DNA of 64,000 nucleotides, taken from Candidatus Microgenomates bacterium (GTDB lineage Bacteria > Patescibacteriota > JACPGU01). The notes under the pieces were generated by a model. The model did not search any database, was not told where the DNA came from, and saw only the letters and a list, made by a program, of their open reading frames with translations. This document shows positions 1 through 64,000 of the stretch, one piece after another. Within the stretch, counting starts at the first letter, position 1. The number at the start of each line of letters is the position of its first letter. The stretch lies in contig JACPGU010000002.1 in NCBI GenBank assembly GCA_016188915.1, forward strand, positions 241,211 through 305,210, in the 5' to 3' direction. The translations under genes were made by a program, and so were the position numbers.

Positions 1-1
1 T

Positions 2-157
2 GCTTCCGATATGGAACAGGCGGTATGTTGGGCGAAAGACAGGGCAAAGCCTGGAGATATAGTTTTGCTCTCGCCAGGGTCGGCTAGCTTTAATCTTTTT
101 TTGAATGAATTTGATAGAGGAGAAAAATTTGTCAGAGCTATAAAATCTTGCCTGTAG
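2..157 (+). CDS. Mur ligase family protein, C-terminal fragment (MurD-like); 5' end lies outside the window
   Basis: The frame-2 translation ends ...PGDIVLLSPGSASFNLFLNEFDRGEKFVRAIKSCL*. This matches the conserved MurD-type C-terminus (LLSP.CAS.D.F.NFE.RG..F). The stop codon TAG is at 155-157. Confidence 0.5.
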   Translation, partial: ASDMEQAVCWAKDRAKPGDIVLLSPGSASFNLFLNEFDRGEKFVRAIKSCL

Positions 158-240
158 AGAGTCTTAAATTTCACAAATATTATAAGCCTTGCTTTTGGTG
201 GTTTGTTTAGAATATTATAAAAATATAGCAACAAAAACCT

Positions 241-1551
241 ATGGCAACAATTAAGAAAAAAACATCCGGTCTAAAAGTGAAAAAAACGGCAGGCATCAAG
301 AAGAAACAGCCCACTCGAGAATTGACTTTACCGGAAGATTATAATATCGGTCTTTTGCCTAGAATATCTTTGGCTTTTTTGGTAGTGATTTTATTGTCGG
401 TGACGCTCTATTATGTGGCGGTTGTCAGAAAAGAGAGCAGAATCAACGCGCCGGAAGAAAATACGATTGATGATTCTTTAGATAAAACTATCTTGCCGGA
501 TGATGAAGCGACAACGGCTGGACAGATTTTTTATTCTTTGGGAGACACATTGCTCTCTTACGATACGAGCAAAAGTGAGACAAAAAATTGGATTGGCAAA
601 GCTGATGATTGGCTGTTTCAGGAATCATCCGCGCCTACTTTGCTTTATCGTGATATTGCGGTGCTGGATGATAACAAAATAGGTTTTTCTTATTGTCAAA
701 AAGAAGGGGGAGAAAGACCTTGTGGTCTGTACACTTTTGATGTTAAGACTAAAAAAATAACTTTGGCTAAAGATCCGGGGCCAAATCTTACTATCGGTCA
801 AGCGGCTTGGTATTCGGCTGATAAATTAGCTTATTTTTTAGAAAATGATAAAGAAAACAAATCTAGTTTAATTTTGGCACGCGGAGGGGAATTGGCTACT
901 TTGGATGAAATTAATGGTCCTGCTTTAGGTCGTGGCGGGTTTGATGAAGATAGCGTCAAAATGGCTTTTTCTCCCGATGGGGTACATCTTTTGCAAATTG
1001 CCACCAATTCTCGCCGCGACGGAAGTGATTTCAATACTTATGTTTACGATACAATGACGGGTAAAAAAATAATCATCAACGGAGCTACTCAGCCAGAGTG
1101 GCTGAACAATGATACTATTGTCTATCGCAACCAAAGAGATGGAGGGGGAATTTATCAATTCAATATCAAAACATCAGCTTGGGAAAGATACAATGCAATA
1201 AAAATGGACGCATATAACCCACAAATTCTGGCAGGTAGTGATGAAATTTATTATGAAAAAGAAAGCGATAGAAGTGTTTGGTCGTATAATATAAAAAACG
1301 GCGACCATCAAAAAATAGCCGACAAAGCCTCTTCTTGGCGTTTTGTCTCTCCGGCGACAGCGATATATTTGACTTTGATAAAATGCGCCACTGATGGAGA
1401 AAAAAAACCAGCAGGAGCCTGCGATTTTTCTCCCGATGATTATTATCCAGACAAAGCGGTAGTTTTTGATTTGCGTTCATCGGAAGAAAGAGAAAAAATA
1501 AAAGAAAAAATATTTCCTCTCTCAAGCCATCAGTGGTTTACTGGTTTTTAA
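241..1551 (+). CDS. membrane-anchored PD40/TolB-like beta-propeller repeat protein (hypothetical)
   Basis: The 436-aa ORF has a Lys-rich N-terminus followed by one TM helix (LAFLVVILLSVTLYYVAVV). It carries repeated FSPDG / YS.D-type motifs typical of PD40/WD40-like propellers. It is followed by a strong terminator hairpin. Confidence 0.5.
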   Translation: MATIKKKTSGLKVKKTAGIKKKQPTRELTLPEDYNIGLLPRISLAFLVVILLSVTLYYVAVVRKESRINAPEENTIDDSLDKTILPDDEATTAGQIFYSLGDTLLSYDTSKSETKNWIGKADDWLFQESSAPTLLYRDIAVLDDNKIGFSYCQKEGGERPCGLYTFDVKTKKITLAKDPGPNLTIGQAAWYSADKLAYFLENDKENKSSLILARGGELATLDEINGPALGRGGFDEDSVKMAFSPDGVHLLQIATNSRRDGSDFNTYVYDTMTGKKIIINGATQPEWLNNDTIVYRNQRDGGGIYQFNIKTSAWERYNAIKMDAYNPQILAGSDEIYYEKESDRSVWSYNIKNGDHQKIADKASSWRFVSPATAIYLTLIKCATDGEKKPAGACDFSPDDYYPDKAVVFDLRSSEEREKIKEKIFPLSSHQWFTGF

Positions 1552-1565
1552 AACATAAAATACTT

Positions 1566-1616
1566 AAAAAACTACTTGCGAAGGTGTCACCTTCGCAAGT
1601 AGTTAGGTTTTTTTGA
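1566..1616. terminator. bidirectional rho-independent terminator (14-bp perfect stem, loop TGTCA) flanked by an A-run and a T-run
   Basis: The sequence aaaaa-ACTACTTGCGAAGG-tgtca-CCTTCGCAAGTAGT-taggttttttt lies between the convergent 241..1551 (+) and smpB (-) genes. The same 25-bp core recurs at 32143-32167. Confidence 0.75.
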
Positions 1617-2031
1617 GTTCTCTTTCTACATCTTTCTTTTTCAGACTCTCTCTTTTGTCCCATTTTTGTTTTCGGCGGGCGAGAGCTATTTCCAATTTCA
1701 CAAAGCCATTTTTCAGATGGATATTGAGAGGCACAATAGTGGCTCTTTTTTGTTCTATTAGTCCAGCCAGTCTTTCAATCTCTTTTTTGTGCGCGAGAAG
1801 ATGGCGATTTCTGATTGGTTCGTAATTTTTTTGATTAGCAGGTTTGTAAGCGCCGATATGCATATTTTTTATTATCAGCTCGCCACTTTCGATTATCACA
1901 AAACTACCCTTCAGATTGACCGAACCGGCTTTGATGGATTTGACTTCCGCTCCGGTCAATTTGATACCGACTTCCAGCTTTTCCGAAAGAGCATAATCGT
2001 GGAGAGCTTTTTTGTTGGTAGCTATAGTCAT
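1603..2031 (-). CDS. smpB: SsrA-binding protein SmpB
   Basis: The protein MTIATNKKALHDYALSEKLEVGIKLTGAEVKSIKAG...NIHLKNGFVKLEIALARRKQKWDKRE is the canonical SmpB sequence. The ATG start is taken at 2031; the ORF-track start at 2055 is a TTG. Confidence 0.9.
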   Translation of the reverse strand: MTIATNKKALHDYALSEKLEVGIKLTGAEVKSIKAGSVNLKGSFVIIESGELIIKNMHIGAYKPANQKNYEPIRNRHLLAHKKEIERLAGLIEQKRATIVPLNIHLKNGFVKLEIALARRKQKWDKRESLKKKDVERELKKT

Positions 2032-2090
2032 GGCTTCATTAAAACATAAAAACAAATAAACAAGAAGTCATTGAGATCAAGATATCAAAA

Positions 2091-2120
2091 AACCGCTTCT
2101 TTCAAAAGCGGCGGTTTTTT
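2091..2120 (-). terminator. rho-independent terminator hairpin downstream of the 77-aa minus-strand ORF
   Basis: The sequence aaaaaaCCGCTTctttcaaAAGCGGcggtttttt forms a stem with a T-run on the minus strand. Confidence 0.5.
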
Positions 2121-2136
2121 GATAAGTTGCAAATAA

Positions 2137-2370
2137 TTACGCAACAGTTGGGTCGCCTTCATCTGCCTTTGGTTCTTCAGCTGGTGCTTCTGCTGGAGCA
2201 GAGGCGTCTGCCGGAGAGACAGGAGCGCTCATGCCAGAATCCATAGTTGGATCGGCAGGAGCGGTATTGGCGTCTGTTGCACCTGCAGTAGGCTCTACTG
2301 GAGTAGCGCCATCAGTCGGAGTCACAGCAGATGCTGGATCAACGGCAGGGTTCATGTTTTCGTCAGACAT
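2137..2370 (-). CDS. small Ala/Pro/Thr/Asp-rich low-complexity protein (hypothetical)
   Basis: The 77-aa ORF is rich in PA, TD and A residues. It has its own downstream terminator and a divergent promoter region. Its coding status is uncertain. Confidence 0.35.
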   Translation of the reverse strand: MSDENMNPAVDPASAVTPTDGATPVEPTAGATDANTAPADPTMDSGMSAPVSPADASAPAEAPAEEPKADEGDPTVA

Positions 2371-2551
2371 TGTTCTCCCTTTCTAAAAAACTACTGCTAA
2401 GATATTCACATTTTATCAAAATTTAATATTCTTGTCAAATTTAGTATACTACCAATAGCTTTTGTCTCATGGGCTAACAGGTTAAGCGCCCTTTGCGTCT
2501 TGCTGGCTTTCGGCCTATGAGCTACAATCAAAAAGTAAATAATTAATTTTT

Positions 2552-3043
2552 ATGCTTGCTTCCTCGCATTTCATTATCGGCGCATCTGTCGGGAGACTTT
2601 CTGGCAATCCTTTTTTAGCGGCTTTTTTGGGATTTGTCACCCATTTTCTCGCTGATTTGGTGCCTCACTGGGACTTGGGCTATAATTTTTCCAAGACAAA
2701 AAAATCTTATTTTTTAGTATTTTTGGATATTTTGATCGGAATTATAATTTGCGGATTTTTTCTTTGGTGGCGACCTACTAATTGGAATGATATAGCCAGT
2801 GTCTTACTCGGAGGATTTTTTGGGCTAGTACCGGATTTTATCGGTTTTGGCGTCAAAATTTTTAAAATCAAATCTTTTGAATGGTATGTTCATCACCATG
2901 ATCGACTGCATTGGTTCATAAAGGAAGAACGGCCAGAATTTTCCGAATTTAAAATTATTCCTACGACACCTCGGATGGTTTTTTTCGGTCTCCTTTGGCA
3001 GGGACTGATTGTCGTCTTTTCTTTAATTATTTTGTGGGTCTAA
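2552..3043 (+). CDS. integral membrane protein, possibly a YdjM-like membrane-bound metal-dependent hydrolase (hypothetical)
   Basis: The 163-aa protein has 4-5 TM segments and conserved His residues (HFLADLVPHWD, HHHDRLHW). Confidence 0.4.
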   Translation: MLASSHFIIGASVGRLSGNPFLAAFLGFVTHFLADLVPHWDLGYNFSKTKKSYFLVFLDILIGIIICGFFLWWRPTNWNDIASVLLGGFFGLVPDFIGFGVKIFKIKSFEWYVHHHDRLHWFIKEERPEFSEFKIIPTTPRMVFFGLLWQGLIVVFSLIILWV

Positions 3044-3073
3044 AATTTAAATACTATACTAATAGATTATTTT

Positions 3074-3667
3074 ATGTACAATTTGCCAGAACTTCCCTAT
3101 CCCTATGAGGCTCTTGAGCCCTATATTGATAAAGAAACGATGGAAATTCATCATTTGAAGCACCATCAAGCCTATGTGAACAAATTGAATGAAGCCTTGG
3201 CCAAACATCCGGAATTGGCCGAAAAATCCTTAGAGGAACTACTAGCGGATCTTGAAGGTCTGCCGGAAGATATCAGAAAAGCGATCAAAAATCATGGTGG
3301 TGGCCATTATAACCACTCACTTTTTTGGCGCATTATGGGTCCTAGTTCGAAGAATAGGCCACAGGGAGAATTGCTCAAAAAAATTGAGGCTTCTTTTGGC
3401 TCCTTTTTCGAATTTAAGAAAAAATTTTCCGAAATAGCGATGGGAATATTCGGTTCCGGTTGGTGTTGGCTGGTAGAGCATGCCGGCCAACTAGAGATTG
3501 AAGCTACGCAAAATCAGGATTGTCCAATCTCATCTGGTAAAGTACCAATTCTTGCTCTGGATATCTGGGAGCATGCTTATTATCTGAAATACCAAAACAA
3601 GCGCGCTGATTATATAGAAAATTGGTGGCAAGTAGTTGATTGGAGCAATATTAGTAGTTCTAATTAA
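3074..3667 (+). CDS. sod: Fe/Mn superoxide dismutase
   Basis: The protein shows the [14 protein letters not shown] signature, the [19 protein letters not shown] motif and the conserved metal ligands. Confidence 0.95.
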
Positions 3668-3673
3668 AAGTCC

Positions 3674-3702
3674 TTGCTTTCTTTTGCTTAGTCTGGTATA
3701 AT
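3674..3702 (+). promoter_or_regulatory. sigma70-type promoter with an extended -10 element (TTGCTT-17-TGGTATAAT)
   Basis: The -35 TTGCTT is at 3674-3679 and the -10 TATAAT at 3697-3702, preceded by TGg. A ~110-nt leader lies ahead of the RRM protein gene. Confidence 0.4.
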
Positions 3703-3805
3703 TGTGCGCAAGTCGTAAGTTTTTTTAGTGTTTCGTTCTCACTGGCTTGCTAAAAGCTTGTGAAGAGCAACCTAAAAGAGGTCGCCTTACACGAGTTATT
3801 AGTAA

Positions 3806-4096
3806 GTGGGAAATTTTCAAATGGCACAAACGAACAAATTGTATGTTGGTGGATTGAGCTATAATACCACACAAGATTCATTCAAGGCTGCTTTTGAGCA
3901 AGCTGGATCAGTTGTTGACGCTGCGATTATCATGGACAAAATGACTGGTCGCTCCAAAGGCTTTGGCTTCGTCACCATGGGTAGCAACGAGGAAGCTGAT
4001 AAGGCTATTGAAATGTGGAATGAAAAAGAACTGGATGGCCGTATGATCCGCGTATCAGAGGCTCGTCCGATGGAAGAAAGACCAAAAAGATTCTAA
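3806..4096 (+). CDS. RNA-binding protein with a single RRM domain
   Basis: The protein has an RNP-2 motif (LYVGGL) and an RNP-1 motif (KGFGFVTM). It is a small glycine-free RRM protein of the type common in CPR and cyanobacteria. The start may be the second ATG at 3821. Confidence 0.8.
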   Translation: MGNFQMAQTNKLYVGGLSYNTTQDSFKAAFEQAGSVVDAAIIMDKMTGRSKGFGFVTMGSNEEADKAIEMWNEKELDGRMIRVSEARPMEERPKRF

Positions 4097-4114
4097 TCAA
4101 TCTTTCGGTCGCGA

Positions 4115-4147
4115 GAAACGCCTCAAGCAATTGAGGCGTTTCTTTTT
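4115..4147 (+). terminator. rho-independent terminator
   Basis: The sequence GAAACGCCTCAAgcaaTTGAGGCGTTTC forms a hairpin followed by TTTTT. Confidence 0.75.
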
Positions 4148-4180
4148 CAGCTAGTTTTCTTTATAAATTTTTATTCTAAA

Positions 4181-5980
4181 ATGAATATTCGCAATGTCGC
4201 TATTATCGCGCACGTTGACCATGGCAAAACTACCCTGGTTGATGCTATGCTTCGCCAGTCGCATACCCAGCTTTCCAAAGAAGCATCTGGGGCTGATTTG
4301 ATTATGGACTCTAACGAGCTTGAGAAAGAAAGAGGCATTACTATTTTTTCCAAAAACGCCTCTATTGTGGTGGATCAAAATGTTGGTGGAAAAGAAGAGA
4401 AAATAAAGATCAATATTATTGATACTCCCGGCCACGCGGACTTTGGTGGCGAGGTAGAAAGAGTTTTGAATATGGCGGACGGCTGTCTGCTTTTGGTGGA
4501 CGCCAAAGAAGGTCCGATGCCACAGACGCGTTTTGTTTTGAAAAAAGCTTTGCAGATGAAATTGAAAATAATCGTTGTCATCAATAAAATTGATAAACCA
4601 GACGCCAGAACCAATGTGGCGTTGAACAAAACTTTTGATTTGTTCGTGGAGTTGGGAGCCGACGATCAGACTTTGGATTTTCCTATTATTTATTGTGCTT
4701 CCAAACAGGGCAAGGCTGGCTGGGAACCTCACTTGGAGCATATGACGAGCATAGAACCTATCTTTGAGGCTATCTTGAATCATATTCCAGAGCCAAAAGG
4801 CGACACGGGAAAACCCTTTCAAATGTTGGTGACAACGATAGCGGCCGATACTTTCAAGGGTCGCATTGCCACCGGTCGTATTTATAACGGCCAGATTAAA
4901 TCTGGCCAAGATATTATTCACATCAATCGTTTAGGTGAGCAAAAAAAATATCGCCCCACTTCTTTGATGACTTTTTTGGGGTTGGGCAAAGTAGAAGTAA
5001 AAGAAGCGCAAGCCGGCGATATTATCGCTATCTCTGGTATTCCCGATGCCACTATCGGAGAGACTATTGCCGATAGTTTGAGCCCTGTGGCCCTACCCCT
5101 TTTGGCGATAGAAGAGCCGACAGTCAAAATGAATTTTGGCATCAATACTTCGCCTTTTGCGGGGAGAGAGGGACAATTTACCACTAGCCGACAGATTCGC
5201 GAGAGACTTTACAAAGAATTGGAAACAGACATGGCCTTGAGGGTGGAAGATGCGGATGGCAATAGCTGGACAGTTTCTGGACGTGGCGAACTGCATCTGT
5301 CTATTTTGATTGAGAGAATGCGTCGGGAGGGTTATGAATTGCAAGTGTCTCGACCACAAGTGATTATCAAAGAAAAAGAGGGTAAAAAAATGGTGCCCTA
5401 TGAACAGGTTTTTGTTGAAGTGCCGGAAGAGCATAGTGGCGCTGTGATCCAAAAATTAGGCTCTCGTCGTGGTGAATTAAAAGATATGCGAACGGATAAT
5501 GGTATTACTTCTCTAGAATTTGTTATGCCAACACAAGGACTCTTTGGCTATAGAACAGAATTTTTGACCGATACTAGGGGGCTGGGCATTATGAATTCTA
5601 TTTTTCATGAATACCGGGTAGATCCTGGCAGTTGGCAGGAAAGAGAATGGGGATCGCTGGTGGCGCATGAAACGGGAGAGACCAATATGTATGGTTTGCT
5701 TAACACACAAGAGAGAGGAACGCTTTTTTTGGGGCCAGGAGTGCCAGTTTATCGCGGTCAAGTGGTGGGCAGGCACAGCAAAAATAGCGATCTGTGGGTT
5801 AATGTTTGCAAAACCAAACAGCTTTCCAATGTTCGCTCTAAAGGAGAAGGCGTTTCCGAACATTTTGACAAGCCGAAAGAAATGGGACTGGAAGACGCTA
5901 TTGAATATATTTCATCTGATGAATTGGTAGAGATTACTCCGAAAAATATTCGTATTCGCAAAATGGATCTAAATGAGTAA
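4181..5980 (+). CDS. typA: translational GTPase TypA/BipA
   Basis: The N-terminus MNIRNVAIIAHVDHGKTTLVDAMLRQS carries G1-G5 motifs and TypA-type C-terminal domains. The protein is 599 aa. Confidence 0.95.
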   Translation: MNIRNVAIIAHVDHGKTTLVDAMLRQSHTQLSKEASGADLIMDSNELEKERGITIFSKNASIVVDQNVGGKEEKIKINIIDTPGHADFGGEVERVLNMADGCLLLVDAKEGPMPQTRFVLKKALQMKLKIIVVINKIDKPDARTNVALNKTFDLFVELGADDQTLDFPIIYCASKQGKAGWEPHLEHMTSIEPIFEAILNHIPEPKGDTGKPFQMLVTTIAADTFKGRIATGRIYNGQIKSGQDIIHINRLGEQKKYRPTSLMTFLGLGKVEVKEAQAGDIIAISGIPDATIGETIADSLSPVALPLLAIEEPTVKMNFGINTSPFAGREGQFTTSRQIRERLYKELETDMALRVEDADGNSWTVSGRGELHLSILIERMRREGYELQVSRPQVIIKEKEGKKMVPYEQVFVEVPEEHSGAVIQKLGSRRGELKDMRTDNGITSLEFVMPTQGLFGYRTEFLTDTRGLGIMNSIFHEYRVDPGSWQEREWGSLVAHETGETNMYGLLNTQERGTLFLGPGVPVYRGQVVGRHSKNSDLWVNVCKTKQLSNVRSKGEGVSEHFDKPKEMGLEDAIEYISSDELVEITPKNIRIRKMDLNE

Positions 5981-6036
5981 TCTTCGCCTCTTGTCTTGTT
6001 CTCGGTAAAGTTATATGCTTTAAGCAAAGGAGGAAT

Positions 6037-6495
6037 ATGGATATTGGCAGGGTTTTATTATCTTGGGAAACCAAGGATCAAAAAAGAGATCTTGACGCGG
6101 TCAAGATTATAATTGCTTTTGTTGTTATTGTGCTAGCGGCGGCTTGGGCGTTTTTTTCCAAACAATGGCTGACTGGTGGCACTTTTATCGGCGCGGTTTT
6201 GGTTTTGTCCTGGTATTTAGCGATGGGGCAAAAAAATATCGCCATCAGTATTACCGATAAAGGATTGATTATAGACGGCAGTTTTTATTCTTTTTCCGGG
6301 CTGAAAAATTATTGGGTTTCAAGAGAGGGAGTAGCGTATTTTGTTTCTCAATCAAAGCTTGCCTCTATTATTTCTTTACCCTTGGGAGAAACGCCAGCTG
6401 ACAAGATCTTTTCTTTGATCCCCAAAAATATTGTCAAAACTGAAAGTCAAAATGCCGATTTGGCCGATAAGGTAGCCAGGCTATTGCACAAATAA
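6037..6495 (+). CDS. hypothetical membrane protein (2 TM)
   Basis: The 152-aa ORF has a strong RBS (aaaGGAGGaatATG) and two hydrophobic helices. It has no recognisable family. Confidence 0.5.
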   Translation: MDIGRVLLSWETKDQKRDLDAVKIIIAFVVIVLAAAWAFFSKQWLTGGTFIGAVLVLSWYLAMGQKNIAISITDKGLIIDGSFYSFSGLKNYWVSREGVAYFVSQSKLASIISLPLGETPADKIFSLIPKNIVKTESQNADLADKVARLLHK

Positions 6496-6530
6496 GAGAT
6501 TTTGAAAAATATTTTTTTATGATATAATAT

Positions 6531-6551
6531 GACCGCTGTAGCGGTTTTTTT
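6531..6551 (+). terminator. terminator hairpin (ACCGCTgtAGCGGT + T7) immediately upstream of the tRNA
   Basis: A short stem is followed by a 7-nt T-run. Confidence 0.55.
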
Positions 6552-6623
6552 GCGCTCGTCGTTCAACGGATAGGACGCAGGCTTGCGGAGCCTGTAATAG
6601 AAGTTCGATTCTTCTCGAGCGCA
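6552..6623 (+). tRNA. tRNA-Arg with anticodon GCG (72 nt, no encoded CCA)
   Basis: The manual cloverleaf has acceptor GCGCTCG/CGAGCGC and D-stem GTTC/GGAC with loop AACGGATA. The anticodon stem CAGGC/GCCTG encloses loop TTGCGGA. The T-arm is AGAAG-TTCGATT-CTTCT and the discriminator is A. Confidence 0.6.
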
Positions 6624-6713
6624 TTGCATATTCCCAGCGTCGAATGTTAGGGATGTAGTTTTTGCTAGCGTAGTTATGTTTATAAAAAAAGCCTTGTAAG
6701 AGGGGTTTTTTAT

Positions 6714-6744
6714 TGTTATACTAACTACTAGTGATTTAGTAGTA
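6714..6744 (+). promoter_or_regulatory. extended -10 (TGtTATACT) followed by the inverted repeat ACTACTAgtgattTAGTAGT; candidate Rrf2 autoregulatory operator
   Basis: The palindrome at 6725-6744 lies ~15 nt upstream of the Rrf2 start codon. Confidence 0.4.
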
Positions 6745-6758
6745 GTCTAAAAAGAGTA

Positions 6759-7166
6759 ATGATAAAATTCAACAGGCAATCAGATTATGCTTTGGTTTTG
6801 GCTACGGAATTAGCCATTGACCACAAAAAAGGGAATTGGGTTCCCCTTTCCGTAGTGGCCGACAAATATAATTTGTCTGTTAAATTTTTAGGTTCGGTAG
6901 CCGGTATCTTACGCAAAAAAGGGCTGATTTTATCCAAAGAAGGAACGGGCGGTGGCTATGCTTTGGCGCAAGATCCCAGAGAAATTATGATCGGTGATAT
7001 TCTGTATGCTACCTTGACCGATTCCGCGCCGTCGCTTTGTACTTCCAGTATCGGTTGTGTTAATGAAAAAAAATGTCCGGCCAAGCCAGTTTGGGGAGTG
7101 GTGCAGGGAGTTTTGGAGGAAGTACTTTTTTCCATCAGCCTCAAAAGTTTGCTTAAGATTAAATAA
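6759..7166 (+). CDS. Rrf2 family transcriptional regulator (IscR/SufR-like)
   Basis: The protein has an N-terminal wHTH (MIKFNRQSDYALVLATELA) and a Cys cluster (CTSSIGCVNEKKCP). It is the first gene of the suf operon. Confidence 0.85.
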   Translation: MIKFNRQSDYALVLATELAIDHKKGNWVPLSVVADKYNLSVKFLGSVAGILRKKGLILSKEGTGGGYALAQDPREIMIGDILYATLTDSAPSLCTSSIGCVNEKKCPAKPVWGVVQGVLEEVLFSISLKSLLKIK

Positions 7167-7168
7167 CA

Positions 7169-7912
7169 ATGAATAATCTTCGTATTTCTAATTTGCGTGT
7201 CAGAATCGATGGTAAGGAGATCTTAAAAGGCGTAGACCTTTCTTTAAGCGAGGGCGAGATTCATATCCTAATCGGGCCTAATGGTTCTGGTAAATCAACC
7301 CTGGCGCAAATGGTAGCGGGAAATCCGGGATATCTAGCTAACCGTGGTAGCATCAAATTTTTTGGTAAAAATTTGTCAAAACTTTCTCCTGATGAAAGGG
7401 CCAAGATGGGGATTTTTGTCTCCTTCCAGTCCCCTATCGCTATTCCGGGGCTACCTTTATTCTCTTTGCTTTTTGAATCTTTTAAGGCGATATCAAATGA
7501 AAATAAAAATATTTCTTTTGAATATTTTTTTCGCGATCAAATTATTCCCGGCCTAAAACTTTTGGGGCTAGACCAGTCTTTTATCGATCGTAGCGTTAAT
7601 GATGGCCTCTCCGGCGGCGAGAGAAAAAAATCAGAGATTTTGCAAATGTTGGTTTTAAATCCTAAACTCACTATTTTAGATGAGATAGATTCGGGGCTGG
7701 ATATTGATGCTGTCAAAACAGTTTTTTCCGCTATCAAAAAAATCAAGACTAAAAACCCCCAGATGAGTATTCTGCTTATTACTCATAACCAAAATATTTT
7801 GCGCTATATTAATCCAGATATGGCGCATATCATGAATGATGGGAAGATTATTATTTCTGGTGGAACAGAATTGATTAGAAAAACAAGCGAAAAAGGCTAC
7901 AAGCAAGAATAA
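7169..7912 (+). CDS. sufC: Fe-S cluster assembly ATPase SufC
   Basis: The protein has a Walker A motif (GPNGSGKST) and the LSGGERKK signature. Confidence 0.9.
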   Translation: MNNLRISNLRVRIDGKEILKGVDLSLSEGEIHILIGPNGSGKSTLAQMVAGNPGYLANRGSIKFFGKNLSKLSPDERAKMGIFVSFQSPIAIPGLPLFSLLFESFKAISNENKNISFEYFFRDQIIPGLKLLGLDQSFIDRSVNDGLSGGERKKSEILQMLVLNPKLTILDEIDSGLDIDAVKTVFSAIKKIKTKNPQMSILLITHNQNILRYINPDMAHIMNDGKIIISGGTELIRKTSEKGYKQE

Positions 7913-7915
7913 TCT

Positions 7916-9340
7916 ATGGCACAAAAAAAGAATACCAAAATTTTTGCCGATTATGATCAGCGCTACCAGGAGCGTTATGGTTTTGCCGATGATGCTACAT
8001 CCTATACTCATTTGGGGAAGCCTGGTATAACGCGCGAGACCATTATGGAGATTTCTAAAATAAAAAAAGAACCAAAGTGGATGTTGGAAAAAAGACTGAT
8101 AGCCTATGATATTTTTTTAAAAAAACCCTTACCCAAATGGGGCGGTGATTTGTCAGGAATTGATTTTGGCAAGATTTATTATTACATTAGACCGAGCGAA
8201 AGAACGGAAAAAAAATGGCAAGATGTGCCGGACTATATCCGCAATACTTTTGATAAATTGGGCATCCCAGAGGCGGAAAAAAAATTTTTGGCAGGCGTGG
8301 GAGCGCAATATGAATCAGAAATGATGTATCATTCTATCCAAAAAGATTTGCAGAAACTAGGGGTTATCTTTCTCTCGCCTGATGAGGCATTAAAACAATA
8401 TCCAGATTTAGTCAAAGAATATTTCGGCACCGTAATCCCGGCATCTGACAACAAATTCGCGGCCTTAAATAGCGCTGTTTGGAGTGGTGGATCTTTTATC
8501 TACATTCCCAAAGGAGTCAAAGTAGAGATGCCCTTGCAGACATATTTTCGTATCAATTTTGCCTCCGCTGGCCAATTTGAAAGAACGCTGATTATTGCTG
8601 ATGAAGGATCGGAGATGCATTATATTGAAGGTTGTAGCGCGCCGATTCATTCAACTGATTCTTTGCACTCGGCAGTAGTGGAAATCATTGTCAAAAAAAA
8701 TGCCAAAGTGCGCTATACCACTATACAAAATTGGAGCCGTAATGTTTATAACCTCGTCACCAAAAGAGCGGCAGTTTATGAAGGTGGCAGAATGGAATGG
8801 ATTGATGGCAATCTAGGCTCAAAATTGACTATGAAATATCCTTCCGTCTATCTTTTGGGTGAAGGGGCGCATGGCGAGATTTTGTCTCTCGGTTTTGCCG
8901 GAAAAGGTCGTTGTCAGGATAATGGAGCCAAGGCTGTCCATGCCGCGCCTCGCACTACATCCTTGGTACGCGCCAAATCCATCGCGCGCGATGGTGGCAT
9001 TACTTCTTATCGTGGTTTGGTCAAAATAGAAAAAGGAATGAAAAATTGCTATGCCAAGGTGCAGTGCGACGCTTTGTTGGCAGACAGTAAATCAGTTTCT
9101 AATACTTATCCCACTATGGATATTAGAGAAAAAGATGCAAAAGTAGAACACGAGGCTTCCGTCTCCAAAATAGGAGAAGAGCAGCTTTTTTACCTTAAGT
9201 CGCGTGGTCTGACAGAAGAGGCGGCCATGCACTTGATCGTGGCGGGTTTTTTGGAGCCAATAGTTTCCGGTTTGCCGATGGAATACGCCATAGAATTGAA
9301 TCGTTTGGTGGAACTGGAGATGGAAGGAGCGGTGGGGTAA
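7916..9340 (+). CDS. sufB: Fe-S cluster assembly scaffold SufB
   Basis: The conserved SufB core is present (FIYIPKGVKVEMPLQTYFRINFASAGQFERTLIIADEGS...CSAP). Confidence 0.9.
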   Translation: MAQKKNTKIFADYDQRYQERYGFADDATSYTHLGKPGITRETIMEISKIKKEPKWMLEKRLIAYDIFLKKPLPKWGGDLSGIDFGKIYYYIRPSERTEKKWQDVPDYIRNTFDKLGIPEAEKKFLAGVGAQYESEMMYHSIQKDLQKLGVIFLSPDEALKQYPDLVKEYFGTVIPASDNKFAALNSAVWSGGSFIYIPKGVKVEMPLQTYFRINFASAGQFERTLIIADEGSEMHYIEGCSAPIHSTDSLHSAVVEIIVKKNAKVRYTTIQNWSRNVYNLVTKRAAVYEGGRMEWIDGNLGSKLTMKYPSVYLLGEGAHGEILSLGFAGKGRCQDNGAKAVHAAPRTTSLVRAKSIARDGGITSYRGLVKIEKGMKNCYAKVQCDALLADSKSVSNTYPTMDIREKDAKVEHEASVSKIGEEQLFYLKSRGLTEEAAMHLIVAGFLEPIVSGLPMEYAIELNRLVELEMEGAVG

Positions 9341-9351
9341 TTTACTTAATT

Positions 9352-9918
9352 ATGAAAAAGCAGAAAAAAGAACAATCAGAAAAAGAAATCATTCCAGAGA
9401 AGGTCGCGGAATTTTTTATGGCGACAAAAAAAAGTCAAGAAAAAAATCTAGCTTTTAGTTGGGGCAAAGATGATAGTTTTGAGCAGAGTATTAAAATATA
9501 TCTAGATGGCAAAGAGTCAAAGGTTTGCCTTACTGGTATTTTCGCAGGCTCTGATTTGATGAAAAAAAAGCTGCATTTAGAAATTGTAGCCGCCTCTCCC
9601 AAAACGCAGGCAGAAATTTTGCTCAAAGGCGTTTTGGAAGACCAGGCAGAATTAAATATCGCTGTGAGATTATCTATTCTCAAAAAATCAATTGACGCGA
9701 AAGTCGATTTACAGGCAAAATTTTTGCTTTTGTCTGAATCGGCGCGTGTTCTCATTACTCCTTCTTTAGAAATAGCAGAAAGTAATATTTTGGCCGCTTC
9801 GCATGCTGTAGCCATCGGCTCTTTGGATATGGATATGATTTTTTACATGGCTTCTCGAGGGATAAGCATAGAAAAAGCCAAAGAATTATTGAAAAAAAGT
9901 TTTCTATCGGTAGGATAA
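9352..9918 (+). CDS. sufD: SufD-like protein, short form (C-terminal SufD domain only)
   Basis: The C-terminal region FLLLSESARVLITPSLEIAESNILAASHAVAIGSLDMDMIFYMASRGIS matches the SufD C-terminus. The protein is only 188 aa. Confidence 0.6.
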   Translation: MKKQKKEQSEKEIIPEKVAEFFMATKKSQEKNLAFSWGKDDSFEQSIKIYLDGKESKVCLTGIFAGSDLMKKKLHLEIVAASPKTQAEILLKGVLEDQAELNIAVRLSILKKSIDAKVDLQAKFLLLSESARVLITPSLEIAESNILAASHAVAIGSLDMDMIFYMASRGISIEKAKELLKKSFLSVG

Positions 9919-9923
9919 TTATT

Positions 9924-10226
9924 ATGTGGAGACCAATTTTTGATACTAGCCAGATAAAACCAGGCCAAATCAAATCTGTTACGATAGATGGCAGAGCGAT
10001 AGCTATTTATAATGTTGAGGGGGAAATTTACGCCACAGGTGATACCTGCAGTCATGAACAAGTGTCTTTATCTGAAGGATATTTGGACGGATGCGTAGTA
10101 GAATGTGACGCTCACGGAGCCAAATTTGATATTCGGACAGGCGAGGTCAAATCTTTACCGGCAACTGTCGGCATCAAAACTTATCCTGTTAAAATAGAAA
10201 ACGGAGTGATACATATAAATTACTAA
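9924..10226 (+). CDS. Rieske [2Fe-2S] ferredoxin-like protein embedded in the suf operon
   Basis: The motifs CSHEQ...CDAHG (CXH...CXXH) are present in a 100-aa protein. Confidence 0.8.
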   Translation: MWRPIFDTSQIKPGQIKSVTIDGRAIAIYNVEGEIYATGDTCSHEQVSLSEGYLDGCVVECDAHGAKFDIRTGEVKSLPATVGIKTYPVKIENGVIHINY

Positions 10227-10236
10227 TATCTAAATT

Positions 10237-11454
10237 TTGTTAAAATCAATCAGAAAACAATTTCCCATATTGGATTCCAAAAACACTCGCGGTCAAAAAT
10301 TGGCCTATCTTGATAATGCTTCAACCACACAAAAGCCGAAAGTAGTGCTACGCGCTATTTCCGATTTTTATCAAAATTTTTGCGCCAATACACATCGTGG
10401 GGTTTACCAGCTGGCGGAAAATGCCACGCAGATTTTTGAAACTAGTCGCGAGATCGTGCAAAAATTCATCAATGCTCGCTATAGAGAAGAAATCATTTTT
10501 ACCAGCGGAACAACAGAATCTATCAATCTTTTGGCGCAAGCCTGGGGAGAAGAAAATATTAATCAAAATGATGAGATTATTCTCACGGAGATGGAACACC
10601 ATAGCAATCTAGTCCCTTGGCAGATTTTAGCGCAAAAAAAAGGCGCTCGTTTGCTTTTTATTCCCATCACTGCCGATGGGCAGCTGGACATGGCAGTTTA
10701 TGAAAAAATGCTGTCTTCAAAAACGAAATTGGTAGCACTTACCCATCTCTCCAATGTTTTGGGAACGATTAATGATATCAACTTTATCGTAAAAAAAGCA
10801 AAGAAATTCGGCGCGACCACTTTTGTTGACGCGGCGCAAAGCGTAGCCCATCTTGCACTTGACGTGCAAAAAATAAATTGTGATTTTTTGGCTTTTTCCG
10901 CGCATAAAATGTATGGACCTTTTGGACTGGGGGTACTTTATGGAAAAAGGGAGATTTTAGAAAAAATGTCACCCTACCAATATGGCGGTGAAATGATCAG
11001 AGAGGTCAATAAAGAAAAATCGTCCTGGAATAATCTGCCATACAAATTTGAAGCGGGAACACAAAATATCGCGGGAGCGGTGGGATTAGCGATGGCGATT
11101 GGCTTCCTCCGCAGGATAGGTTTTGCCAAAATCTCAAAACATGAGAGAAGTCTCTCCCATTATGCTATGAAAAAATTGAGTAAAAATAAAAATATCACAA
11201 TCTATGGGCCCTCTACTCGCGGAGCGGTAATTGCTTTTACTCACGATTTTATCCACCCGCATGATTTGTCGGCGATTTTAGATGCCAAACAAAATGTAGC
11301 TACTCGTTCTGGCCATCATTGCGCTATGCCCTTAGCCAAAAAAATAGGGGTAGAAGCCACCTGTCGTGTCAGTTTTGGTATTTATAATACCAAAGAAGAA
11401 ATAGATCGTTTGATGAAAGGGATTTTGTCGGCTGAAAAAATATTTAACAAATGA
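10237..11454 (+). CDS. sufS: cysteine desulfurase SufS (class V aminotransferase)
   Basis: The PLP-lysine region (FLAFSAHKMYGPFGLGVLYGK) and the C-terminal active-site Cys region (HHCAMPL) are present. Confidence 0.9.
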   Translation: MLKSIRKQFPILDSKNTRGQKLAYLDNASTTQKPKVVLRAISDFYQNFCANTHRGVYQLAENATQIFETSREIVQKFINARYREEIIFTSGTTESINLLAQAWGEENINQNDEIILTEMEHHSNLVPWQILAQKKGARLLFIPITADGQLDMAVYEKMLSSKTKLVALTHLSNVLGTINDINFIVKKAKKFGATTFVDAAQSVAHLALDVQKINCDFLAFSAHKMYGPFGLGVLYGKREILEKMSPYQYGGEMIREVNKEKSSWNNLPYKFEAGTQNIAGAVGLAMAIGFLRRIGFAKISKHERSLSHYAMKKLSKNKNITIYGPSTRGAVIAFTHDFIHPHDLSAILDAKQNVATRSGHHCAMPLAKKIGVEATCRVSFGIYNTKEEIDRLMKGILSAEKIFNK

Positions 11455-11460
11455 TTTTTT

Positions 11461-11823
11461 ATGGATATCTATCAGCAAAATATTTTGGACCATTATAAAA
11501 ATCCTCGCTATTTCGGAGAGATTGATGATGCTGACCATACTAAATGTTTGGAAAATCCCAGTTGCGGAGACAAAATCTGTATTGCTACAAGCTGTAAATT
11601 TTTCCGGTTTTCCGGCTCTGGTTGCGCTATATCGATGGCAACAGCTGATATTTTGCTGGAGTATGTGATAAAAAATAAATTAACTTTTCGGCAGATTTTG
11701 CGATTAAAAAAAGAAAATATTTTGGATTTGATAAAGATAGATTTACAGCCAGTGCGTCTCAAATGCGCTCTATTGCCCTTGGAGGTTTTGCAAAAAATGT
11801 TGGCCGAAATAGAGAAAAAATAA
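11461..11823 (+). CDS. sufU: SufU/IscU-like sulfur acceptor (NifU N-terminal domain family)
   Basis: The N-terminus MDIYQQNILDHYKNPRYFGEIDDADH matches the family. Three conserved Cys residues are present (NPSCGD, GSGCAIS, KCALLP). Confidence 0.8.
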   Translation: MDIYQQNILDHYKNPRYFGEIDDADHTKCLENPSCGDKICIATSCKFFRFSGSGCAISMATADILLEYVIKNKLTFRQILRLKKENILDLIKIDLQPVRLKCALLPLEVLQKMLAEIEKK

Positions 11824-11920
11824 TTTATCCACATTTTGGCGATTTACGCTAATTGACAGATGGTCTATAATATTAGTGATTAAAACAGCCCTTATTGGCT
11901 GTGTATAACTTTGTCAAAGA

Positions 11921-12637
11921 ATGAATTTTTTTGAAAAACATTTGCGCAAATTGGAAGTAGAAACAACCACCTTGGTCTTGGTAGCTACTTTAGTTTTAGG
12001 TGGGGTAGGAACTTCTCTTTACACTAACGCGGCGGCTACCCCCACTTTTAATCAGACCATTAACGCGGGGACTTTATCTACTGATATTCGAGATGCCAGC
12101 CGGGTAACTGTCGGCAGTCCGGCAGTAGCCATGGGCGCCAAAACTTTTAGCTTTGATTGTCTATCAGGCGGTTCAGCTGCTACTGGTACCTTGGGTTCAG
12201 CATCAGAAAGAATCTATGTGGACAATCCAGATGCCGCAGATAACGGTTGGACTTTGGCTATCGCGGCCACCGGTGGAGCTACTTCTACTTGGTCAGACGG
12301 CGGTTCCAACACTTATGATTTCAATGATTCTTCTGGTTCTGGTTGTACTGATGGAGCTGACGCTGACAGTAAGGGAGGACAGATGACTATTAACCCATCC
12401 GTAGGTTCAACCACGACCGATTATTCTGGCTCTGACACTACCGGTATTACTTTGGGCAACTCAACGGCTTTTGTTCAGGGCACTACGGATAGTGTCACCT
12501 TGGTGACAGCAGCTAATACTTCAGCAGATATTTGGCGGGGTTATTTCACGGGAGTAACTGTTTCCCAAACTATCCCAGCTGAACAAACGGCGGCCGCCTA
12601 TACTTTACAGTTTACCATCACAGTCTCTGCTTCGTAA
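11921..12637 (+). CDS. small secreted cell-surface protein with a WxL-like C-terminal domain
   Basis: The protein has an N-terminal signal anchor and a Thr/Ser/Gly-rich composition. Residues ~60-238 (VGSPAVAMGAKTFSF...GWTLAIAATGG...YTLQFTITVSAS) are homologous to the last ~190 aa of the 2446-aa protein at 15893..23233. Confidence 0.6.
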   Translation: MNFFEKHLRKLEVETTTLVLVATLVLGGVGTSLYTNAAATPTFNQTINAGTLSTDIRDASRVTVGSPAVAMGAKTFSFDCLSGGSAATGTLGSASERIYVDNPDAADNGWTLAIAATGGATSTWSDGGSNTYDFNDSSGSGCTDGADADSKGGQMTINPSVGSTTTDYSGSDTTGITLGNSTAFVQGTTDSVTLVTAANTSADIWRGYFTGVTVSQTIPAEQTAAAYTLQFTITVSAS

Positions 12638-12655
12638 TTTCTAACATTTTAAAAA

Positions 12656-13849
12656 ATGGCCAAAACAAAGAAAAAAAATATTAAATTAAAATACTTTGTC
12701 AGCCTCGTTTTCGCGGTCGTGATTTTGCTGTCAGGCTCTCCATCTTGGGCCATAGAATACGGTGGTATTGGTGGCCGGCCAGCCTATCCGCAGCCAGGCA
12801 ACGCTAGAAGCGAATCTATTTTTATCCATACAGCCGAGCCAGGCCAAATAGTCTCCGAAGGAGTAAAAGTTATCAATAATAGTGAGACTACCAGGACGAT
12901 TTCAGTCTACTCTACTGATTCGGTGGTTTCTTCTGGAGGTGCTTTTGCTTGCGCTCAAAAAGTAGATGCCAAAGAAAATGTGGGCGGTTGGATATCTTTG
13001 GAGAAAGAAATGGTCACTTTGCGCTCATTGTCTTCGGAGGTTATTCCTTTTACTATCAATGTTCCGCAAAATGCCGGTGTGGGCGAACAGTCAGGCTGTA
13101 TCGTTATTCAAGAGATGAAAGACTCGTCCGCCGGTCAAAATTTGAATGGTTTGGCGCTTTCTTTTCGCACTGCTATTCGCGTTTCTGTGACGGTACCGGG
13201 AGATATTACCAAAAAATTAGAGATTACGGGATTTTCTAAAACAAAAGGAGAAAAAGGCAAAATAATCTTTCAGCCCAAGGTGAAAAATCTTGGTAATGTC
13301 TCTGTTGATGCCGATGTGGAAGTCCGTCCCAAATATTTTTTTGGAGCAAGCGTCAAAGGAGATGATGGAAAAAAAATTGTTCTAGGTGGGGAATACCCGA
13401 TTTTACGCGGGCAAGAATCGGAATGGAATATGGATATGAAAAGTCCTTTTTGGGGCGGTCTATATCAGGCTATTCTTGCCGTTCGTTATAATGCCGATCC
13501 GAAGGTAGACGAGAACATAACGCAAGATGTCATCTGGACACATCTCTCTGTTTCACCAGTTTGGTTTTTTGTCTGGCCCAGTCTTCCCGCCTTGGCAATG
13601 GAGATAATTATTCTTTTAGCTATCTTGGCCTTGCTTTATTTCGTGATAATCGTGCAAAAAAGAAAATCTTGGATCAAGCACAGTTGGATTGAGCACAAAG
13701 TAAAATCCGGCGACAGCGTGGAGCATCTAGTGGAGCATTATCATGTCGCGTGGAAACTTTTTGTCAAAACCAATCACTTGAGGCCTCCGTACACTTTGAA
13801 GGTGGGCGAGACGGTGAAAGTGCCACCAAAGCCGGAAGGGAAGGCTTAA
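12656..13849 (+). CDS. DUF916/DUF3324-like cell-surface anchor protein with a C-terminal TM hairpin and a LysM-like tail
   Basis: The protein has a signal peptide (MAKTKKKNIKLKYFVSLVFAVVILLSGSPSWA) and a beta-rich ectodomain. A ~35-aa hydrophobic block follows (VWFFVWPSLPALAMEIIILLAILALLYFVII). The tail VKSGDSVEHLVEHYHV...LKVGETVKVP resembles LysM. The architecture matches the anchor protein of WxL loci. Confidence 0.5.
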   Translation: MAKTKKKNIKLKYFVSLVFAVVILLSGSPSWAIEYGGIGGRPAYPQPGNARSESIFIHTAEPGQIVSEGVKVINNSETTRTISVYSTDSVVSSGGAFACAQKVDAKENVGGWISLEKEMVTLRSLSSEVIPFTINVPQNAGVGEQSGCIVIQEMKDSSAGQNLNGLALSFRTAIRVSVTVPGDITKKLEITGFSKTKGEKGKIIFQPKVKNLGNVSVDADVEVRPKYFFGASVKGDDGKKIVLGGEYPILRGQESEWNMDMKSPFWGGLYQAILAVRYNADPKVDENITQDVIWTHLSVSPVWFFVWPSLPALAMEIIILLAILALLYFVIIVQKRKSWIKHSWIEHKVKSGDSVEHLVEHYHVAWKLFVKTNHLRPPYTLKVGETVKVPPKPEGKA

Positions 13850-14189
13850 GAAAATGAAGCTCTATGGGCTTTAAGCCCATAGTATCTCTTGTTTCCCTTC
13901 GGGACAAGAGATACGAGCCGTGTGGCTATTCAGCCACATTGATACGGCTCTAATCTGCGTAACATCCTCCGTCCTCCGATTCGGAGAACTCCGGGCTTGG
14001 CTTCATCCATCCCGCCAAGGCGGGATGGATTTCGCCTAAGATGTTATAAAAAATTAAGAAATTAAGAAAATAATCATTACCTACATCTTCTCGCCCGCTC
14101 TGTTAGCGGGCGAGATTTTTGATAGAAAAAACCCGCCACTTGTAAGTAGCGGGCGAAGTGAGCAAGCAAGGTAGAGTTCCCCTACCTTT
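13850..14189. other. GC-rich intergenic block with at least 8 consecutive stem-loops (possible structured RNA, or REP-like palindromes plus terminators)
   Basis: Hairpins include CTATGGGCtttaGCCCATAG, ATCTCTTGT..ACAAGAGAT and the nested GAGCCGTGTGGCTattcAGCCACattgatACGGCTC. Others are ATCCATCCCGCCaagGCGGGATGGAT, TCGCCCGCTctgttAGCGGGCGA and GGTAGagttcccCTACC followed by a T-run. GC content is much higher than in the flanks. Confidence 0.45.
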
Positions 14190-15716
14190 TTATTTCAGTA
14201 TGAGTTCTGATGGTGGGCGAAATTTGTAGCAGACTCTAAGCGCGTCGTGGATAGGGTGTCCCAGAAAGTTCGCGAAGAAGTCCTGCTCTGGTTCCTCGTC
14301 CTTTTTGTCAAAGAGTTCCAGCGCGCGGTCGACGACGGCAAAGAAGCTGGCCCACCATTTGCGAGTGCCGAGGCGCGCCGTCATAGAGCATCCGTCCACC
14401 ATGGCGTCAATGCCTCTTTTTTCCATGTAGGAGAGGAGCGAGTCGAAGAGTTCAATCCAGCTCTCGTTGGCGATCTCGGTCCAGACATGGCCGTGTTCGG
14501 ACAATACATCGGTTAAAGCCATCAGAATAGCGATGAGCGCTCCGGCCGAAATGGTGTTGATGCTGTTATCTTCCTTTTTGGCGATAGATTCTCTTGCCTT
14601 GGGGCCGACCACCCTCCACATATTGGTCTTGGCGATTGGAGGAAGATCTTTACCGCCCAAGCGTTGGTTGGCCATGATGACGCTTCTGATCTCGTTGCCT
14701 GATGCCACCTCGTCATAAATCTCAGCGATGAGCGCCTTGGCTCCCGGATAGACGAAATTGTAGATGCGCCGAAACTGTTCTCCGCCGGTAAGAAAGTCCT
14801 CCTGAATGTACTCAAAAAGCGCCTTGACTCCGAATCGGGAACAGTACTGGCGGATGACGCGAGCCACCTGATCCACGGAATCGATGAAGGATTCTTGCTG
14901 GCCCATCTTATGGCGAATGAAATATTGGTAGAGAGCTTCCACCAGTCCGAAGGGAGCGGCCAGCAAGCCCGATCTTTCACCAGTCAGGTCGCTGATACAC
15001 TCCTTTTCCAGAGTGGTTTGGAACATGAAGGGCGCGCCAATCAATGTTCCCCAAGCGAGCGTCACATCGGTGGCTTCCTCAATGGAGGCGCCCCCATTTT
15101 GTTCCACGGTGATGGAGCAATTGATGCCCGATCCTTGCTGGAAAAGTCGTCTCACAGTGTCGCCCATGCCCTTGGGGCAACAGCCGATGATGTTGATGTG
15201 CTTGGGTATCCTGATTCCCTCGTCTTTGAGGTATTTGATCAGAAACCCATGCGAGAAGCCCAGGAAAGCGCCTTTTTTCATCAAGGAGAAGATCTTCCGG
15301 TAGTGCATCACTTGCGCGTTGTCGTTGATGAGGAGTAATACCAGGTCAGATTTCTTGACGACGGCAAACATTTCTCCGAGGGTGCCATTTTCTTCGGTGA
15401 AGCCGGCCTCTCTTGCCTCGGAGGCGGACTGACTGCCCTCCCGTAGGCCGACGACGACTTTGATACCCGAGCCCTTCAGGCAGCCCCATAAATTTTGAGC
15501 TTGAGCCGGCGCTTGCGAGCCCCAGCCGATGACGCCGATTTGCTTGATGCCGGCTTCTTTGAGCGCCCTGATGGCTGTCGCTCTTTGTCTTTCCCCTCCT
15601 TTGACGATCTGTTCGGTTGTGCCTCCGATTTTGATCTCCTCCGTCCGGAAAAATGCCGAAAGAATCTCATTGCCTTTTTGCAGATCGGGATTTCTCGTTT
15701 CTGTTACTGTGGTCAT
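14190..15716 (-). CDS. ilvC: ketol-acid reductoisomerase-like protein (long class-II-length IlvC homologue)
   Basis: The motifs IGVIGWGSQAPAQAQNL, GFSHGF and PKGMGDTVRR align with the KARI Rossmann domain (GYGSQGHAHAQNL, AFAHGF, PKAPGHTVR). The protein is 508 aa. The gene has ~55-60% GC against a ~40% background. Confidence 0.75.
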   Translation of the reverse strand: MTTVTETRNPDLQKGNEILSAFFRTEEIKIGGTTEQIVKGGERQRATAIRALKEAGIKQIGVIGWGSQAPAQAQNLWGCLKGSGIKVVVGLREGSQSASEAREAGFTEENGTLGEMFAVVKKSDLVLLLINDNAQVMHYRKIFSLMKKGAFLGFSHGFLIKYLKDEGIRIPKHINIIGCCPKGMGDTVRRLFQQGSGINCSITVEQNGGASIEEATDVTLAWGTLIGAPFMFQTTLEKECISDLTGERSGLLAAPFGLVEALYQYFIRHKMGQQESFIDSVDQVARVIRQYCSRFGVKALFEYIQEDFLTGGEQFRRIYNFVYPGAKALIAEIYDEVASGNEIRSVIMANQRLGGKDLPPIAKTNMWRVVGPKARESIAKKEDNSINTISAGALIAILMALTDVLSEHGHVWTEIANESWIELFDSLLSYMEKRGIDAMVDGCSMTARLGTRKWWASFFAVVDRALELFDKKDEEPEQDFFANFLGHPIHDALRVCYKFRPPSELILK

Positions 15717-15892
15717 CTCGTCACCTCGCGTAGTTAGATTTTTAACGCTAAATATAGCTTATTTTATTATACCAAAAAAAATAAAAACAGCAATATTTAT
15801 CTTGTAATAGCCGAAATTAGACATGTTAGATTGGGGAAAAGTGAGGGTTTTCTCCTCTTCTAAACCTTATTTTTATCTTGTAAAATAAAGGT

Positions 15893-18800
15893 ATGGTGAA
15901 AAAACATTCACCAAAGGGCAAAAAAGCGCGGATCGGCGACGCTTTGTTCACTTTGAGAAAAAGAGGCAAAAGCCCCTGGTTTTTTGCTGTTTTTTTAATT
16001 GTTTTATTTTTAATAGGACAATTAACGAGCAAAGCCTATGCAGCCAATTTTTATCCCAATCTTTGTTTTGGTACTGCCGATAGCAAAAAAGCGGTCGGGC
16101 AGATTAAAAATAGCGCGTCTGATCAGACCCCTTCAGAATTTGCAGTAACAATAGACGAAGAGAACGTGACATTGGATTGCGCGCAATTTCGTGATGAGGG
16201 AAAATCCAGCAGAGTGCGCAAGGTGCAGGAAGCAACGCTAAAGATTTTTTGGAGTACGAATACAGATAGTATTGGCGAAGGGGCAAAAGCGAGTTTTTGG
16301 CAAACAAAGAAAGCTTTGGCGGCCGATGAAGAGACTACGACAGAAATTGTTAGCGAGAAAATAACAGAAGAGATAATTGCTCCGGAACAAATAGAAAACG
16401 TAATTTCTGGCCAGACAATAGGAACAACAGAGCCGATAGAAGATACAGTTTCCGATCAAGACGCGCAAATAAATAAGGCAACTATCGCTATTTCTTATAC
16501 TTTGGATAATGCCATTTGGCAAGATTTGGCAAATGTTGGGATAAATAATCTTGCGACAGAATTTCCTCTAAATCTCAAAGATTCAAGCGATATCGCCAAT
16601 TTCCATTTGCGTGTCACTTCAATCGGAGATTTTGGTCAAAATTTGGTTTTGTTAGACGGTTTTGCCATTAGCGCTGTATTCCAAAACGATTTTAGCGATG
16701 AAGAAATAGAGGCTTTACCTAGGGTAGATATTGGCGAAGAACTTTTTGTCGCGCCCAAAAAAGATTTCCGGGCAGATGAAGCAGTGGAATTTGAAATCAA
16801 AGGCTTTCAAGATGCGGGCACTTCGCAAAACCCAACTGCTTCTCTATCTGAAGCCCGAAGTATTAGTATTGCAAATCTTAAATCTCCCGCCCACCTTGTT
16901 GCGCAAGGTGTTGTGGGCAGGCAAATCTCAAATCTTCAATATATTTTCCCAGCTCATGCTGAAGAAATCACGGCTGGCGCAGTGCAGGTTTTGACCGCTG
17001 AAGTTTATGATCCTATTGGCAACACTGGAACGATAACACCTTTGGTGCAAGAAATAGGAGGAACGACCAAGATCATTGTCAACAAGCCCACTCGTGGATT
17101 CCGTCCCGGCAGGTATCGCTTGCATCTGGAAGTTTTGGATTTGGCTTCCAGCCAAATTCTTATTTCCGATCAAAATTTTACTTGGGGAGTTTTGGCTATC
17201 AACCTTAACAAATCGGTATATTTGCCCTTTGAAAGTGCTTATTTGCAAATGGGAGTGCTAGACGATCAAGGTTCTACCATCTGCAATGCTAATTTAAAAT
17301 TGGAAATAACAGATCCTTTGGGTGGGTTTACGATTTTGACGACCGCTTCTGGGTCGATTTCTTTAAGTGATCAATGTGATAAAAATAATGTGACGGACAC
17401 ACCCGATTATTTCGCTTATTATACAACCGGGGATCTCGGTGTCTATCAAATGACGCTGACCAATCTTACCAATCTTTATTCCGTTACAGACACTTTTGAG
17501 GTCAGAAACTATGCGCCGATGACGATAGAAAGAATCTCGGCCACGCGCATCAATCCCTTTAAGGCCAATTATCGAATGATTTTTGAATTGCGTGCCAACG
17601 AGGCTTTCTCCGGTGCTTTTTCTGAAACTCTGCCGGATAATTTTGAAGTAATTGATCCGACTATTAATAATGATACGGCTTACGATTTACTAATAACTTC
17701 CGGCGACAAAAAAATTATTTCTTGGAATCTCAGTCTCAATCGCAACCAGAGAAAAACCATTACCTATACTTACGATTCACCTGATGTTTCTCCTCAGCTT
17801 TACTTGGCAGGACCAGCTTCGGCGGGTACGATTTTTACCGAAACCAGAAATTGGCAGATCGCATCCGACGCTGCTTGCTCTTCTAACGGTACGGGCAATT
17901 GGAGTAATGGCGCCACATGGTCAGGATGTACGGGAACGGGAGGCGTGCCGGCGGCAGATGATACTATCACCATAACTGACGGTCATGCGGTAACATTGGA
18001 CACCACGGCCACCGTCGCGGGGCTTACTCTCTGCGACTCGGCGTGCAATGCCGATACTTCTTTGACCCATAGCGGGAGCAATGCCCTGACAGTCAATGGC
18101 ACGGTGACCATCAATGGTGGCGCCGGCGCCGGCGACAACACGCTCTGGACTATCAACGGTGGTTCGGCCACCGTTTCGGGAGCAATATCGTATAATCCGC
18201 AGTCTACGACTGGTGGTCGCGATGCCAAAATAGCACTATCCACCGGTACGCTCAACGCCAACGGAGGAATCGTCTTTGAGAATACCGCCGGCTCGGAAGA
18301 CAACCAAATGCTGGCGATGACCAGCACCGCGACTGTCAATCTCAAAGGGAGTATCAGCAATCAAACTCTTGCCGATATTCAGCCGGGGACGACGAGTACC
18401 TTTGTCTATATTGATAGCGCGGCGGCGCAGACGGTTGTCTTTGACGCGACCAGTTCCACCTACGCCAAGCTGACTTTCAGCAACACGCACGCTAGTGGCG
18501 TAACGCTTGGCGCGGCGCTTACCGCTACCAATACAACGGGGGACGTCAATGTCCTGCACGGAATATTTGTAACGGGCGGTTACAATATGACTGGTACCGG
18601 TTCCAATACGCTAACTATGAGCAACGGCTCGCAATTTGATCAGACGGGTGCTACTCTCATCAGCAGTTTCGCCGGTCTTTCCACTAGCGCGACGAGCACC
18701 TACCGACTTTTGACCACCAACGCCACTTTTTCCATGGCGACTTTGATCTATGGCAATGTGGTTGTTTCGCCGCAGGCCAACAATGTGGCGGTGACGCCCA

Positions 18801-21800
18801 GTTCCGGCACGCTGTCTATGCAGGGGTATCTGACGTTGGGAGGAGTGGGCGCCTATACCGGTATCACTTTAAATATTGACACTTCCGATCCGACCTTCAA
18901 TGTAGATGGCGATACGACGATAGGCGCCAACCATACATTGATCTTGAGCGCGACGGGGACAGCTACTTTCGGAGGAAGCTGGACGAATGCTGGCACCCTA
19001 ACCCACTCCTCCGGCACAGTCACTTTTGACGCGACCGACACGGGCAATACTATCAACAACAATTCTTCATCTTTTTACAATCTCAAGCTCAATGGCTCGG
19101 GCGGAGAATGGTCGGCGCTGACCAATACCTTGACTATCGCCAATGACCTCACAGTATCGGCCGGTACGCTTAATAATAGCGCTGGTACAGCCGACATTAC
19201 GGTTAACGGCAATGTGGCTTGTAATGGTACTTGCGGCACTGTCAATCTCACTTCCGGCACTTTCCTGCAAAGTGTGACGACCAACAAAGCTTTCGGCACC
19301 AATGTGGCGGTTGGCACTAATTGGATTTTTAACAATCTCACTTTCACCGGCACTTCGGATACTATCACCACCAGCTCTACCGGCACCGGCACTATTGAGG
19401 TCAAAACCAATTTGACGATTTCAACGGCTACCACTTTGGACGCGGGCAACCGCACCTTCATCCTTTCCGCGGCCTCCACCACTCCCGCCACTTTCACCGG
19501 CACTTTGACGGGTAATACTTCCATCTTTCGCTACACCGGCGCGGGCAACACCACTATTCCGGCCAGCACCGGGTACAGTACGGTTCAGCTCTATCCGGGC
19601 GCTAATTCCGCCATCTTCACTCTCGATTCTGGCACATTCACTCTGTCGGGAGATTTCATCGCGGGCGGAAATTCTTCTTACACCGGCACCACTGTTACGC
19701 TCGGCGCGAACAATCCAACGATGAATATCACGGGCGACTTTACCGTTTGCGCCTCTTCTTGTCCTGAAATGACTTTCACCAAATCATCTAACACTATTAC
19801 TCTAAACGGCACAGCCAATACCAAGACTATCACTGACAACAACACGACCAAGCAAGACCTTGGGAAAATCGCTATCGGCAACGCCTCGGCTGCCAAAATC
19901 GTCAATATGGGCTCTACTTTGAAATTGGAGACGCTCAATATCACTGCCAACGCCACTTTTTCTTTCAACAACGGAGCCTACACTTTGACTATTACCGGTA
20001 CCGGCACGCCATTAACCAAAACCGGTACCTTTACGGCGACCACTGGCACGACGACCTATGTTGGTAATGGCGCGACAACTATTACGGCGGCCACTTACAA
20101 CAATTTACAGATTTTTCCCGGTGGCGCCTCCGTTACTCACACCTTGGCTTCCGGCACTTTCACTATCGGTGGCGATTTGGATATCGGCGGGAATGCCAAT
20201 GGCGCTTCCACTGTCGTTACCGCTGGCGCGAACAACCCGACCATTGGTTTGACGGGCAATCTTGTGGTCTGCGCGTCCACTTGTTCCAACCAGATGACTT
20301 TCACCAAATCTTCCAATACTTTAACGTTGAATGGCACGGCCAATACCAAGACCATCACCGACAACAATACCACCAAGCAAGACCTCGGGGCTTTGGCTAT
20401 CGGCAATGGCGCAACGGCCAAACATATCGGGCTTGGCTCCAATATCAAGGCCACTTCCGTCAATATTACCGCTTCCGCTTTTTTTGAGCCGGGCGCCTAT
20501 ACGGCGACTTTGACAGCCAACGGCACGCCTTTTACCGTCTCCGGCACTTTCACGCCCGCCACTTCTACCATCGAATACGCCCCCGCTTCCACGACCGGTG
20601 TTACGGTAGCCTCCACCACCTATCATCATGTTATTTTCAATAAAACCTCCAACACTTTTTCACTGACCACATCCGGCATTACTACCGATACCGCTAATGG
20701 CGGTGGAGATTTGACTATTTCTGCCGGAACACTAGACACTGTTTCCGGCTCTAATTACCCGATTTCTATTGGGGGTTCTTGGACTAATAGCGACACCTTT
20801 ACCGCCAATTCTGGCACTGTTACCTTCACCTCGGTTAATACTGGAGAAACGCTTTCCGGCACATTGTCCGGCGCTTCTAGTTTCAATAACATAATTTTTA
20901 ATGGTTCAGGCGGAGAATGGACGCCAGGTTCAGCTGTTAATTTGAATGGCGATTTGACCATGACGGCCGGCACTCTGCTCGGCACGCAAAATATTACCGT
21001 CGCTGGCGGAGACGTGACTGGTGATGGCGCTATCACTCTTACCGGCGGGACATTCAAAGTGACGGGCGCTTCCGGCACGGGTTTTGGCGGGGCGACAGCT
21101 TGGAGTTTTTCCTCCCTTACTTTTGGCGATGGTGCTGATAGCGCGACGACGACCGCTACCGGCTCCGGTGGGATAACGGTTTCTTCTGTTCTGACCATTG
21201 ATGCCACTCATACTTTGGACGCGGCTGGTAAGATATGGACACTTTCCGGAACAACTGACCCCTTTGTTAAAACGGGAACTTTTACTCCTAATACTTCTAC
21301 TTTTAAATTTACCGGCAATGGCGCGACCAATATCCCCGCCACCACTTATTACAATTTGCAAGTTTTTCCCGGCGGAGCAGTCACCCATACCTTGGGCGCG
21401 GGAACTTTCACCATCAATAATAATCTGGATCTAGGCGGTAACACCAACCCGGCTTCAACAGTAATCACGGCGGCGACCAATTCTCCGACGGTGAACATTA
21501 CAGGTAATTTGACGCTTTGCGCCACTACTTGTTCCAATCAGATGACCTTCACCAAGGGCGGAACAATTACTTTGTCTGGCGCGGCTAATACCAAGAGCCT
21601 GACTGACAACAACACGACCAAGCAAGATCTGGGCGATATCACTATCGGCAACGCCTCCTTGGCCAAAATCATTCAGCTTGGTTCGTCGATCAAGGCGACC
21701 TCCATCAATATTACGACCAATGCAACGCTTGACGCTAACGGGACGAACACTATTACTTTGACCGGTACAACTACTCCTTTCACTACTAACGGCGCTTTTA

Positions 21801-23233
21801 CTTATTCCACCAGTACCGTGGTTTTCACCGGCAACGCATCTTTTACCATTCCGGCAACCACTTATTATAATTTAACTTTTAGTCCGACCGTGGTGACGAC
21901 CGGCAAGACCTATACTTTTGGCGGAGCAGTGGCGGTCAATAGCGCCTTGGATATCAATCCGGACGCGGCTACCAGTCTTTCTTTGACGGTCAATCTCGGT
22001 GGCGCGCTCACCGGCTCGCCGGCTGTCACCGTTAGAAGGCAAAATTCGGCGGCTTCCGTTTTGGATACTACGGCCGGCAATTATGGTATTACGGCTACCA
22101 GTTTTGACATCCAAGCAGGCGGGACAGTGACACTTAACGCTTCTACTGTTTCGGCTTCCGGCGCGGTGACCATTGCTTCATCGGGGACGTTAAATGCCAC
22201 TTCTGGCACTTTCAGTATTGGTGGCAATTACACGAATAATGGCACTTTTTCTAGCAACAACGGCACCGTTACCATCAACGGCTCTTCGCAGCAGACTTTG
22301 GCCGGAACGATGACAACGACCAACGCTTTCAAGACTCTGACAATTACCAATAGTAGTGGCGCCGATCCCGATGCTTCGCCTTCGGTAATTTTTTCGGCCG
22401 CGGCGACCGCCACCACTTTCAACGCGGTGACGGCCTCAACCAAAATTCGCTTCTTGGCGGGCGCGACCTATACTTTTACCACTTTCAATGTCAATGGCCA
22501 GGCGACCGGTACGCGCGTTCAGCTCCGTTCCTCTTCCTCGCCGACCGCTTGGTTGCTTGTCGCTAGTGGCAGTCCGGTGGTTTATAATACCAATCCCAAA
22601 GATTCCAATGCTTCCGGCGGGAGCAGCATTGATGCTTCAGCCGCATCCAATTTGGACGGTGCGGGCAATACCAATTGGAATTTTGGAGGACTTTCTACTG
22701 ATATTGTAGACAGTAATGGCGATCCAGTGGGTAGTCCAGCGGTAGCTATGGATAACGCTTCTTTAGGTTTTGCTTGCCAGTCTGCTACTGGTACCTTGGG
22801 GGCGGCTTCGCAGAAAATGCGTGTTTCCAATAGCACGGGCAATCCTTCATGGACCCTAACTATCGCGCCGACTGATGGGGCCACTACGACTTGGACGGCT
22901 GGCGCGCCCTTGTATGATTTTAACGACGCGACAGCTTCTGGCTGTTCGGATGGGATAGACGCTGATGGAGTGGGTGGACAGCTAACGATGAACGCTTCGG
23001 CAGGGACGGTGACGCCACAGGGCGGTTGTTCTTCTACGGGAATTACAAAAGGTAATTCAGCTGCTTTTGTGCAGGGCACTACTGACAGCGTCACCATTTT
23101 GTCGGCTAGCGGTCTGGCGGAAACTAGTTGTTATTGGGATTTGACAGGCGTTTCTTTGAGTCAATCAATTCCGCAAGAGCAAACTATCGGCAATTACTCT
23201 TTGAATATGACGATTACTTTGACTGCGAATTAA
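15893..23233 (+). CDS. giant (2446 aa) secreted Thr/Gly/Asn-rich tandem-repeat surface protein with a WxL-like C-terminal domain
   Basis: The protein has an N-terminal signal anchor. A beta-helix-like low-complexity region carries about four ~180-aa tandem repeats (NNPT.N.TG...CAS.C..MTFTKSSNT.TLNGTANTKTITDNNTTKQDLG). The C-terminal ~190 aa are homologous to the 238-aa protein at 11921..12637. Confidence 0.8.
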   Translation: MVKKHSPKGKKARIGDALFTLRKRGKSPWFFAVFLIVLFLIGQLTSKAYAANFYPNLCFGTADSKKAVGQIKNSASDQTPSEFAVTIDEENVTLDCAQFRDEGKSSRVRKVQEATLKIFWSTNTDSIGEGAKASFWQTKKALAADEETTTEIVSEKITEEIIAPEQIENVISGQTIGTTEPIEDTVSDQDAQINKATIAISYTLDNAIWQDLANVGINNLATEFPLNLKDSSDIANFHLRVTSIGDFGQNLVLLDGFAISAVFQNDFSDEEIEALPRVDIGEELFVAPKKDFRADEAVEFEIKGFQDAGTSQNPTASLSEARSISIANLKSPAHLVAQGVVGRQISNLQYIFPAHAEEITAGAVQVLTAEVYDPIGNTGTITPLVQEIGGTTKIIVNKPTRGFRPGRYRLHLEVLDLASSQILISDQNFTWGVLAINLNKSVYLPFESAYLQMGVLDDQGSTICNANLKLEITDPLGGFTILTTASGSISLSDQCDKNNVTDTPDYFAYYTTGDLGVYQMTLTNLTNLYSVTDTFEVRNYAPMTIERISATRINPFKANYRMIFELRANEAFSGAFSETLPDNFEVIDPTINNDTAYDLLITSGDKKIISWNLSLNRNQRKTITYTYDSPDVSPQLYLAGPASAGTIFTETRNWQIASDAACSSNGTGNWSNGATWSGCTGTGGVPAADDTITITDGHAVTLDTTATVAGLTLCDSACNADTSLTHSGSNALTVNGTVTINGGAGAGDNTLWTINGGSATVSGAISYNPQSTTGGRDAKIALSTGTLNANGGIVFENTAGSEDNQMLAMTSTATVNLKGSISNQTLADIQPGTTSTFVYIDSAAAQTVVFDATSSTYAKLTFSNTHASGVTLGAALTATNTTGDVNVLHGIFVTGGYNMTGTGSNTLTMSNGSQFDQTGATLISSFAGLSTSATSTYRLLTTNATFSMATLIYGNVVVSPQANNVAVTPSSGTLSMQGYLTLGGVGAYTGITLNIDTSDPTFNVDGDTTIGANHTLILSATGTATFGGSWTNAGTLTHSSGTVTFDATDTGNTINNNSSSFYNLKLNGSGGEWSALTNTLTIANDLTVSAGTLNNSAGTADITVNGNVACNGTCGTVNLTSGTFLQSVTTNKAFGTNVAVGTNWIFNNLTFTGTSDTITTSSTGTGTIEVKTNLTISTATTLDAGNRTFILSAASTTPATFTGTLTGNTSIFRYTGAGNTTIPASTGYSTVQLYPGANSAIFTLDSGTFTLSGDFIAGGNSSYTGTTVTLGANNPTMNITGDFTVCASSCPEMTFTKSSNTITLNGTANTKTITDNNTTKQDLGKIAIGNASAAKIVNMGSTLKLETLNITANATFSFNNGAYTLTITGTGTPLTKTGTFTATTGTTTYVGNGATTITAATYNNLQIFPGGASVTHTLASGTFTIGGDLDIGGNANGASTVVTAGANNPTIGLTGNLVVCASTCSNQMTFTKSSNTLTLNGTANTKTITDNNTTKQDLGALAIGNGATAKHIGLGSNIKATSVNITASAFFEPGAYTATLTANGTPFTVSGTFTPATSTIEYAPASTTGVTVASTTYHHVIFNKTSNTFSLTTSGITTDTANGGGDLTISAGTLDTVSGSNYPISIGGSWTNSDTFTANSGTVTFTSVNTGETLSGTLSGASSFNNIIFNGSGGEWTPGSAVNLNGDLTMTAGTLLGTQNITVAGGDVTGDGAITLTGGTFKVTGASGTGFGGATAWSFSSLTFGDGADSATTTATGSGGITVSSVLTIDATHTLDAAGKIWTLSGTTDPFVKTGTFTPNTSTFKFTGNGATNIPATTYYNLQVFPGGAVTHTLGAGTFTINNNLDLGGNTNPASTVITAATNSPTVNITGNLTLCATTCSNQMTFTKGGTITLSGAANTKSLTDNNTTKQDLGDITIGNASLAKIIQLGSSIKATSINITTNATLDANGTNTITLTGTTTPFTTNGAFTYSTSTVVFTGNASFTIPATTYYNLTFSPTVVTTGKTYTFGGAVAVNSALDINPDAATSLSLTVNLGGALTGSPAVTVRRQNSAASVLDTTAGNYGITATSFDIQAGGTVTLNASTVSASGAVTIASSGTLNATSGTFSIGGNYTNNGTFSSNNGTVTINGSSQQTLAGTMTTTNAFKTLTITNSSGADPDASPSVIFSAAATATTFNAVTASTKIRFLAGATYTFTTFNVNGQATGTRVQLRSSSSPTAWLLVASGSPVVYNTNPKDSNASGGSSIDASAASNLDGAGNTNWNFGGLSTDIVDSNGDPVGSPAVAMDNASLGFACQSATGTLGAASQKMRVSNSTGNPSWTLTIAPTDGATTTWTAGAPLYDFNDATASGCSDGIDADGVGGQLTMNASAGTVTPQGGCSSTGITKGNSAAFVQGTTDSVTILSASGLAETSCYWDLTGVSLSQSIPQEQTIGNYSLNMTITLTAN
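19690..21700 (+). repeat. in-frame tandem coding repeats (~540-bp period, about four copies) inside the giant gene
   Basis: A recurring DNA block containing accaagcaagacct occurs at ~19850, ~20390 and ~21625. The protein-level repeats are listed above. Confidence 0.7.
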
Positions 23234-23302
23234 TGATTTACCTATTGTTGCTGTGAGGACTGATGTTATAATAAAAACAAGTTTTATAATTAATTTTGTT
23301 CT

Positions 23303-23446
23303 ATGCCAAAAAACAAAAACAAAAAAAGCCAAAAAGGAGATTTTTGCGTGGGCGATTGTTGTTTTCGGAAAGTATATTGGGCGACTTTGGCCGTTTTGGT
23401 TTTACAGATAGCAATTCTCTTGGTTTTCATTTGGAAGTTTATATGA
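23303..23446 (+). CDS. 47-aa ORF (MPKNKNKKSQKGDFCVGDCCFRKVYWATLAVLVLQIAILLVFIWKFI) duplicating the signal-anchor region of the downstream giant gene
   Basis: Its TM segment and DNA (ttttacagatagc..) are paralogous to codons ~25-45 of the 23462..27748 gene (FLIVVLVLQIAVLAILV). It lies 16 nt upstream of that gene. It is not on the ORF track because it is under 60 aa. Confidence 0.3.
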   Translation: MPKNKNKKSQKGDFCVGDCCFRKVYWATLAVLVLQIAILLVFIWKFI

Positions 23447-23461
23447 AATAACTTCTAGCAA

Positions 23462-26400
23462 ATGAAATGGATAAAAAACAAAAAAAGCTATCTTTCCCCC
23501 CTTTCTTTTTTCAAAGAAAAAAGCAATCAAATTTATTCTTTTTTGATTGTTGTTTTAGTTTTACAGATAGCTGTTCTTGCTATTTTGGTGCCATTAGTGC
23601 GGGGAGTAAATTCTACTACTCACACCAGCCAAGAAGATTTTGCGGCAGGCGCTATCTCTCAAACAGCAGTGACTAATAGCTCTGGCGGTGAGATTTCTTT
23701 GGCTACTGTTTCTTCCAGTTTTGCCCAACAATCTTTCGGCACTAACTCTCTCGGCGAAGTAGGAGTCAAGGTCAATGATTTATACGCCGCCTATAGCCCC
23801 AGTCTAGTCCACGATTCCTTAGGCAATACCTACGTTGCCTACTTTTTCGCCGGTTCAACTTGGGATATTGTAGTCAAAAAATATGATTCTGCCGGAGCGC
23901 AAGATTTGACTTTTGGCACAGCTGGCACTTTGACTATTTCATCTTCTGCTGTTGCCGGCGGGATTATGCCCAATACACCATCTTTGGTAGTGGACAATAC
24001 CAACAGTAATCTCTATGTCGCCTGGGATGCCGGAGCGCCTCTCGCCAGCGCTAAAACTATTTATGCCAAAAAGTTTTCTTTTGCTGGTGTTATTGACACG
24101 AGTTTTGGCACGAGCGGGCTTTTGACTGCCGGTAGTAATAACAAATCTATCAGCACGGATCATAGTTTTTCTATTAGTATTGATACCAATAGCAAACTCT
24201 ACATTGCCACGAATGGTACGAGCGGGACGAGCCTCACAGTCAAAAGATACACTACGGCCGGAGCCCTGGATGCTAGCTACGCGACATCCGGAACATTAAC
24301 AGCCGTTTCTACCGGCAACGCGGTCGGTGACCCATATATGGTAGTTAATGGTGGCGACAATCTTTATCTCCTTTACTACGAAAATATTTCCGGTCCGCAC
24401 AAAATCTACGCCAGGAAATTCAATTCTTCGGGAGTAACGGTGACCAGCTTTGGCGCCAGTGGAATCTTGGAGATCGCTTCTTCCACGCAGGCATTGCGAG
24501 ATCCCGTGGTAGTTTTCGGTGGTTCAGAGAACGGCTATGTCGTTTGGACGGAAGCGGCCAACAATGATATTTACGCCAAGAAATTTTCCACGGCCGGAGT
24601 TTTAGACACGAGTTTTGGCACGAGTGGTATGGCAACAATAACTACAGCTAGTAATATTCAGAGGAAACCGGCGCTGGCCCTAGATTCCAGTGAAAATATG
24701 TATATCGCCTGGGAAGATAATCGCGGAGCGGATTACAGCATTTATACTAAAAAATTCAATTCCTCTGGCACGTTGGTTTCCGGCTTTGGAACGGCGGGAG
24801 AATTAGCCACTTTCGATAATAGCAACAATCAATTTTATCCGGCGATTATGACTGATGCCACCGGTGATATTTATCTTGCTGCTTCTGATGATCGCTCTAC
24901 CGGCAATACCAAATATGATTTGTATATAAGAAAATTCAATTCCTCCGGTACGCGATATAACGATTATTCACCGGCCACAGCAGATGATGTGGCGATCAGC
25001 GGTGAATCTTCTAGCCAAGAACATCCTGCTTCCGCTACCGATTCTGACAACAATGTTTATTTCGTTTGGCGCAATATGGCAACGGACGCCAACGGCGATA
25101 TTTATATGAAAAAATACAGCGCCATGGGCTTTCTCTACGACGGTACATCCGCTTCTCCGGAATTTGGCACCGACGGGCAGGTCTTGATTTCCTCTGCCGG
25201 GACGAACGCTGCCCAGCGCGCGCCACGGATAACGCTAGATAGCACTGATAATATTTATGTCTCTTGGTATGACAATCGTGATGGGGCAAATTACGACGCT
25301 TACGTGAAAAAATTTAGCAGTAGTGGCGCGCTAGACGCAACTTTTGGCTCATCAGGAGAGTTAACGGTGGAGGCAGGGATTTTAATCGGCGCGGGCGAAT
25401 CCGATGAACTACCGACAGAAATGGGGCTGGGGGTGGATTCCTCTGACAATATCTATGTTGCTTATTACAAAGATTTGGCTCTGGATGGCGCTGATTACGC
25501 GGTCTATATCAGGAAATACTCTTCGGCCGGCGTTATCGTTTCGGCCTTTGGCAGTTCCGGCACTTTGACGGTAGCAAGTAGCAGCCTAGCCGATACCTTT
25601 CCCACGCTGACTATTTCTTCCGCTAATAATCTTTATGTCGGTTATGTGGAATGGGAGCTGGACTTCTCTGACTCTAAAGTGAAGATTAAAAAATATAATT
25701 CTTCCGGGACGATAGATAGCGCTTTTGGTACGAGCGGGACCATCACTTACGATAATGTTGGCGATATTGATCGCGAGGCGAGGCTGGCTTTGGATTCTAC
25801 CGGAGCCGTTTATCTGGCTTCGGGCAATGTAGATGATCTCATCGCGCCTACTGCCTACCAAATATTCCTGACCAAATATGATTCAGCTGGCGTTATCGTT
25901 ACGAGCTTTGGTACCGGTGGCACGATCACTTTGGCGACTTCAGCCAATGCGACCATCTATCCTTCTATCGCCACAGATTCGGCAGACAATATCTATGCTA
26001 CTTGGACGCAAACGGTAGCCGATAATGATATCAAGCTTCGCGTTTACAATACTGCCGGAACGCTCAATACTAATGTTGGCACTAACGGAGTTTTGGTTTT
26101 GGACTCTACAACGGCCAATGCCAATCAGGTAGCTATAACCGTTGGAGCAGGAGACGCTATCTATTTTGCTTGGTCGGACGGGGCGATATCTGGCGCCAAA
26201 TATGATTTCACTGGCGGTTCGACTGTCTATTATACTTCTGGTACTTTTGAATCGGCCACGATTGATACTGGCTCTAGCACGCAAGTTTACGGCAATTTGT
26301 CTTGGTCGGTAACGACGCCAGTCGGCACATCGGTTTTGTTCCAGGTGGCTACGGCCACCACTGATAGCGGCTATGTCTATCGCGGACCGGGTGGATTTTT

Positions 26401-27748
26401 GGACACCTACTACACCACTTCCTCTGGTCATAATATTTGGTCAGGGGCGGACAGCCAGAGATATTTCCGCTACAAAATGATTTTGGCCACGACCGATGCT
26501 ACGGCCAGTCCTAGTGTAGCCAGTGTTACTATCGCTTATAACCTGCCACCAAACGCCCCTTCTTCTTTAGGGCCGATGGCTTCTATCGACGGAACGGCTT
26601 CTTCTAACACCAGACCTAACTTCTCTTTTACCTTGACCGACAATGATACATCCGACACGGTTGGCTATCGTATTCAAATTAGCCAAGTGAGCGACTTTTC
26701 TTCCAGTATCGTTGACTATACTTCGGCTATGGCCACTCAGGGGACAGCTTCTTTTTCAGTTGGACAGGCTACAGGTAGTGGTAGCTATACGACGGGGTGG
26801 CTTAATCAGACTTTGTCTGAAGGAAATTATTATTGGCGCGTCGCTGCTATTGACGAAAACAATCTTATCGGTAATTGGACGACAGCCAATTCAGGCAATG
26901 TTGCTTTGACAATTTCTTTGCCACCATCCTATACGGCACCTATCGAATCAACCGGCGGAGGTGGCGGGGTAGAACCCAAGGCCGCCACGCCAGAGAAAAA
27001 GGCCACAGAGACCTTTACCGATAATTTTTCCATAAATATTAATGACGATCAGATCAATACAACTAATCTGGAAGTTACTTTGCGTTTTAGTGCTCCTTCT
27101 TCTGCTACGGAAGTGGAGATTTCTAATTATCCTGACTTCAAAGAATCTACTCGCGATCAATTCGCTAGAGAGAAAAAATGGTCTATCTGTGCCGACAAAG
27201 ATACAGGCGCGGTCGGAAAAGCCAACATCAAAACCCACAATTGTTCAGAGGGCGAGTACAGCGTCTATGCTAGATTTTATAATGCCAAAGGAGAAATGTC
27301 GGCAGTTTTCAGAGACACCATCTCTTATCGTCTGAATACGAAAGATATAACTGAGGGGGCAAATCAAGCTATCCCAGAGAAAGGTGGCACGCCACAAAAT
27401 ATTAGTGAGACAATTAGCCCCAACGATAATACTGGTAGTCAAACAGAGATTTTGCCGGCGCTGGTTTTTGTTCCCGACATCATCTTTTTCAACAATATGC
27501 GAGTGGGTTCCAATGGGGTGGAAGTCAAGGCTTTGCAGGAATTTTTGAATAAAAACGGTTTTACGGTAGCTGATAATGGTCCTGGTTCTTCCGGCGGTGA
27601 AACGCAGTATTACGGCGCGTTGACTGCCCGGGCAGTGGCTAGATTTCAAGAAGCCAATGCTGATCAGATTTTGACTCCCTTGGGCTACACCAAGGGTACG
27701 GGTATCTTTGGTCCCGCGACGAGAAATTATATTAATTCACTGAAATGA
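23462..27748 (+). CDS. giant (1428 aa) secreted protein with ~15 delta-60-like repeats, Ig/FN3-like modules and a C-terminal peptidoglycan-binding (PG_binding_1-like) domain
   Basis: Repeated units of ~45-60 aa (IYAKKF.S.G.LDTSFGTSG.LT...) follow a signal anchor. The C-terminus VGSNGVEVKALQEFLNKNGF...YYGALTARAVARFQEAN resembles a PG-binding domain. Confidence 0.8.
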   Translation: MKWIKNKKSYLSPLSFFKEKSNQIYSFLIVVLVLQIAVLAILVPLVRGVNSTTHTSQEDFAAGAISQTAVTNSSGGEISLATVSSSFAQQSFGTNSLGEVGVKVNDLYAAYSPSLVHDSLGNTYVAYFFAGSTWDIVVKKYDSAGAQDLTFGTAGTLTISSSAVAGGIMPNTPSLVVDNTNSNLYVAWDAGAPLASAKTIYAKKFSFAGVIDTSFGTSGLLTAGSNNKSISTDHSFSISIDTNSKLYIATNGTSGTSLTVKRYTTAGALDASYATSGTLTAVSTGNAVGDPYMVVNGGDNLYLLYYENISGPHKIYARKFNSSGVTVTSFGASGILEIASSTQALRDPVVVFGGSENGYVVWTEAANNDIYAKKFSTAGVLDTSFGTSGMATITTASNIQRKPALALDSSENMYIAWEDNRGADYSIYTKKFNSSGTLVSGFGTAGELATFDNSNNQFYPAIMTDATGDIYLAASDDRSTGNTKYDLYIRKFNSSGTRYNDYSPATADDVAISGESSSQEHPASATDSDNNVYFVWRNMATDANGDIYMKKYSAMGFLYDGTSASPEFGTDGQVLISSAGTNAAQRAPRITLDSTDNIYVSWYDNRDGANYDAYVKKFSSSGALDATFGSSGELTVEAGILIGAGESDELPTEMGLGVDSSDNIYVAYYKDLALDGADYAVYIRKYSSAGVIVSAFGSSGTLTVASSSLADTFPTLTISSANNLYVGYVEWELDFSDSKVKIKKYNSSGTIDSAFGTSGTITYDNVGDIDREARLALDSTGAVYLASGNVDDLIAPTAYQIFLTKYDSAGVIVTSFGTGGTITLATSANATIYPSIATDSADNIYATWTQTVADNDIKLRVYNTAGTLNTNVGTNGVLVLDSTTANANQVAITVGAGDAIYFAWSDGAISGAKYDFTGGSTVYYTSGTFESATIDTGSSTQVYGNLSWSVTTPVGTSVLFQVATATTDSGYVYRGPGGFLDTYYTTSSGHNIWSGADSQRYFRYKMILATTDATASPSVASVTIAYNLPPNAPSSLGPMASIDGTASSNTRPNFSFTLTDNDTSDTVGYRIQISQVSDFSSSIVDYTSAMATQGTASFSVGQATGSGSYTTGWLNQTLSEGNYYWRVAAIDENNLIGNWTTANSGNVALTISLPPSYTAPIESTGGGGGVEPKAATPEKKATETFTDNFSININDDQINTTNLEVTLRFSAPSSATEVEISNYPDFKESTRDQFAREKKWSICADKDTGAVGKANIKTHNCSEGEYSVYARFYNAKGEMSAVFRDTISYRLNTKDITEGANQAIPEKGGTPQNISETISPNDNTGSQTEILPALVFVPDIIFFNNMRVGSNGVEVKALQEFLNKNGFTVADNGPGSSGGETQYYGALTARAVARFQEANADQILTPLGYTKGTGIFGPATRNYINSLK

Positions 27749-27789
27749 AATTCGTAGAGGCGTTGCAATGCAACGTCTCTACGAATTTC
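27747..27789. terminator. long near-perfect hairpin (AAATTCGTAGAGgCGTTGCAatGCAACGtCTCTACGAATTT) between the giant gene stop and the tRNA-Pro 3' end
   Basis: The hairpin is ~19 bp. On the minus strand it is followed by a T-rich stretch. Confidence 0.6.
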
Positions 27790-27791
27790 AA

Positions 27792-27864
27792 TCGGGATAG
27801 GCAGACTTGAACTGCCGACCTCCACGTCCCGAACGTGGCGCGCTACCAACTGCGCTATACCCCG
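27792..27864 (-). tRNA. tRNA-Pro with anticodon CGG (73 nt, no encoded CCA)
   Basis: The minus-strand sequence is CGGGGTA-TA-GCGC-AGTTGGTA-GCGC-G-CCACG-TTCGGGA-CGTGG-AGGTC-GGCAG-TTCAAGT-CTGCC-TATCCCG-A. The acceptor has one G-U pair. Confidence 0.85.
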
Positions 27865-27867
27865 ACT

Positions 27868-27960
27868 CAAGCTCTGGCGGGCAGGCGAATCGTGTGCCTT
27901 AGCCAATTAGGCCAGTCGCCGACACAAGCTTTGGCGGGTGGCGCGCTACCAGTGCTACTT
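27868..27960. repeat. tRNA-Pro 5'-fragment duplication plus a 20-nt direct repeat (CAAGCTyTGGCGGGyrGGCG) upstream of tRNA-Pro
   Basis: The copy at 27868-27887 directly abuts the tRNA 5' end. The copy at 27925-27945 is fused to GGCGCGCTACCAGTGCTAC, whose reverse complement GTAGCACTGGTAGCGCGCC resembles the tRNA-Pro D-arm TAGCGCAGTTGGTAGCGCGCC. Confidence 0.5.
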
Positions 27961-28038
27961 ACCGAAATCGGATATCGGTAAATAGTATTTTATCAAAAAA
28001 GACAGACGAAACAAAAAGTTTAAGTTTTCTTCTTGAGA

Positions 28039-28067
28039 TTTGACATTTTTTTGAGGAAGAGTAAAAT
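28039..28067 (+). promoter_or_regulatory. near-consensus sigma70 promoter TTGACA-17-TAAAAT
   Basis: TTGACA is at 28039-28044 and TAAAAT at 28062-28067. Confidence 0.5.
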
Positions 28068-28074
28068 AGTGGCT

Positions 28075-28204
28075 ACCTATGAAAAACAGCAATATCAAAA
28101 ATCTCATTTCTGTCATTTTGCTACCATCGCTGGACGGTGATTTTGCTGTTGGCATATAGAAAAGATTCCAACAACGAAACCACCGCCCAGGCGGTGGTTT
28201 TTTA
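28075..28204 (+). ncRNA. candidate ~130-nt promoter-to-terminator transcript (sRNA or leader) containing a 26-codon sORF
   Basis: The predicted TSS is at ~28075. The sORF at 28079-28159 encodes MKNSNIKNLISVILLPSLDGDFAVGI and has no SD. The terminator AAACCACCGCCcagGCGGTGGTTT+TTTT lies at 28177-28204. Confidence 0.3.
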
Positions 28205-28230
28205 AATACCTTAAAAATCGGAGGCAGAAT

Positions 28231-28939
28231 ATGGAAACGATTAGCGACCATTTCCCTTTTTGTAGTCTTGACGAAGCGGTTGACGTTCAGAAAAAAAAGA
28301 CGGTTTGATACTGGCCTTTTTAAGGCCGTAGAAAAATTTGTCGGAGAACTGCCTGATTTTTTGCAAAAAGATTTTGATTGGAAAAAACCGACGACGGCTA
28401 TTGTCACGCCCCTGGCCAGTTGGCGAGAAGTAGATCAGATTTTTCTTGATCGATCTGCCAGAGTAGGCGCGCGCGCGATTTGGCTGGAATTTTCCAAGGA
28501 TCTTTTTAGTCCCACTAATTGTTGGAAAAAAGAATTCATTTTGGTTCGCAATAACGGCCAGACAAGAACTTTGGTTAACCCCGAGAGATTTGCTGGTCAA
28601 CCCTTTGCCTGGGTCGTGGTCGATGATGGTGACTATCTGATTGATTGCCATCATCAATTGCGTCACAGATTGACGGAAGGTACAGATGGTCGAACGCCGT
28701 ATTTTGACATCTCTCCCTGGCTTTGCCAAAAAAGAAATGGTCAAAAGCTCGGCCATATCACACCCCTTCTGGCTTTGGCGGTCATGCATTTCATTTTAGT
28801 TTTGTATGACCATACCCCTTCTCTACTAGCCAAAAAAATCCAGCCGGCCAGTCTTTTGATAGAACAAAGATTGGGCGTTAGGCCGTTGATTGTTGATCTC
28901 GGCGTTTCACATTCTTCGGCCAGGATTTTGCTCCAGTAA
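28231..28939 (+). pseudogene. hypothetical protein gene interrupted by a +1 frameshift in an A8 homopolymer (28291-28298)
   Basis: An ATG at 28231 has a strong RBS (aatcGGAGGcagaatATG) and encodes METISDHFPFCSLDEAVDVQKKK, stopping at 28306. Deleting one A joins it in frame to the 223-aa ORF, whose only upstream start is a TTG at 28268. Confidence 0.45.
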
Positions 28940-28992
28940 TTTTTTTAGGCTAAGATAGATGGTCACCCCTTCTCTCTTGGCTTGTTTCAAAA

Positions 28993-29022
28993 AAAACGCC
29001 CCTCATCACGGGGGCGTTTTTT
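28993..29022. terminator. bidirectional rho-independent terminator
   Basis: The sequence aaaaaaACGCCCCtcatcacGGGGGCGTtttttg is flanked by A and T runs between convergent genes. Confidence 0.75.
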
Positions 29023-29064
29023 GTATTTATTCGAACGATTCGCTCTAATTCAAGCAATTCGCAT

Positions 29065-30087
29065 CTAAAGTTTCTTTTTAATCGTCGGATATTCCTTAGT
29101 TAGCACCGAGATGGTGGCGACCGCCGGAACGGCGAGCAGTACTCCCAAAATCCCTGCCAATTTACCGCCGACCAAAAGGGCGATTAGAGTGATAAAGGGA
29201 GAAATCCCTAGCGCTTTTTGCATTATTTTTGGTACGAAAACCTGATTTTCCAATTGCTGGATGATGACATAGGCAATCAAAACGACGACTGCCAGCCAGG
29301 GCGAAGACAGATAGGCCAAAATCACTGCCGGGATAGCCGCGATAATCGGCCCAATGGTTGGTATAACTTCCATTAGTCCGGCGATTAAACCCAGGGTCAA
29401 AGCGTATGGCACTTGCAAAATAAACAAAATAATAGTAGTGGCTACGCCTACCACCGCCATCAAGCTGATTTGTCCGACCACCCAAGCTCCCATTTTATCC
29501 GAAATCTTTTTGCTGACTTCCACGATGTAGGCTTTCTGAGAAATAGGCATTAAGGAAACAAAAAATTTCCTAATACCATCTTCTTCCAGGAGCAAAAATA
29601 AAGTCAGAACCAGAATGTAGAACAAAGTCGCTATTCCTCCAAAAAAGCTACTGGCCGATTTGACGATGGTATCAGCAACATTTCCCAGGGTAGAGGAGGC
29701 TGATTTGATAGAACTAGAAGAGTCCAATAAGCCGTTGCCACTGAAAGTGCTGAAAAGCTCATTAATTTTTTGAGAATAGCCTGGTAGATTGTGGGAGATA
29801 TTTTGGATTTGGTCAACAACTGGCGGAATAATCATATAGCCGATAATGCCAAAGATCAAAAGAAGCCCCAAATAAATCAGAAGAATGGCCATTATTCTGG
29901 GAATATTGAGGCGGTCTTTTATTTTGTCAACCAATGGCGAGAGTGCGGCGTTTAGGATAAGAACGATAAAGAGAGTGAGGATAATATCAAATAGATGCAG
30001 CAAAAGATAAAAGCTAATGATAGCAACAGCCACTTTGACAATACTGCTCCAAGATATTTCCCAGACGGTAGTTTGTTTTGTTGACAT
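29065..30087 (-). CDS. AI-2E family transporter (PerM/YhhT/TqsA-like)
   Basis: The protein has ~8 TM helices and the family-typical N-terminus (IVKVAVAIISFYLLLHLFDIILTLFIVLILNAALSPLVD). The start is taken at the internal MSTKQ; the longer ORF-track start would overlap rplY. Confidence 0.8.
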   Translation of the reverse strand: MSTKQTTVWEISWSSIVKVAVAIISFYLLLHLFDIILTLFIVLILNAALSPLVDKIKDRLNIPRIMAILLIYLGLLLIFGIIGYMIIPPVVDQIQNISHNLPGYSQKINELFSTFSGNGLLDSSSSIKSASSTLGNVADTIVKSASSFFGGIATLFYILVLTLFLLLEEDGIRKFFVSLMPISQKAYIVEVSKKISDKMGAWVVGQISLMAVVGVATTIILFILQVPYALTLGLIAGLMEVIPTIGPIIAAIPAVILAYLSSPWLAVVVLIAYVIIQQLENQVFVPKIMQKALGISPFITLIALLVGGKLAGILGVLLAVPAVATISVLTKEYPTIKKKL

Positions 30088-30127
30088 TATTTTTTGATTA
30101 GTTTTTGTTTTTATTATATAACGAGAT

Positions 30128-30823
30128 CTATTCTTTGGCTGGAGTTTGCTCTTCGGCGAGCGCTTCGTTTTCTGTTTCTTCTTTCTCTGGTTTCTCAACG
30201 GCATCGCCAACAGCTTCAATATTTTCCTCTACTTTTTCTTCCAGCGCGGCTAATTCTTCTTCACTCCTAGGCGGATTGACCAAGGCAATAGTTTCTTTAA
30301 GGTCGGTAATCATTTCTACATTGGCTGGCAATTTGATGTCGGAAGCCGTGATAGAGTCCTCAAAAGTTTTCAATTTTTCCAAATTGACCTCTAGCTCGTG
30401 CGGAATATTGGCCGGTAAACATTTGACCTCAATTTCAGTTTTATTAGTGATTAATGTTCCTTCCAAATCTTTTACCGCGGTCGATTCACCAACGAATTTT
30501 ATCGGTATGGTGGTTTCTATTTCTTCGTCCATTTTTACTTCATAAAAATCAATATGGATAGCTTCGTCGCGAAGAGGATCCAGCTGCACATCATGTGCCA
30601 AAACGTTACGAGGGGTATTCTCGCCTTCAATGTTTAATTCAATCAAACTGTTCTCTCCCGCTTGGCGAAAAACACGATTGAATTCTTTTAGATCAATAGA
30701 AATATTGACATTGGTTTTACCCTTGCCATAAACTACACCAGGAGTAATACCGATCTGTCGCAAAGGCCCCAATCTTGCTCCCTTCTCTTCTCTTTTTTTA
30801 GCTATCAGTTTGTATCCTACCAT
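30128..30823 (-). CDS. rplY: 50S ribosomal protein L25 (long Ctc/general stress protein form)
   Basis: The N-terminus MVGYKLIAKKREEKGARLGPLRQIGITPGVVYGKG matches L25. A beta-barrel domain and an acidic C-terminal tail follow. Confidence 0.9.
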   Translation of the reverse strand: MVGYKLIAKKREEKGARLGPLRQIGITPGVVYGKGKTNVNISIDLKEFNRVFRQAGENSLIELNIEGENTPRNVLAHDVQLDPLRDEAIHIDFYEVKMDEEIETTIPIKFVGESTAVKDLEGTLITNKTEIEVKCLPANIPHELEVNLEKLKTFEDSITASDIKLPANVEMITDLKETIALVNPPRSEEELAALEEKVEENIEAVGDAVEKPEKEETENEALAEEQTPAKE

Positions 30824-31265
30824 TTTTGCTTCCTTTCAGTATGCTTTTTTTGTTATTTTTAATTATTTCGCTGAAGTCACCTTTGAAATTTTTGATATTT
30901 TTGTAAAAATCTAGGATGTCGTCATCTTGGACGGGGCCTTTTTTGATGAAATCAATCATCTCATTCATTTTAACGTCTATCAAAAATGGCTTTTCTGATT
31001 TTCTGTCGTTTTTTTCGCTAGTAAAGGCAAAACTTGCCATAATAGTATTCTGGCATTCGCGACAATTAAGGTGGCCAACATAGCCGGAATCAAAACGAGC
31101 GACGATGGTGATATTAGACTCCATGTAATCAGCGCCACAAAAAGGGCAATGTACCAAACGGCTGATATCTGGCACTATTTCTTCGTTGCCACTCCAAGAA
31201 TCAAAAAAATTATAGCCCGACATATTTTTGTATTGTTTTTTAAATCCATCTTTAGTATAACACAA
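30798..31265 (-). CDS. hypothetical zinc-ribbon protein
   Basis: The 155-aa protein has the motifs HCPFCG...CRECQNT. Confidence 0.5.
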   Translation of the reverse strand: MCYTKDGFKKQYKNMSGYNFFDSWSGNEEIVPDISRLVHCPFCGADYMESNITIVARFDSGYVGHLNCRECQNTIMASFAFTSEKNDRKSEKPFLIDVKMNEMIDFIKKGPVQDDDILDFYKNIKNFKGDFSEIIKNNKKSILKGSKNGRIQTDS

Positions 31266-31460
31266 TACTTCCCGATGTTCAACTGTTTACTAAATAGGTG
31301 ACTCCAAAGCAAAGCGCCGCCTTTGCCTTGGAGCAAACGGGCGGCGCTATTTTGGAACTTCGAGGGGAGGTGTCCCCTCTTGAAAAAAACGTCCTCTCTG
31401 TCTTTAACGGGCGACTGAATAACAGAAAAAATGAGAGGAACTTTTTCTGTTTTGGTTGGG

Positions 31461-32099
31461 TTACAAAAACGGATATCCTTGAGGGACGAGTAAACTTTTT
31501 GGATTTTGTCCGTCCCAAGATATTTCTCCTGTCAAAACCAACTTGGTAATGTACCATTGCCAGGCACGCTCTTTTTCGTTGACGCGAGCGGCCAAAGTTT
31601 CGGCGGTGTCGTCTTCCCTTATTAAAACGGGATAGCGGAAAATAACCGGACCTTTGTCATATTCGTCGGTGACGAAATGCATTGTTACCGCGCTTTCCAT
31701 TATAAGGCCTTTCTTGTATGAGTCAATAACTGATTCGTGGACAAAGTGCCCATACATCCCTTGCCCGCCAAAGAGCGGCAAGGGCCCCGGGTGGATATTG
31801 ATGGTTTTGGTAGGGTCAAGACCTTTTGCCAATTTTAACCAGCCAGAAAGCGCAATCAAGTCGGGACTGTATTTTGCAACCAACTTCTGGTATCCCTCGG
31901 CCTCATAAGGGCCGGGGAAATATTCAAAAGGAACTCCATATTCTTGAGCGATTTGGAAAACTCCTCCCTCCGGATGGGAGGAAACGACGGCAACAATGTC
32001 GGCTGGCAAGAGACCGGTCTTGGTATGTTCAACTAATTCTCCAAAACCACTACCCCCGCCCGTTTTACTGCCCGAAGCGAAAACTAAGATTTTTTTCAT
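31461..32099 (-). CDS. purN: phosphoribosylglycinamide formyltransferase-like protein (PurN family)
   Basis: The protein is collinear with PurN: the motifs MKKILVFASGS..G, INIHPGPLPLFGG and HFVTDEYDKGPVIFR align with the E. coli PurN regions INIHPSLLP and HFVTDELDGGPVILQ, and the C-terminus ends PQGY. Confidence 0.75.
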   Translation of the reverse strand: MKKILVFASGSKTGGGSGFGELVEHTKTGLLPADIVAVVSSHPEGGVFQIAQEYGVPFEYFPGPYEAEGYQKLVAKYSPDLIALSGWLKLAKGLDPTKTINIHPGPLPLFGGQGMYGHFVHESVIDSYKKGLIMESAVTMHFVTDEYDKGPVIFRYPVLIREDDTAETLAARVNEKERAWQWYITKLVLTGEISWDGQNPKSLLVPQGYPFL

Positions 32100-32138
32100 A
32101 GTTGCTTTTTTTGAAATTGAAATATTGAAATATAATAT

Positions 32139-32171
32139 ACTTCTTGCGAAGGTGTCACCTTCGCAAGAAGT
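32139..32171. terminator. second copy of the 14-bp-stem palindromic terminator (ACTTCTTGCGAAGGtgtcaCCTTCGCAAGAAGT) downstream of the HIT gene
   Basis: The 25-bp core CTTGCGAAGGTGTCACCTTCGCAAG is identical to the one at 1575-1599. Confidence 0.7.
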
Positions 32172-32177
32172 GGGGAT

Positions 32178-32588
32178 TTAAGATAATTTTAGTTTTTCGG
32201 CCATACTTTGCAATTCCTTTGCTATGGGGCTAGCAGTCTTTTCTTCTAGCAAAACTTTTGAAGTAATGTCAGTTGTCTCTTGCATCGGTACAATGTGAAT
32301 ATGAGCATGAGGGACATCAAAACCCATGGTCATTATACCAGTTTTGAGAGGCCTTAATTCTTCGTTGACTTTTTCCGCTATTTTTTTGACAGCCAGCATC
32401 AATTTGACAAAATCATCATCGATCAGGTCATAAAAATCGGGCGTATGTTTCTTTGGCACGACCAAAATATGCCCTTCTCTTATCGGATGAATGTCTAAAA
32501 ATGCTAGACAATTTTCGTCCTCATAGACTTTGTGGCAGGGGATCTCTCCCCGAATGATTTGACAAAAAATGCAGTTGTTATTTTTCAT
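32178..32588 (-). CDS. HIT family (histidine triad) nucleotide hydrolase
   Basis: The protein has the HIT motif (HAHIHIVP) and an N-terminal CIFCQII..GE region. The start is taken at MKNNNC. Confidence 0.85.
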   Translation of the reverse strand: MKNNNCIFCQIIRGEIPCHKVYEDENCLAFLDIHPIREGHILVVPKKHTPDFYDLIDDDFVKLMLAVKKIAEKVNEELRPLKTGIMTMGFDVPHAHIHIVPMQETTDITSKVLLEEKTASPIAKELQSMAEKLKLS

Positions 32589-33105
32589 TTTTCCTCCTAT
32601 GCTTATGGTAGTCATTTTATCATTAAAAAGACATTTTGTGAAAAAAAATATTATTTTGATAATAATACTAGCAGTTTTAATCGGCGGAGGATATTGGTTT
32701 TGGCAAAAAAATGAAAATAAAAAGCAAAATTTTGTTTCGGATAATACTACTGAAGAAGAAAGGCTAGAATCAATACTAGTCCAGACAGAAGAGAAAAAAG
32801 AAAGCCAAAAGGTAGAGACACCTTTTGCTGAAAATAGGGAAGAAAATCAATCTGTTCAGGCAAAAACATATAATGTGTCTATTAAGAATTTTGCTTTTTT
32901 ATCTGGTAATTTAACCATCAAAAGAGGAGATACGGTGATCTGGACAAATTTTGATAGTATTGGGCATACAGCAACTGGAGGTAGCTTTGATAGTAAAATA
33001 TTAAATAAAGGAGAGAGTTTTTCTTTTACTTTTTATTCTTCTGGCACCTTTGATTATCTTTGCTCGCCCCACCCCTACATGAAGGGAAAGATAGTAGTAG
33101 AATGA
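32569..33105 (+). CDS. membrane-anchored cupredoxin (plastocyanin/pseudoazurin-like type-1 copper protein)
   Basis: The Cu ligands G-H-T (GHTATG) and C-x2-H-x2-M (YLCSPHPYMKG) are present, preceded by an N-terminal TM. The start is ambiguous. Confidence 0.75.
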   Translation: MQLLFFIFPPMLMVVILSLKRHFVKKNIILIIILAVLIGGGYWFWQKNENKKQNFVSDNTTEEERLESILVQTEEKKESQKVETPFAENREENQSVQAKTYNVSIKNFAFLSGNLTIKRGDTVIWTNFDSIGHTATGGSFDSKILNKGESFSFTFYSSGTFDYLCSPHPYMKGKIVVE

Positions 33106-33127
33106 AACTCTATAGCCTAAGATGCTA

Positions 33128-33165
33128 TAAAAATACCCGCCTTTTGGCGGGTCAATTATTTTTCG
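33128..33165. terminator. bidirectional terminator (ACCCGCCttttgGCGGGT)
   Basis: The hairpin lies between convergent genes and is flanked by A and T runs. Confidence 0.7.
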
Positions 33166-33619
33166 GATAAAAGCTGATGCCATCCAGGATAAGGTTAGCG
33201 TCTTTTCTCTCTAAAAGATGAGAAATAATTTTTTCCAGGGATACCCTTTCGCGACAAGCCTTGCTGGCCAAGAAACGCAAAAGAGAGGTGGTCAAAGAAT
33301 CTTTTGTGAGGTCAGAACTAGTTTGCGCGGCGGCGATGACTTTTTTCAGCTCTGCTGCCGGTAAATTTTTGGTTAATTTTCTCCAAAGGCTGGCAGCGTT
33401 ATCTTTCGGGGCTTCTGTCACCATTTTTTCAATACAGCGCAAACAAGCAGAAGTGCCGTCGTTAAAACCGATATATGGTCTTTGATGCTCTTGACAGTAG
33501 TACCCAGATTGCTCCGCACACGAAAGGCAAGCAGAAGTATTTAGCTTTCCGTCGATCCTTTTTATGGGGAGAAAAACCAAAGTTTGGCCAATATCCTGAT
33601 CACAAATTTCACAATGCAT
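33152..33619 (-). CDS. hypothetical Cys-rich zinc-finger protein
   Basis: The N-terminus has CxxC...CxxC pairs (MHCEICDQ...CLSCAEQSGYYCQEH...CLRC). Confidence 0.5.
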   Translation of the reverse strand: MHCEICDQDIGQTLVFLPIKRIDGKLNTSACLSCAEQSGYYCQEHQRPYIGFNDGTSACLRCIEKMVTEAPKDNAASLWRKLTKNLPAAELKKVIAAAQTSSDLTKDSLTTSLLRFLASKACRERVSLEKIISHLLERKDANLILDGISFYPKNN

Positions 33620-33654
33620 TCTTTCTCGCTCCCTTCGTCGGTTTTTAATGTTCC

Positions 33655-34353
33655 CTAGACAAATTTCTTGAATTGTCCAATGTCACGATCTTTATAGAGT
33701 TTGGGTAACATATCTTCTGGCTTCCAATTTTTTTTCATCGCTTCAATATTCTCATGCGTGTGGTATTTGCCACGCTTGGCGTATTCATCTTTTTCCTCGA
33801 TTTTTCCCACTTCGTGGAAGATAATTTGAGCGATGCGCATGCCAACGACCAAAGGAATAATAATGGTGCTAAAGTTGGTGATTTCCATCGTCCAGCGATT
33901 GACATAGCCAATATCGCCCCAGCCGGCGCATTTGCAGACGCCGATGCCGATTCTCCCCAATGAACTTCGAGCGCGCATTTCGGTTGTTAGCGCCGGTAAA
34001 CTCTTTGTGCCGTTTTTGCCACCGATGAATTCTGTCGTGTGAGCCAAAATAGTCTCGCCAGGCGCAACAAAAATTACCTGATCGTCGTCTTCTAGATTGA
34101 AGAAGGGATTGATTTTGGAACGAACTTTTTTTACCTCGATGGACTGCTCTACCTTGGGATACATCTTGGCAATTGATTCTTCCCAGAAGGGATTGAGTGT
34201 TTCGGTGTCGTGAGCGCGACTTTGGCGATAAAAATATTGCCCCAAACGCACATCGCAACTGCTATTGGCAATGTCTTCTTCGTTGAAGGGGTCGATGATG
34301 ATATTGCCGGCCTGGTAATGTTTCAATATTTCTGGTTTGGAGAGGACGGACAT
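33655..34353 (-). CDS. dcd: dCTP deaminase family protein (Dcd/dUTPase fold)
   Basis: The motifs GNIIIDPFNEEDIANSSCDVRLG and ARSSLGRIGI match Dcd (IEPF......VDLRLG; GRSSLARLGL). Confidence 0.8.
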   Translation of the reverse strand: MSVLSKPEILKHYQAGNIIIDPFNEEDIANSSCDVRLGQYFYRQSRAHDTETLNPFWEESIAKMYPKVEQSIEVKKVRSKINPFFNLEDDDQVIFVAPGETILAHTTEFIGGKNGTKSLPALTTEMRARSSLGRIGIGVCKCAGWGDIGYVNRWTMEITNFSTIIIPLVVGMRIAQIIFHEVGKIEEKDEYAKRGKYHTHENIEAMKKNWKPEDMLPKLYKDRDIGQFKKFV

Positions 34354-34394
34354 AGGGAAATTGCAGATTTAAGATCGCAGATTGATAATTAAAT

Positions 34395-34886
34395 TTAGCC
34401 GAGGAAATTGCGAAGACGAGGGAAGCGAGAGCAGATGGGGAGCTTCGAACACCAATTTTCCAGGCCGAAAGAGCGACCGGCTCTGAAACTGGCCAAAACC
34501 AGCAAGGCAAAGGCGTAGATGACGTGTTCGTCAACAATGAAAGCGTGAGCGTTGGGGTAGGGGAAATCCAAAATCGGCAAGTAATAAAGCGCCATCAAAA
34601 GCACGCCCATGATTGAAGCAAAACGAGTGAAAATTCCCAAAAGCAAAGCGACGCCAATGAGTAATTGTCCCCATTCGTTCAGGAAATTGGTGATATTGAT
34701 GATGTCTGGGCTGGAAAGCCATTGGTAAAAATCGGGCAGGGTTTTGGCGACTTTCAGATATCCGGCCGCCGACCAATCGGAATTGAACATCTTGGTAATG
34801 CCGGAATAAAAAAACATCCAGCCCAGAGAGAGGCGCAGGAGGATCAGAGACACTTTTTGAAAACGCGAAACATTTTCGTTTTTCAT
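34395..34886 (-). CDS. DoxX family membrane protein
   Basis: The protein has 4 TM segments and a DoxX-type N-terminus (LRLSLGWMFFYSGITK). Confidence 0.8.
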   Translation of the reverse strand: MKNENVSRFQKVSLILLRLSLGWMFFYSGITKMFNSDWSAAGYLKVAKTLPDFYQWLSSPDIINITNFLNEWGQLLIGVALLLGIFTRFASIMGVLLMALYYLPILDFPYPNAHAFIVDEHVIYAFALLVLASFRAGRSFGLENWCSKLPICSRFPRLRNFLG

Positions 34887-34939
34887 AGGATTTTGTTTTT
34901 ACTTTTAATGATTCTATTCTAGCAAAAAGAGTTATTTTT

Positions 34940-36115
34940 TCAAAGTCCCAAATGAGCAAGAAGGAGGCGGAAGAATCGAGTTTTGGGCAGGATTCGCCAA
35001 AAAAAGCGTAGATCGGCCAATTTTCTTAGCGCATAGCCAGTCTTTCCGGCAAAAGCTTTTTTGCCCAAGCAAGCGATCGCCCAGCGAGGACCGATAGGGA
35101 TAATGTAGGCGACGGGATGTCTCATACGCGTCAAAAGTTTCCCCCCGGCTATTTTTCGGCAGATATTTTCTGCTGTCAGCCGTCCGTGCGCGATAGCTGA
35201 TTGCGCGGTGCCGACATCGTCAGTATCGGCGCTGTCGCCGATGACAAAAATGTTTTTACTCTTGCTTGCTTGCAAGAAATTGTCCACCGTCACTTGTCTA
35301 GATTTGCCGTGGCGCAATTTTGCCTTGGCGAAAAAAGGATTATTTTTCGTGCCGGCCGTCCAGACGACGGTCTTTGTTTTCACGCCGAAATCACGAAAGA
35401 TGATGTTGCCAGCGTTTTCACGCACTACGGTTCTCCTTGTCAAAATCTTCACGCCTAATTTTTCCAATCGTCTGGTGGCAAGCCTAGACACATTTTTTGA
35501 TAAATGAGGCAGGAGGCGCGCGTGTCGTTCGACTAATTCAATGCCGACCGACTCATTTTTGCGAGCAAAGTAAGCTATTTCTCCGGCCAGCTCCACTCCC
35601 GTTGGTCCTCCGCCTACGATGACTATATTTTCTCGTTTTTTGGCTGATAAGATCTTTTGCAGGCGCGCTTTCAGTTTCAAGGCATCGGCATGCGACTTGA
35701 AAGGATACGCCCTTTTTGGGAGACCGGGAATATCGAAAAAATTAGTTTCACTGCCAATAGCTAACACTAAATAATCAAAGGAGTATTTTTTTTGCCCAAT
35801 AATTTTTTTGTTTTTAATGTCCAGCTTTTTGACGCGGTCGATGGCAATACGAATATTTTTTTCTGCAAAAATATCTTTGAGTCTCACGGCCACTCCCGGC
35901 GCGTGACGGTCACTGACTAGACGGTACAAAGAAGGTTTGTATTCAAAATCCGCTTTGTCGCTGATTAAAGTGATAGCGACATTGGACAGATTTTTCTTCG
36001 CCAGCTCCAGCGCTGTCGTTATTCCGCCGAATCCCCCACCGACGATAATGATCCGCACTCCGCTCTTCTCTTTGTCGAGCTTTATGGGATGAGTTTTTGT
36101 TTTGGTTTTTGGCAT
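34940..36115 (-). CDS. ndh: type II NADH dehydrogenase (NDH-2)-like FAD/NAD(P)-binding oxidoreductase
   Basis: Two GxGxxG dinucleotide folds are present (IIIVGGGFGG, IVIVGGGPTG). Confidence 0.8.
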   Translation of the reverse strand: MPKTKTKTHPIKLDKEKSGVRIIIVGGGFGGITTALELAKKNLSNVAITLISDKADFEYKPSLYRLVSDRHAPGVAVRLKDIFAEKNIRIAIDRVKKLDIKNKKIIGQKKYSFDYLVLAIGSETNFFDIPGLPKRAYPFKSHADALKLKARLQKILSAKKRENIVIVGGGPTGVELAGEIAYFARKNESVGIELVERHARLLPHLSKNVSRLATRRLEKLGVKILTRRTVVRENAGNIIFRDFGVKTKTVVWTAGTKNNPFFAKAKLRHGKSRQVTVDNFLQASKSKNIFVIGDSADTDDVGTAQSAIAHGRLTAENICRKIAGGKLLTRMRHPVAYIIPIGPRWAIACLGKKAFAGKTGYALRKLADLRFFWRILPKTRFFRLLLAHLGL

Positions 36116-36122
36116 ATAGCAA

Positions 36123-36896
36123 TTATCGCATTTTTTTAGCCATTAAAGCCAGAGCCGAATTTTCTTTGTATCTGCCCTTGCCTAGAAAAAGCGGGTAGAA
36201 AATTTTTTCCGCTTTTATTTTAGTTTTTCCCTCTTGACCGATGACCTGCCTTGTCTTTATCAGTCGAAAATCTTTGAGCGCTGGATTTTGCTGAAATTTT
36301 TTCCCCACTTTGTATATACCATAAACACGGAATACCTCTGATTTTTGCTTTAATTTTTTCTTTCCCGTCAAGGCTCCAATATTAATCAGCATCTGCCTGG
36401 TTACGTCTAGGGCCTTTGGGTAATTAGCCATTTTTTTGTTTGGCCCGAATTCTAAAGCAATGCCTCTTTGCACATGAGAGATGAGCTCCTTGCCCCCAAA
36501 AACATTTTTTTTCACTAAAGCAACTTTTTCTATCGGGACGAATCTTAGCATTCTTTTTATCTCTTTATCGTATTTAGTGACGATGGCGAGCCTGTCAATA
36601 TCAGAATTGGTGGCATGAATATCTATAACTAAATCATAGCAAGACAGGGCTTTTCTTAGTTGATAAGCTATTTTTTCCTCATTTTGACCATTTTTTTTGC
36701 CGGGAAAAGATCTATTCAGATCTTTCTTTATCCAGCGCTTCCTTTTCTCGTAGGCGGGTTGATTGCCAATGAAAAAATCCAAAACAAATCCCTCCTTAAC
36801 TTTTGCTTTTTTAAGTTCCTTGATCACTTTGATGCCGATAATTTCATCGCCATGGACGCAACCGACAATAGCGATTTTGAAAATTTTTCTATTCAT
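36123..36896 (-). CDS. succinylglutamate desuccinylase/aspartoacylase (AstE/AspA) family zinc hydrolase
   Basis: The motifs IVGCVHGDEIIG and the AstE_AspA-type Zn ligands are present. Confidence 0.7.
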   Translation of the reverse strand: MNRKIFKIAIVGCVHGDEIIGIKVIKELKKAKVKEGFVLDFFIGNQPAYEKRKRWIKKDLNRSFPGKKNGQNEEKIAYQLRKALSCYDLVIDIHATNSDIDRLAIVTKYDKEIKRMLRFVPIEKVALVKKNVFGGKELISHVQRGIALEFGPNKKMANYPKALDVTRQMLINIGALTGKKKLKQKSEVFRVYGIYKVGKKFQQNPALKDFRLIKTRQVIGQEGKTKIKAEKIFYPLFLGKGRYKENSALALMAKKMR

Positions 36897-36929
36897 AAAC
36901 TTTTAGTTAATTATATACAAAAACAAATT

Positions 36930-36958
36930 GAGGCGGGAAGTATGTTCCCGCCTCACAA
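36930..36958 (-). terminator. terminator hairpin GAGGCGGGaagtatgttCCCGCCTC
   Basis: The 8-bp GC stem is followed by a T-rich run on the minus strand after the GCS2 gene. Confidence 0.6.
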
Positions 36959-36959
36959 T

Positions 36960-37787
36960 TTAGGCAACATTTTGAGCTAAAGCTTGTTGGCAAATACCGT
37001 AACATACTCTGGCCCAAAAGACTATTTCGTCTATATCTTCCGTAGTGTCGAACATACGGAATTCGATAGTGCCATGTTTGGAGATTCTGATGAAATCCCA
37101 AAGCTGGCGCGGATCGTTGTCAAATCTTTCGTTGACTGCTCTTTGATAAAATTCTTCCCAGTTTGCGTAGCGAGGCGGGAAAAATTTGGTTATCATATGC
37201 TTCTGGAAGATGTCCATTTTGGCGTTCATCCCGATGGCTGCCCGGCAGTATTCGGAAATCCTCTGGTCGGTCGCTCCTAATCGACAGAGATATTTGAATG
37301 ACTCGACAGCTTTGTTGTAAACAGCCATGGCCTCTGCATGGCTAGGCATGCCAATATGGATATGTACTCCTGCTACACGACAAGCCGCCAGAAGCACTTG
37401 TCTCGGGAGATCTTTGGTGATGCCCAGATATCTCGTATCGGGGTAGACATCTAATGGCATATCTTCCGGCGCGACTGGACAAAATATGCGGGAGAAACGG
37501 AGTTTTTTTTCGGCTTCTTTGATGACTCCCTCTACCTCTAGAATGTTTCTTCTCAGATTTTCGATGGGGCATGCTTCTGGTGTTCTCCATTCCAGTTGAC
37601 AGGCAGAAAGCTCATAAGTGAAGCAATCAGACAATTCAGGAGCGATGGTCTTGATGCCCATCAGAATGCGATGGGCAATCGGAGCTATCTGGCCATTTTC
37701 GGCAAGATGACATTCTATCTCTACTCCGACCTTTTCGGTATTTTCAGGAGCAAATTGGTAAAGAGCCATAAATTCTTCCATTCCCAT
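36960..37787 (-). CDS. carboxylate-amine ligase (glutamate-cysteine ligase family 2, YbdK-like)
   Basis: The GCS2 motifs VGVEIECHL, GVHIHIG and GTIEFRMFD are present. The start ATG at 37787 is preceded by AAAGGAGA. Confidence 0.7.
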   Translation of the reverse strand: MGMEEFMALYQFAPENTEKVGVEIECHLAENGQIAPIAHRILMGIKTIAPELSDCFTYELSACQLEWRTPEACPIENLRRNILEVEGVIKEAEKKLRFSRIFCPVAPEDMPLDVYPDTRYLGITKDLPRQVLLAACRVAGVHIHIGMPSHAEAMAVYNKAVESFKYLCRLGATDQRISEYCRAAIGMNAKMDIFQKHMITKFFPPRYANWEEFYQRAVNERFDNDPRQLWDFIRISKHGTIEFRMFDTTEDIDEIVFWARVCYGICQQALAQNVA

Positions 37788-38054
37788 GACAAGTCGTCTC
37801 CTTTCGTTTTTTGTAAAATTTGGGAATAAAAAACTGGCCTTTGGCGGCCAGTTGTTTGTCCTGTTTTCAATATCTAAACATGTCAAACTAACTGATCGCC
37901 AAATGGTCAGTATTAAGCCAGAAGAAAAAATTACCTTGAGCAATATTTATCATGATTTTATTATATTCCTAGTCGCAAGATTGTCAACACACAAAACAAA
38001 ATTTCGTCTATAGTTGGGATATCTTGAGGTTTGCCTATGAATTTTACTTCGTTG

Positions 38055-38546
38055 TTACAACTTGTCAACAATGTCTATTTTTTTATCCAAGACGATGTCT
38101 TTCTCTCCGAATTTGAACATCCCTTTCAATAAATTTCCTTTTATAACATCTGGTAGCCAGAAAATATCATCCGGCCACATTTCCTGAAAAGGCAATTCAT
38201 TTATGGGAAACCATTTTGGTTTCATTTCATCACTTTCTTTTGGTTCGCCGTTCCAATTTTCAACAAGATAAACGTGAACCATTTGATCCCAGGCTGGATT
38301 ATGAGGAAAGTAAAAAGACAATTCCGCAACTTTGTTTAGGTCTTGCACATCAACATCTATTTCTTCCTTCGTCTCGCGTCTCGCGGCGTCCTCAATCGTT
38401 TCTCTTTGATCATTTACTTTTCCACCGACTCCGTTCCATCTGTTCATGCCAAAACCTCGTTTTTTCATAGCGAGACAAATATTTTTTATCTCCCCGTCTG
38501 ATTTTTTGACCAAAAATAAAAGTGTTGCGTCTCTTAATTTATCCAT
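38055..38546 (-). CDS. NUDIX hydrolase (MutT-like)
   Basis: The Nudix box GGKVNDQRETIEDAARRETKEEIDV is present. Confidence 0.8.
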   Translation of the reverse strand: MDKLRDATLLFLVKKSDGEIKNICLAMKKRGFGMNRWNGVGGKVNDQRETIEDAARRETKEEIDVDVQDLNKVAELSFYFPHNPAWDQMVHVYLVENWNGEPKESDEMKPKWFPINELPFQEMWPDDIFWLPDVIKGNLLKGMFKFGEKDIVLDKKIDIVDKL

Positions 38547-38589
38547 AATTTTTATTTTAATTATAGGTATACAAATTATAGCAGTTTCG

Positions 38590-39189
38590 CTAAAAAGTAG
38601 TTAATGATTTTTGTATTAATTCCGCCACTTCTGGCCAGGAATAAGCGCGACGAACATTGGTGGGTAAAGAACTATTTCTATTCCAAGGATGATCGAGCAA
38701 AATTACTTGTTGGCAAACAGGGGCGCATTCTATGGCATAATGCGCGCCGTCTTCTATCAAAGTGTCCACCCTCAAATTTCGGCAGATATCGGCTTTGGTT
38801 TGCCTTTCTTTTTTTGTGTGAATATTGTCGGAGAAATGAATTTCTAAAAAAGGATTATCAGGAAAATGTTTCGCTAACCATTCGTCGGTTATTGGCCGAT
38901 GTTCGAGAAAACGGGAGGTAATCAAAGACAAATCGTGTCCAGATGAGCGCAGTTTTTTCACTGCCTCTTGCGCGCCATCAAGCGGTAGCATTTTTCTCGC
39001 GTGCCTTGAAGAGAAAAAATCTTTAACGAGCGCCACACCCTCTTCCATAGTGCCATCCCACAGAGTCCAGAGCGCATACTGAACGACATCCTCATAACGA
39101 AAAGATGCCCCCATTTTTTCATTGGTATAAGTCAAAAAACTACGAGTGAAGTCACAAAGCACATTATCTATATCAATGCCGATACGCAT
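38590..39189 (-). CDS. HAD-superfamily 5'(3')-deoxyribonucleotidase (NT5C-like)
   Basis: The DxDxV motif (IDIDNVL) is at the N-terminus. Size and layout match PF06941. Confidence 0.65.
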   Translation of the reverse strand: MRIGIDIDNVLCDFTRSFLTYTNEKMGASFRYEDVVQYALWTLWDGTMEEGVALVKDFFSSRHARKMLPLDGAQEAVKKLRSSGHDLSLITSRFLEHRPITDEWLAKHFPDNPFLEIHFSDNIHTKKERQTKADICRNLRVDTLIEDGAHYAIECAPVCQQVILLDHPWNRNSSLPTNVRRAYSWPEVAELIQKSLTTF

Positions 39190-39203
39190 AGATTTTTTAA
39201 TAG

Positions 39204-40511
39204 TTATGGTCGACGGCGACGAAAATGACCGCCAAAAGAGTTGCCGCCACGGTGTGGCCTGCCGGGGCGAGAGCCACCAGATCGGGGAGAGCCGAAATTG
39301 GGACGACCCTTTCCGCCAGTGGTCGGACGGCGCGGCCCCATTTCGTTTCTGGGCATAAAGGGCGCGGGACGGGCGGGTGGTAATTCCGGTAGATAAGAAA
39401 TAGTAATGGTTTGATTGATTAGTCTTTCAATGGCATGCAATTCGCGTTTCTGATCAGGGGCGATGAAAGAAATGGCGTGTCCGCCAGCGCCAGCGCGGGC
39501 TGTTCTGCCGATACGATGGACATAGTCTTCGGCGGCGGCTGGCAGGTCGTAATTGATAACCAGCTCAATGCCGACGACATCAATACCGCGGGAAGCGATG
39601 TCGGTGGCAATCAAGACGCGATATTTGCCCGACTTGAAGCCTTCCAGAGCGTCTCGTCTTTGCGAGAGAGATCTATTGGAATGAAGCTCGGCCACCGTGT
39701 GTCCCATTTCGCGAATAGCCAGCGTCAGTCGCTTGGCGGTGTGCTTGGTGCGAGTGAAGATCAAGGTGGCGCCACGATAATCATTTAATAATTTTTCTAT
39801 CAAACGATTTTTTGCTTCTTTGGGGAGCATGAAAACTTCTTGAGTGATTTTGTCCACGGTAGAACCAGCGGGAGCGACCTCTATCCTAATCGGCGTTTTC
39901 ATATAAGTAGTCGCTATCTTCATAATCTCGTAGGGCATCGTGGCGGAAAAAAGCATAGTTTGGCGTCGAGAGGGCAGGGTGGCAAAAATCTTTTTAATCT
40001 GGGGAGCGAAGCCCATGTCGAGCATTCTGTCAGCTTCGTCTAGGACGACAATACGCACTTCGTCTAGCTTCACTGTCTTTTGTTGCAAGTGGTCATTTAA
40101 TCTTCCCGGAGTAGCGATAATGATGTGTGGGCTACGGGCTAGCGCGGAAATCTGCGGTTGCAGAGATGTCCCGCCGATTAAGATCACTGTTTTGAGGCCG
40201 AGATGTCCGCCGATTTTGCGCAAAGATTCGTCTACTTGGATAGCCAGTTCTCTGGTCGGCAAAACCACTAGGCCGCGCGCGCCCTTTTCCGCTTGCAGTC
40301 TTTGGATCATTGGTAGGCCGAAAGCCAAGGTTTTGCCCGTGCCTGTCTGCGCGATGCCGACGACATCTTGACCGTCCATAGCGACAGGGATGGCTTGTGT
40401 CTGAATGGGCGTTGGCTGGGCGTATTTGAGCTTTGATAATATTTCCAAAAAATCCGGGGCGATCCCCAGCCCGGAAAAATTTGGCGTTGATGGTTGAGTA
40501 TTTGGTTCCAT
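39204..40511 (-). CDS. DEAD-box ATP-dependent RNA helicase (RhlE/DeaD-like) with an Arg/Gly-rich tail
   Basis: The Q-motif, AQTGTGKT, DEAD, SAT and HRIGRTAR motifs are all present. Confidence 0.9.
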   Translation of the reverse strand: MEPNTQPSTPNFSGLGIAPDFLEILSKLKYAQPTPIQTQAIPVAMDGQDVVGIAQTGTGKTLAFGLPMIQRLQAEKGARGLVVLPTRELAIQVDESLRKIGGHLGLKTVILIGGTSLQPQISALARSPHIIIATPGRLNDHLQQKTVKLDEVRIVVLDEADRMLDMGFAPQIKKIFATLPSRRQTMLFSATMPYEIMKIATTYMKTPIRIEVAPAGSTVDKITQEVFMLPKEAKNRLIEKLLNDYRGATLIFTRTKHTAKRLTLAIREMGHTVAELHSNRSLSQRRDALEGFKSGKYRVLIATDIASRGIDVVGIELVINYDLPAAAEDYVHRIGRTARAGAGGHAISFIAPDQKRELHAIERLINQTITISYLPELPPARPAPFMPRNEMGPRRPTTGGKGRPNFGSPRSGGSRPGRPHRGGNSFGGHFRRRRP

Positions 40512-40583
40512 ATTGGTGATTAATGGCTAAGCTACTAAGTATTAATAGCAATGATTATTTGTTTTTAGTATATTTTGTGGATA

Positions 40584-40838
40584 TTAACGATGAGGACAAC
40601 CGGCCCAACAGCAAGGCCGACGCTTTCCGTTCGTGAGATCCACGCACAGTCTCTCAACTCGACGTTTTCTGGTTTCTAGTTTCTTTGCGGATATAATCCA
40701 GCAAATCCATTCATTACGCGCGAGTGGCGTAATGTCCTTCCACGCTGTTTGCGCCGTCGGGGTTGTAGCAAGAGCCTTTCGTAAATCAATCGGTATTCTA
40801 TGTGGCGTCACGCCGATGGTAGCTTCTTTTTTTAGCAT
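40584..40838 (-). CDS. YdeI/OmpD-associated family protein (PF13376-like)
   Basis: The segment WICWIISAKKLETRKRRVERLCVDLTNGK matches the family signature (W....AK..ETR.RR). The gene and its upstream region are locally GC-rich. Confidence 0.6.
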   Translation of the reverse strand: MLKKEATIGVTPHRIPIDLRKALATTPTAQTAWKDITPLARNEWICWIISAKKLETRKRRVERLCVDLTNGKRRPCCWAGCPHR

Positions 40839-41100
40839 ATATTTTTGACTCCAAAATAAGCGACTCTTTCAAATCGTGAAGTTTCTGCCAACGGTACCTT
40901 TTGGTTAAAATCCGAACTTTTTTTGACGAAAATCCGAATCCCGAATTTTAAAATCCAATCGCTCGGGCGGGCAAAAAGGAAGGGGGTTGGGGGGAGCGAA
41001 TTTTTGCCCGCCCTCGCTTTCCGATTCCAATTTTTTTCCGCCTCCGCCGAATTTTGTGCCAGTGAAACTGGCGCGCCGTCCAATAGGTTTATTATAGCCG

Positions 41101-41976
41101 CTATTTCGAAACGAATCCAGCAGAGACCACCAAAATCAAACCCAAAATATAAACCGGTAAAAAGATTTCTTGAAAGAATAAAACAATCAAAATAGCCGCA
41201 AGGATAGGAGTTAGGAAAACAAAAGGCGCGATAAATGACGCTTTGGCATAGCTTAATCCTTTCAGCCAAAGAATATAAGAAAATCCGTTTATAAAAATCC
41301 CATTCCCTAAAATTGGAATTAATTCATTTTTTGACGGCATTGCAAAATGAGAAAATAATAACATTGCAATAAAAGAAAATAGCGTCGCCGAAAGAAAAAA
41401 TAATGTGGTCGCAGAAAATGGTTCAAAATTTACTTTTTTACTTAATACTGAAAATAAGCCAAAAACAGAAGCTGCAAATAAAACAATGAAATCGGTGAAT
41501 AAATTACTTAAATTTACCGCCGAAAAATCTCCCTTAGTTAATACAACGAAAACGCCGATAAACCCCAAAATGATGGCGATTATATTTCTTAGAGAAATTT
41601 TTTCCTTCAGAAAGAAGAAAGAAAAAATTACAATAAAAATAGGCCAAGTATATTGGATAATCAAAACTTCTAAACCTTTCGCATTGGCATATCCGAAGTA
41701 AAGAAGTAAATAATATAAAAAAGTTCCTAAAAATCCCAAACCAAGAGCAGTAAAAAAAGATTTTTTGTTGTAATTTTTTAATTCAAAAGCTTTACCTGAA
41801 AATATTGTGCTTAATAGTAAAACTACAAACGAAAGCAAGCTAGACCAAAACAAAAATTGATAATTATCCAAATTTGTCTGACCAAGTCTAGAGACAACTG
41901 GTATAAATGCCCAGAGTATTATGCAGGCAAAAATAAAAAGAAGTGCTTTTGATTTGTTTTCAGAAATTATAGTCAT
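41101..41976 (-). CDS. EamA/DMT superfamily transporter
   Basis: The protein has 10 TM helices and a duplicated EamA domain layout. Confidence 0.8.
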   Translation of the reverse strand: MTIISENKSKALLFIFACIILWAFIPVVSRLGQTNLDNYQFLFWSSLLSFVVLLLSTIFSGKAFELKNYNKKSFFTALGLGFLGTFLYYLLLYFGYANAKGLEVLIIQYTWPIFIVIFSFFFLKEKISLRNIIAIILGFIGVFVVLTKGDFSAVNLSNLFTDFIVLFAASVFGLFSVLSKKVNFEPFSATTLFFLSATLFSFIAMLLFSHFAMPSKNELIPILGNGIFINGFSYILWLKGLSYAKASFIAPFVFLTPILAAILIVLFFQEIFLPVYILGLILVVSAGFVSK

Positions 41977-41978
41977 AA

Positions 41979-42806
41979 CTATTTTTTCCTTACAATAATC
42001 ATCATGTGTCCACTTGTGTCAACAACAAAAGACTCGGTGCAAATTTGCATATGAATTTCAAGCCAATTTTTCCACGCTTCTGGAAATTTCTTCGCAAATT
42101 TGTTCGTTACTTTTTCATCAACATTCAATCCCTCTAGGCCAATCTTGCTGATAACTTCAATATTTTCTTTCAAAAACATTTTCTCTAATTCATCAGAAGT
42201 AAAATAATGGCAATAGCCATTACCCCGCCATTTATAATCCTCTCCATTTTCAACAAGGTTTTGAAAATGTTTTTTGAAACCAACTTCTTGCGGCCAGCCC
42301 GCTGGTGTGGCCAGCATAACTCCATATTTGCTCATTACGGAAGCAAAAATTGGTGCGCCAGCTTTTGCGACTCTTACCAATTCTGAAATGGCTTTCTGTC
42401 GTTTTGCTTTTGGGTGAACATGCGAAAGTGGACCACCTAAACACAAAACTGCATCAAAAGAATTGTCAGAAAATTTTGAGAGGTTGGTTATTGATCCTTG
42501 GACAATATTCTTCACTTTATTAGTGACTTTTTCTTTCTTGATTTGTTTTTTCGCAAGTTCCAAATGCTCAGCTACTAAGTCAAACAAAATAACATCGTAG
42601 CCCAATTTTGCGAGCTCAATAGTATATCTTCCTGGGCCACCTCCGGCATCTAAAACTAAACCATTTTTAGGAAGATATTTTTTAAGAAAAGAAAAAGTCG
42701 TTAAAAATTCTAATTCATGAAATGAGTCTTTAATTAATCTTTTCCATTCACCATTTACACTGGCGGAATAAACTTTTTTTGTTAGTTTTGTTTCTTTGCT
42801 GTCCAT
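41979..42806 (-). CDS. class I SAM-dependent methyltransferase
   Basis: Motif I (VLDAGGGPGRY) and motif II (DVILFDL) are present. Confidence 0.8.
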   Translation of the reverse strand: MDSKETKLTKKVYSASVNGEWKRLIKDSFHELEFLTTFSFLKKYLPKNGLVLDAGGGPGRYTIELAKLGYDVILFDLVAEHLELAKKQIKKEKVTNKVKNIVQGSITNLSKFSDNSFDAVLCLGGPLSHVHPKAKRQKAISELVRVAKAGAPIFASVMSKYGVMLATPAGWPQEVGFKKHFQNLVENGEDYKWRGNGYCHYFTSDELEKMFLKENIEVISKIGLEGLNVDEKVTNKFAKKFPEAWKNWLEIHMQICTESFVVDTSGHMMIIVRKK

Positions 42807-42808
42807 GG

Positions 42809-43024
42809 TTATTTAATTAAATCATCAACCGAAACATCTAGCGCTTTGGCGATTTTTCGCAAGGTTTCAATTGTTGGATTAGTAATTCCGCCGGTTTCAA
42901 GTTTAATGATTGAATTATAAGAAACATCCGCCGCTTTTGAGAGGCGATCTTGCGACAAGCCCTTGGCTTGCCTTGACCTCTTTATGTTCTTGATGTTCTT
43001 GCTTATTTTATTATCTTGCGTCAA
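42809..43024 (-). CDS. XRE-family helix-turn-helix transcriptional regulator
   Basis: The Cro/C1-type HTH region is QAKGLSQDRLSKAADVSYNSIIKLETG. Confidence 0.8.
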   Translation of the reverse strand: MTQDNKISKNIKNIKRSRQAKGLSQDRLSKAADVSYNSIIKLETGGITNPTIETLRKIAKALDVSVDDLIK

Positions 43025-43052
43025 TACTACTATTATCTAAACCCTGAAACCA

Positions 43053-43116
43053 CCGTTTGTAGAAATATTTTGGTATAAATACCAAAATATTTCTACAAAC
43101 GGAGAAGGAGGGATTC
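43053..43116. repeat. perfect 24-bp-arm palindrome fused to an 18-nt duplicate of the tRNA-Ser(GCT) 3' end (att-like scar)
   Basis: The palindrome is CCGTTTGTAGAAATATTTTGGTATaaATACCAAAATATTTCTACAAACGG. The segment ACGGAGAAGGAGGGATTC at 43099-43116 is identical to 43299-43316, which spans the tRNA T-loop to its 3' end. The two copies are exactly 200 bp apart. Confidence 0.6.
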
Positions 43117-43260
43117 CTCTTCGCTCCGACCCGCCTAGACTCGGCGAGGCTGGCTCGAATTCGGGGCGCTACACACAATGAAAAGTTGCGCTCGCTCGCT
43201 TTCCACCTGCCTGCCGGCAGGCAGGCTCGCGCCCTTCGAATCCCCGCCATATCTTGATTG

Positions 43261-43296
43261 ATAACCAAAGAATATCAATTGATATTCTTTGGTTAT
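43261..43296. repeat. perfect 18-bp-arm palindrome immediately 3' of tRNA-Ser(GCT)
   Basis: The palindrome is ATAACCAAAGAATATCAATTGATATTCTTTGGTTAT. Confidence 0.7.
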
Positions 43297-43299
43297 CAA

Positions 43300-43390
43300 C
43301 GGAGAAGGAGGGATTCGAACCCTCGATACGGGTTTTCACCCGTATAACGGTTTAGCAAACCGCCGCCTTCAGCCACTCGGCCACCTCTCC
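43300..43390 (-). tRNA. tRNA-Ser with anticodon GCT (type II, 91 nt)
   Basis: The minus-strand sequence is GGAGAGG-TG-GCC-GAGTGGCTGAA-GGC-G-GCGGT-TTGCTAA-ACCGT-(long variable arm)-GAGGG-TTCGAAT-CCCTC-CTTCTCC-G. Confidence 0.85.
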
Positions 43391-43552
43391 ATATTTTTGA
43401 TTTAAACATCACGATAGACTGAAACATCTTTTCTGCTCTAGGCGGCATATCAACCTTTGGTTGATTACGCCTTTCCCGCCACAACTATCATAAAATATTA
43501 TAGTAGGCGGGACCCCTGCCTCGCCGGCAGGCAGGCCGCCTTTGGCGGTGGC

Positions 43553-43573
43553 AGCCACTCGGCCACCTCTCCT
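43553..43573. repeat. 21-nt duplicate of the tRNA-Ser(GCT) 5' end, ~165 bp upstream of the gene
   Basis: The plus-strand CAGCCACTCGGCCACCTCTCC is the reverse complement of GGAGAGGTGGCCGAGTGGCTG, i.e. tRNA positions 1-21. It is adjacent to the GC palindrome CCTGCCTCGCCGGCAGGCAGG at 43516-43536, which pairs with CCTGCCTGCCGGCAGGCAGG at 43207-43226. Confidence 0.6.
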
Positions 43574-43676
43574 GGTCTAATTTTGCTCCAAATCTTTGAT
43601 TTTCTTGTCCATCTTAGCACAATTAAGAAATTGAGTTAATATGGAGATTCCGATATAATCATGTGGTAAATCAAAT

Positions 43677-43763
43677 GGAGAGCTGCCAGAGTGGTCGAAT
43701 GGGCCGCACTCGAAATGCGGTAAGGGCGTAAGCCTTTCAGAGGTTCGAATCCTCTGCTCTCCG
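43677..43763 (+). tRNA. tRNA-Ser with anticodon CGA (type II, 87 nt)
   Basis: The sequence is GGAGAGC-TG-GCC-AGAGTGGTCGAATG-GGC-CGCAC-TCGAAAT-GTGCG.. The anticodon stem CCGCA/TGCGG encloses loop CTCGAAA. The T-arm is AGAGG-TTCGAAT-CCTCT, the acceptor 3' strand is GCTCTCC and the discriminator is G. Confidence 0.85.
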
Positions 43764-43836
43764 TTTGCCCTAAACAATAGAGCGGCAAACCTAAAAGACC
43801 TATACTTTCATAGCTTCAAACTTATTATCATAAGGA

Positions 43837-44697
43837 TTATTTAAGGTTACTTAAATATTTCTTCAATTCATCTTTGGTCTCAGGATGTTTTAGCCCTAGC
43901 TCTATATTGGCTTTGAGCCAGCCGATTTTGGAGCCGGTATCATAATATTTACCTTCTATCTGACAAGCATAGACGGGACGTTTTTTGACCAAATTATTGA
44001 TGGCATCGGTCAGCCATTTTTCTCCACCTTTTCCAGGCTTTAGATTCTCTATTTCATCAAAAATGTCAGGAGTCAAAATATAGCCGGAAGGAGCGGCCAA
44101 AAGAGAGGGAGTTTTCTCTGGGCCCGGTTTTTCCACTACGGATTTTACTTGATAAATATTGCCGGTTATTTTGTCGGCCTCCAACATACCGTATTTTTCG
44201 GTATCAGCTTTTTCTACCGTATAGCCAGTTAGGACAGGATTTTGATATTGATTGAAAACTTCAATCAATTGTTTCAAGCGGGGCTTTTCGCCGACAAAAA
44301 GATCGTCACCAAAAGCGACGGCAAAAGGTTCATCGCCGATAATGCTTTTGGCGCACAAAACAGCGGCGCCATTGCCTGGAGAACCTTTTTGGCGGACATA
44401 GACAAAATTGGCCATTTGAGCTATTTTTCTTACTTCGGCCAACATCTCTTTTTGTCCCTTTGTCTCCAGCCATTGCTCTACGTCTTTAGAATAATCAAAA
44501 TGATCCTCAACGGATCTTTTCATGGAGCTAGTCACCAAGATAATATCGGTAATACCAGAGGCTACTGCTTCTTCTACGATGTATTGCAAGATAGGCTTGT
44601 CTACTATTGGCAACATTTCTTTGGGCTGAGCCTTGGTAGCTGGCAAAAATCTTGTACCAAAACCGGCTACCGGTATTACGCATTTTCTTATCGGCAT
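43837..44697 (-). CDS. galU: UTP--glucose-1-phosphate uridylyltransferase
   Basis: The N-terminus MPIRKCVIPVAGFGTRFLPATKAQPKEMLPIVDKPILQYIVEEA is the canonical GalU sequence. The start is taken at MPIRK, because the longer ORF-track start lies inside an inverted repeat. Confidence 0.85.
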   Translation of the reverse strand: MPIRKCVIPVAGFGTRFLPATKAQPKEMLPIVDKPILQYIVEEAVASGITDIILVTSSMKRSVEDHFDYSKDVEQWLETKGQKEMLAEVRKIAQMANFVYVRQKGSPGNGAAVLCAKSIIGDEPFAVAFGDDLFVGEKPRLKQLIEVFNQYQNPVLTGYTVEKADTEKYGMLEADKITGNIYQVKSVVEKPGPEKTPSLLAAPSGYILTPDIFDEIENLKPGKGGEKWLTDAINNLVKKRPVYACQIEGKYYDTGSKIGWLKANIELGLKHPETKDELKKYLSNLK

Positions 44698-44732
44698 ATT
44701 TTTTGTTGCATTAATTGGACTTAATTTCATCT

Positions 44733-44983
44733 GCATGGTGGAGGGGGAGACCCGCCTGCTGGCGAGGCAGGGATTCGCCCAGTTATTCGACTGGGCACCA
44801 GATCGAATAATCTGGCAAACTCATTTACTGCCTTAAACGGAGAGAGTGGGATTCGAACCCACGAACCACTTGCGTGGTTAACAGTTTTCAAGACTGTCGC
44901 CTTCAACCACTCGGCCATCTCTCCGCTTCTCTGCGGTGGCAAGACAATTGCACTAAACTACTATGCGACCCCTCCACCATGCA
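44733..44983. repeat. 15-bp inverted repeat (TGCATGGTGGAGGGG / CCCCTCCACCATGCA) bracketing tRNA-Ser(TGA) and ~160 bp of GC-rich hairpins
   Basis: The arms are at 44733-44747 and 44969-44983. Internal hairpins include CCCAGTtattcgaCTGGG and CCAGATcgaataATCTGG. Confidence 0.55.
44838..44924 (-). tRNA. tRNA-Ser with anticodon TGA (type II, 87 nt)
   Basis: The minus-strand sequence is GGAGAGA-TG-GCC-GAGTGGTTGAA-GGC-G-ACAGT-CTTGAAA-ACTGT-(variable arm)-GTGGG-TTCGAAT-CCCAC-TCTCTCC-G. Confidence 0.85.
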
Positions 44984-45153
44984 GATTTTCCCTTAAGCTA
45001 TGCTATCATACTATAAAATTTGACTGATTTCAACTGAGTAGATATACAGATATTTTTACTATATTTAGCCAAAATGTTAAATAAAGAATTTGACCAGAAG
45101 AGCTTTTTGTGCTAAATTTAAAAAATCATAACAACATTTAATATATTATTTCT

Positions 45154-46968
45154 ATGAAGTTCATTTTTGATTTTTTGAAAAATAATTGGATTATCCTTTT
45201 ACTGGTTGTGATTGTCGCGACTAGTTTTGGGTATTCTGATTACAGCAAACGCACTATCCCCAAAGAAGAAATAGGCATTTCCGAAATAGCCGAGCAGGTA
45301 GAAAAAGGAATGGTGGAAAAAATAGAAATCACCGGCAATCAATTAAAAATCTTTTTTAAAGAAAAAGATGAGAAGGGCCAGAGCAAAACAGAGACTACCT
45401 ACAAAGAAGACGGCGTTTCTCTGACTCAATATGGTATCACTCCTGAAAAAGTAAAAATTGATATTAAAAATGCCGAAGCCGGCTCTATTTGGTGGGGAAT
45501 TTTTTCCACCTTTGTTCCCTTTCTTTTGCTGGCCGGATTTTTATGGTTTATTTTTCGTCAAGCGCAGGGTGCCAACTCGCAAGCTATGTCTTTTGGTAAA
45601 TCAAAAGCCAGGCTCAATATTCAAAATGTAAAAACTACCTTTGCTGATGTGGCGGGCAGTGAAGAGTCTAAAAAAGATTTGATTGAAGTGGTAGATTTTT
45701 TGAAAAATCCAAAAAAATATCGCGATTTGGGAGCGCAGATTCCGAGAGGAGTTTTACTCATTGGACCTCCAGGAACAGGAAAAACATTGCTAGCCAAAGC
45801 TGTGGCCGGCGAGGCAGGAGCGCCATTTTTTTCCATTTCCGGCTCGGAATTTGTGGAGATGTTTGTCGGCGTGGGAGCGTCTCGTGTCCGCGATCTTTTT
45901 GCCAAAGCTCGTCGCAACGCACCGTGCATTATTTTTATTGACGAAATAGACGCTGTCGGTCGTCAAAGAGGAGCGGGTCTAGGTGGATCTCATGATGAAA
46001 GAGAGCAGACATTGAACCAAATTTTGGTAGAATTGGATGGTTTTGACACCGAAGAAAATGTCATCGTCATGGCGGCTACCAATAGGCCTGATGTGTTGGA
46101 TCCGGCGCTACTTCGTCCCGGCCGTTTTGATCGCCAAGTTTTGGTTGATCTGCCGGACATTAAAGAGCGCGAAGCTATTCTCGCGGTACACGCCAAAGGA
46201 AAGCCTTTGGCCAAAGATGTTGATCTAAAAAAATTAGCACAAAAAACTTCTGGTTTCTCTGGTGCTGATTTGAAAAATCTTTTGAACGAAGGCGCTATTT
46301 TGGCTGCCAGAGAGAACAAAAAAAATATCGGGCAGGCCGATGTAGCTGAAGCGATAGAAAAAGTAATGATGGGACCGGAAAGAAAAAGCAAGGTAATATC
46401 AGAAAAAGAAAAACAAATTACCGCCTACCATGAGGCGGGACACGCTCTTGTTGCCCATTTCTCTCCTCATGCCGATCCGGTGCATAAAATTTCCATTATC
46501 TCTCGTGGTCGCGCTCTGGGCTATACTTGGAATCCGCCAGAGCAAGATAGGGTTCTGCAATCCAGATCGGAATTTGAGGACGATTTGGCGGTAATGCTGG
46601 GCGGGAGAGAGGCAGAGCTTTTGACTTTTAAAGAGGTTACTACTGGCGCGCATAATGATCTGGCAAGGGTTTCCAAACTAGCACGCGCCATGGTGACCGA
46701 ATACGGTATGAGCGACAAATTAGGGCCTATCTCGCTAAACGGCAAAGATAGTGTAGTTTTTTTGGGTAAGGATTTGGCCGAAGCAAAAAATTATAGTGAA
46801 AAAACCGCGCAAATAATAGACGAAGAAATTTCTCGCATTATTGAAATGGCCGGTAAAGCTGCACGCGATATTTTGATCAAAAATAAGGCCATTTTGAAAA
46901 AGTTAACTGATGAATTGTTAGTCAAAGAAACTTTAGAGCGCGAGGAATTTGAAGCGCTGATGGGATAA
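45154..46968 (+). CDS. ftsH: ATP-dependent zinc metalloprotease FtsH
   Basis: The protein has an N-terminal TM pair, the AAA+ Walker A motif (GPPGTGKT), the SRH region and the zinc-binding HEAGHALVA motif. Confidence 0.95.
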
Positions 46969-47049
46969 GTATTGTTAAGACGCACAAAGTTGTAACTGAA
47001 AAATAGGGCGCGATGATAAATGTCGTGCTCTATTTTCTTATCCAAAAAT

Positions 47050-47079
47050 TTCTACTCTATTTCTGCTCTATGGTATAAT
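47050..47079 (+). promoter_or_regulatory. promoter with an extended -10 element TGGTATAAT (same element as at 3694-3702)
   Basis: The sequence ctaTGGTATAATc at 47071-47079 lies ~45 nt upstream of the ABC transporter ATG. Confidence 0.35.
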
Positions 47080-47121
47080 CTATTTGTGTGGTTAGTTTTT
47101 AGTTCGTTCAATTCGTGTATC

Positions 47122-48921
47122 ATGCACACCAAAACTAGGAGACAAAAAACAAAACAAGGGTTCAAAGTCTTTTTCAAAATAATCGCCGAATACAAAGGGG
47201 CGGTGATTTTTTTTGCTATTTTTGGCGTTCTATCTTCTATTATAAACGGTGCTATGCCGTATATTTCAGGTAAGCTTTTTGACAGTATCTTGGATTTTGA
47301 CTCTACTGTGGCTATTTTTGGTTCTCACTACCACATTTGGGCGGTGATGTTGGCCTTTTGGCTTTTGGCTCAGGTGATTCTTCGAATTATTGATTCCATC
47401 TCTTCTAGGAAAAGAGAGATTTTCGCCAGAGACCTAGAGGCCAATTATATGCTCAAAGCAATCAAAAAACTCTCACATTTGCCCCTCTCGTTTTTTAAAC
47501 AAAATAAATTAGGAGAGACACTGCGACGCGTCAATTCCGCCTCTGATCGACTGGAATCGGCCATGAATATGATTTTTGATATAGCGCCGGATATTTTGAG
47601 TATCATTTTTGGCTTCATTTTTGTCTTTGCTATCAATTATACTTTTGGCCTTATTATGCTTTTGGTGGTGATTCTTTATGCCCTAGTGGTTTTTTACACA
47701 TTAGCGCCAGCCAGCCAATTGCGACACGCTATTTTCAAAAAATATGATATTGCCTATGGCAATTTTTATGACGCGATGGGCAATATCAAAATAGTGAAGC
47801 AGTCAGGGCAGGAAGAATATGAAGAAAAAAGATTCCGACACATCGTTGATCAAGCCAGAGGAATGTACAGAAAAGTGGTTAATCTCCATGAGAGGGTCAA
47901 CCTTTTTCAAAAATTTTCCATTGTGGTCATGCAATTTTCTGTTTTTTTCATTTCTGTTTACGCCATTCACCGTGGACAAATTAGCATTGGCGATTTGTTT
48001 GCTGTCAATGGCTATACGGCAATGATTTTGGGACCCTTTACCCAAATGAGTCGCTGGTGGAACTGGTTGTCTGATTGTCTGGTTTCACTAGTACGAGTGG
48101 AAAAAATTTTTGGCCATAAAGATGAAGAATATTTCCCCTTTGATTCTGAAAAGATTAACAAAATTTCTGGCAATATTAGTTTTCGTAATGTTTCTTTCTC
48201 CTACATTGGAGGCAATGACGAAGAGAAGAAAAAAGACAAAACCGATGTTTTGAAGGGTGTTAGCTTCGAAATAAAAAAAGGCCAAACAGTGGCGCTGGTC
48301 GGTAAATCGGGCGTGGGCAAGACGACCATTGCCGATCTCGTTTCCGGATTTTATTTTCCGCAAAAAGGGAAAATTTTGGTTGACGGCCATGATACGCGAT
48401 CTCTCCCTCTACATCTTTTGCGCAAAAATATTGCCGTAGTTTCGCAAGATATTGTTATTTTTAACGAAAGTATCAAATACAATATCCGCTATGGGCAACT
48501 AGGTATTGACGAAAGAGGGGTCATTTCTGCCGCCAAAGAAGCTGGCGCGCACGAATTCATCAAAGGTTTCAAGAAAAAATATAATCAGTTGGTGGGTGAG
48601 CGCGGAGTAAAGCTTTCCGGGGGTCAAAGGCAGAGGATAGCGATTGCGCAGGCGATTTTGAAAAACGCGCAAGTTCTAATCCTTGACGAGCCGACTTCGG
48701 CGCTGGACGCGCAAACCGAAAATATCGTCACCAAATCTCTGGAAAAATTGATGAAAGGCAAAACCACTATTATTATCGCGCATCGGTTGGCCACGGTCAG
48801 AAAAGCGGACAAAATAATCGTGCTGGAAAAAGGTAGAGTGGTAGAAGAGGGCAAGCATATTGATTTGATCAAAAAAAGAAACGGCGCCTATCGGAAATTT
48901 TACGAACTGCAAAAATTATAG
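47122..48921 (+). CDS. ABC transporter, fused permease/ATP-binding exporter (MsbA/type I exporter family)
   Basis: A 6-TM domain is followed by Walker A (GKSGVGKTT), the LSGGQRQRIAIA signature and Walker B (ILDEPTSALD). The start is taken at MHTKT; the ORF track extends it to 47020. Confidence 0.85.
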   Translation: MHTKTRRQKTKQGFKVFFKIIAEYKGAVIFFAIFGVLSSIINGAMPYISGKLFDSILDFDSTVAIFGSHYHIWAVMLAFWLLAQVILRIIDSISSRKREIFARDLEANYMLKAIKKLSHLPLSFFKQNKLGETLRRVNSASDRLESAMNMIFDIAPDILSIIFGFIFVFAINYTFGLIMLLVVILYALVVFYTLAPASQLRHAIFKKYDIAYGNFYDAMGNIKIVKQSGQEEYEEKRFRHIVDQARGMYRKVVNLHERVNLFQKFSIVVMQFSVFFISVYAIHRGQISIGDLFAVNGYTAMILGPFTQMSRWWNWLSDCLVSLVRVEKIFGHKDEEYFPFDSEKINKISGNISFRNVSFSYIGGNDEEKKKDKTDVLKGVSFEIKKGQTVALVGKSGVGKTTIADLVSGFYFPQKGKILVDGHDTRSLPLHLLRKNIAVVSQDIVIFNESIKYNIRYGQLGIDERGVISAAKEAGAHEFIKGFKKKYNQLVGERGVKLSGGQRQRIAIAQAILKNAQVLILDEPTSALDAQTENIVTKSLEKLMKGKTTIIIAHRLATVRKADKIIVLEKGRVVEEGKHIDLIKKRNGAYRKFYELQKL

Positions 48922-49071
48922 ACGCGAAGCGTTACGGGCAGGTAGCAATGCGGGCAGGGACGTCGGACATCTTTGCGAAGGAAGTTAGGTGCGTAAGCCC
49001 TATAATGAACCGCTTAATTTTTGTGTTATAATGATTCGTGTGATTAGTTTCTGAATTAGTGCTATTAGTGT

Positions 49072-50652
49072 ATGAAAAATGTTATAGATAAAATTTCACA
49101 AGTGGGTAGGAACGCGGCGGTAATTGCCGCTACTTCTTTGGTATCTCGTCTTTTGGGGATTTTCCGTGATCGTGTTCTGGCTTCTGAATTCGGCGCAGGA
49201 TCTGTTTTGGATAGTTATTACGCCGCTTTTCGTATCCCTGATTTTGTCTTCAATCTAATTATTTTGGGTGCTTTGTCAGCAGCTCTTATTCCTATATTTT
49301 CTTCTCTTCTTTTCAAAAACAAAGAAAAGGCTTGGCAGGTAGTAAACAATTTCGCCTCAATTTCTTTTGTTTTTATGGCGGCTGTTTTGCTTGTGCTATT
49401 TTTTGCTACTCCTTGGCTGGTCAAAATAATGGCACCAGGGTTTGAAAAAGAAGCTTTTGCTATGACAGTATCTATGACACGAGTGATGTTGCTCTCTCCT
49501 ATCTTTTTTGCTCTTTCCTCTATCGTCGGTGGTGTGCTGAATTCTTTCGGTCGATTTTTTGCTTATTCTATTGCCCCGATTATTTACAATATCGGCATTA
49601 TCTGCGGAGCGCTATATCTGGTGCCCACTTTCGGTCCGGCGGGTTTGGCCTGGGGAGTAATTGCCGGCGCGGCCGGTCATCTGTTGATTCAGCTACCGAC
49701 CTTTTTCTCTTCTGGCTTTCGTTTCCGCCCTAGTTTCAATCTCAAGGACCCTTATTTCAAAAAAATCTTGATTCTGATGCTACCGGTAACGTTGGGTTTG
49801 GCACTGATGCAGATAAATCTTTTTGTGGATAGTTTTTTCGGGTCTCTTTTGGAGGAAGGCAGTATCGCTATCATTAATTTTTCAACCAATATTGTCAGTT
49901 TGCCAGTTGGACTAGTGGGAATTTCAGTTGCCGTTTCCATATTTCCGCTTTTGGCCTATGCTTATACAGAAAAAAAAGAAGCTCTTTTTTCTTTCCATTT
50001 CACTGGCGCTTTCAATCTGATGGTTTATCTTTTGATTCCGGCGATGGTTTTTACCGTTTTGTTTCGCGCCTATATCGTTCGTTTGCTTTTGGGGGCCGGG
50101 CTTTTTGATGTTTCCGACACAGTTTGGACTAGTCGCGCCTTGGGATATTTGTCTTTGAGCATCGTGGCGCAAGGGATGATTCCTTTTTTGGTTCGCGCTT
50201 TTTATGCTATTGGAGACACGAAAACACCGGTCAAAATAACTTTTGTGGCGGTTTTTATTAATATTTTATGCAGTATTATTTTTACTATGATAATTCCTTT
50301 CCGCGTGGTGGGGCTAGCTCTAGCGGCCAGTATAGCGGCCTTTGTCAATTTCTTTTTCCTTTTGCTTGCCATAAGGAAGCGTTTTGGGCATATTGATTTC
50401 GTCGCTATTTTAGGGCCGACCGGGAAATATATGCTTTTTAGTTTAGCGGCTGGTTTTGTCGCCTATCGCACTCTTTATTGGGTGGAGCCGTATATTGATA
50501 CAGCGATGACTCTCGGGCTTTTTCTTCAAACGATGATAGCCGGACTAGCGGCTGTTGCCATTTACATTATTTTAAGCATTATTTTCAAAGTACCTGAAGC
50601 AGAAAGATTAGTCTCCGGCGCTAGGAGAGCATTGAGGGTGGTTAGAAGATAA
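49072..50652 (+). CDS. murJ: lipid II flippase MurJ (MviN)
   Basis: The N-terminus LVSRLLGIFRDRVLASEFGAGSVLDSYYAAFRIPDFVFNL is MurJ-type. The protein has 14 TM segments. Confidence 0.85.
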   Translation: MKNVIDKISQVGRNAAVIAATSLVSRLLGIFRDRVLASEFGAGSVLDSYYAAFRIPDFVFNLIILGALSAALIPIFSSLLFKNKEKAWQVVNNFASISFVFMAAVLLVLFFATPWLVKIMAPGFEKEAFAMTVSMTRVMLLSPIFFALSSIVGGVLNSFGRFFAYSIAPIIYNIGIICGALYLVPTFGPAGLAWGVIAGAAGHLLIQLPTFFSSGFRFRPSFNLKDPYFKKILILMLPVTLGLALMQINLFVDSFFGSLLEEGSIAIINFSTNIVSLPVGLVGISVAVSIFPLLAYAYTEKKEALFSFHFTGAFNLMVYLLIPAMVFTVLFRAYIVRLLLGAGLFDVSDTVWTSRALGYLSLSIVAQGMIPFLVRAFYAIGDTKTPVKITFVAVFINILCSIIFTMIIPFRVVGLALAASIAAFVNFFFLLLAIRKRFGHIDFVAILGPTGKYMLFSLAAGFVAYRTLYWVEPYIDTAMTLGLFLQTMIAGLAAVAIYIILSIIFKVPEAERLVSGARRALRVVRR

Positions 50653-50733
50653 AATTTAGTTTATTGATGTTACAAAAAAGAAACTTTGTGGCGACTCTCG
50701 ACCGTGATTTTTTGATAGTCGAATCGCCGAGCG

Positions 50734-52521
50734 TTATTTTTTCATCAAATCCAAGAAAACTGAAGGTGGCACGTGGACTTTGCCGAGAGCCTTCATCTTC
50801 TTTTTACCTTCTTTTTGCTTTTTGAGTAATTTGTCCTTGCGCGTTCTGTCGCCCCCATAAAGATAACCCGTCACGTCTTTTTTCATCGCGGAAATTGTCT
50901 CGCGCGCCAAGACTTTTGAGCCTATCGCTGCCTGAATGGCAATCTCAAACATTTGGCGAGGTATCAGCTCTTTTAATTTTTTGACAATGGCAGATCCCTC
51001 TTTTTGGGCTTCGTTTTTGTCTACGATGCGGCTTAATGTGTCCACTCTTTCATTAGCTAATAATATGTCTATCTTGACCAAGTTGCCAGATCTTATGCCT
51101 AAATGCTCGTAGTTTAGGGAAGCGTAGCCAGAAGAGACAGACTTCAAATCATCATAAAAATCTTTGACCATTACCGCCAGAGGTAATTCGTATTTGATCA
51201 AAGCCTTGGTCTCGTCCAAATAGCTGACATCTTTATAGATACCACGATAGCGGCCCAACATTTCCATCACATTGCCCACTTGCGTCTTGGGCAACAAAAT
51301 TTCAGTAGTTACCCATGGCTCTCGAATTTCGGCAATCGCGGAGGGATCAGGAAATTCAGCGGGGTTGGAGGTGAAAATTGTTTCTTTGTTAGTTTTGACT
51401 ATTTCATAGCCTACGGTCGGGCTAGTAACAACTAGTTCAAGAGAAGATTCTCTTTCCAAGCGTTCTTTGACAATGTCCAAATGAAGCATTCCCAAAAAAC
51501 CGCAACGAAAACCCAGCCCTAAGGCAGGAGATTTCTCTGGTACAAAAGAAAGAGAAGAATCATTCATTTTGAGCTTACTGATGCCGTCGCGCAGTTTGCC
51601 ATAATCATTGGAGTCTGCCGGATAGACACCGGCAAAAACGGTAGGCTTTACTTTTTGATAGCCCAACAAAGCTTTGGTGGACATCTTGTCTTTTTCTAGC
51701 GCTATGGTGTCACCAACTGAAGCCAAGGAAATGTCTTTTAACGAGGTGACGATATAGCCAATTTCACCGCAAGAAAGAGCTTCTGTTCTTTGCATTTTTG
51801 GAGTAAAGTGTCCAATCTCCAAGGCTTCAGTTTTTTTGTCGGCAGCCATCATAGTAATAATATCTTTGTTTTTAAGAGAGCCGTCAAATATTCTAATGTA
51901 GGTGATGACTCCGCGGTAGGAATCATAATTGGCATCAAAAATCAGCGCGCGCAATGGGCCGTCAATTTTGCCTTGAGGAGGAGGGGTTTTTTCTATAATA
52001 GCTTCCAGGATAGACTCTACATTTTCTCCAGTTTTAGCAGAGACATAGAGCATTTCTTCTTTTTTGAAGCCAAAGGTAGCAATCAATTCACCGGCTACTT
52101 TTTCTCTGTCTGCGGCCGGCAAATCTATTTTATTAATGACTGGGATTAATTTTAATCCTTGTTCTTGGGCAAGGCTTGCTACTGCCAAAGTTTGCGCTTG
52201 GATGCCTTGCGCCGCGTCTACAACTAATAGTGCGCCTTCAACGGCGGCCAGTGATCTAGAAACTTCATAGGAAAAATCCACGTGTCCGGGAGTATCAATC
52301 AAATTCAGGGTATAGCGTTCAGCGTTTAGCGTATAGGACATGCGAACCGGTTGCAATTTTATCGTAATACCGCGCTCTCTCTCCAAGTCCATACTGTCCA
52401 AAACTTGATTAGTCATTTCTCTTTTTGACACTGTTTTTGTCAATTCCAAAAGACGGTCAGCCAAGGTTGACTTCCCGTGATCAATGTGAGCAATAATGCA
52501 AAAATTACGAATGTTTTTCAT
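50734..52521 (-). CDS. lepA: elongation factor 4 (LepA)
   Basis: The N-terminus MKNIRNFCIIAHIDHGKSTLADRLLE and the LepA-specific C-terminal domain are present. Confidence 0.95.
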   Translation of the reverse strand: MKNIRNFCIIAHIDHGKSTLADRLLELTKTVSKREMTNQVLDSMDLERERGITIKLQPVRMSYTLNAERYTLNLIDTPGHVDFSYEVSRSLAAVEGALLVVDAAQGIQAQTLAVASLAQEQGLKLIPVINKIDLPAADREKVAGELIATFGFKKEEMLYVSAKTGENVESILEAIIEKTPPPQGKIDGPLRALIFDANYDSYRGVITYIRIFDGSLKNKDIITMMAADKKTEALEIGHFTPKMQRTEALSCGEIGYIVTSLKDISLASVGDTIALEKDKMSTKALLGYQKVKPTVFAGVYPADSNDYGKLRDGISKLKMNDSSLSFVPEKSPALGLGFRCGFLGMLHLDIVKERLERESSLELVVTSPTVGYEIVKTNKETIFTSNPAEFPDPSAIAEIREPWVTTEILLPKTQVGNVMEMLGRYRGIYKDVSYLDETKALIKYELPLAVMVKDFYDDLKSVSSGYASLNYEHLGIRSGNLVKIDILLANERVDTLSRIVDKNEAQKEGSAIVKKLKELIPRQMFEIAIQAAIGSKVLARETISAMKKDVTGYLYGGDRTRKDKLLKKQKEGKKKMKALGKVHVPPSVFLDLMKK

Positions 52522-53594
52522 ACGAGATCGACCCTTTTTCTATTTTTTGCCAATGCAGAAATAACTCCCATACTAATAGTCAAAAATATCAGCAGAGAAA
52601 TAATGGCTATCAGTTTGAGTTGTGTATTAAGAGTCAAAGCGATAGCGCCAAAAGCAGCTGTTATTAACCAAAAAATAATCACGATGAAGCGTCTAGACAA
52701 TCCCAAATCTAATAATTTATGATGCAGATGATCTCTATCGGCTGTCCAAGGTGCTTTGCCATTTATCGCGCGAGAAAATACTACCCATAGTCCGTCAAAT
52801 ATTGGTAGGCCCAGAACGAGTAAAGCAGTAGCTATTTTACTGCCGGTGATAATAGCCAAAACTGCCAAAACTAGCCCCAGGAATTGGCTGCCGACATCTC
52901 CCATAAAAATTTTGGCCGGGTTAAGATTCCAGGGCAAAAATCCTAAAATAGCGCCACAAGCAATAAGAGCGATAATGGCAGACAAAGGCTGTTCAACCGC
53001 GGGGCTGATGCTTAAAAGATAGATAATAAAAAAAGCAATGGCAGAAACACCGCCGGCCAGCCCGTCTAGCCCGTCCAAAAAATTGACAATATTAATCATC
53101 CCTATGATCCAAAGTAGCGCCAAAAGGTCAGCCCAAAGGGTGAGGTGATAGATAGCGCCGGCAATCTCTAGGGGAATCTGAATTTGTCCCAAATAAAAAA
53201 AACCGCCCAAAGGATTAGTGATATATTTGACTCCGATTCCAGATAAAATAATAATAACAGCGGCGATTATCTGAAAAATAATTTTTTCCCCAGGAGCAAG
53301 ACGTTTGCGGTCATCGATCGTACTGGCGACAAAAAGTAGAAGACTACTTAAAAAAAGGCCGATTAGATATTTTAGATAAAAACCGGAAGTATTATTGATC
53401 AAAACAAAGGCTAGGACAACCAACCAAAAAGCTACAAAAAAAGCAATCCCACCAGTATTAGGAACGGGGATATGGTGAATTTTTCTAGGTTCGGAAGCGT
53501 AATCAAAAAACTTTTTTTTCAAGGCTATTTTCCAAGACAAAATCGTTAACCCAAAAGAAAGAAAAAGTGTGGCTAGAAAAAAGTATAATGCCAT
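52518..53594 (-). CDS. polyprenyl-phosphate N-acetylhexosamine-1-phosphate transferase (MraY/WecA family)
   Basis: The protein has 10 TM segments and the motifs VPNTGG, IDDRKRL and FMGDVGSQFLG. Confidence 0.75.
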   Translation of the reverse strand: MALYFFLATLFLSFGLTILSWKIALKKKFFDYASEPRKIHHIPVPNTGGIAFFVAFWLVVLAFVLINNTSGFYLKYLIGLFLSSLLLFVASTIDDRKRLAPGEKIIFQIIAAVIIILSGIGVKYITNPLGGFFYLGQIQIPLEIAGAIYHLTLWADLLALLWIIGMINIVNFLDGLDGLAGGVSAIAFFIIYLLSISPAVEQPLSAIIALIACGAILGFLPWNLNPAKIFMGDVGSQFLGLVLAVLAIITGSKIATALLVLGLPIFDGLWVVFSRAINGKAPWTADRDHLHHKLLDLGLSRRFIVIIFWLITAAFGAIALTLNTQLKLIAIISLLIFLTISMGVISALAKNRKRVDLV

Positions 53595-53694
53595 AGTAAA
53601 ATGATGATTAAGAAAATAAGAAATTAAGAAAATAACATTCGTTATTTTTTAGCTAAAATTCTACCTTTAATTATTAACTGTTAATTATTATCGT

Positions 53695-54510
53695 ATGGAA
53701 AATAAAAACAAAATATTTTTGGTCGCTGGTATCCTGGGGGTATTACTTCTCTTGGTAATTATTATACCTTCATTTACTGGTAAAAATAAAGGAGGAACTG
53801 AACAGATAGTGACGAGCATTATTTTGGCCAAATCTGTGAGTGAGGCAGGTGTGGCTACTGGTCAGACGGATATTTTTTCTACGGAAGACCCAGGGATTTA
53901 CGCCTTGGTTTCTCTTAATGCTTTGCCAGCCAAATCCAATGTAGAATACCAATGGTATTATGCCAGTGGTCGTAGTGTGCAATATTCGGAGAAAAAGAAA
54001 CCGGAAAAAGATTACACCGGTAAAAGTCGCGCTGTTTTTCCCAAGACAGAGAAAAGCTTTATTAGTGGCGATTATGAATTTCGTATTTTAATTAGCAATC
54101 AATTAGTCGGTAAAAAATCTTTTGTAATCAAAACGCCAAATGAATTGAAAAAAGATTACCGTTTGACGGTCATTACTGATGCGCAACTGGTAGAAAAAGT
54201 TTCCTTAAGCGGTGTGCCTGGCAGTATCGGCAAGGATGTATTCGCGGCTGATACCGCCAATATTTATGCCGCTATTAGTTTTTCTGGTGCCAGTAGCAAT
54301 GTTTTTGAGGCTCAATGGGTATATCTGCCAGAGAATAAGATTTTCAAAACTTATAAAAAAACTATTACTGGCAATGGTACTTTTGCTGTACCGCTGGAAG
54401 CCAAAAAAGATTCTTGGTTGCCGGTTGCTTCTTGGGCCAAGGGCAAATATTCTTTGAAAATCACTTTGGACGACGATTTGGTGCGAGAATTATTTTTTGA
54501 GATCCAATAA
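53695..54510 (+). CDS. hypothetical secreted protein with an internal ~100-aa tandem domain duplication
   Basis: A signal/TM region is followed by two homologous modules (DIFSTEDPGIYALVSLNALPAKSNVEYQWYY / DVFAADTANIYAAISFSGASSNVFEAQWVYL). Confidence 0.5.
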   Translation: MENKNKIFLVAGILGVLLLLVIIIPSFTGKNKGGTEQIVTSIILAKSVSEAGVATGQTDIFSTEDPGIYALVSLNALPAKSNVEYQWYYASGRSVQYSEKKKPEKDYTGKSRAVFPKTEKSFISGDYEFRILISNQLVGKKSFVIKTPNELKKDYRLTVITDAQLVEKVSLSGVPGSIGKDVFAADTANIYAAISFSGASSNVFEAQWVYLPENKIFKTYKKTITGNGTFAVPLEAKKDSWLPVASWAKGKYSLKITLDDDLVRELFFEIQ

Positions 54511-54520
54511 TATCTAATGA

Positions 54521-54558
54521 TTTTAAAAATACCCCGCAAAAGCGGGGTATTTTTAAAA
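54521..54558. terminator. bidirectional terminator (ATACCCCGCaaaaGCGGGGTAT)
   Basis: The stem is flanked by ttttaaaa on both sides, between convergent genes. Confidence 0.75.
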
Positions 54559-55101
54559 TCATGCTCTATACAGCTCTTCCTCGGAAAACCAAATATTTAA
54601 TTCTCTTTGAGCCTCTAAAATATCTGAAGAAGCATGGACAATATTTGTGATTGGACGATTATTTTGATCGGCAAGACGATAAGTGTCCAGAGAATAATCT
54701 CCGCGAATAGTGCCAGGAGCGGCCGCGGCCGGTTCGGTAGCACCGACTAATTTTCTTACTGTAGAGATGGCATTATGCCCTTGAGCGGCAACGGCAACAA
54801 TCGGACCGGAAGATATAAAATCCATTAATTGCTGACGCACCATTTGCCCATGCTCTAATTCGGTTTTATCAAAAGGCAATCCTTTCTCTTCGTAATTTTT
54901 TTTAGTTTTCTCTCCCATGGATTTGAGCCATTCTTCATTATCGGCATAATGCTGTCCGGCTTTTTTACTGTCTGGCCAGACCATTTTTAATCCGATAATA
55001 TCCAGGCCTACTTTTTCCAGCCTGCTCAAAACATCGCCGATTATTTTTTTCTTTACGCCGTCAGGTTTTAGCAAAATAAGAGTGACCTCGGTGTTCTCCA
55101 T
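54559..55101 (-). CDS. ndk: nucleoside diphosphate kinase (long form with insertions)
   Basis: The motifs LILLKPDGV, GPIVAVA, GTIRGDY and N..HASD are present. Confidence 0.85.
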   Translation of the reverse strand: MENTEVTLILLKPDGVKKKIIGDVLSRLEKVGLDIIGLKMVWPDSKKAGQHYADNEEWLKSMGEKTKKNYEEKGLPFDKTELEHGQMVRQQLMDFISSGPIVAVAAQGHNAISTVRKLVGATEPAAAAPGTIRGDYSLDTYRLADQNNRPITNIVHASSDILEAQRELNIWFSEEELYRA

Positions 55102-55102
55102 G

Positions 55103-56479
55103 TTAGAATTTGATTAATTTTAGTAATTCCGCTTGGGTTTTTTCTTTGTTCAGCGGTCCAACGACAGCAAGATTGCAATTTTCTGAACGGAATATTTCTC
55201 GCGCTATTTTTTTTAAATCTTGATTGGTGACAGAGCGAATTTTTTTCAAATAATCATCCGGCATTTGGATTTTTCCTTCCAAGAGTTCGCTGGTTCCTAG
55301 ATTCCCAGCAATGAAATTAGAGCTTTCCATGGCCAATTTCAGACTACCCACATTATTTTCTTTGGCCATTTCTATTTCTTGTTTGGAAAAGCCATATTTT
55401 TTGGCGTGGCGTAAAATATCCATGATAGCCCGAAAGGCTTTGATGGTTTTTTCGGGAGCAAAGCCACCATTGATGCAAAAAAGACCAGTATCAAAATAAT
55501 TCCAGACGCTAGCATTGACCGAATAGGCTAGTCCTCTTTTTTCCCTGATTTCTGTAAAAAGCTTCGAGCTCATATAGCCACCCAGGATATCGGCCAAGAC
55601 CGCTCGCGTGTATTTACGACGGTCTTCTGTCAGGTAGCCGAACGAATGAAAACCGAGACGCATTTTGGCTTGTTCCCATTTTTTTTCGTGGACTAAAACG
55701 CGAGGAATAATTTGAGAAATACTGATTTTTTTCTGTTTTTCTTTAGTTTGTCCGTGCAATGAGCCAAACATTTTAACAGCCATTTTTTTTGTTTTTTCTT
55801 CTTTGATATTACCACAAATAGAAATGACGGTATTATTCGGATTGTAGAGACGGCGGTAGAAATCAAGGATTTTTTGTCTGTTAATGGCAGAAACAGTTTT
55901 TTCATTGCCGATAACAGGTCGACCCAGTGAAGTATCGCCGTAAACTAATTCTTGGAAAATATCGTTGGTAAAAGAGCCCGGTCTATCGCGGTGCATTTTC
56001 ATTTCTTCCAAAATAACGCCTTTTTCTTTTTTTATTTCTTTAGGCAAAAGCAAAGAGGAGGACAACATGTCGGACAAAATATCAAGCGCCAAGGTTAATT
56101 TATCTGCCGGTAAATAAATCCAGTAAATAGTTATCTCCTCCGAAGTAGAAGCATTCCAGTGACCGCCGACTCCATCGATTTCTCTAGAGATATCCAGAGC
56201 GGTCGGTCTTTTCTTCGTGCCCTTGAAGGCCATATGCTCCAAGAAATGGGCAATGCCGGAAATCTCCGGTGTCTCATATCTGGAGCCGGCGCCGAACATC
56301 ACTTGCACCGAAACAGCATCCGTTTCTTTCATCGGAGAAGTAATCAGGCGGAGGCCGTTGGGCAATTTGGTTTTAGTGAATTTTAATTTCATGGATTCAT
56401 GACTTAAGTAGCCTCTGATAAACAATTGATTTGCTAAAAATTGATCTTTTTTGTTAAAATTTTTGAAAAAATTTATCAC
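55103..56479 (-). CDS. M16 family zinc peptidase (insulinase-like, probably an inactive/active pair in one chain)
   Basis: The HFLEHMAFKGT (HxxEH) motif is present. The true start is probably MKLKFTKTKLPNGLRLI, ~87 nt inside the ORF. Confidence 0.8.
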   Translation of the reverse strand: MINFFKNFNKKDQFLANQLFIRGYLSHESMKLKFTKTKLPNGLRLITSPMKETDAVSVQVMFGAGSRYETPEISGIAHFLEHMAFKGTKKRPTALDISREIDGVGGHWNASTSEEITIYWIYLPADKLTLALDILSDMLSSSLLLPKEIKKEKGVILEEMKMHRDRPGSFTNDIFQELVYGDTSLGRPVIGNEKTVSAINRQKILDFYRRLYNPNNTVISICGNIKEEKTKKMAVKMFGSLHGQTKEKQKKISISQIIPRVLVHEKKWEQAKMRLGFHSFGYLTEDRRKYTRAVLADILGGYMSSKLFTEIREKRGLAYSVNASVWNYFDTGLFCINGGFAPEKTIKAFRAIMDILRHAKKYGFSKQEIEMAKENNVGSLKLAMESSNFIAGNLGTSELLEGKIQMPDDYLKKIRSVTNQDLKKIAREIFRSENCNLAVVGPLNKEKTQAELLKLIKF

Positions 56480-56702
56480 TTAGCTTAGGCTAAACTCAAA
56501 ATTTTGTTCAAAAATTTTATCTAAAAAATCTCTAATTTTATATCTAAATATTGTTTATCAGAGGTTACTTAACAATGATAGACCCAAAGAGCATAACACG
56601 GATAGAATTTCTTTTGTAGCCCCTTTCTCTTTACTTAAATCGCAGATGTCGTACAATACTCCTATCCATACTTCATGCCTCATAATTCATGCTTCATCAC
56701 CT

Positions 56703-57668
56703 ATGAACCTCAACGATCTCATTCGCCAATTCTTGGAACATCTGGAAGTTGAACGTGGCAAAAGCCTCAAAACGATAGAAAACTATCAGCACTATTTGAA
56801 TCGTTTTTTGATTTTTGCCGAAGGTTTGGGCGTGAAAGAGCCGACACAGATAGATCAAGATGTCATTCGTCAATACCGTCTCTACTTGAACCGTCTGACC
56901 AATCAAAAAGGCGAAATGCTCAGAAAAGTGACGCAAAATTATCATTCCATCGCCTTGCGCGCTTTTTTGAAATATCTGGCCAAAAGAGATATCAAATCTT
57001 TGTCGGCGGAAAAAGTGGAATTAGCCAAACAAGAAGACCGAGAAGTGAGCTTCTTGGATGCCCAAGAATTGGAAAGGCTGATGGCATCTCCCGCGATGTA
57101 TGAAAAAAATGTGACCAAAAGAATGCGTGATGAAGCGATTCTTCATACTTTGTTTTCCACCGGTCTGCGTGTCTCGGAGCTTTGCTCGCTTAATCGTGAG
57201 CAAGTGGATTTAGAGCGAGGCGAATTTTCCGTTCGAGGCAAGGGGAGCAAAATCCGCGTCGTTTTTTTGTCAAATGAGGCCAAAGAATTTTTGCGAAAAT
57301 ATTTGGAGAGAAGAAAAGACAATCATAAGGCTGTTTTTGTTCCGGTCTTGCATAAAGTGCGCGGAGCGGGTAATTCCCCGACGTCCGACGTCGGGGAGAA
57401 AATCGGGCGCGAGATGCGCCTGACTTCTCGTTCGGTGGAGAGACTAATCGCTCATTACGCTAAATTGGCCGGCATTATCAAAAAAGTTTCACCGCATACC
57501 TTAAGGCATTGCTTCGCGACCGATTTACTGATGAACGGCGCCGATATTCGTAGTGTGCAGTCTATGCTCGGCCATTCTTCTATTACCACCACGCAAATTT
57601 ATACTCATGTGACCAATCAACAATTGCGCGATGTCCATCGCGCTTTCCACGGGAAGACAAAAAAATAA
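56703..57668 (+). CDS. xerD: tyrosine site-specific recombinase XerD/XerC-like
   Basis: The N-terminal SAM-like domain (LIRQFLEHLEVERGKSLKTIENY) and the C-terminal catalytic motifs HTLRHCFATDLL...LGHSSITTTQIYTHV are present. The protein carries a ~40-aa insertion. Confidence 0.8.
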   Translation: MNLNDLIRQFLEHLEVERGKSLKTIENYQHYLNRFLIFAEGLGVKEPTQIDQDVIRQYRLYLNRLTNQKGEMLRKVTQNYHSIALRAFLKYLAKRDIKSLSAEKVELAKQEDREVSFLDAQELERLMASPAMYEKNVTKRMRDEAILHTLFSTGLRVSELCSLNREQVDLERGEFSVRGKGSKIRVVFLSNEAKEFLRKYLERRKDNHKAVFVPVLHKVRGAGNSPTSDVGEKIGREMRLTSRSVERLIAHYAKLAGIIKKVSPHTLRHCFATDLLMNGADIRSVQSMLGHSSITTTQIYTHVTNQQLRDVHRAFHGKTKK

Positions 57669-57695
57669 CCCCGCTCGCTAGAGCGGGGACTAATT
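57669..57695. terminator. bidirectional terminator (CCCCGCTCgctaGAGCGGGG)
   Basis: The hairpin lies between convergent genes, with an A-run upstream. Confidence 0.7.
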
Positions 57696-57711
57696 TGCGC
57701 GATTAAAGCGA

Positions 57712-58746
57712 TTAGGGAGATGGAGGCATAGTGTAATCGCTTGTTTCGTCTGTCGGAGGGGGCTGGTCGGGGTCTAGCTCTTTGAGCCTTCGTCCGCATT
57801 GGCCGCAGAAGATGTCATCTTCGGCGGCTTCTTTTTGACACATCGGACACTTTCGGACATCGGGATTTTGCGTGGAGCCCATTTTTTCCGAAGCCTTTTC
57901 CTCGCCCATTGAGCCTTCCTCCTTGCGTTCTTTCTTCTGACGGCATTTTGGGCAGAAATCATAGCCTTTGGGAATCGGGGCGTTACATTGGGGACAGTAA
58001 GGTGACGAAATGGCCGTGCCGAGTTCTTTTTTCTGTGACCTTTCGTCACTAATGAGCTCAGCGCCACAGCCACCGCAGAAGATTCCGTCTCCTATGACGC
58101 ACAGTTCGGCGGTAGTGTAGGTGCCAGGAGTTTTCATCTCCACTTCTTTCTCCATATCTTCCATATCTTCGCGCGCCAGTTTCAAGAGAGCATCCCAAGA
58201 CCCCGTTTCTTCTGCAATAATGAAGAGATTAAGGGGGTCATAGCCTGGCTTTTGGGCATTGCCGGGCTCATTCAGCCAGTCAATTAGCTGATTCGTCTGG
58301 TAGAAAAGAGTGTTGGCCATCGTCATTACTTCACTGGATGTTTGCTCTTGGGCGAGTAAATTCCTCAGCAGTTTATGGAGGTATTGCAGGGCGTCGACGC
58401 TGGATACAATCAAGTTCATATCTTCGATCCGAGCCACTCTCTTAGTCAAAAAGGCAGGGTCGTCGTATCGATGAGATGGAACTTGAAATTTTGCAATAGG
58501 CGCGATGACCCCTTGCTTGGTATTGTTGACGACGACAGGTTTTATCTGCCTTTTTCTCGCCTCTCGCGATGGCCGTGGTCGGAAAATGAGGTAAATCAGA
58601 CCGTAGGCAGTCAGAACGATCGCCAATAGCAGAACGAGCGAGCAGATGTCAGTCGGCAGGCTCACACCGAGAGAGCTGGACAACCGATTGATGAAGGGGG
58701 TTGTGATTTCCTCCCACAAGTCGAAAAAGCTGAAAATAGTCTCCAT
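57712..58746 (-). CDS. hypothetical membrane protein with C-terminal tandem zinc-ribbon domains
   Basis: An N-terminal TM is followed by a cytoplasmic region and three CxxC...CxxC ribbons (FCGGCG..CPQCN; CPKCR; CPMCQ..CGQCG). Confidence 0.5.
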   Translation of the reverse strand: METIFSFFDLWEEITTPFINRLSSSLGVSLPTDICSLVLLLAIVLTAYGLIYLIFRPRPSREARKRQIKPVVVNNTKQGVIAPIAKFQVPSHRYDDPAFLTKRVARIEDMNLIVSSVDALQYLHKLLRNLLAQEQTSSEVMTMANTLFYQTNQLIDWLNEPGNAQKPGYDPLNLFIIAEETGSWDALLKLAREDMEDMEKEVEMKTPGTYTTAELCVIGDGIFCGGCGAELISDERSQKKELGTAISSPYCPQCNAPIPKGYDFCPKCRQKKERKEEGSMGEEKASEKMGSTQNPDVRKCPMCQKEAAEDDIFCGQCGRRLKELDPDQPPPTDETSDYTMPPSP

Positions 58747-58910
58747 GGCGGAGCGCCTCCTTGATTTTGGTTTTGTGATTTTTTAAACATCAAAAAATCT
58801 TTCCTTATTATAGCCTATTTCGCTTTATAAAGTCAATATTTTTCTGGCAATGTCCGACTTTGCCAGACTTTTTGGCTATCGGTATTCTTGTTTTTGTGCT
58901 AAAATACTTC

Positions 58911-58938
58911 ATAACTCATAACTCATAACTCATAGCTC
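58911..58938. repeat. heptamer tandem repeat (ATAACTC)x3 + ATAGCTC
   Basis: The repeat is seen directly in the intergenic region upstream of 57712..58746. Confidence 0.6.
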
Positions 58939-59083
58939 ATGCTTAGCATCGGCAATTTCACTATTCTGATTTTCCCCTAGTAATGCCTTTTGAAATTAAA
59001 TTAAATATGCCTAAGCCACGCAAAAAAAGAATCATCCTACAAAGGGATGAAAATGGGCGGATTTTGCACTCTAAAGTGGCCGA

Positions 59084-59275
59084 TTAATTAGATTTTTCAT
59101 TGTTGTCGGTGAGGACTTGTTCTTTTTCTTTATTCTCTAGATATATTTTATATAAAATCTCATAATATTGGGTTATTTGTTCTGCATATAGCCCCGCTTC
59201 CTCATCTGTTAGCTCTTTTCCAGCCTCCTCTTTTACTATTCGTTTGAATTCTTGTATTAATTTTTCTGATAACAT
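59084..59275 (-). CDS. small acidic helical protein (hypothetical)
   Basis: The 63-aa ORF may be the last gene of the minus-strand operon. Confidence 0.3.
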   Translation of the reverse strand: MLSEKLIQEFKRIVKEEAGKELTDEEAGLYAEQITQYYEILYKIYLENKEKEQVLTDNNEKSN

Positions 59276-59476
59276 ATCTTTGTTCTAAATGATAATTGTT
59301 TTAAGCTCCTAAATTACCGAACAAATACCGAATATTTACTGAATAAGAAGATAAAAAACTACCCCTATATAAAAGCTCCTATTCAAAAATGGCGTTGGGG
59401 GGGGTCTTTCCTTTATGGGTGGTAAGCCGAGTGGGAATCCTGCTTCCTCAAAGCGAAGGCTAACTTAAAGTATTTC

Positions 59477-59932
59477 TTAAACTTTTTTGTTCTTTGCTAG
59501 ATTATGGCCGTATTTAACAGCATTTAGGATTAATAGTTGGATTTCTTTTACAAAAAACTTTGGGTAACTTACTAAATCCTCTTCTGATTCATTTGGATAG
59601 CTTTTTGAATCTTCTTCAAATTCTCCTGAACAATTTCTTAGATCCTTTTCTAATTCACACAGATAAATATTATTAGCCTTTTCTTTAATTTCCTCCTCAC
59701 TTATTAACTGACCATCTTCAATACCATATTTGACGGCTTCCCTAATGCGATCGTAGTGCCAGAAGGGGATATTGACGATATCTCTTATTTCTTTCCATCT
59801 TTCTTTGGTTATATGCACATTACCTATAGACTCATCAACATACTTTCTTAGAAGACTATCTAAAGCATCATAGGGATTAGTTTCAAAATCAAATGTTTCT
59901 TGGTTTTTCATAGGTTTATATTTAAAAGACAA
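59477..59932 (-). CDS. hypothetical acidic cytoplasmic protein
   Basis: The 151-aa protein has no recognisable family. It overlaps the upstream CPBP gene by 11 nt, suggesting translational coupling. Confidence 0.45.
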   Translation of the reverse strand: MSFKYKPMKNQETFDFETNPYDALDSLLRKYVDESIGNVHITKERWKEIRDIVNIPFWHYDRIREAVKYGIEDGQLISEEEIKEKANNIYLCELEKDLRNCSGEFEEDSKSYPNESEEDLVSYPKFFVKEIQLLILNAVKYGHNLAKNKKV

Positions 59933-60701
59933 AGATAATATTACTTAATATATTATTTCCTATATGCCCCAATATAGCATATTTAAACCCATACCTCATC
60001 CGCAAAAATCCCAATATTAAACCCCCTGTTGCTTGGGGGAGAATAAAGAAAGGAATCAAAAACCAAAAGTTGCTAAAGTTGGAAAAGTTAGACAAATGAT
60101 CTAGCCCAAACAATATTGCCGAGATATAGAAAATATACCCAAATCTTTTTTGGTAGAAGCTCCTGATTTTTTGTTCGTTTAGGAATCTCTTCATTGTCTT
60201 TGCCAGCAGAAAACCCAGTACTAAGACTATAGTAATCATAATAGGAGCTATAATCCAGTCATAAGGGTCAGAAAACACTGTAATGAGCCAGCCCCAGCCA
60301 ATATCCACACTAGCTATCCAAGTTCGTAATTCCTCAAAAAATGCGATACAGAGGAATATAAGGGCAAATGCGAGGTTGTAAAAAGAGAATCTCAGCCCAA
60401 GCCTAAATGTAAGCTCCTCCATGACAGGAGCTCCTATCAAAACGACTAGAATATAATAGATCGGTCTATAATCAGCCTCTCCTCCCACAAAGTTTCCGAC
60501 ATCATAATCAAATAATCTAAATAGGTGGTAATTAAGATATACCAATATGCTATTAATTGCCAATCCTATTATTATTAGAATGAGAATATTAAGAAGGTCA
60601 ACCGCCGTTTTCTTTTTGTTTGAATCAATGGAATAATCGGGTTTCCGTAAAAACTTCAGAAAAGATAAAACTATGTTTTCCTGATCTATTTTATTTTCCA
60701 T
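59922..60701 (-). CDS. CPBP family intramembrane glutamic endopeptidase (CAAX protease / Abi bacteriocin-immunity family)
   Basis: Multiple TM helices carry motif 1 EExxxR (GAPVMEELTFRLGLRF) and a His motif (FGLDHL). Confidence 0.75.
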   Translation of the reverse strand: MENKIDQENIVLSFLKFLRKPDYSIDSNKKKTAVDLLNILILIIIGLAINSILVYLNYHLFRLFDYDVGNFVGGEADYRPIYYILVVLIGAPVMEELTFRLGLRFSFYNLAFALIFLCIAFFEELRTWIASVDIGWGWLITVFSDPYDWIIAPIMITIVLVLGFLLAKTMKRFLNEQKIRSFYQKRFGYIFYISAILFGLDHLSNFSNFSNFWFLIPFFILPQATGGLILGFLRMRYGFKYAILGHIGNNILSNIIFVF

Positions 60702-61194
60702 TTTTGTTTGTTGGTATTTTGGTCTCTTTTATTAGCTTTGGTGGTCTAATGCTCGTGTCATAAACTGATATTTTGTCGTCTGATATTATCGTGGTCATCT
60801 TTGAATCATGATAATTAAAAAGCTCCTTTAGTTGTTTGCTTCGTGCCTTTTTAAAGAAGTGGAGATAGTTGGTTTTAAAATTTGATCTTTGTTGGCTACT
60901 GAATTGTTGTATATTCAATTGCTCTTCAAAAAGAACATCCAAGCTCTTTTTTGAATCATCCTCGCATGCTTTAACAAAGACAGGGAGTAAAGAGTGGCAA
61001 CAATGGCCTGAACAGCCAAAATCTATTATTTGATTAGCGAATATATTTATTATCCAGATCAGAAAATCAATAGGAGCTTCAAATCCCATTTTGGCCAATA
61101 ATTCCTCGGCTTTGATTGGTGAAGCTCCTCGTACATGAAAACCGCCCTTGTCAGCATATCCGCTTAAATTGTCTAAGCGTTGTTGGTTGGTCAT
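60691..61194 (-). CDS. hypothetical cytoplasmic protein with a degenerate GCSGHCC motif
   Basis: The 167-aa protein contains IIDFGCSGHCCHSLLP, which weakly recalls a SAM-binding GxGxG motif. It overlaps the CPBP gene by 11 nt. Confidence 0.4.
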   Translation of the reverse strand: MTNQQRLDNLSGYADKGGFHVRGASPIKAEELLAKMGFEAPIDFLIWIINIFANQIIDFGCSGHCCHSLLPVFVKACEDDSKKSLDVLFEEQLNIQQFSSQQRSNFKTNYLHFFKKARSKQLKELFNYHDSKMTTIISDDKISVYDTSIRPPKLIKETKIPTNKNGK

Positions 61195-61199
61195 AATAT

Positions 61200-61439
61200 T
61201 TATTGATTAATCGCATAAATAACGGAGAATATTGTAAAAGCTATAAATAATAGACCTCCCAATATTGCTAAAATTCTGGAAAGTATGGGGCTACTACTTG
61301 TAGAGGGTCTTAGTGGATCCCCAACAGTAAAGCTCTTAGATAGCTCTTCATTGGAATAAAATATGCCACTAAATAAAGCTCCTAACCCAATTCCCAGTGA
61401 CACTATTGCTACTAATACTATCCCAATAATTTTCATCAT
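61200..61439 (-). CDS. small two-TM membrane protein (79 aa), first gene of the operon
   Basis: Two hydrophobic helices are separated by a Ser/Pro-rich loop. The gene lies 6 nt upstream of the next gene. Confidence 0.45.
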   Translation of the reverse strand: MMKIIGIVLVAIVSLGIGLGALFSGIFYSNEELSKSFTVGDPLRPSTSSSPILSRILAILGGLLFIAFTIFSVIYAINQ

Positions 61440-61459
61440 ATTTTTAAATTATTGATAAA

Positions 61460-61600
61460 ACAAAAGGACAACCTTGCAGGTTGTCACACCCAATTAGACA
61501 GGTTGTGCCTAATTGTTTTACAAAGTTGCCCTATTCTTGGTACAACCTTGCATTATCCTCACGGATAAAAAGCATAATAAATCTAATTGGGTGTGACAGA
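61460..61600. promoter_or_regulatory. promoter/operator region with nested inverted repeats
   Basis: A 15-bp perfect IR (GTCACACCCAATTAG at 61483-61497, CTAATTGGGTGTGAC at 61584-61598) has its arms 86 bp apart. The palindrome ACAACCTTGCAGGTTGT is at 61469-61485. A second copy of ACAACCTTGCA is at 61543-61553. Confidence 0.45.
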
Positions 61601-61623
61601 TTCATTATAGCACGACATAAAAA

Positions 61624-61650
61624 ATAGCGTAATATAGATTATCACGCTAT
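61624..61650 (-). terminator. terminator (ATAGCGTgataatctatattACGCTAT + T-run on the minus strand) after the GmrSD-like gene
   Basis: The hairpin is followed by TTTTTTATG on the minus strand. Confidence 0.6.
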
Positions 61651-61682
61651 TTTATGTTATTTCTCCAAGTTGTTTATCTCCC

Positions 61683-63389
61683 CTAAAACTCTAAATTCCA
61701 AACCTTATCTATAGAATATTTGGATAATTCTTGTGCTCTTTCCTTTATACTGTCTTCATTCCACGCGTCTCGTTGCAGATATTTTGAAAATATTTCTATA
61801 CCTTGAGCATACTCAACTAGCCCATGATTTTGGCCACTACCAGCTTTTTTGGTTTTCCAATCAGAATCTCTTATGGATGAATTGAGTTGTTTTGTTATTA
61901 AAGTTAAATTGCCTAATGTTAATATTAGATCGTCACGGTCATTTTCCTGCTCGTTTGTTAAATTATCGTCTTTCCAGTTATTCCGCCATTTTTTTGGCAT
62001 CACATGCTCTAGGCTATATTCGTCAAAATACTTAAGTTCCGTAGAGTTTAGATTGCTCCTAATAGATCTTTCAATTAAGTAAAGAATTCCTTTGGCTTGT
62101 TTGTTGCTTAGATCAGATTGTTTGATACCTTCTTCAACATCTTGATCGGAAGGCATATAATTAATTTTCTCCCCCTTCATTTCAATAAGCTCCTTCAATT
62201 TTTCTAGCGTGTTTATCTCGTTATTTATGAAGCTCCTAAATAATTGGTTATAATTTTTTGTCGTTTTCTTACAGATTAATCTTCGCATTAAATAAGCCTC
62301 AAGATATCTAAAAATTTTGTTCCTTTCATCTTGATTGGTAACCTTTTTTGCTACATACAGGATATACGGGATAATCGTCGCCGTATCCAACCCAAACATA
62401 ACCAAATTCAATCTTTGGACATAATCATTTTTGTTTACATCCTGTTCTACGATCTTTGGATTAACTGTGTTTTTATAAACAGAAGCATACTCTTTTAATT
62501 CACTTACCACTAAATCTTTAACTAAGCCATACTTAGCAATAAATTCTTTATACGAATTGAATACAGAATCAACCTTAAAATAACGCTCCTTATCATCAGA
62601 GGTAACATTAAGATCCTTCTCTTGAATTTTTATAAATAAATATGATTGCAAAAATAGATCTATATTATTTCTGATGCTTCGGCCTGAAGTAACTTCTTGA
62701 TCCCAATATTCCTTAATCTCGTCATCTTTTTCAAAAACATCTCGCCAGTTTTTGTTGTAAAATTCTATATCGTCTCGGAATAAGTAATTTTTTAGCAATT
62801 CAGCAGTTGTCAATCTAACACCAAGAGAGTTTATGGTATCAAAAATCTGTTGCTCATCTTCATTGAAAAGAAGATCAATGCCGACAAATAAAACATTAGA
62901 TAATAGATTGTTTGGATTTATTTCATTTGCCTCAATATTTTTTAGAAAATAGTCGTAACACCTGCTTATTTGGCTCTTCTTCTCTTTTGCATCAAGTTCT
63001 TGGTCTGTCAGTATTTTTTCAAAAATAGGTTTATCTGAGTAATTATGCTCTAAAATTATATTATTATTAAACATTGTAAAGATTTCCTGAAACTTTTCAG
63101 GTGTTTCATTTTTATTAAACAATGCCTTAAAAAACAACATAACCGTTGTTAATCTTTGTTGGCCATCAATAATTGTTCTAACATTATTTTCATTTACCTG
63201 CGTCTCCTGTTGTTTTAATATAACCGATCCCATGAAGTAGGGGCAGTTGGCACGAGAGGCATACCTCATGTCATCTAAAAATCTCTCCCATTGTTCTTCT
63301 TGCCAAACATAAGATCTTTGAAAATGAGGTATTTTCAATTTATTGGCTCTATTAAATATGTCAGATATATTTCTTTTTCCAGCTTCCAT
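61683..63389 (-). CDS. GmrSD-family (DUF262 + DUF1524) type IV modification-dependent restriction endonuclease candidate
   Basis: The N-terminal DUF262/ParB-like motifs are KIPHFQRSYVW and IIDGQQRLTT. The C-terminal DUF1524 His-Me finger is EHVMPKKW...N...NLTLI..LN. Confidence 0.8.
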   Translation of the reverse strand: MEAGKRNISDIFNRANKLKIPHFQRSYVWQEEQWERFLDDMRYASRANCPYFMGSVILKQQETQVNENNVRTIIDGQQRLTTVMLFFKALFNKNETPEKFQEIFTMFNNNIILEHNYSDKPIFEKILTDQELDAKEKKSQISRCYDYFLKNIEANEINPNNLLSNVLFVGIDLLFNEDEQQIFDTINSLGVRLTTAELLKNYLFRDDIEFYNKNWRDVFEKDDEIKEYWDQEVTSGRSIRNNIDLFLQSYLFIKIQEKDLNVTSDDKERYFKVDSVFNSYKEFIAKYGLVKDLVVSELKEYASVYKNTVNPKIVEQDVNKNDYVQRLNLVMFGLDTATIIPYILYVAKKVTNQDERNKIFRYLEAYLMRRLICKKTTKNYNQLFRSFINNEINTLEKLKELIEMKGEKINYMPSDQDVEEGIKQSDLSNKQAKGILYLIERSIRSNLNSTELKYFDEYSLEHVMPKKWRNNWKDDNLTNEQENDRDDLILTLGNLTLITKQLNSSIRDSDWKTKKAGSGQNHGLVEYAQGIEIFSKYLQRDAWNEDSIKERAQELSKYSIDKVWNLEF

Positions 63390-63421
63390 ATAATTTATTT
63401 TTATTAATAGGTTTTATTATA

Positions 63422-64000
63422 CTACAAATCAGATAGCCTTTTCCATATCTCTACCATTGCTAGAGTATCTAACTCGCAATATTTGAGCATGTCTTGATAT
63501 AAGTGTTCTCGTTCTTCCTTGTCCACCTTCTCGTCTGTTAGTGTGAACCATGAAACTGAAGCTGTGCCACCCTCTTGGATATTAAGCTCCTTATATGACA
63601 GGTGAGGTACCATTACTGGTAATACTTTCTTGAGTGAGGCGGAAGCCTTAAAGCCCTTGTCTGCTACATATCCATTCTTAAATATCATCATCAAATCAAA
63701 CATTCTTTCATTCATACCCTCAAAGAATTCTTTATATTCAGGGTTTCTGCTGGCAATACCTGTATTACAACTCTTTTCAAAAGACATATTCCACGATATA
63801 AAAGTTCCTTTTTCTCCGACGATATTATTCAGCGATTCATAAAGATCTTTGGTCGGGTCTTTGTATTCTTTTTCTAAAAACTCATAATGCTTTGCTTCTG
63901 CGTTTGGAGCTTCTATGACATGTAAAGAGTATTGAAACGGGATATTCTCGTAAGGCCTAAGCCCATCAAATAGAGGTACGGCTCCTCCAAATGTCTCATA
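63422..64000 (-). CDS. hypothetical protein, 5'-truncated by the window edge, with a DEDDy 3'-5' exonuclease-like C-terminal motif
   Basis: The reading frame is open from the window edge to the stop at 63422. The C-terminus ...HLYQDMLKYCELDTLAMVEIWKRL resembles exonuclease motif III (Y-x3-D), as in RNase D/DnaQ-like domains. Confidence 0.45.
   Translation of the reverse strand, partial: YETFGGAVPLFDGLRPYENIPFQYSLHVIEAPNAEAKHYEFLEKEYKDPTKDLYESLNNIVGEKGTFISWNMSFEKSCNTGIASRNPEYKEFFEGMNERMFDLMMIFKNGYVADKGFKASASLKKVLPVMVPHLSYKELNIQEGGTASVSWFTLTDEKVDKEEREHLYQDMLKYCELDTLAMVEIWKRLSDL

Follow-up and report, generated by a model that had tools for sequence, protein, structure and literature searches.

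A plant-type class II ketol-acid reductoisomerase gene, probably acquired horizontally, in a Candidatus Microgenomates bacterium

The window, the whole stretch of 64,000 nucleotides of a contig of the tiny groundwater bacterium Candidatus Microgenomates that was analysed, carries a gene for a plant-type class II ketol-acid reductoisomerase (KARI) that very probably was acquired horizontally, has since been inherited vertically and is functional, its activity being predicted. KARI (EC 1.1.1.86) acts in valine and isoleucine synthesis, and Patescibacteria usually lack the rest of branched-chain amino acid synthesis. The enzyme is of a known kind and the gene transfer is well supported.

The gene lies between a WxLIP/LysM gene and the gene of a giant surface protein (Table 1), in agreement with the initial annotation, which had set it between two WxL-like genes. 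The giant protein shares 45% identity at its C-terminus with the small WxL-like protein encoded at 11921..12637, and the accessions of KARI and the WxLIP protein are consecutive in NCBI. The extended -10 element TGgTATAAT is a putative promoter judged from its letters; it was not listed by a consensus promoter scan because the -35 hexamer is weak.

Table 1 Features of the KARI locus (window coordinates).
Feature	Position	Strand	Basis or remarks
KARI CDS, 508 aa, plant-type class II	14190..15716	-	Intact ORF; NCBI MBI2448390.1 'ketol-acid reductoisomerase [Candidatus Microgenomates bacterium]'
Inferred insert (KARI terminator, CDS and promoter region), about 1.7 kb	14124..15828		Edges inferred within a few bases
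SD GAGGTGA, 4 nt before the KARI ATG	15721..15727	-	Read from sequence
Extended -10 TGgTATAAT, about 50 nt upstream of the KARI ATG, predicted promoter	15766..15774	-	Read from sequence
KARI intrinsic terminator, 10-bp stem then T run, 36 nt past the stop	14125..14154	-	Terminator scan; visible in fold
WxLIP/LysM gene terminator, 11-bp stem then T run	14089..14120	+	Analogous terminator in L090 and L095 directly before the junction
Five near-perfect hairpins stacked 3' of the WxLIP gene, outside the insert	13862..14050		Fold and hairpin scans
Conserved region upstream of the giant gene, ATTGGGGAAAA..CTCTTCTAAACCT..TGTAAAAT	15829..15892	+	Alignment with L090 and L091
Left flank gene: 397-aa membrane protein, sub-threshold WxLIP_PGBD, and LysM	12656..13849	+	P0143; NCBI MBI2448389.1
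Right flank gene: 2446-aa surface protein, WxL-like C-terminal domain	15893..23233	+	ORF and protein comparison

The ORF matches the Pfam families KARI_N (PF07991; E 4.4e-33, 114.6 bits against a cut-off of 20.6) and KARI_C (E 3.9e-19) and contains GVIGWGSQ, LGFSHGF and CPKGMGDTVRR. The earlier identification of a 508-aa KARI homologue with GWGSQ, GFSHGF and PKGMGDTVRR motifs is thereby confirmed. Rice KARI (3fr7) matches with an E value of 7.6e-116 and spinach KARI (1qmg) with 1.7e-114, the latter over KARI residues 20-504 and 1qmg residues 19-507, and plant enzymes are 42-45% identical to the protein. An AF2 model (pLDDT 89.4, pTM 0.90) superimposes on spinach KARI (1yve) with a TM score of 0.90 and a RMSD of 2.2 Å, compared with TM scores of 0.65 for the E. 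coli class II enzyme (1yrl) and about 0.5 for class I. A length in the class II range of about 490-525 aa, plant alignment, model TM score and a clade bootstrap of 100 (see below) all agree that the gene product is a plant-type class II KARI. The protein shares with this group (spinach 1YVE/1QMG, rice 3FR7 and bacterial members of about 490 aa) the Rossmann N-domain, the duplicated knotted C-domain, the catalytic and Mg2+-ligand residues, GWGSQ and the LRxGSxS loop; the hosts differ, being prototrophs for the group and a small-genome CPR bacterium here. E. coli-type class II IlvC (1YRL/3ULK) has the same reaction family, two-domain logic and eight polar active-site residues, as judged from family knowledge and alignment, but a structure-based identity to the window KARI of only 17-18%. 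E. coli-type enzymes represent an independent lineage of domain duplication. The protein falls below the cut-offs of the NCBIfam ilvC equivalogs TIGR00465 (175.5 vs 226.15 bits), PRK05479 (133.2 vs 336) and PRK05225 (67.6 vs 713). Class I and E. coli-type sequences underlie these models, and the shortfall may reflect a difference of subtype as well as divergence.

Eight polar residues, which we take from published structures and mutagenesis to form the active site of spinach KARI (H226, K252, E311, D315, E319, E492, E496 and S518), align with H156, K182, E239, D243, E247, E418, E422 and S444 of the window protein, and all eight positions are invariant columns in a 34-sequence alignment. The GxGxxG of the Rossmann domain is kept (G61-V-I-G-W-G-S-Q68). 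The NADPH loop reads G90-L-R92-E-G-S95-Q-S97, where R92, S95 and S97 correspond to spinach R162, S165 and S167 in invariant or nearly invariant columns; the two Lys that flank the plant loop are replaced by Glu and Gln. The loop contacts specific for NADPH are present, and a preference for this cofactor is predicted. The comparison with KARI structures that the initial annotation had suggested for the active site shows that none of the eight catalytic residues has been lost and that the NADPH loop is retained. Going by family knowledge, the N-terminal Rossmann domain would bind NADPH, the knotted, duplicated α-helical C-domain would hold two Mg2+ ions via D243, E247, E418 and E422, and the enzyme would convert 2-acetolactate or 2-aceto-2-hydroxybutyrate by alkyl migration and reduction. 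Other 2-keto acids may also be reduced, as with other KARIs.

Outside these residues the protein is unusual. Among the 176 columns conserved at ≥95%, 32 are altered (family median 1). The changes include N to G and T to M beside the catalytic Ser444 (DGCSM, family DNCST), and P to D and S to T in the GMGPS loop (GMGDT). The protein also has ERSGLLAAP in place of ERGILLGAV, and deletions of 5 residues after the GMG loop and of 6 residues near residue 352. Because positions near the catalytic Ser and in the GMGPS loop have changed, the canonical substrate specificity is not guaranteed; substrate and physiological role are predictions.

The cassette of small WxL-like, WxLIP/LysM and large surface protein genes that KARI interrupts is contiguous and KARI-less at three related loci: that of the nearest relative, L090/L091, and those of two Patescibacteria further removed, L093 and L094. 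In L090/L091 the flanking genes lie 176 nt apart, and the L090 protein encoded directly after WxLIP is 52% identical to the giant protein of the window. On the left, the WxLIP terminator and its TTTTTGAT tail stop at 14123, matching CTACTTTTGAT in L090. On the right, homology with the L090 spacer resumes at ATTGGGG (15829), and because the region upstream of the giant gene is conserved with the nearest relative from this point on, the insert is bounded at about 1.7 kb.

The GC content of 13850-15740 is 0.520 and that of the whole window 0.424. The segment is GC-rich, as had been claimed, but not at the 55-60% against ~40% stated in the initial annotation. The KARI CDS reaches 0.532 (0.50-0.56 in 300-nt windows) and is the only GC-rich part, the 5' flank (15717-15892) having 29.5% GC. 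Raw GC was dropped as a discriminator since the stretch at 18-23 kb is equally GC-rich (0.50-0.55), there because the giant protein, rich in Thr, Gly and Ala, raises GC at second codon positions. The tetranucleotide distance of 14001-15500 yields a z of only 1.8. Thus, the two sliding-window measures proposed earlier, raw GC and tetranucleotides, do not single KARI out, whereas GC3 and codon usage do. Of 51 ORFs, KARI has the highest GC3, 0.656, which exceeds the host mean of 0.407 (sd 0.081) by 0.25 (z about 3.1), with the neighbouring genes at the host value; its codon-usage distance is the largest among ORFs of >200 codons. Selected codon bias is an unlikely source of the high GC3, though selection is still possible, because the genes for ribosomal protein L25, BipA, FtsH, NDK and SOD have GC3 values of 0.37-0.43. 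The value fits partial amelioration from a donor with a GC3 of 0.7-0.85.

Neighbour-joining analysis places KARI inside the plant-type class II clade with a bootstrap of 100, and its position within that clade has a bootstrap of at most 30. It forms the longest branch of the clade, whose other members share about 66% identity among themselves and about 62% with rice. The best full-length homologues are 45-50% identical and occur in GC-rich genomes of 3-6 Mb, two of which carry Chloroflexota names; one close homologue adjoins ilvD. Among about 15 billion proteins nothing else exceeds 50% full-length identity, searches of GTDB genomes and JGI metagenomes with query-specific peptides and an alignment including the Hainich fragment (see below) returned no close relatives, and an exhaustive representative search gave an 82-aa fragment (P0347) only. 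KARI does not match itself in the protein search owing to a clustering artefact, its 90% cluster being represented by an unrelated 57-aa protein (P0413). No paper linking KARI or ilvC to CPR/Patescibacteria was found in the literature.

The BLASTP search and phylogeny recommended in the initial annotation for identifying the donor lineage have therefore established placement in a foreign, plant-type clade and have not named a donor, which would be a GC-rich lineage outside the CPR or an unsampled one. The nominal sister sequence (P0095) was rejected as donor lineage: it is itself a long branch, joins with a bootstrap of 30, and sits on a contig of housekeeping genes. A viral scan for a phage vector found only KARIs of giant-virus MAGs, at 39% identity. 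The horizontal acquisition claimed initially is supported by the KARI-less cassettes at three related loci, the outlying GC3, the nesting in the plant-type clade and the GC-rich hosts of the homologues.

A KARI orthologue is present on a groundwater contig from Hainich well H43 (L095). It is 82% identical to the window KARI in amino acids and 79% in nucleotides, and abuts a spacer that matches the KARI-less L090 spacer at 78 of 81 positions, with the same WxLIP terminator. The evidence from the orthologue is that of one 540-nt contig of coverage 1. The pair yields a dN/dS of 0.084 (dN 0.104, dS 1.24), indicative of purifying selection, and KARI has diverged in step with SmpB (dN 0.112). Within the overlap, L095 has 7 of 9 conserved-column changes of the window protein. 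It shares DGCSM. The L095 copy has an in-frame TAG where the window has TTG, one base apart. The GC-rich island of the initial annotation is not a fresh one: a Hainich relative that has diverged carries the orthologue at the corresponding position, with a dS of about 1.2, and the transfer is thus old. The orthologue, together with a dN equal to that of SmpB, argues that KARI, once acquired, was passed on vertically in a narrow CPR clade. A near-identical Hainich strain lacks KARI.

A segment of ~1.7 kb, with KARI as its single gene and in opposite orientation, would have reached an ancestor of the present Microgenomates lineage and settled between the WxLIP/LysM terminator and the region upstream of the giant gene. 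Vertical inheritance under strong purifying selection would have begun before the Hainich relative split off, and KARI would now use host-like, AT-rich signals (extended -10, GAGGTGA RBS and its own terminator).

Three other histories of the locus were weighed. Improbably, a site-specific mobile unit inserted independently at the same ATTGGGG in the window and Hainich lineages, in place of a single ancient gain followed by loss. This heptamer is a possible 7-bp repeat, seen in two genomes at a single junction each: the right one of the window (15829) and the left one of L095, where GTTGGGG follows. The empty L090 site has a single copy, and the spacer is 96% identical between coexisting versions with and without KARI. 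However, each junction is known from one genome and the left one of the window has no repeat, the ORF list and Pfam revealed no integrase, transposase or recombinase beside KARI, and the near-equal dN values of KARI and SmpB are those expected of co-divergence. It is even less probable that KARI is ancestral in the CPR, inherited vertically and lost in most lineages, with composition and long branch as side effects of fast evolution. CPR proteins are often fast-evolving, and a second lineage has the orthologue at this locus too. Against this history stand the absence of KARI from the cassette at three other Patescibacteria loci, a GC3 far above that of its neighbours, the missing literature record in CPR, and the nesting, at bootstrap 100, among plants and bacteria with large genomes, where a position outside them would be anticipated. 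An assembly or binning artefact, or a functionless passenger gene in decay, is the most improbable of the three. Contigs from two Logan runs are 100% identical to the window; independent ones stop at 13883 and 14024 and leave the left junction (13884-14023) unbridged, which together with the TAG of L095 would speak for such a reading. Nevertheless, one Logan contig joins KARI to 11.5 kb of downstream host genes, L095 shows the same adjacency to the WxLIP terminator, the TAG lies one base from the TTG of the window in a coverage-1 contig, and the intact ORF, expression signals and low dN/dS point away from decay.

A further alternative concerns function. A Pfam scan of the window ORFs of at least 100 aa, covering about a fifth of the 311,798-bp contig, found no ilvB, ilvH, ilvD, leu or pan genes; the initial annotation had likewise seen no ilvB, ilvH or ilvD in the 64 kb. 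If the organism lacks the rest of branched-chain synthesis, the acquired enzyme might have been repurposed as a stand-alone 2-keto-acid reductase, either turning over keto acids from the host or, as a 2-dehydropantoate reductase, taking the place of PanE in the route to CoA; this reading appears possible but doubtful. The initial annotation had named 2-dehydropantoate reduction and redox balancing as other roles, which are legitimate proposals, and the window itself speaks neither for nor against them. IlvC replaces PanE in the reduced Buchnera genome (PMC4306246), and KARIs are promiscuous reductases (PMC4353338). The long branch, the fixed changes beside the substrate-binding Ser444 and the presence of DGCSM in the Hainich orthologue also favour repurposing, as does the lack of partner genes in the window. 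Conversely, the residues needed for the isomerase step are all kept under a dN/dS of 0.08, panB, panC and coa genes were likewise not seen in the 64-kb window, that window is only about a fifth of one contig, and KARI lies apart from other ilv genes in large, probably prototrophic genomes too. The Buchnera case resembles the present one in that a genome of fragmented biosynthesis keeps a KARI that can take on a further role through its substrate ambiguity; it differs in that complementation demonstrated the role of the ancestral Buchnera ilvC (PMC4306246), while the window KARI is acquired and its role predicted.

Less probable still than repurposing as such, and in our estimate unlikely, KARI would be the founding member of a CPR-specific subfamily with a remodelled pocket. 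Working alone and with NADPH, it would act as a 2-keto-acid reductase or as a reductoisomerase for a symbiont unable to make branched-chain amino acids. The remodelling may be reflected in the DGCSM, GMGDT and ERSGLLAAP substitutions, and possible stand-alone jobs are the conversion of host-derived keto acids or the supply of pantoate for CoA.

As for the preferred reading of an old acquisition kept under selection, CPR/Patescibacteria are defined by missing biosynthesis, and therefore genes that they gained and kept under selection point to the limits of the episymbiotic lifestyle. Here an amino-acid or vitamin-pathway enzyme from outside the radiation has host-like expression signals and is conserved across a lineage split, and is dispensable in a near-identical strain. 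Should the genome lack ilv partners, it would offer a convenient case for studying how one promiscuous enzyme can patch a fragmented pathway, as well as a very divergent plant-type enzyme for enzymology; should the partners be present, the case would be one of ordinary pathway acquisition.

The WxL-like surface cluster is the context of KARI and not itself the finding. Like Firmicutes WxL/Csc loci, the flank encodes a small and a giant protein whose common C-terminal domain has the WxL-like motifs WTL and YWDL, and a membrane protein with a weak WxLIP_PGBD match; it differs from them in that Pfam WxL is unmatched, WxLIP is sub-threshold and LysM is added. The 3' flank of KARI is hairpin-rich, as initially annotated, with fold z-scores of -9.8 and -11.4, 4 of the window's 21 perfect hairpins within 254 nt, and stems perfect on both strands. 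The palindromes had been taken as a sign of transfer, which they are not because equally strong stacks follow the same WxLIP gene, to which they belong, in the KARI-less L090 and L094. For this reason, the stack was also dropped as a structured RNA, REP/MITE or attC mark of the insert, and Rfam gave nothing credible on it. A 10-nt direct repeat, TTAAGAAAAT, brackets the stack and does not coincide with the Logan contig ends. The stack looks like a set of DNA or terminator palindromes.

The segment that the initial annotation had flagged as a GC-rich island contains a single long ORF (14190..15716, minus strand, 508 amino acids), which matches the Pfam families KARI_N (E 4.4e-33) and KARI_C (E 3.9e-19) and carries all three motifs quoted in the initial annotation as a ketol-acid reductoisomerase (KARI) homologue, GWGSQ, GFSHGF and PKGMGDTVRR. 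The protein is deposited at NCBI as MBI2448390.1, 'ketol-acid reductoisomerase [Candidatus Microgenomates bacterium]', encoded on a 311,798-bp contig. The closest solved structures are those of the plant class II enzymes from rice (3fr7, E 7.6e-116) and spinach (1qmg/1yve, E 1.7e-114), and the alignment to them spans residues 20–504. An AlphaFold2 model computed from an alignment of 34 sequences has a mean pLDDT of 89.4 and a pTM of 0.90. Its superposition on spinach KARI yields a TM score of 0.90 and RMSD of 2.2 Å over 504 columns, whereas the E. coli class II enzyme gives a TM score of 0.65 and class I enzymes give about 0.5. The homology search did not return the protein itself, because its 90%-identity cluster (P0412/P0413) is represented by an unrelated 57-residue JGI fragment annotated as a PEP mutase family enzyme. 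This is not a new type of system: the enzyme family is known, but the new member is unusually divergent and its host unexpected.

The eight polar active-site residues of plant and E. coli KARI correspond to H156, K182, E239, D243, E247, E418, E422 and S444, and alignment with known KARIs shows that all eight are present. The glycine-rich motif and the Arg/Ser/Ser contacts to the NADPH 2'-phosphate are likewise retained in the alignment. Several conserved positions close to catalytic residues in the sequence are altered (GMGPS to GMGDT and ERGILLGAV to ERSGLLAAP), and a change from DNCST to DGCSM adjoins the catalytic Ser. Seven of the nine such changes in the overlapping region are shared with the KARI encoded by L095, a contig from Hainich groundwater, therefore they represent fixed subfamily features, and decay was rejected as their cause. 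The protein scores under the NCBIfam equivalog cut-offs, the models having been derived from sequences of class I and of the E. coli type. We infer an active Mg2+/NADPH reductoisomerase, the substrate preference of which has possibly shifted.

As initially annotated, KARI lies within a surface-protein locus, flanked by a cassette encoding a 238-residue protein, a 397-residue LysM protein and a 2446-residue protein. The term 'WxL-like' applied to this cassette is fair as a description but family membership is not demonstrated, because the Pfam WxL model gives no match in the cassette proteins. In NCBI the LysM protein carries the label Candidatus Microgenomates; it has many Patescibacteria homologues, and the SufB protein of the window is 73% identical to that of a Patescibacteria MAG. 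The cassette (11921-27748) is conserved in diverse Patescibacteria (loci L090, L093 and L094), and comprises the small WxL-like protein, the WxLIP/LysM membrane protein and a giant protein bearing the domain of the small protein at its C-terminus, followed by a second protein of 1428 residues with a PG_binding_1 domain. Only LysM and a sub-threshold WxLIP_PGBD are detected in it by Pfam.

Features of the KARI locus (window positions).
Feature	Position	Remarks
Small WxL-like protein	11921..12637	238 aa
Membrane protein, LysM domain and sub-threshold WxLIP_PGBD match	12656..13849	397 aa
KARI terminator	14154-14131 and T run	in insert
KARI ribosome-binding site GAGGTGA	15727-15721	in insert
KARI extended -10 element TGgTATAAT (predicted)	15774-15766	in insert
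Giant surface protein	15893..23233	2446 aa; last ~190 residues 45% identical to the 238-aa protein

The nearest relative of the WxLIP/LysM protein, P0144 (58% identity), is encoded on two contigs, L090 (GCA_964355795.1) and L091 (Hainich well H52). Both exhibit the gene order SmpB, two small ORFs, Rrf2, cysteine desulfurase, small WxL-like protein, WxLIP, spacer and large protein, and the last three proteins are 61%, 57% and 52% identical to the small WxL-like, WxLIP and giant proteins of the window, respectively. KARI is absent from this locus, where a 176-nt spacer separates WxLIP from the large protein. It is also absent from the cassettes of L093 (Falkowbacteria) and L094, in which the small protein and WxLIP/LysM genes precede a large co-directional gene, with spacers of ~100 nt. 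The final ~65 nt of the L090 spacer align to window positions 15829-15892 (ATTGGGGAAAA..CTCTTCTAAACCT..TGTAAAAT..ATG), and on the left side the WxLIP terminator and T-run with a GAT tail stop at 14123, as they do in L090; the extra DNA therefore corresponds to about 14124-15828. This putative insert holds the KARI coding sequence together with its terminator, GAGGTGA site and extended -10 element. Elsewhere in the region collinear with L090, which has undergone several rearrangements or expansions, the window contains two extra blocks between shared genes, one (3074-6624) encoding SOD, an RRM protein, BipA and tRNA-Arg, and another (7169-10226) carrying sufC-sufB-sufD-Rieske plus sufU.

The palindrome-rich flank had been read as a sign of transfer. 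The 340-nt spacer 13850-14189 is indeed rich in hairpins: it folds much more stably than shuffled sequence (z = -9.8 and -11.4) and contains 4 of the 21 perfect hairpins (stems of at least 9 bp) in the window, where ~2 are expected by chance in total. However, comparable stacks occur 3' of the same gene in the KARI-less loci (-0.37 and -0.45 kcal/mol per nt in L090 and L094, -0.42 in the window), thus the stack is part of the WxLIP gene's 3' region and not a transfer footprint. An Rfam search of the spacer found nothing. Two copies of the 10-nt direct repeat TTAAGAAAAT, at 13846 and at 14062, enclose five near-perfect hairpins (13862-14050). Logan contigs, which are independent and match the window at 100% identity, break off at 13883 in two runs and at 14024; they do not bridge the intervening 140 nt, and low coverage, polymorphism or a repeat could be the cause. 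The adjacency of KARI and WxLIP is backed by consecutive NCBI accessions and by L095.

The GC content initially assigned to the segment, 55–60%, is too high: 13850-15740 is 52.0% GC, the coding sequence 53.2% and 300-nt windows 50–56%, with 42.4% for the whole window. Raw GC does not single out KARI, as the 18–23 kb stretch also reaches 50–55% owing to the high Thr, Gly and Ala content of the giant surface protein (second codon positions 54% GC), and the tetranucleotide distance of the KARI region is weak (z = 1.8 only). The compositional break does hold in GC3, which at 0.656 against a mean of 0.407 (sd 0.081) is the highest of 51 ORFs, about 3 sd out, and in codon usage, for which the distance of KARI is the largest among ORFs of more than 200 codons. 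The anomaly is limited to the coding sequence; the 176-nt 5' spacer is 29.5% GC.

The best 120 database matches are ~490 residues long and 45–50% identical to KARI, the few with names being Chloroflexota (Tepidiformaceae, Anaerolineae). Three homologues could be located, on contigs of 0.5–6 Mb and 58–66% GC with KARI GC3 of 0.71–0.84, and one of them adjoins ilvD. The homologues average 66% identity to one another and 62% to rice KARI, compared with 45–50% between the query and all of them. Among 176 columns with a conservation of 95% or more, the query deviates at 32 (median 1, maximum 17 for other members). A neighbour-joining tree places it within the plant-type class II clade (bootstrap 100), where it has the longest terminal branch. 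The proposed search for a donor thus led to this clade and to GC-rich relatives, but to no nameable lineage, since bootstrap for its position within the clade is at most 30. The sequences are consistent with a GC-rich donor outside the Patescibacteria radiation and partial amelioration since. Plant-type homologues 39–41% identical to the query also occur in IMG/VR giant-virus MAG contigs (L096-L100).

With KARI-less cassettes in relatives, the GC3 outlier and the plant-type placement, the horizontal acquisition initially proposed is borne out, and it is real, well bounded and fairly old, in a groundwater Microgenomates lineage. When 1.84 billion cluster representatives were searched exhaustively, no full-length protein exceeded 48% identity to KARI, but an 82-residue fragment, P0347, matched at 76%. 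Its source, L095 (540 nt, coverage 1, Hainich well H43, 0.1-µm fraction), contains the 3'-terminal 122 codons of a KARI gene with 82% amino acid and 79% nucleotide identity to that of the window, including the unusual DGCSMTARLGTRKWW sequence. Beyond the stop codon, its reverse complement matches the L090 WxLIP terminator and spacer at 78 of 81 bases until the two diverge at ATTGGGG, hence a second lineage has the orthologue at the identical position and in the same orientation. Among very close Hainich relatives, versions of the locus with and without KARI coexist. One could envisage a site-specific cassette that inserted twice at this position, a weaker alternative. Over 110 codons the window and L095 genes exhibit dN 0.104, dS 1.24 and dN/dS 0.084, and the dN of SmpB between the window and L090 is 0.112, so that the divergence of KARI has kept pace with that of a housekeeping gene. 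The most parsimonious history is a single gain before the window and Hainich lineages split, vertical inheritance under purifying selection and clean loss from the L090 strain. KARI is kept by selection, with its presence varying among close relatives. An in-frame TAG at L095 positions 44-46 (TTG in the window) may be a sequencing error at coverage 1 or mark a gene heading to loss.

No ilvB/H/D, leu or pan gene occurs among the ORFs scanned in the 64-kb window (about one fifth of one contig), in agreement with the initial annotation as regards ilvB, ilvH and ilvD; the genes present encode translation factors, the Suf system, nucleotide salvage, cell-wall functions and large surface proteins. 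KARI is unlinked to other ilv genes in large genomes too; the acquisition would be more interesting should the whole genome prove to be without every pathway partner. The suggested roles in 2-dehydropantoate reduction or redox balancing are reasonable hypotheses because in Buchnera, whose genome is reduced, IlvC takes the place of PanE (PMC4306246).

Several other features of the window were recorded. Near-identical perfect hairpins of 33–35 nt (..CTTGCGAAGGTGTCACCTTCGCAAG..) at 1570-1604 and 32139-32171, 30 kb apart, may belong to a REP-like repeated palindrome family. Very long perfect palindromes occur at 43053-43102, 43258-43299 and 54517-54562 (stems of 24, 20 and 21 bp), two of them adjoining a tRNA-Ser cluster. 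Further GC3-rich genes (33655-36115, 39204-40511, 57712-58746), which may be additional acquisitions, encode a dCTP-deaminase-like protein (0.53), DoxX (0.60), a Pyr_redox_2 flavoprotein (0.50), a DEAD-box helicase (0.53) and a double zinc-ribbon protein (0.57). An AT-rich block (56646-64000, 31–35% GC) may represent a mobile or defence island; it encodes a tyrosine recombinase (56646..57668) and, downstream of it, a GmrSD-type restriction endonuclease (61683..63389).

Follow-up and report, generated by a model that had tools for sequence, protein, structure and literature searches.

A 47-codon open reading frame (ORF) lies just upstream of the gene for a 1428-residue surface protein in the 64,000-nucleotide stretch of DNA analyzed here (the window), raising the question of whether so small a frame is a gene, how it arose, and what its product might do beside so large a neighbor. 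The initial annotation had pointed to a resemblance between this ORF and the beginning of the downstream giant gene, and had offered three readings of it: a remnant of a recombined alternative 5' cassette, a duplicated translation-start region, or a co-expressed small membrane peptide. Both the small ORF and the start of the giant ORF were confirmed, and the translation of the small ORF is exactly the one first quoted (Table 1). In the NCBI annotation of this 'Candidatus Microgenomates bacterium' MAG the small ORF is the hypothetical protein HYV44_02420, and it was left uncalled by gene callers in three of four assemblies. The giant protein scores 114.2 bits with TIGR02608 (delta-60 repeat; cutoff 76.5), spread over six stretches, and matches PF01471 (PG_binding_1) at residues 1352–1399 (E = 1.7e-8). 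Upstream of the small ORF, a 2446-aa ORF ends at position 23233 and is followed by a 69-nt intergenic region; it has no family match in Pfam or NCBIfam. The protein encoded by this upstream ORF likewise has a long Lys-rich n-region. Over this region L001 and L002, assembled independently from SRR12113420 and SRR12113422, agree at 100% of positions, and the sequence is therefore not an assembly artefact.

Table 1 Features of the locus, in positions of the window
Feature	Position	Strand	Description
-35-like hexamer	23245..23250	+	TTGTTG; 16 nt upstream of the -10; 3/6 consensus positions
Extended -10	23264..23272	+	TGtTATAAT, within TGnTATAATAAAAACA; conserved in L003 (TGcTATAAT, 4657-4665)
Block around small ORF start codon	23292..23311	+	TTTGTTCTATGCCAAAA; 18/20 aligned positions identical to L003
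Small ORF	23303..23446	+	47 aa, MPKNKNKKSQKGDFCVGDCCFRKVYWATLAVLVLQIAILLVFIWKFI
Repeat copy 1a (KNKKS block)	23315..23329	+	AAAAACAAAAAAAGC; 15/15 nt identical to copy 2a, offset 159 nt (repeat search)
Repeat copy 1b (TM-core block)	23393..23418	+	GTTTTGGTTTTACAGATAGCAATTCT; 23/26 nt identical to copy 2b, offset 159 nt
Spacer, small ORF stop to giant gene ATG	23447..23461	+	15 nt; second in-frame stop TAG at 23456-23458
Giant gene	23462..27748	+	1428 aa; delta-60 repeat (beta-propeller type) surface protein with C-terminal PG_binding_1 domain
Giant protein signal sequence, codons 1-48	23462..23605	+	Lys-rich n-region, h-region FLIVVLVLQIAVLAILV, c-region PLVRG, then VNS
Repeat copy 2a (KNKKS block)	23474..23488	+	AAAAACAAAAAAAGC; partner of copy 1a
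Repeat copy 2b (TM-core block)	23552..23577	+	Partner of copy 1b

The start codons of the small ORF and the giant gene are 159 nt (53 codons) apart, and at this distance the small ORF aligns without gaps and in frame to codons 1–47 of the giant gene, with matches at 67 of 144 nt. No other offset in the window gives as many matches (67; mean 37.7, sd 5.7, next best 62). The nucleotide-level similarity that had been proposed is real, comprising the 23/26-nt block that encodes the transmembrane (TM) core, with a 14-nt exact core of its own, and in addition a previously unreported 15/15-nt block that encodes KNKKS. The ATGs, the KNKKS block and the VLVLQIA core all stand in register in the one ungapped in-frame alignment. 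When the 64 kb was searched with a degenerate 27-mer of the TM core, allowing at most three mismatches, just these two sites were found, with none expected from 100 shuffles. At the protein level, the Smith-Waterman score of the small ORF against the giant protein is 54, the highest of 390 ORFs in the window (next 43, mean 21, sd 5.2). This score was reached by 0 of 5000 full shuffles and by 6 of 5000 shuffles that preserved the hydrophobic block (p ~0.001), and the similarity is thus not a product of generic hydrophobic codon usage, the outcome that would have undone the original observation.

The similarity is confined to parts of the small ORF. Codons 10–24 have no detectable similarity to the giant gene, and upstream of the two ATGs matches occur at background level (20/69). 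On the 3' side of the TM core the match does not reach significance (572 of 2000 shuffles equal the observed value), and an extension of the duplicated unit past this core is not supported. Taken together, the alignment is best read as showing that the small ORF arose by partial tandem duplication of the start of the giant gene, and of the three origins first suggested, the duplicated translation-start region is the one that the register of ATGs, KNKKS block and TM core at 159 nt bears out. We also looked for other small upstream ORFs that mimic the N-terminus of the gene downstream; no other case was found in the window or in 10 other loci, and a genome-wide habit of this kind was accordingly rejected.

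A search of 5.8 billion proteins for close relatives of the giant protein returned exactly one, P0003, which is 72–73% identical. P0003 is located on contig CAYHEQ010000009.1 (L003), where the gene order is as in the window: the upstream giant gene, the locus itself, an AI-2E transporter and L25. A 349-nt gap in L003 that is empty according to gene callers holds an intact 46-codon ORF at 4698–4838, MPKQKKKTKDGVFCVSDTCFVRIYWTALVVLFLQIIILGLFFWKFF. Because both copies are syntenic in both genomes, the duplication predates the split of the two. The two small ORFs are identical at 27 of 46 residues, differ by one 3-nt in-frame indel, and stop at an equal place.

The differences between the small ORFs of the window and L003 fall at first, second and third codon positions in the numbers 17/8/23. 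In this single pairwise comparison of 46 codons, pN was 0.27 and pS 0.71, giving a pN/pS of 0.38; for reference, the whole giant gene gave 0.28 and its first 45 codons 0.42, and the same small ORF region read in the two alternative frames gave 0.65 and 1.59. A pS of 0.71 places synonymous sites between the window and L003 near saturation. Fisher's test of synonymous versus non-synonymous differences was significant in the annotated frame (p = 1.9e-5) and not in the other frames. In neutral simulations with an equal number of substitutions, the frame stayed open in 15% of runs, and 27 identical residues were reached in 0 of 20000. These results support the conclusion that the small ORF is under purifying selection and is a real gene, a conclusion that rests on one 46-codon pair from two genomes. 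The idea that the opposite strand or another frame is the coding one was also tested and dropped: the minus-strand ORFs are not kept in L003, and the other frames are unconstrained.

Residues kept between the two small-ORF orthologues include F-C-V-x-D-x-C-F (with C15 and C20), a Y-W at the membrane interface, and a C-terminal W-K-F. The giant protein has neither the FCVxDxCF..YW segment (residues 10 to 26) nor a counterpart of the terminal WKF. The C-terminal F-x-W-K-F of the small protein is conserved in L003, and there is no RAPP-like motif. When the two small ORFs are aligned with the two giant N-termini, the residues common to all four are M1, K5, K7, K8, V31, L32, L34, Q35, I36 and L39.

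The small protein carries an N-terminal flank with a charge of +5 in the window and +4 in L003. Its best Kyte-Doolittle 19-mer spans residues 29–47, with a score of 2.66; no residue follows the TM segment if it is drawn as this 19-mer, and about three (KFI) follow by other boundaries. AlphaFold2, run on the single sequence, predicts one helix at residues 14–46, with a mean pLDDT of 93 over residues 31–40 and 91 over residues 41–47. With one predicted TM helix in 47 aa, the product has the size and predicted topology of a small membrane protein. The positive-inside rule is the established basis for assigning an N-in orientation, and because of this rule and the charged N-terminal flank the small protein is expected to lie N-in. 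It is accordingly predicted to be tail-anchored, having a Lys-rich cytoplasmic N-terminus with a C-x4-C and a C-terminal membrane anchor. Proteins shorter than about 45–50 aa do not undergo co-translational targeting and are delivered post-translationally by SRP to SecYEG/YidC (PMC12648545); at its length the small protein would therefore be inserted post-translationally.

The N-terminus of the giant protein has the same flanking charges, +5 in the window and +4 in L003, and an h-region with a Kyte-Doolittle score of 3.16. After the hydrophobic core, both giant orthologues continue with P-L-x-x-(G/A) and then VNS.THTS. The c-regions, PLVRG↓VNS in the window and PLTYA↓VNS in L003 (arrows mark the candidate cleavage site), fit the -3/-1 rule by eye, and after the predicted cleavage the candidate mature protein would start with VNSTTHTSQEDF. 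This arrangement makes it more likely that the hydrophobic segment of the giant protein is a cleavable signal peptide than a signal-anchor. The initial annotation had called the copied element a 'signal-anchor'; the copying of a hydrophobic segment stands, and the word anchor may be imprecise in view of the plausible signal peptidase sites VRG↓VNS and TYA↓VNS. The small protein has neither a c-region nor a cleavage site, ending in WKFI-stop (WKFF-stop in L003) right after its h-region. Its stop codon aligns with residue 48 of the giant protein, the predicted -1 position, and its 47 residues compare with 48 in the predicted cleaved peptide of the giant protein. The small protein is thus predicted to consist of the n- and h-regions of the giant signal peptide, made free-standing and lacking the cleavage site.

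Upstream of the small ORF, the sequence around the extended -10 and that around the start codon (TGnTATAATAAAAACA and TTTGTTCTATGCCAAAA) are almost invariant between the window and L003, although synonymous sites are nearly saturated. In L003 the -35-like hexamer is TTGTTA (4638–4643), and the spacer to the -10 is likewise 16 nt. A generic promoter scan missed the -35-like hexamer because just three of its six positions match the consensus. Being conserved in both genomes, the block of -35, 16 nt and TGnTATAAT reads as a predicted promoter, from which a transcript would start near 23279–23281. The generic scan found no alternative promoter before the giant ATG, and from this layout we infer that the small ORF is the first cistron of a transcript that would continue into the giant gene. 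Neither the small ORF nor the giant gene is preceded by a Shine-Dalgarno motif; 16 of 21 long genes in the window lack one, and its absence here is therefore uninformative. The same generic scan found no promoter-like site on the minus strand between 22800 and 24000. A structured RNA leader in the window was rejected, as the predicted folding is not significant (z = 0.18). We also rejected the possibility that the two ORFs are fused or joined by stop-codon readthrough: they share a frame in the window, but TGA and TAG intervene, and in L003 they are out of frame.

The spacer between the two cistrons differs greatly between the genomes, measuring 136 nt in L003 versus 15 nt in the window, and the starts of the small ORF and the giant gene in L003 are 277 nt apart and out of frame. 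The L003 spacer contains a GC-rich insertion of about 106–121 nt that is predicted to fold into an outer stem around two hairpins (-43.5 kcal/mol, z = -2.7). The first of these hairpins is followed by a run of five U and is thus terminator-like; the hairpin element occupies L003 positions 4871–4940. The insertion has no Rfam match and is single-copy among the loci compared. The compact arrangement of the window is probably ancestral. Given the longer, structured spacer, the close coupling of small ORF and giant gene that the window layout suggests probably does not extend to L003, and co-transcription may not do so either.

We searched for the small protein more widely. A word-indexed search of 5.8 billion proteins found the query alone, and an exhaustive phmmer search of 1.84 billion representatives found the query and two spurious matches (P0122 and P0123), which were rejected as homologues since they are translated tandem repeats. 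Scans of JGI metagenomes and IMG/VR with back-translated patterns of the small ORF yielded no homologue, and the small protein has no match in Pfam, NCBIfam or Rfam. With the giant protein as query, a search of GTDB species representatives recovered the L003 contig again (as L004) and no further orthologue, and a search of JGI metagenomes recovered distant delta-60 repeat proteins with 23–38% identity, without the small ORF. A search for further syntenic contigs with the last 700 residues encoded by the upstream 2446-aa ORF led to the related loci L019 and L020, neither of which holds a small-ORF homologue. The locus is known from two uncultured genomes alone.

Several known systems resemble the small ORF in part. 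Small membrane proteins encoded beside a larger partner, such as KdpF, CydX, AcrZ and MgrB (PMC12648545), are likewise shorter than 50 aa, have one TM helix and are easily missed by gene callers, and the small ORF, like theirs, adjoins the gene of a much larger envelope protein. Unlike them, its product belongs to no known family, places its TM helix at the extreme C-terminus behind a predicted Cys-containing cytoplasmic head of about 26 residues, and has a partner that we propose from gene position and sequence. To our knowledge, paralogy to the signal sequence of the neighbor has not been described for KdpF, CydX, AcrZ or MgrB. We place the product of the small ORF among the bacterial small membrane proteins whose genes adjoin that of a large envelope protein; its origin is unusual. 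The monitoring substrates SecM, MifM, VemP and ApcA/ApdA/ApdP (PMC7897499) are also encoded by small co-oriented upstream ORFs with a Sec/YidC-type hydrophobic segment. By the published criteria, such substrates are encoded immediately upstream of a sec or yidC gene, measure 80–200 aa, and begin with a topogenic signal that leads into a hydrophilic domain no shorter than 40 aa (PMC7897499). By contrast, the small ORF precedes a delta-60 repeat/PG_binding_1 surface protein rather than sec or yidC, encodes 47 aa with a C-terminal hydrophobic segment and no hydrophilic tail of 40 aa or more, and has neither a RAPP-like arrest motif nor a stem-loop that sequesters a Shine-Dalgarno sequence.

Type I Sec signal peptides with a long basic n-region provide another comparison, as the small protein aligns ungapped to the n- and h-regions of the giant protein. 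It differs from them in being a separate product without a mature domain, in that WKFI-stop replaces PLVRG↓V, and in having gained a conserved C-x4-C/YW segment that the giant protein lacks. Bacterial tail-anchored proteins include ElaB, YqjD, DjlC and Flk of E. coli. Like these, the small protein is predicted to begin in the cytoplasm and to cross the membrane once, within its last ~20 residues, which implies post-translational insertion. Its size is far below theirs, the head having about 26 residues, and it has neither a folded cytoplasmic domain nor a sequence relationship to them. Type I toxin-antitoxin peptides such as Hok, Fst and TisB are of similar size (no more than about 50 aa) and likewise combine a single hydrophobic helix with charged residues, whereas the N-terminal clustering of its charges and the conserved syntenic position of its gene before the giant gene set the small protein apart. 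At the locus, no antisense or overlapping RNA gene is evident (the minus-strand ORFs are not kept in L003, and there is no Rfam match), although an sRNA may still be present.

The explanation that we tentatively prefer, while holding it somewhat short of an even chance, is that the small ORF encodes a tail-anchored small membrane protein that was born by partial tandem duplication, is co-transcribed with the giant gene, and acts as a membrane partner or competitor of the giant protein. From the paralogy, the conservation of frame and promoter, and the predicted topology, we infer transcription, translation, an interaction between TM helices and an effect on the giant protein as follows. The 5' end of the giant gene, comprising the start codon and the n- and h-regions of the signal sequence, would have been duplicated before the genomes diverged, and the copy, ending at the predicted signal peptidase site of the giant protein, would have become a non-cleavable stand-alone signal sequence. 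A transcript starting at the -35/TGnTATAAT promoter would carry the small ORF first and run on into the giant gene, and the small protein would enter the membrane post-translationally. Signal and TM helices seldom have a Gln at their center, and polar residues at such positions promote helix-helix association. The TM helix of the small protein may thus pair with the signal/anchor helix of the giant protein through the face V-L-x-L-Q-I-x-x-L, which is invariant in the four sequences and would place its Gln in mid-bilayer, or it may compete with that helix at the translocon or the signal peptidase. In this way the small protein would tune how the giant surface protein is exported, processed or retained. 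The conserved TM core could also simply reflect shared constraints of membrane insertion rather than a TM-TM partnership. A more specific proposal, which we consider improbable, is that the small protein is a stand-alone mimic of the signal peptide, its TM helix docking on or competing with the giant signal sequence through the Gln face and so gating export, cleavage or anchoring; docking could take place at the translocon, at the signal peptidase or in the lipid phase.

Among the alternatives, the small protein may be a real, conserved membrane protein that works without the giant gene, for instance as a modulator of another membrane complex or as a membrane-active, toxin-like peptide; we consider this unlikely, though not remote. 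On this account the similarity to the giant gene would be a historical trace. The evidence for purifying selection and the predicted topology fit it equally well, the terminator-like hairpin behind the small ORF in L003 suits a separate transcription unit, and the presence of FCVxDxCF..YW and WKF in the small ORFs and not in the giant protein indicates that the copy gained features of its own. Against this, the position before the giant gene is kept in both genomes, separated in the window by just 15 nt, none of the four sequences departs from the shared TM face with its Gln35, and the small protein matches no family; nor does any promoter-like site on the minus strand point to an antisense RNA as in type I toxin systems. 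We regard as fairly improbable a cis-acting leader ORF whose translation controls the giant gene, be it by termination-reinitiation or by a stalling or secretion-monitor mechanism. The co-oriented arrangement with its 15-nt gap, the promoter placed upstream of the small ORF, the lack of a Shine-Dalgarno motif or separate promoter before the giant ATG, and the conserved C-terminal F-x-W-K-F are all consistent with such a role. However, genes in this genome usually lack a Shine-Dalgarno motif, constraint at the protein level extends over the whole peptide rather than its end alone, and the window leader is unstructured (z = 0.18). The published description of monitoring substrates does not fit the small ORF (PMC7897499), and its TM helix would still be within the ribosome tunnel at termination because no hydrophilic stretch of 40 aa or more follows it. 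The structured 136-nt spacer of L003 further argues that the geometry needed for coupling is not conserved.

A non-functional relic, in which the duplicated 5' end is still open by chance, is a reading that we think quite improbable. The absence of homologues outside two genomes, the omission of the ORF by most gene callers, and a middle third without similarity to the paralogue are what a relic might look like, but the frame is intact in both genomes despite a pS of 0.71, with an in-frame indel, a 17/8/23 distribution of differences and a stop at an equal position, and neither the 27 identical residues (0 of 20000 neutral simulations) nor the Fisher test (p = 1.9e-5) agrees with neutral drift. 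The alternative 5' cassette was taken further here, as a recombination between the repeats 159 nt apart that would delete one unit and fuse the Cys-containing N-terminus of the small ORF to the giant protein in a phase-variable manner; it fared worst and is in our judgment extremely improbable. The two direct repeats, one perfect over 15 nt and the other 26 nt long with 14 perfect nt at its core, are in frame, so that a deletion would give an in-frame fusion, and identical codons at 11 of 14 shared residues, versus 5.7 expected (P = 0.002), hint at sequence exchange between the copies in the window lineage, as does the finding that the window paralogues, at 28/39, are the most similar of six TM-core pairs. 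This gene-conversion signal is weak, however, as orthologue pairs reach 26/39. Purifying selection speaks against a remnant, the two independent assemblies are identical and unfused, the copies in L003 are 277 nt apart and out of frame with an insertion between them, and the small ORF has kept its own stop and C-terminus. The co-expressed small membrane peptide, the third of the original suggestions, is by comparison supported as the present state of the ORF by the intact L003 orthologue, the coding-type pattern of substitutions and the conserved upstream promoter.

The omission of the small ORF by gene callers in three of four assemblies is in itself a practical lesson. If the preferred reading is correct, in which the small ORF arose from the 5' end of the giant gene and serves as partner or competitor of its product, the locus would offer a clean natural example of the birth of a small membrane protein gene from the signal-sequence 5' end of a neighbor, the copy having been truncated where signal peptidase would cut and then kept by selection. 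The small ORF would also add an unannotated family to the small-protein repertoire of Patescibacteria/CPR. Should the stand-alone signal-peptide mimic prove true, export regulators would gain a new kind, one that is specific to a single gene, acts in trans and derives from its own target. The giant surface proteins of Patescibacteria/CPR are thought to mediate contact with host cells, and the small protein would, under the preferred reading, be a candidate gene-specific accessory of the export or anchoring of one such giant protein.

Two copies of the transmembrane (TM)-coding core, one in the 47-codon small ORF and one at the 5' end of the gene for the 1428-aa giant protein, were compared within the window and between it and its syntenic relative L003 (contig CAYHEQ010000009.1). 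Over this 39-nt core, the window paralogues are alike at 28 positions, and each window copy resembles its own L003 orthologue less closely (21/39 and 26/39). Identical codons are used at 11 of the 14 residues common to the window paralogues. These small numbers (39 nt, 14 residues) give a weak hint that a short gene-conversion tract links the two window copies. An exhaustive protein search with the small protein returned P0122 and P0123 as its sole non-self matches. We rejected both as false positives: each derives from conceptually translated DNA made of long tandem repeats (17 and 5 repeated stretches), and their scores accumulate over the repeat copies.

In L003, a GC-rich insertion of ~106-121 nt, absent from the window, lies in the spacer (4839-4974) that separates the small ORF from the giant gene. 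This insertion is predicted to fold with an outer stem, CCGUAGGGG/CCCCUACGG, around two hairpins (-43.5 kcal/mol, z = -2.7). The first of these, GGGCAACC-cuugc-GGUUGCCC followed by U5, looks like an intrinsic terminator. The insertion matched no Rfam family and was present only once among the loci examined; it may act as a terminator or attenuator, or else represent a small inserted element. On its 3' side, the giant gene has different neighbours in the two genomes: the window has a tRNA gene where L003 carries a HicA/HicB pair. The relative is syntenic with window:23303-27748, and its giant protein is 72-73% identical. The window MAG is labelled 'Candidatus Microgenomates bacterium' and L003/L004 (one contig) 'uncultured Candidatus Saccharibacteria bacterium'. 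These taxonomic labels conflict, and one of them is probably in error.

Features around the small ORF and at related loci
Feature	Location	Strand	Remark
2446-aa ORF	window:15893-23233		directly upstream of small ORF
TM core, small ORF	window:23393-23431		
TM core, giant gene	window:23552-23590		
tRNA gene	window:27792-27864	-	44 nt past giant gene stop
HicA/HicB toxin-antitoxin pair	L003:9187-9854		equivalent place to window tRNA gene
Prepilin-like protein gene	L012:6369-8366		GQSLVEIVLAMGLAAILL motif

Two giant surface-protein genes stand in tandem in the window, with the small ORF between them. The upstream 2446-aa protein, without a match in Pfam or NCBIfam, has a signal sequence with a long Lys/Arg-rich n-region (~28 residues) and an AYA|A site. 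Homologues of its C-terminal 700 aa occur on Patescibacteria and other metagenomic contigs (30-65% identity). For the 1428-aa protein, residues 50-80, the first stretch past the predicted signal peptide, are 52-55% identical over 31 aa to NSFTQTTVADFNVGTKSGTTITNTSGGEVTL in the prepilin-like protein of locus L012. The latter also matches residues 918-1026 of the giant protein (38%). From these two alignments, pilin-like and giant surface proteins appear to share a module.

Of 21 long genes in the window, 16 lack a Shine-Dalgarno-like motif in the 25 nt that precede the start. Judged from these start regions, the organism appears largely Shine-Dalgarno-independent, which bears on the assessment of any small ORF in this genome.

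What the first reader, a model, noticed from the sequence alone, without database searches (positions are those of the whole stretch)
27792..27960. tRNA-Pro(CGG) preceded by a duplicated leader motif and a tRNA 5'-fragment; the same CCAcC-GCCAaAG motif occurs beside other tRNAs
Directly 5' of tRNA-Pro (minus strand) lies CGCCTGCCCGCCAGAGCTTG. A second copy, CGCGCCACCCGCCAAAGCTTG, lies 57 bp further on, fused to a D-arm-like fragment GTAGCACTGGTAGCGCGCC. A related motif, GCCACCGCAGAGAAGC, abuts the 5' end of tRNA-Ser(TGA). Another, GCCACCGCCAAAGGCGGC, accompanies the tRNA-Ser(GCT) 5'-fragment. A conserved GC-rich leader next to several tRNA genes could be a shared promoter/processing element or the target of a tRNA-directed mobile element.
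Basis: seen in the sequence. Interest (0 to 1): 0.5.

Follow-up and report, generated by a model that had tools for sequence, protein, structure and literature searches.

The report
Stacked dead tRNA halves with junction motif
Upstream of a proline tRNA gene in this ultra-small (CPR) bacterium lie two dead copies of a tRNA front half, each broken at the anticodon and joined to the next copy by a conserved 20-base motif that also occurs at other tRNA genes and in other CPR genomes, which most likely marks repeated swapping of tRNA gene halves by recombination with incoming DNA.

Summary
On the minus strand, 27965..27865 holds two non-functional tRNA 5' halves. Each is followed by a C-rich junction motif (M2 CCACCCGCCAAAGCTTGTGT, M1 CCTGCCCGCCAGAGCTTGAGT). 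The live tRNA-Pro(CGG) then follows at 27864..27792.

The 57-nt unit is 34/57 identical in register, the highest value at that period in the window. The same build (dead 5' piece, motif, live gene) occurs in three other places:
- tRNA-Ser(TGA) in this window.
- tRNA-Ser(GCT) in this window.
- tRNA-Arg(GCG) of a related CPR genome (L086/L087).

It also occurs in mirror image (live gene, reverse-complemented motif, dead 3' half starting at position 36) at tRNA-Thr of a Saccharibacteria MAG (L019).

The dead halves keep perfectly paired but different D- or T-stems, so they came from working tRNA genes.

The motif is not a general leader. It is absent from tRNA-Arg, tRNA-Ser(CGA) and tmRNA of the same genome, and from 113 orthologous tRNA-Pro loci.

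Best reading (about 50%): these are scars of recombination in the anticodon loop with tRNA-targeting mobile DNA that carries replacement halves. No recombinase or full element was found. It is a new variant of a known kind, of moderate interest.

The parts
27792..27864 (-). live tRNA-Pro(CGG) gene; CCA not encoded
   Evidence: ARAGORN; Rfam RF00005 65.9 bits
27865..27885 (-). junction motif M1, CCTGCCCGCCAGAGCTTGAGT, between dead half U1 and the live tRNA
   Evidence: Sequence. 18/20 identical to M6 in L019 and 14/20 to M5 in L087.
27886..27921 (-). dead tRNA 5' half U1: acceptor CGGCGAC, intact D-arm GCCT-AATTGGCTA-AGGC, ending ...CACGATTCG near anticodon position 35
   Evidence: In-register alignment with the live gene. 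52 of 5000 shuffles reach its score. The D-arm TGGCCTAATTGGCTAAGGC occurs verbatim in real tRNA genes of L097 and L098.
27922..27941 (-). junction motif M2, CCACCCGCCAAAGCTTGTGT; its first 4 nt overlap the end of frag1
   Evidence: Sequence; 16/20 identical to M1
27938..27965 (-). dead tRNA-Pro-like 5' half (frag1), TCGGTAAGTAGCACTGGTAGCGCGCCAC, truncated in the anticodon stem
   Evidence: Exact 14-mer shared with the gene; gapped alignment reached by 0 of 5000 shuffles
27749..27787 (.). 39-nt palindrome directly 3' of tRNA-Pro and of the convergent 1428-aa gene; probably a two-way terminator
   Evidence: Self-complementary match, 92% over 39 nt
44838..44924 (-). live tRNA-Ser(TGA) gene
44925..44939 (-). 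junction motif M4, CCACCGCAGAGAAGC, abutting the tRNA 5' end
   Evidence: Sequence
44940..44975 (-). dead tRNA-Ser(TGA)-like 5' half, GGAGGGG...GTCTTG, ending at G35
   Evidence: 24/36 ungapped identity to the live 5' half; 5 of 5000 shuffles reach it. D-stem pairs kept through a compensatory change.
44759..44836 (-). two-hairpin trailer ending in a tRNA-3'-end-like tail, CGAATCCCTGCCTCGCCAG
   Evidence: About 80% identical, without gaps, to the trailer of tRNA-Ser(CGA) in L007, with 3 compensatory stem changes
44729..44746 (.). left arm of an 18-bp perfect inverted repeat; on the minus strand it reads CCCCTCC-A-CCA-TGCAGAT, a tRNA 3' end that pairs with the acceptor strand of the dead 5' half
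   Evidence: The fold encloses the tRNA and its trailer, z -7.3.
44969..44986 (.). right arm of the 18-bp inverted repeat; overlaps the acceptor strand GGAGGGG of the dead 5' half
43300..43390 (-). live tRNA-Ser(GCT) gene
43552..43572 (-). dead 5' fragment of tRNA-Ser(GCT), nt 1-21, 100% identical to the gene
   Evidence: blastn-short E 1e-6
43536..43551 (-). junction motif M3, CCACCGCCAAAGGCGG
   Evidence: Sequence; 12/13 with one gap to M2
43515..43535 (.). GC-rich palindrome E2, CCTGCCTCGCCGGCAGGCAGG
43206..43225 (.). GC-rich perfect palindrome E4, CCTGCCTGCCGGCAGGCAGG
   Evidence: The identical 20-mer occurs in relative L085 at 6049-6068.
43098..43116 (-). dead 3' fragment of tRNA-Ser(GCT): T-loop to 3' end plus 2 nt, 19 nt identical, 182 nt downstream of the gene

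Best explanation
The segment is a stack of scars from repeated replacement of one half of a tRNA gene.

Reading 5' to 3' on the minus strand:
- a degraded tRNA-Pro-like 5' half (frag1);
- junction motif M2;
- a second, foreign-looking 5' half (U1) that stops near anticodon position 35;
- junction motif M1;
- the live tRNA-Pro(CGG).

Inferred mechanism: each event was a recombination inside the anticodon stem-loop between the resident gene and incoming DNA. That DNA carried the motif plus a replacement 5' half (or a whole tRNA). The old half was pushed upstream and left joined to the motif. This is what tRNA-targeting integrative elements do when they regenerate their target. Here it happens on the 5' side as well as the classical 3' side, and only about 20 nt of element-side sequence survives.

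What is shown:
- the fragments and their polarity;
- the break positions;
- the conserved junction motif in three CPR lineages;
- the intact but different stems of the dead halves.

What is inferred:
- the agent (integrase or another site-specific enzyme);
- the loss of the element body;
- that the dead halves are transcribed as a roughly 125-nt 5' leader from an AT-rich region near 27985-28015 and removed by RNase P.
For: 1. Real partial copies with a strict polarity. In 134 non-redundant tRNAs of the fetched loci, 5' fragments lie only upstream and 3' fragments only downstream, always co-oriented with the gene. The only exceptions are internal T-arm matches in viral tRNA arrays.

2. Break points in classic recombination targets.
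   - U1 ends ...TTCG (G35).
   - The Ser(TGA) dead half ends ...CTTG (G35).
   - L087 unit 2 ends ...TTGCG.
   - The L019 dead 3' half starts at T36.
   - The 3' fragments start in the T-loop.

3. The dead halves came from functional genes. Their stems differ from the live gene yet pair perfectly.
   - U1 D-stem GCCT/AGGC against GCGC/GCGC; its D-arm is found verbatim in real tRNAs.
   - L087 unit 2 GCTC/GAGC.
   - L019 T-stem GTGGG/CCCAC against GCGAG/CTCGC.
   - The L087 dead acceptor strands, and the L019 dead 3' strand, can still pair with the resident partner strand.

4. The junction motif is conserved across tRNA identities and genomes (alignment A3). Its consensus has 5 hits in 2.02 Mb searched on both strands, 4 of them at tRNA junctions.

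5. The tRNA-Pro locus lies in a lineage-specific segment. Relatives with 66-71% identical AI-2E transporter have no tRNA-Pro there. L082 carries hicAB in its place, and tblastx finds no homology over 27750-28990.

6. An occupied/empty pair exists elsewhere. L196 has promoter, dead 5' part, then tRNA-Pro. L111 has the same promoter followed directly by the tRNA.

7. Displaced tRNA fragments as integration marks are established knowledge (Islander, PMC4383910; bioRxiv 10.1101/2022.07.05.498093; PMC3293823).
Against: - No integrase, transposase or other element gene lies in or next to any of these loci in the window.
- The 'element' between dead half and live gene is only 15-26 nt in at least 5 independent junctions. 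Random deletion of a large element would not be expected to give such uniform remnants.
- Known integrative elements regenerate the 3' part of the tRNA. Here the displaced piece is mostly the 5' part.
- One conserved motif serving tRNA-Pro, Ser, Arg and Thr is unusual for integrases, which are normally specific for one tRNA.
- The acceptor strand of U1 (CGGCGAC) cannot pair with the present 3' strand (TATCCCG), so a U1 + resident-3'-half hybrid would not have been functional.
- The motif was not found beside tRNA halves in IMG/VR viral contigs.
Confidence: 0.5

Rival explanations
1. Local partial tandem duplication. Replication slippage or unequal crossing-over copied the segment [native 17-21-nt leader + tRNA nt 1-35] two times in place. 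The upstream copies then decayed. The motif is simply the native leader.
For: - Exact 57-nt period with 34/57 in-register identity.
- The leader part is about 85% identical between units.
- The arrangement half-motif-half-motif-gene is exactly what a tandem duplication of (motif + half) gives.
- No element genes are present.
Against: - The tRNA part of the unit is only about 46% identical while the leader is about 85% identical. Uniform decay would not do that.
- The D-stem of U1 differs by two fully compensatory pairs and matches real tRNAs.
- The same motif occurs at four different tRNA identities in three genomes, and in the opposite polarity in L019.
- Independent duplications would need the same end points each time.
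Confidence: 0.2
2. Functional RNA leader. The motif, with or without the decoy halves, is a processing, stability or regulatory signal in the pre-tRNA, for example for RNase P or other nucleases.
For: - The motif is conserved at 14-18 of 20 positions between distant CPR genomes.
- It ends 0-4 nt from tRNA position +1 in four cases.
- The tRNA-Ser(TGA) unit is enclosed by an 18-bp stem, fold z -7.3.
Against: - Absent from tRNA-Arg, tRNA-Ser(CGA) and tmRNA of the same genome.
- Absent from 0/113 orthologous tRNA-Pro loci.
- Downstream and antisense in L019.
- The leader plus tRNA-Pro folds with z -1.7 only.
- No Rfam family matches.
Confidence: 0.1
3. Relics of interrupted tRNA genes. The motif is the end of a small hairpin intron or intron-like insertion at anticodon position 35/36, or the pairing sequence of split tRNA half-genes. 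Intron-less copies later replaced the interrupted genes.
For: - The break at 35/36 is the Patescibacteria-enriched group I intron site (PMC13011429; bioRxiv 10.1101/2025.07.03.662931). [quoted passage not shown]
- The motif follows 5' halves in the window, and its reverse complement precedes a 3' half in L019. This is the layout of Nanoarchaeum split tRNA genes (from my own knowledge of Randau et al. 2005).
- Palindromes E2, E4 and the L019 element look like motif plus reverse-complemented motif hairpins.
Against: - No group I intron match anywhere in the window.
- Nucleotide 35 is G or C here, not the U needed at a group I 5' splice site.
- No matching 3' halves occur in the window.
- U1 cannot pair with the neighbouring 3' strand.
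- No bacterial enzyme for splicing small hairpin introns is known.
Confidence: 0.1
4. REP-like palindromic repeats moved by a Y1 (HUH) transposase. The GC-rich half-site CCTGCC[CT]GCC belongs to a repeat family that settles in tRNA flanks and causes rearrangements there.
For: - The 20-nt palindrome at 43206-43225 is identical to one in an AT-rich intergenic region of L085.
- 6 of 10 half-site hits in 941 kb of low-GC loci lie within 300 nt of a tRNA.
- An IS200-like Y1_Tnp gene lies directly upstream of the L019 locus. That gene family is very widespread in Patescibacteria.
Against: - The hairpins that flank the Y1 gene in L019 and L347 are a different sequence, TCT.AGGACGTC.GACGTCCT.AGA.
- No Y1 gene is present in the window or in the other loci.
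- The break points share no common target tetranucleotide.
- The hits are few and not independent.
Confidence: 0.08

Closest known systems
Displaced tRNA fragments (attL/attR) left by tyrosine-integrase genomic islands and prophages (Williams 2002, from my own knowledge; Islander database, PMC4383910)
   Same: - An intact tRNA gene with a co-oriented partial copy.
- Breaks in the anticodon loop or the T-loop.
- The dead piece differs in sequence from the regenerated one.
- L019 and the 3' fragments of tRNA-Ser(GCT) have the classical layout: gene, insert, displaced 3' part.
   Different: - No island and no integrase. Only 15-200 nt lie between the copies.
- At tRNA-Pro, Ser(TGA), Ser(GCT) and Arg (L087) the displaced part is the 5' half, upstream of the gene.
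- Several dead halves are stacked.
- One conserved junction motif is shared by different tRNA identities.
tRNA gene fragments scattered by mobile elements in archaea (Caldiarchaeum tRNA-Thr 5' fragment, PMC3293823; Thermococcaceae fragments, bioRxiv 10.1101/2022.07.05.498093)
   Same: A 5' fragment of a tRNA lies upstream of the intact gene and is attributed to integration or recombination of a mobile element.
   Different: In those cases a 1.8-kb recombinase-encoding element lies between fragment and gene. Here nothing but the motif does, and the organism is a bacterium.
Group I introns at position 35/36 of Patescibacteria tRNA genes (PMC13011429)
   Same: The same phylum, and the same position in the anticodon loop where the gene is interrupted.
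   Different: - No intron ribozyme is detectable.
- There is no U at the 5' splice site.
- The sequence after the break is about 20 nt followed by a whole tRNA gene, not an intron and a 3' exon.
tRNA-dependent lysogeny (PMC10865867)
   Same: A host tRNA gene is broken by integration and a complete tRNA of the same type is supplied by the incoming DNA. The nested layout at tRNA-Ser(TGA) and Ser(GCT) (dead 5' piece, whole gene, dead 3' piece) resembles this.
   Different: - The dead 5' and 3' pieces do not add up to a whole gene.
- No prophage is present.

Membership tests
Integrase att scar at a tRNA gene | Intact tRNA gene plus a co-oriented partial copy of the same tRNA type nearby | tested here: met
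   (tRNA-Pro, Ser-TGA, Ser-GCT); for the relatives
Integrase att scar at a tRNA gene | Break point in the anticodon loop or the T-loop | tested here: met
   U1 and the Ser(TGA) dead half end at G35. The L019 dead half starts at T36. The 3' fragments start in the T-loop. frag1 (anticodon stem) and the Ser(GCT) 5' fragment (D-loop) are exceptions.
Integrase att scar at a tRNA gene | The displaced piece is the 3' part, downstream of the regenerated gene | tested here: not met
   At the locus of the finding the displaced pieces are 5' halves upstream of the gene. The feature is met only for the Ser(GCT) 3' fragment and for L019, L007, L010, L002 and L085.
Integrase att scar at a tRNA gene | Element body with an integrase gene between the two copies | tested here: not met
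   Only 15-200 nt lie between copies and they hold no ORF. Pfam scans of neighbouring genes show no recombinase. The 219-223-aa neighbour has no Pfam match itself, and none was found in its homologues beyond a GNAT domain in a separate part of one longer homologue.
Promoter or RNase P leader motif common to tRNA genes | Present upstream of most tRNA genes of the genome and of orthologues | tested here: not met
   - Present at 3 of 5 tRNAs in the window.
- Absent at the tmRNA.
- 0/113 orthologous tRNA-Pro loci.
Promoter or RNase P leader motif common to tRNA genes | Sigma-70 hexamers at a suitable distance | tested here: not met
   No minus-strand promoter-like site was found in 27866-28040. 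The motif is more than 65% G+C.
Group I intron in a tRNA anticodon loop | Match to the intron ribozyme model (Rfam RF00028) | tested here: not met
   No hit at gathering threshold in the window, nor at E up to 10 in the intergenic regions
Group I intron in a tRNA anticodon loop | U as the last exon nucleotide, with the 3' exon following the intron | tested here: not met
   The last nucleotide before the break is G or C. A complete tRNA gene follows after about 20 nt.
Split tRNA half-genes (Nanoarchaeum type) | A 5' half followed by a GC-rich sequence whose reverse complement precedes a matching 3' half in the same genome, the two halves forming a cloverleaf | tested here: inconclusive
   No partner 3' half exists in the 64-kb window. 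Motif and reverse-complemented motif are seen only in different genomes (window and L019). The rest of the 311,798-bp contig could not be read.
REP elements with a RAYT (Y1) transposase | Y1 transposase gene flanked by the same palindromic repeat that is scattered in the genome | tested here: not met
   The Y1 gene of L019 and L347 is flanked by a different hairpin. No Y1 gene is present in the window.
tRNA pseudogene from simple tandem duplication | Copies that differ by random, non-compensatory decay spread evenly along the unit | tested here: not met
   The leader is about 85% identical and the tRNA part about 46%. The D-stem changes are compensatory.

The most novel reading that the evidence does not exclude
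Patescibacteria carry a so far undescribed, very small tRNA-directed recombination system. A conserved unit of about 20 nt (CCTGCCCGCCARAGCYTGAG) is joined to a tRNA half and is inserted at anticodon position 35/36 in either orientation. It swaps halves of tRNA genes of several identities and leaves stacks of dead halves. Alternatively, these are the remains of a bacterial split-tRNA or small-hairpin-intron system at the same 35/36 site.
Probability: 0.2. Interest if true: 0.8.

Novelty: new variant of a known kind. Interest (0 to 1): 0.55.

Why it matters
If the reading is right, tRNA genes in these reduced genomes are rewritten again and again by recombination in the anticodon loop. That affects three things:
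- How tRNA sets of CPR bacteria are annotated, because dead halves and nested genes confuse gene finders.
- How horizontal exchange reaches organisms that have few known mobile elements.
- The long-standing question of how split and interrupted tRNA genes arise.

The conserved junction motif gives a concrete search key for finding the responsible element. The coincidence with the Patescibacteria-specific 35/36 intron site deserves a direct test.

Tried and rejected
- Known RNA families. Rfam at gathering threshold and at permissive E-values found nothing except the tRNAs.
- Structured leader. The fold of leader plus tRNA-Pro has z -1.7.
- Synteny comparison of the tRNA-Pro locus. The nearest relatives (66-71% identical AI-2E transporter) have no tRNA-Pro there, so the leader has no orthologue to compare. 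galU relatives do not keep the tRNA-Ser neighbours either.
- Metagenome search for the two-hairpin trailer: 0 hits. A covariance model of the trailer found no further members in 30 loci.
- Search for the motif on viral contigs. The hits were none, or chance hits inside coding DNA with no tRNA half nearby.
- Motif read as a tRNA 3' end (acceptor strand + discriminator + CCA). Rejected because it is not complementary to the 5' strands of the adjoining halves.
- tRNA-dependent-lysogeny type split of tRNA-Ser(GCT). Rejected because the 5' fragment (nt 1-21) and the 3' fragment (nt 76-92) do not add up to a gene.
- RAYT link via the Y1_Tnp gene next to the L019 locus. Weakened because its own flanking hairpins differ from the motif.
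- The neighbouring orphan gene 28268-28939. It has only distant homologues, and neither it nor they gave a Pfam match beyond a GNAT domain in a separate part of one longer homologue, so nothing points to a recombinase.
- Extending the window. Only 7.3 kb upstream could be fetched (L345); it holds a tmRNA without motif.

Full report
**Context**

The window is from a CPR/Patescibacteria genome of about 41% G+C. The AI-2E transporter and GalU proteins are 100% identical to proteins named 'Candidatus Microgenomates bacterium', on a contig of 311,798 bp. The nearest other relatives are only 66-71% identical. The window holds five tRNA genes:

| tRNA | Coordinates | Strand |
|---|---|---|
| Arg(GCG) | 6551-6624 | + |
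| Pro(CGG) | 27791-27865 | - |
| Ser(GCT) | 43299-43391 | - |
| Ser(CGA) | 43676-43764 | + |
| Ser(TGA) | 44837-44925 | - |

**The observation**

Read on the minus strand, the region upstream of tRNA-Pro is:

| Coordinates (minus strand) | Feature | Sequence |
|---|---|---|
| 27965..27938 | frag1 | TCGGTAAGTAGCACTGGTAGCGCGCCAC |
| 27941..27922 | motif M2 | CCACCCGCCAAAGCTTGTGT |
| 27921..27886 | U1 | CGGCGACTGGCCTAATTGGCTAAGGCACACGATTCG |
| 27885..27865 | motif M1 | CCTGCCCGCCAGAGCTTGAGT |
| 27864..27792 | tRNA-Pro | |

The two successive 57-nt units align in register at 34/57 positions. The window-wide mean for that offset is 15.8 with sd 3.8. This locus is the maximum at period 57, and only three other loci reach the value at any period from 30 to 120.

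frag1 shares an exact 14-mer with tRNA-Pro (E 0.013). With two small gaps it aligns over 28 nt, and 0 of 5000 shuffles do as well. U1 has an acceptor strand and a perfectly paired D-arm (GCCT-AATTGGCTA-AGGC). That D-arm differs from the tRNA-Pro D-arm at two base pairs, on both sides of each pair. The 19-mer TGGCCTAATTGGCTAAGGC occurs verbatim in bona fide tRNA-Arg and tRNA-Gln genes of two viral contigs. U1 is therefore a piece of a once functional tRNA gene, not a drifted copy of the neighbour.

**The same build at the serine tRNAs**

tRNA-Ser(GCT) is flanked on both sides:
- Upstream lies a 21-nt exact copy of its 5' end (43572..43552). It is followed by CCACCGCCAAAGGCGG (M3) and the palindrome CCTGCCTCGCCGGCAGGCAGG.
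- Downstream lies a 19-nt exact copy of its 3' end (43116..43098).

- Its sequence is GGAGGGGTCGCATAGTAGTTTAGTGCAATTGTCTTG (44975..44940).
- It is 24/36 identical, without gaps, to the live 5' half; 5 of 5000 shuffles reach that score.
- It ends exactly at G35 of the TGA anticodon.
- Its acceptor strand and leader pair with CCCCTCC-A-CCA-TGCAGAT at 44746..44729. That pairing explains the 18-bp perfect inverted repeat that brackets the tRNA.

So three of the five tRNA genes have dead 5' pieces followed by the motif. tRNA-Arg, tRNA-Ser(CGA) and the tmRNA 7 kb upstream of the window have neither.

**Is the motif real?**

The 9-nt core CCGCCARAG is common in this genome. It occurs 11 times, 8 of them in coding DNA, so the core alone proves nothing. 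The long form is a different matter.

In L086/L087, a relative with 67% identical AI-2E transporter, tRNA-Arg(GCG) is preceded by two tandem tRNA 5' halves. The proximal one ends ...CAGCTTGCG and is joined by CCTTCCCACCAAAACTT to the live gene. That is 13/17 identical to M1 at the equivalent position.

A scan of all fetched loci (2.02 Mb, both strands) with CCT[GT]CCC[AG]CCA[AG]A[AG]CTT, allowing 2 substitutions, gave five hits:
- the window;
- L086;
- L087;
- one probable chance hit;
- L019, a Saccharibacteria MAG.

In L019 the plus strand reads as follows:
- tRNA-Thr(CGT);
- CATCGGCTCAGGCTTTGGCGGGCAGG;
- TAAAGTAGGAATGTGGGTTCGATTCCCACCTTCGGCTCA.

The last piece is a dead tRNA 3' half that begins at position 36. 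It has a perfect T-arm, different from that of the live gene. Its acceptor strand can still pair with the live 5' strand through one G-U pair. The reverse complement of the middle piece is 18/20 identical to M1 (alignment A3).

The motif therefore always sits at the break of a displaced half and points away from it, whichever half that is.

**What it is not**

It is not a general leader or promoter:
- It is missing from the other stable-RNA genes of the same genome.
- It is missing from all 113 metagenomic tRNA-Pro(CGG) loci that share the central 33-mer and have at least 100 nt of upstream sequence.
- No sigma-70-like site lies on the tRNA strand.
- The leader does not fold unusually well.
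- Rfam knows nothing there.

It is also not a group I intron, although Patescibacteria tRNA genes are known to carry such introns at exactly position 35/36 (PMC13011429). There is no ribozyme match, and the nucleotide before the break is G or C rather than U.

**What it most likely is**

Partial tRNA copies next to intact genes are the classical marks of site-specific integration (PMC4383910; bioRxiv 10.1101/2022.07.05.498093; PMC3293823). Several features fit recombination with incoming DNA that carries a replacement part of the tRNA:
- The fragments follow a strict polarity rule in 134 tRNAs.
- The breaks lie in the anticodon loop and the T-loop.
- The dead halves look foreign but are well formed.
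- The tRNA-Pro gene sits in a segment that relatives lack.

More examples turned up in other CPR loci. 3'-end copies lie 59-202 nt downstream of tRNA-Ser(CGA) in L007, tRNA-Arg(CCG) in L010, tRNA-Leu(TAA) in L002 and tRNA-Ser(GCT) in L085. In another lineage, a 5' two-thirds copy of tRNA-Pro(CGG) lies 20-47 nt upstream of the gene (L104, L114, L121, L196), and L111 has the same promoter without the copy.

**What does not fit the textbook case**
- There is no integrase and no element body.
- The uniformly tiny inserts need explaining.
- The 5' half, not the 3' half, is mostly the displaced part.
- One motif is shared by four tRNA identities.

For these reasons I give the scar model about 0.5. 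I keep four rivals open: simple tandem duplication, a functional leader, relics of introns or split genes, and a REP-like repeat family.

**Side result**

The 78-nt trailer after tRNA-Ser(TGA) consists of two 7-bp hairpins and a tRNA-3'-end-like tail. It aligns without gaps, at about 80% identity and with three compensatory stem changes, to the trailer of tRNA-Ser(CGA) in L007. No further members were found.

**Verdict**

The promoter/processing reading is not supported. The link to tRNA-directed recombination is the best-supported reading, but it is unproven.

Noticed in passing
window 44759-44836 (-) and L007 4965-5042 (-): A 78-nt trailer directly after a tRNA-Ser gene: two adjacent 7-bp hairpins (the first with loop ATTCGA) followed by a tRNA-3'-end-like tail. 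The two copies are about 80% identical without gaps, with 3 compensatory stem changes, although the two tRNA-Ser genes have different anticodons and the genomes are distant.
   Followed up: partly
window 28040-28205 (+): A strong sigma-70-like promoter (TTGACA, 16 nt, TAAAAT) is followed by a 26-codon ORF (28079-28159). An intrinsic terminator (28182-28198 plus a T run) then lies just before the orphan gene 28268-28939. It looks like a leader-peptide/attenuator or a small RNA gene. Rfam gives only a weak Phe_leader match (23.7 bits).
   Followed up: partly
window 28268-28939 (+): An orphan gene of 219-223 aa with only distant homologues (about 30% identity, 32 hits in 1.84 billion representatives). 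It has no Pfam match; among its homologues the only Pfam match is a GNAT domain in a separate part of one longer protein. One public annotation (L081) instead calls ORFs on the opposite strand, which are probably spurious.
   Followed up: partly
L104, L114, L121, L196 compared with L111 (metagenome tRNA-Pro loci): A 5' two-thirds copy of tRNA-Pro(CGG), with its own different anticodon stem, lies 20-47 nt upstream of the live gene, behind the promoter. L111 has the same promoter directly followed by the tRNA, so the two form an occupied/empty pair.
   Followed up: partly
L019 4961-5674 (+); L347 2501-3190 (+): An IS200-like Y1 (HUH) transposase family that is very widespread and 60-80% conserved across Patescibacteria. 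It appears to be single-copy in a fixed context and is flanked by hairpins of the type TCTAAGGACGTCAGACGTCCTTAGA, which is RAYT-like.
   Followed up: partly
window 43206-43225 and L085 6049-6068: An identical 20-nt perfect GC palindrome, CCTGCCTGCCGGCAGGCAGG, at non-homologous intergenic sites of two genomes that share only about 71% protein identity.
   Followed up: partly
window 1571-1603 and 32139-32171: A 33-nt palindrome, ACTWCTTGCGAAGGTGTCACCTTCGCAAGWAGT, is present twice, 30 kb apart, at about 91% identity. Both copies are in intergenic spots and look like a repeated terminator-like hairpin.
   Followed up: no
window 15893-27748 (+): Two giant genes (2446 aa and 1428 aa) with internal repeats. 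The second ends in a peptidoglycan-binding domain. The region has a raised G+C of about 0.50.
   Followed up: no
L010 about 770-830 (+): Downstream of tRNA-Arg(CCG) and its own 3'-end copy lies what looks like a 3'-end fragment of a different tRNA (GGCGGAATCCCCACCCGCCCA).
   Followed up: no
window about 59541-59600: A short tandem repeat with period 33 (and 66), seen in the period scan.
   Followed up: no
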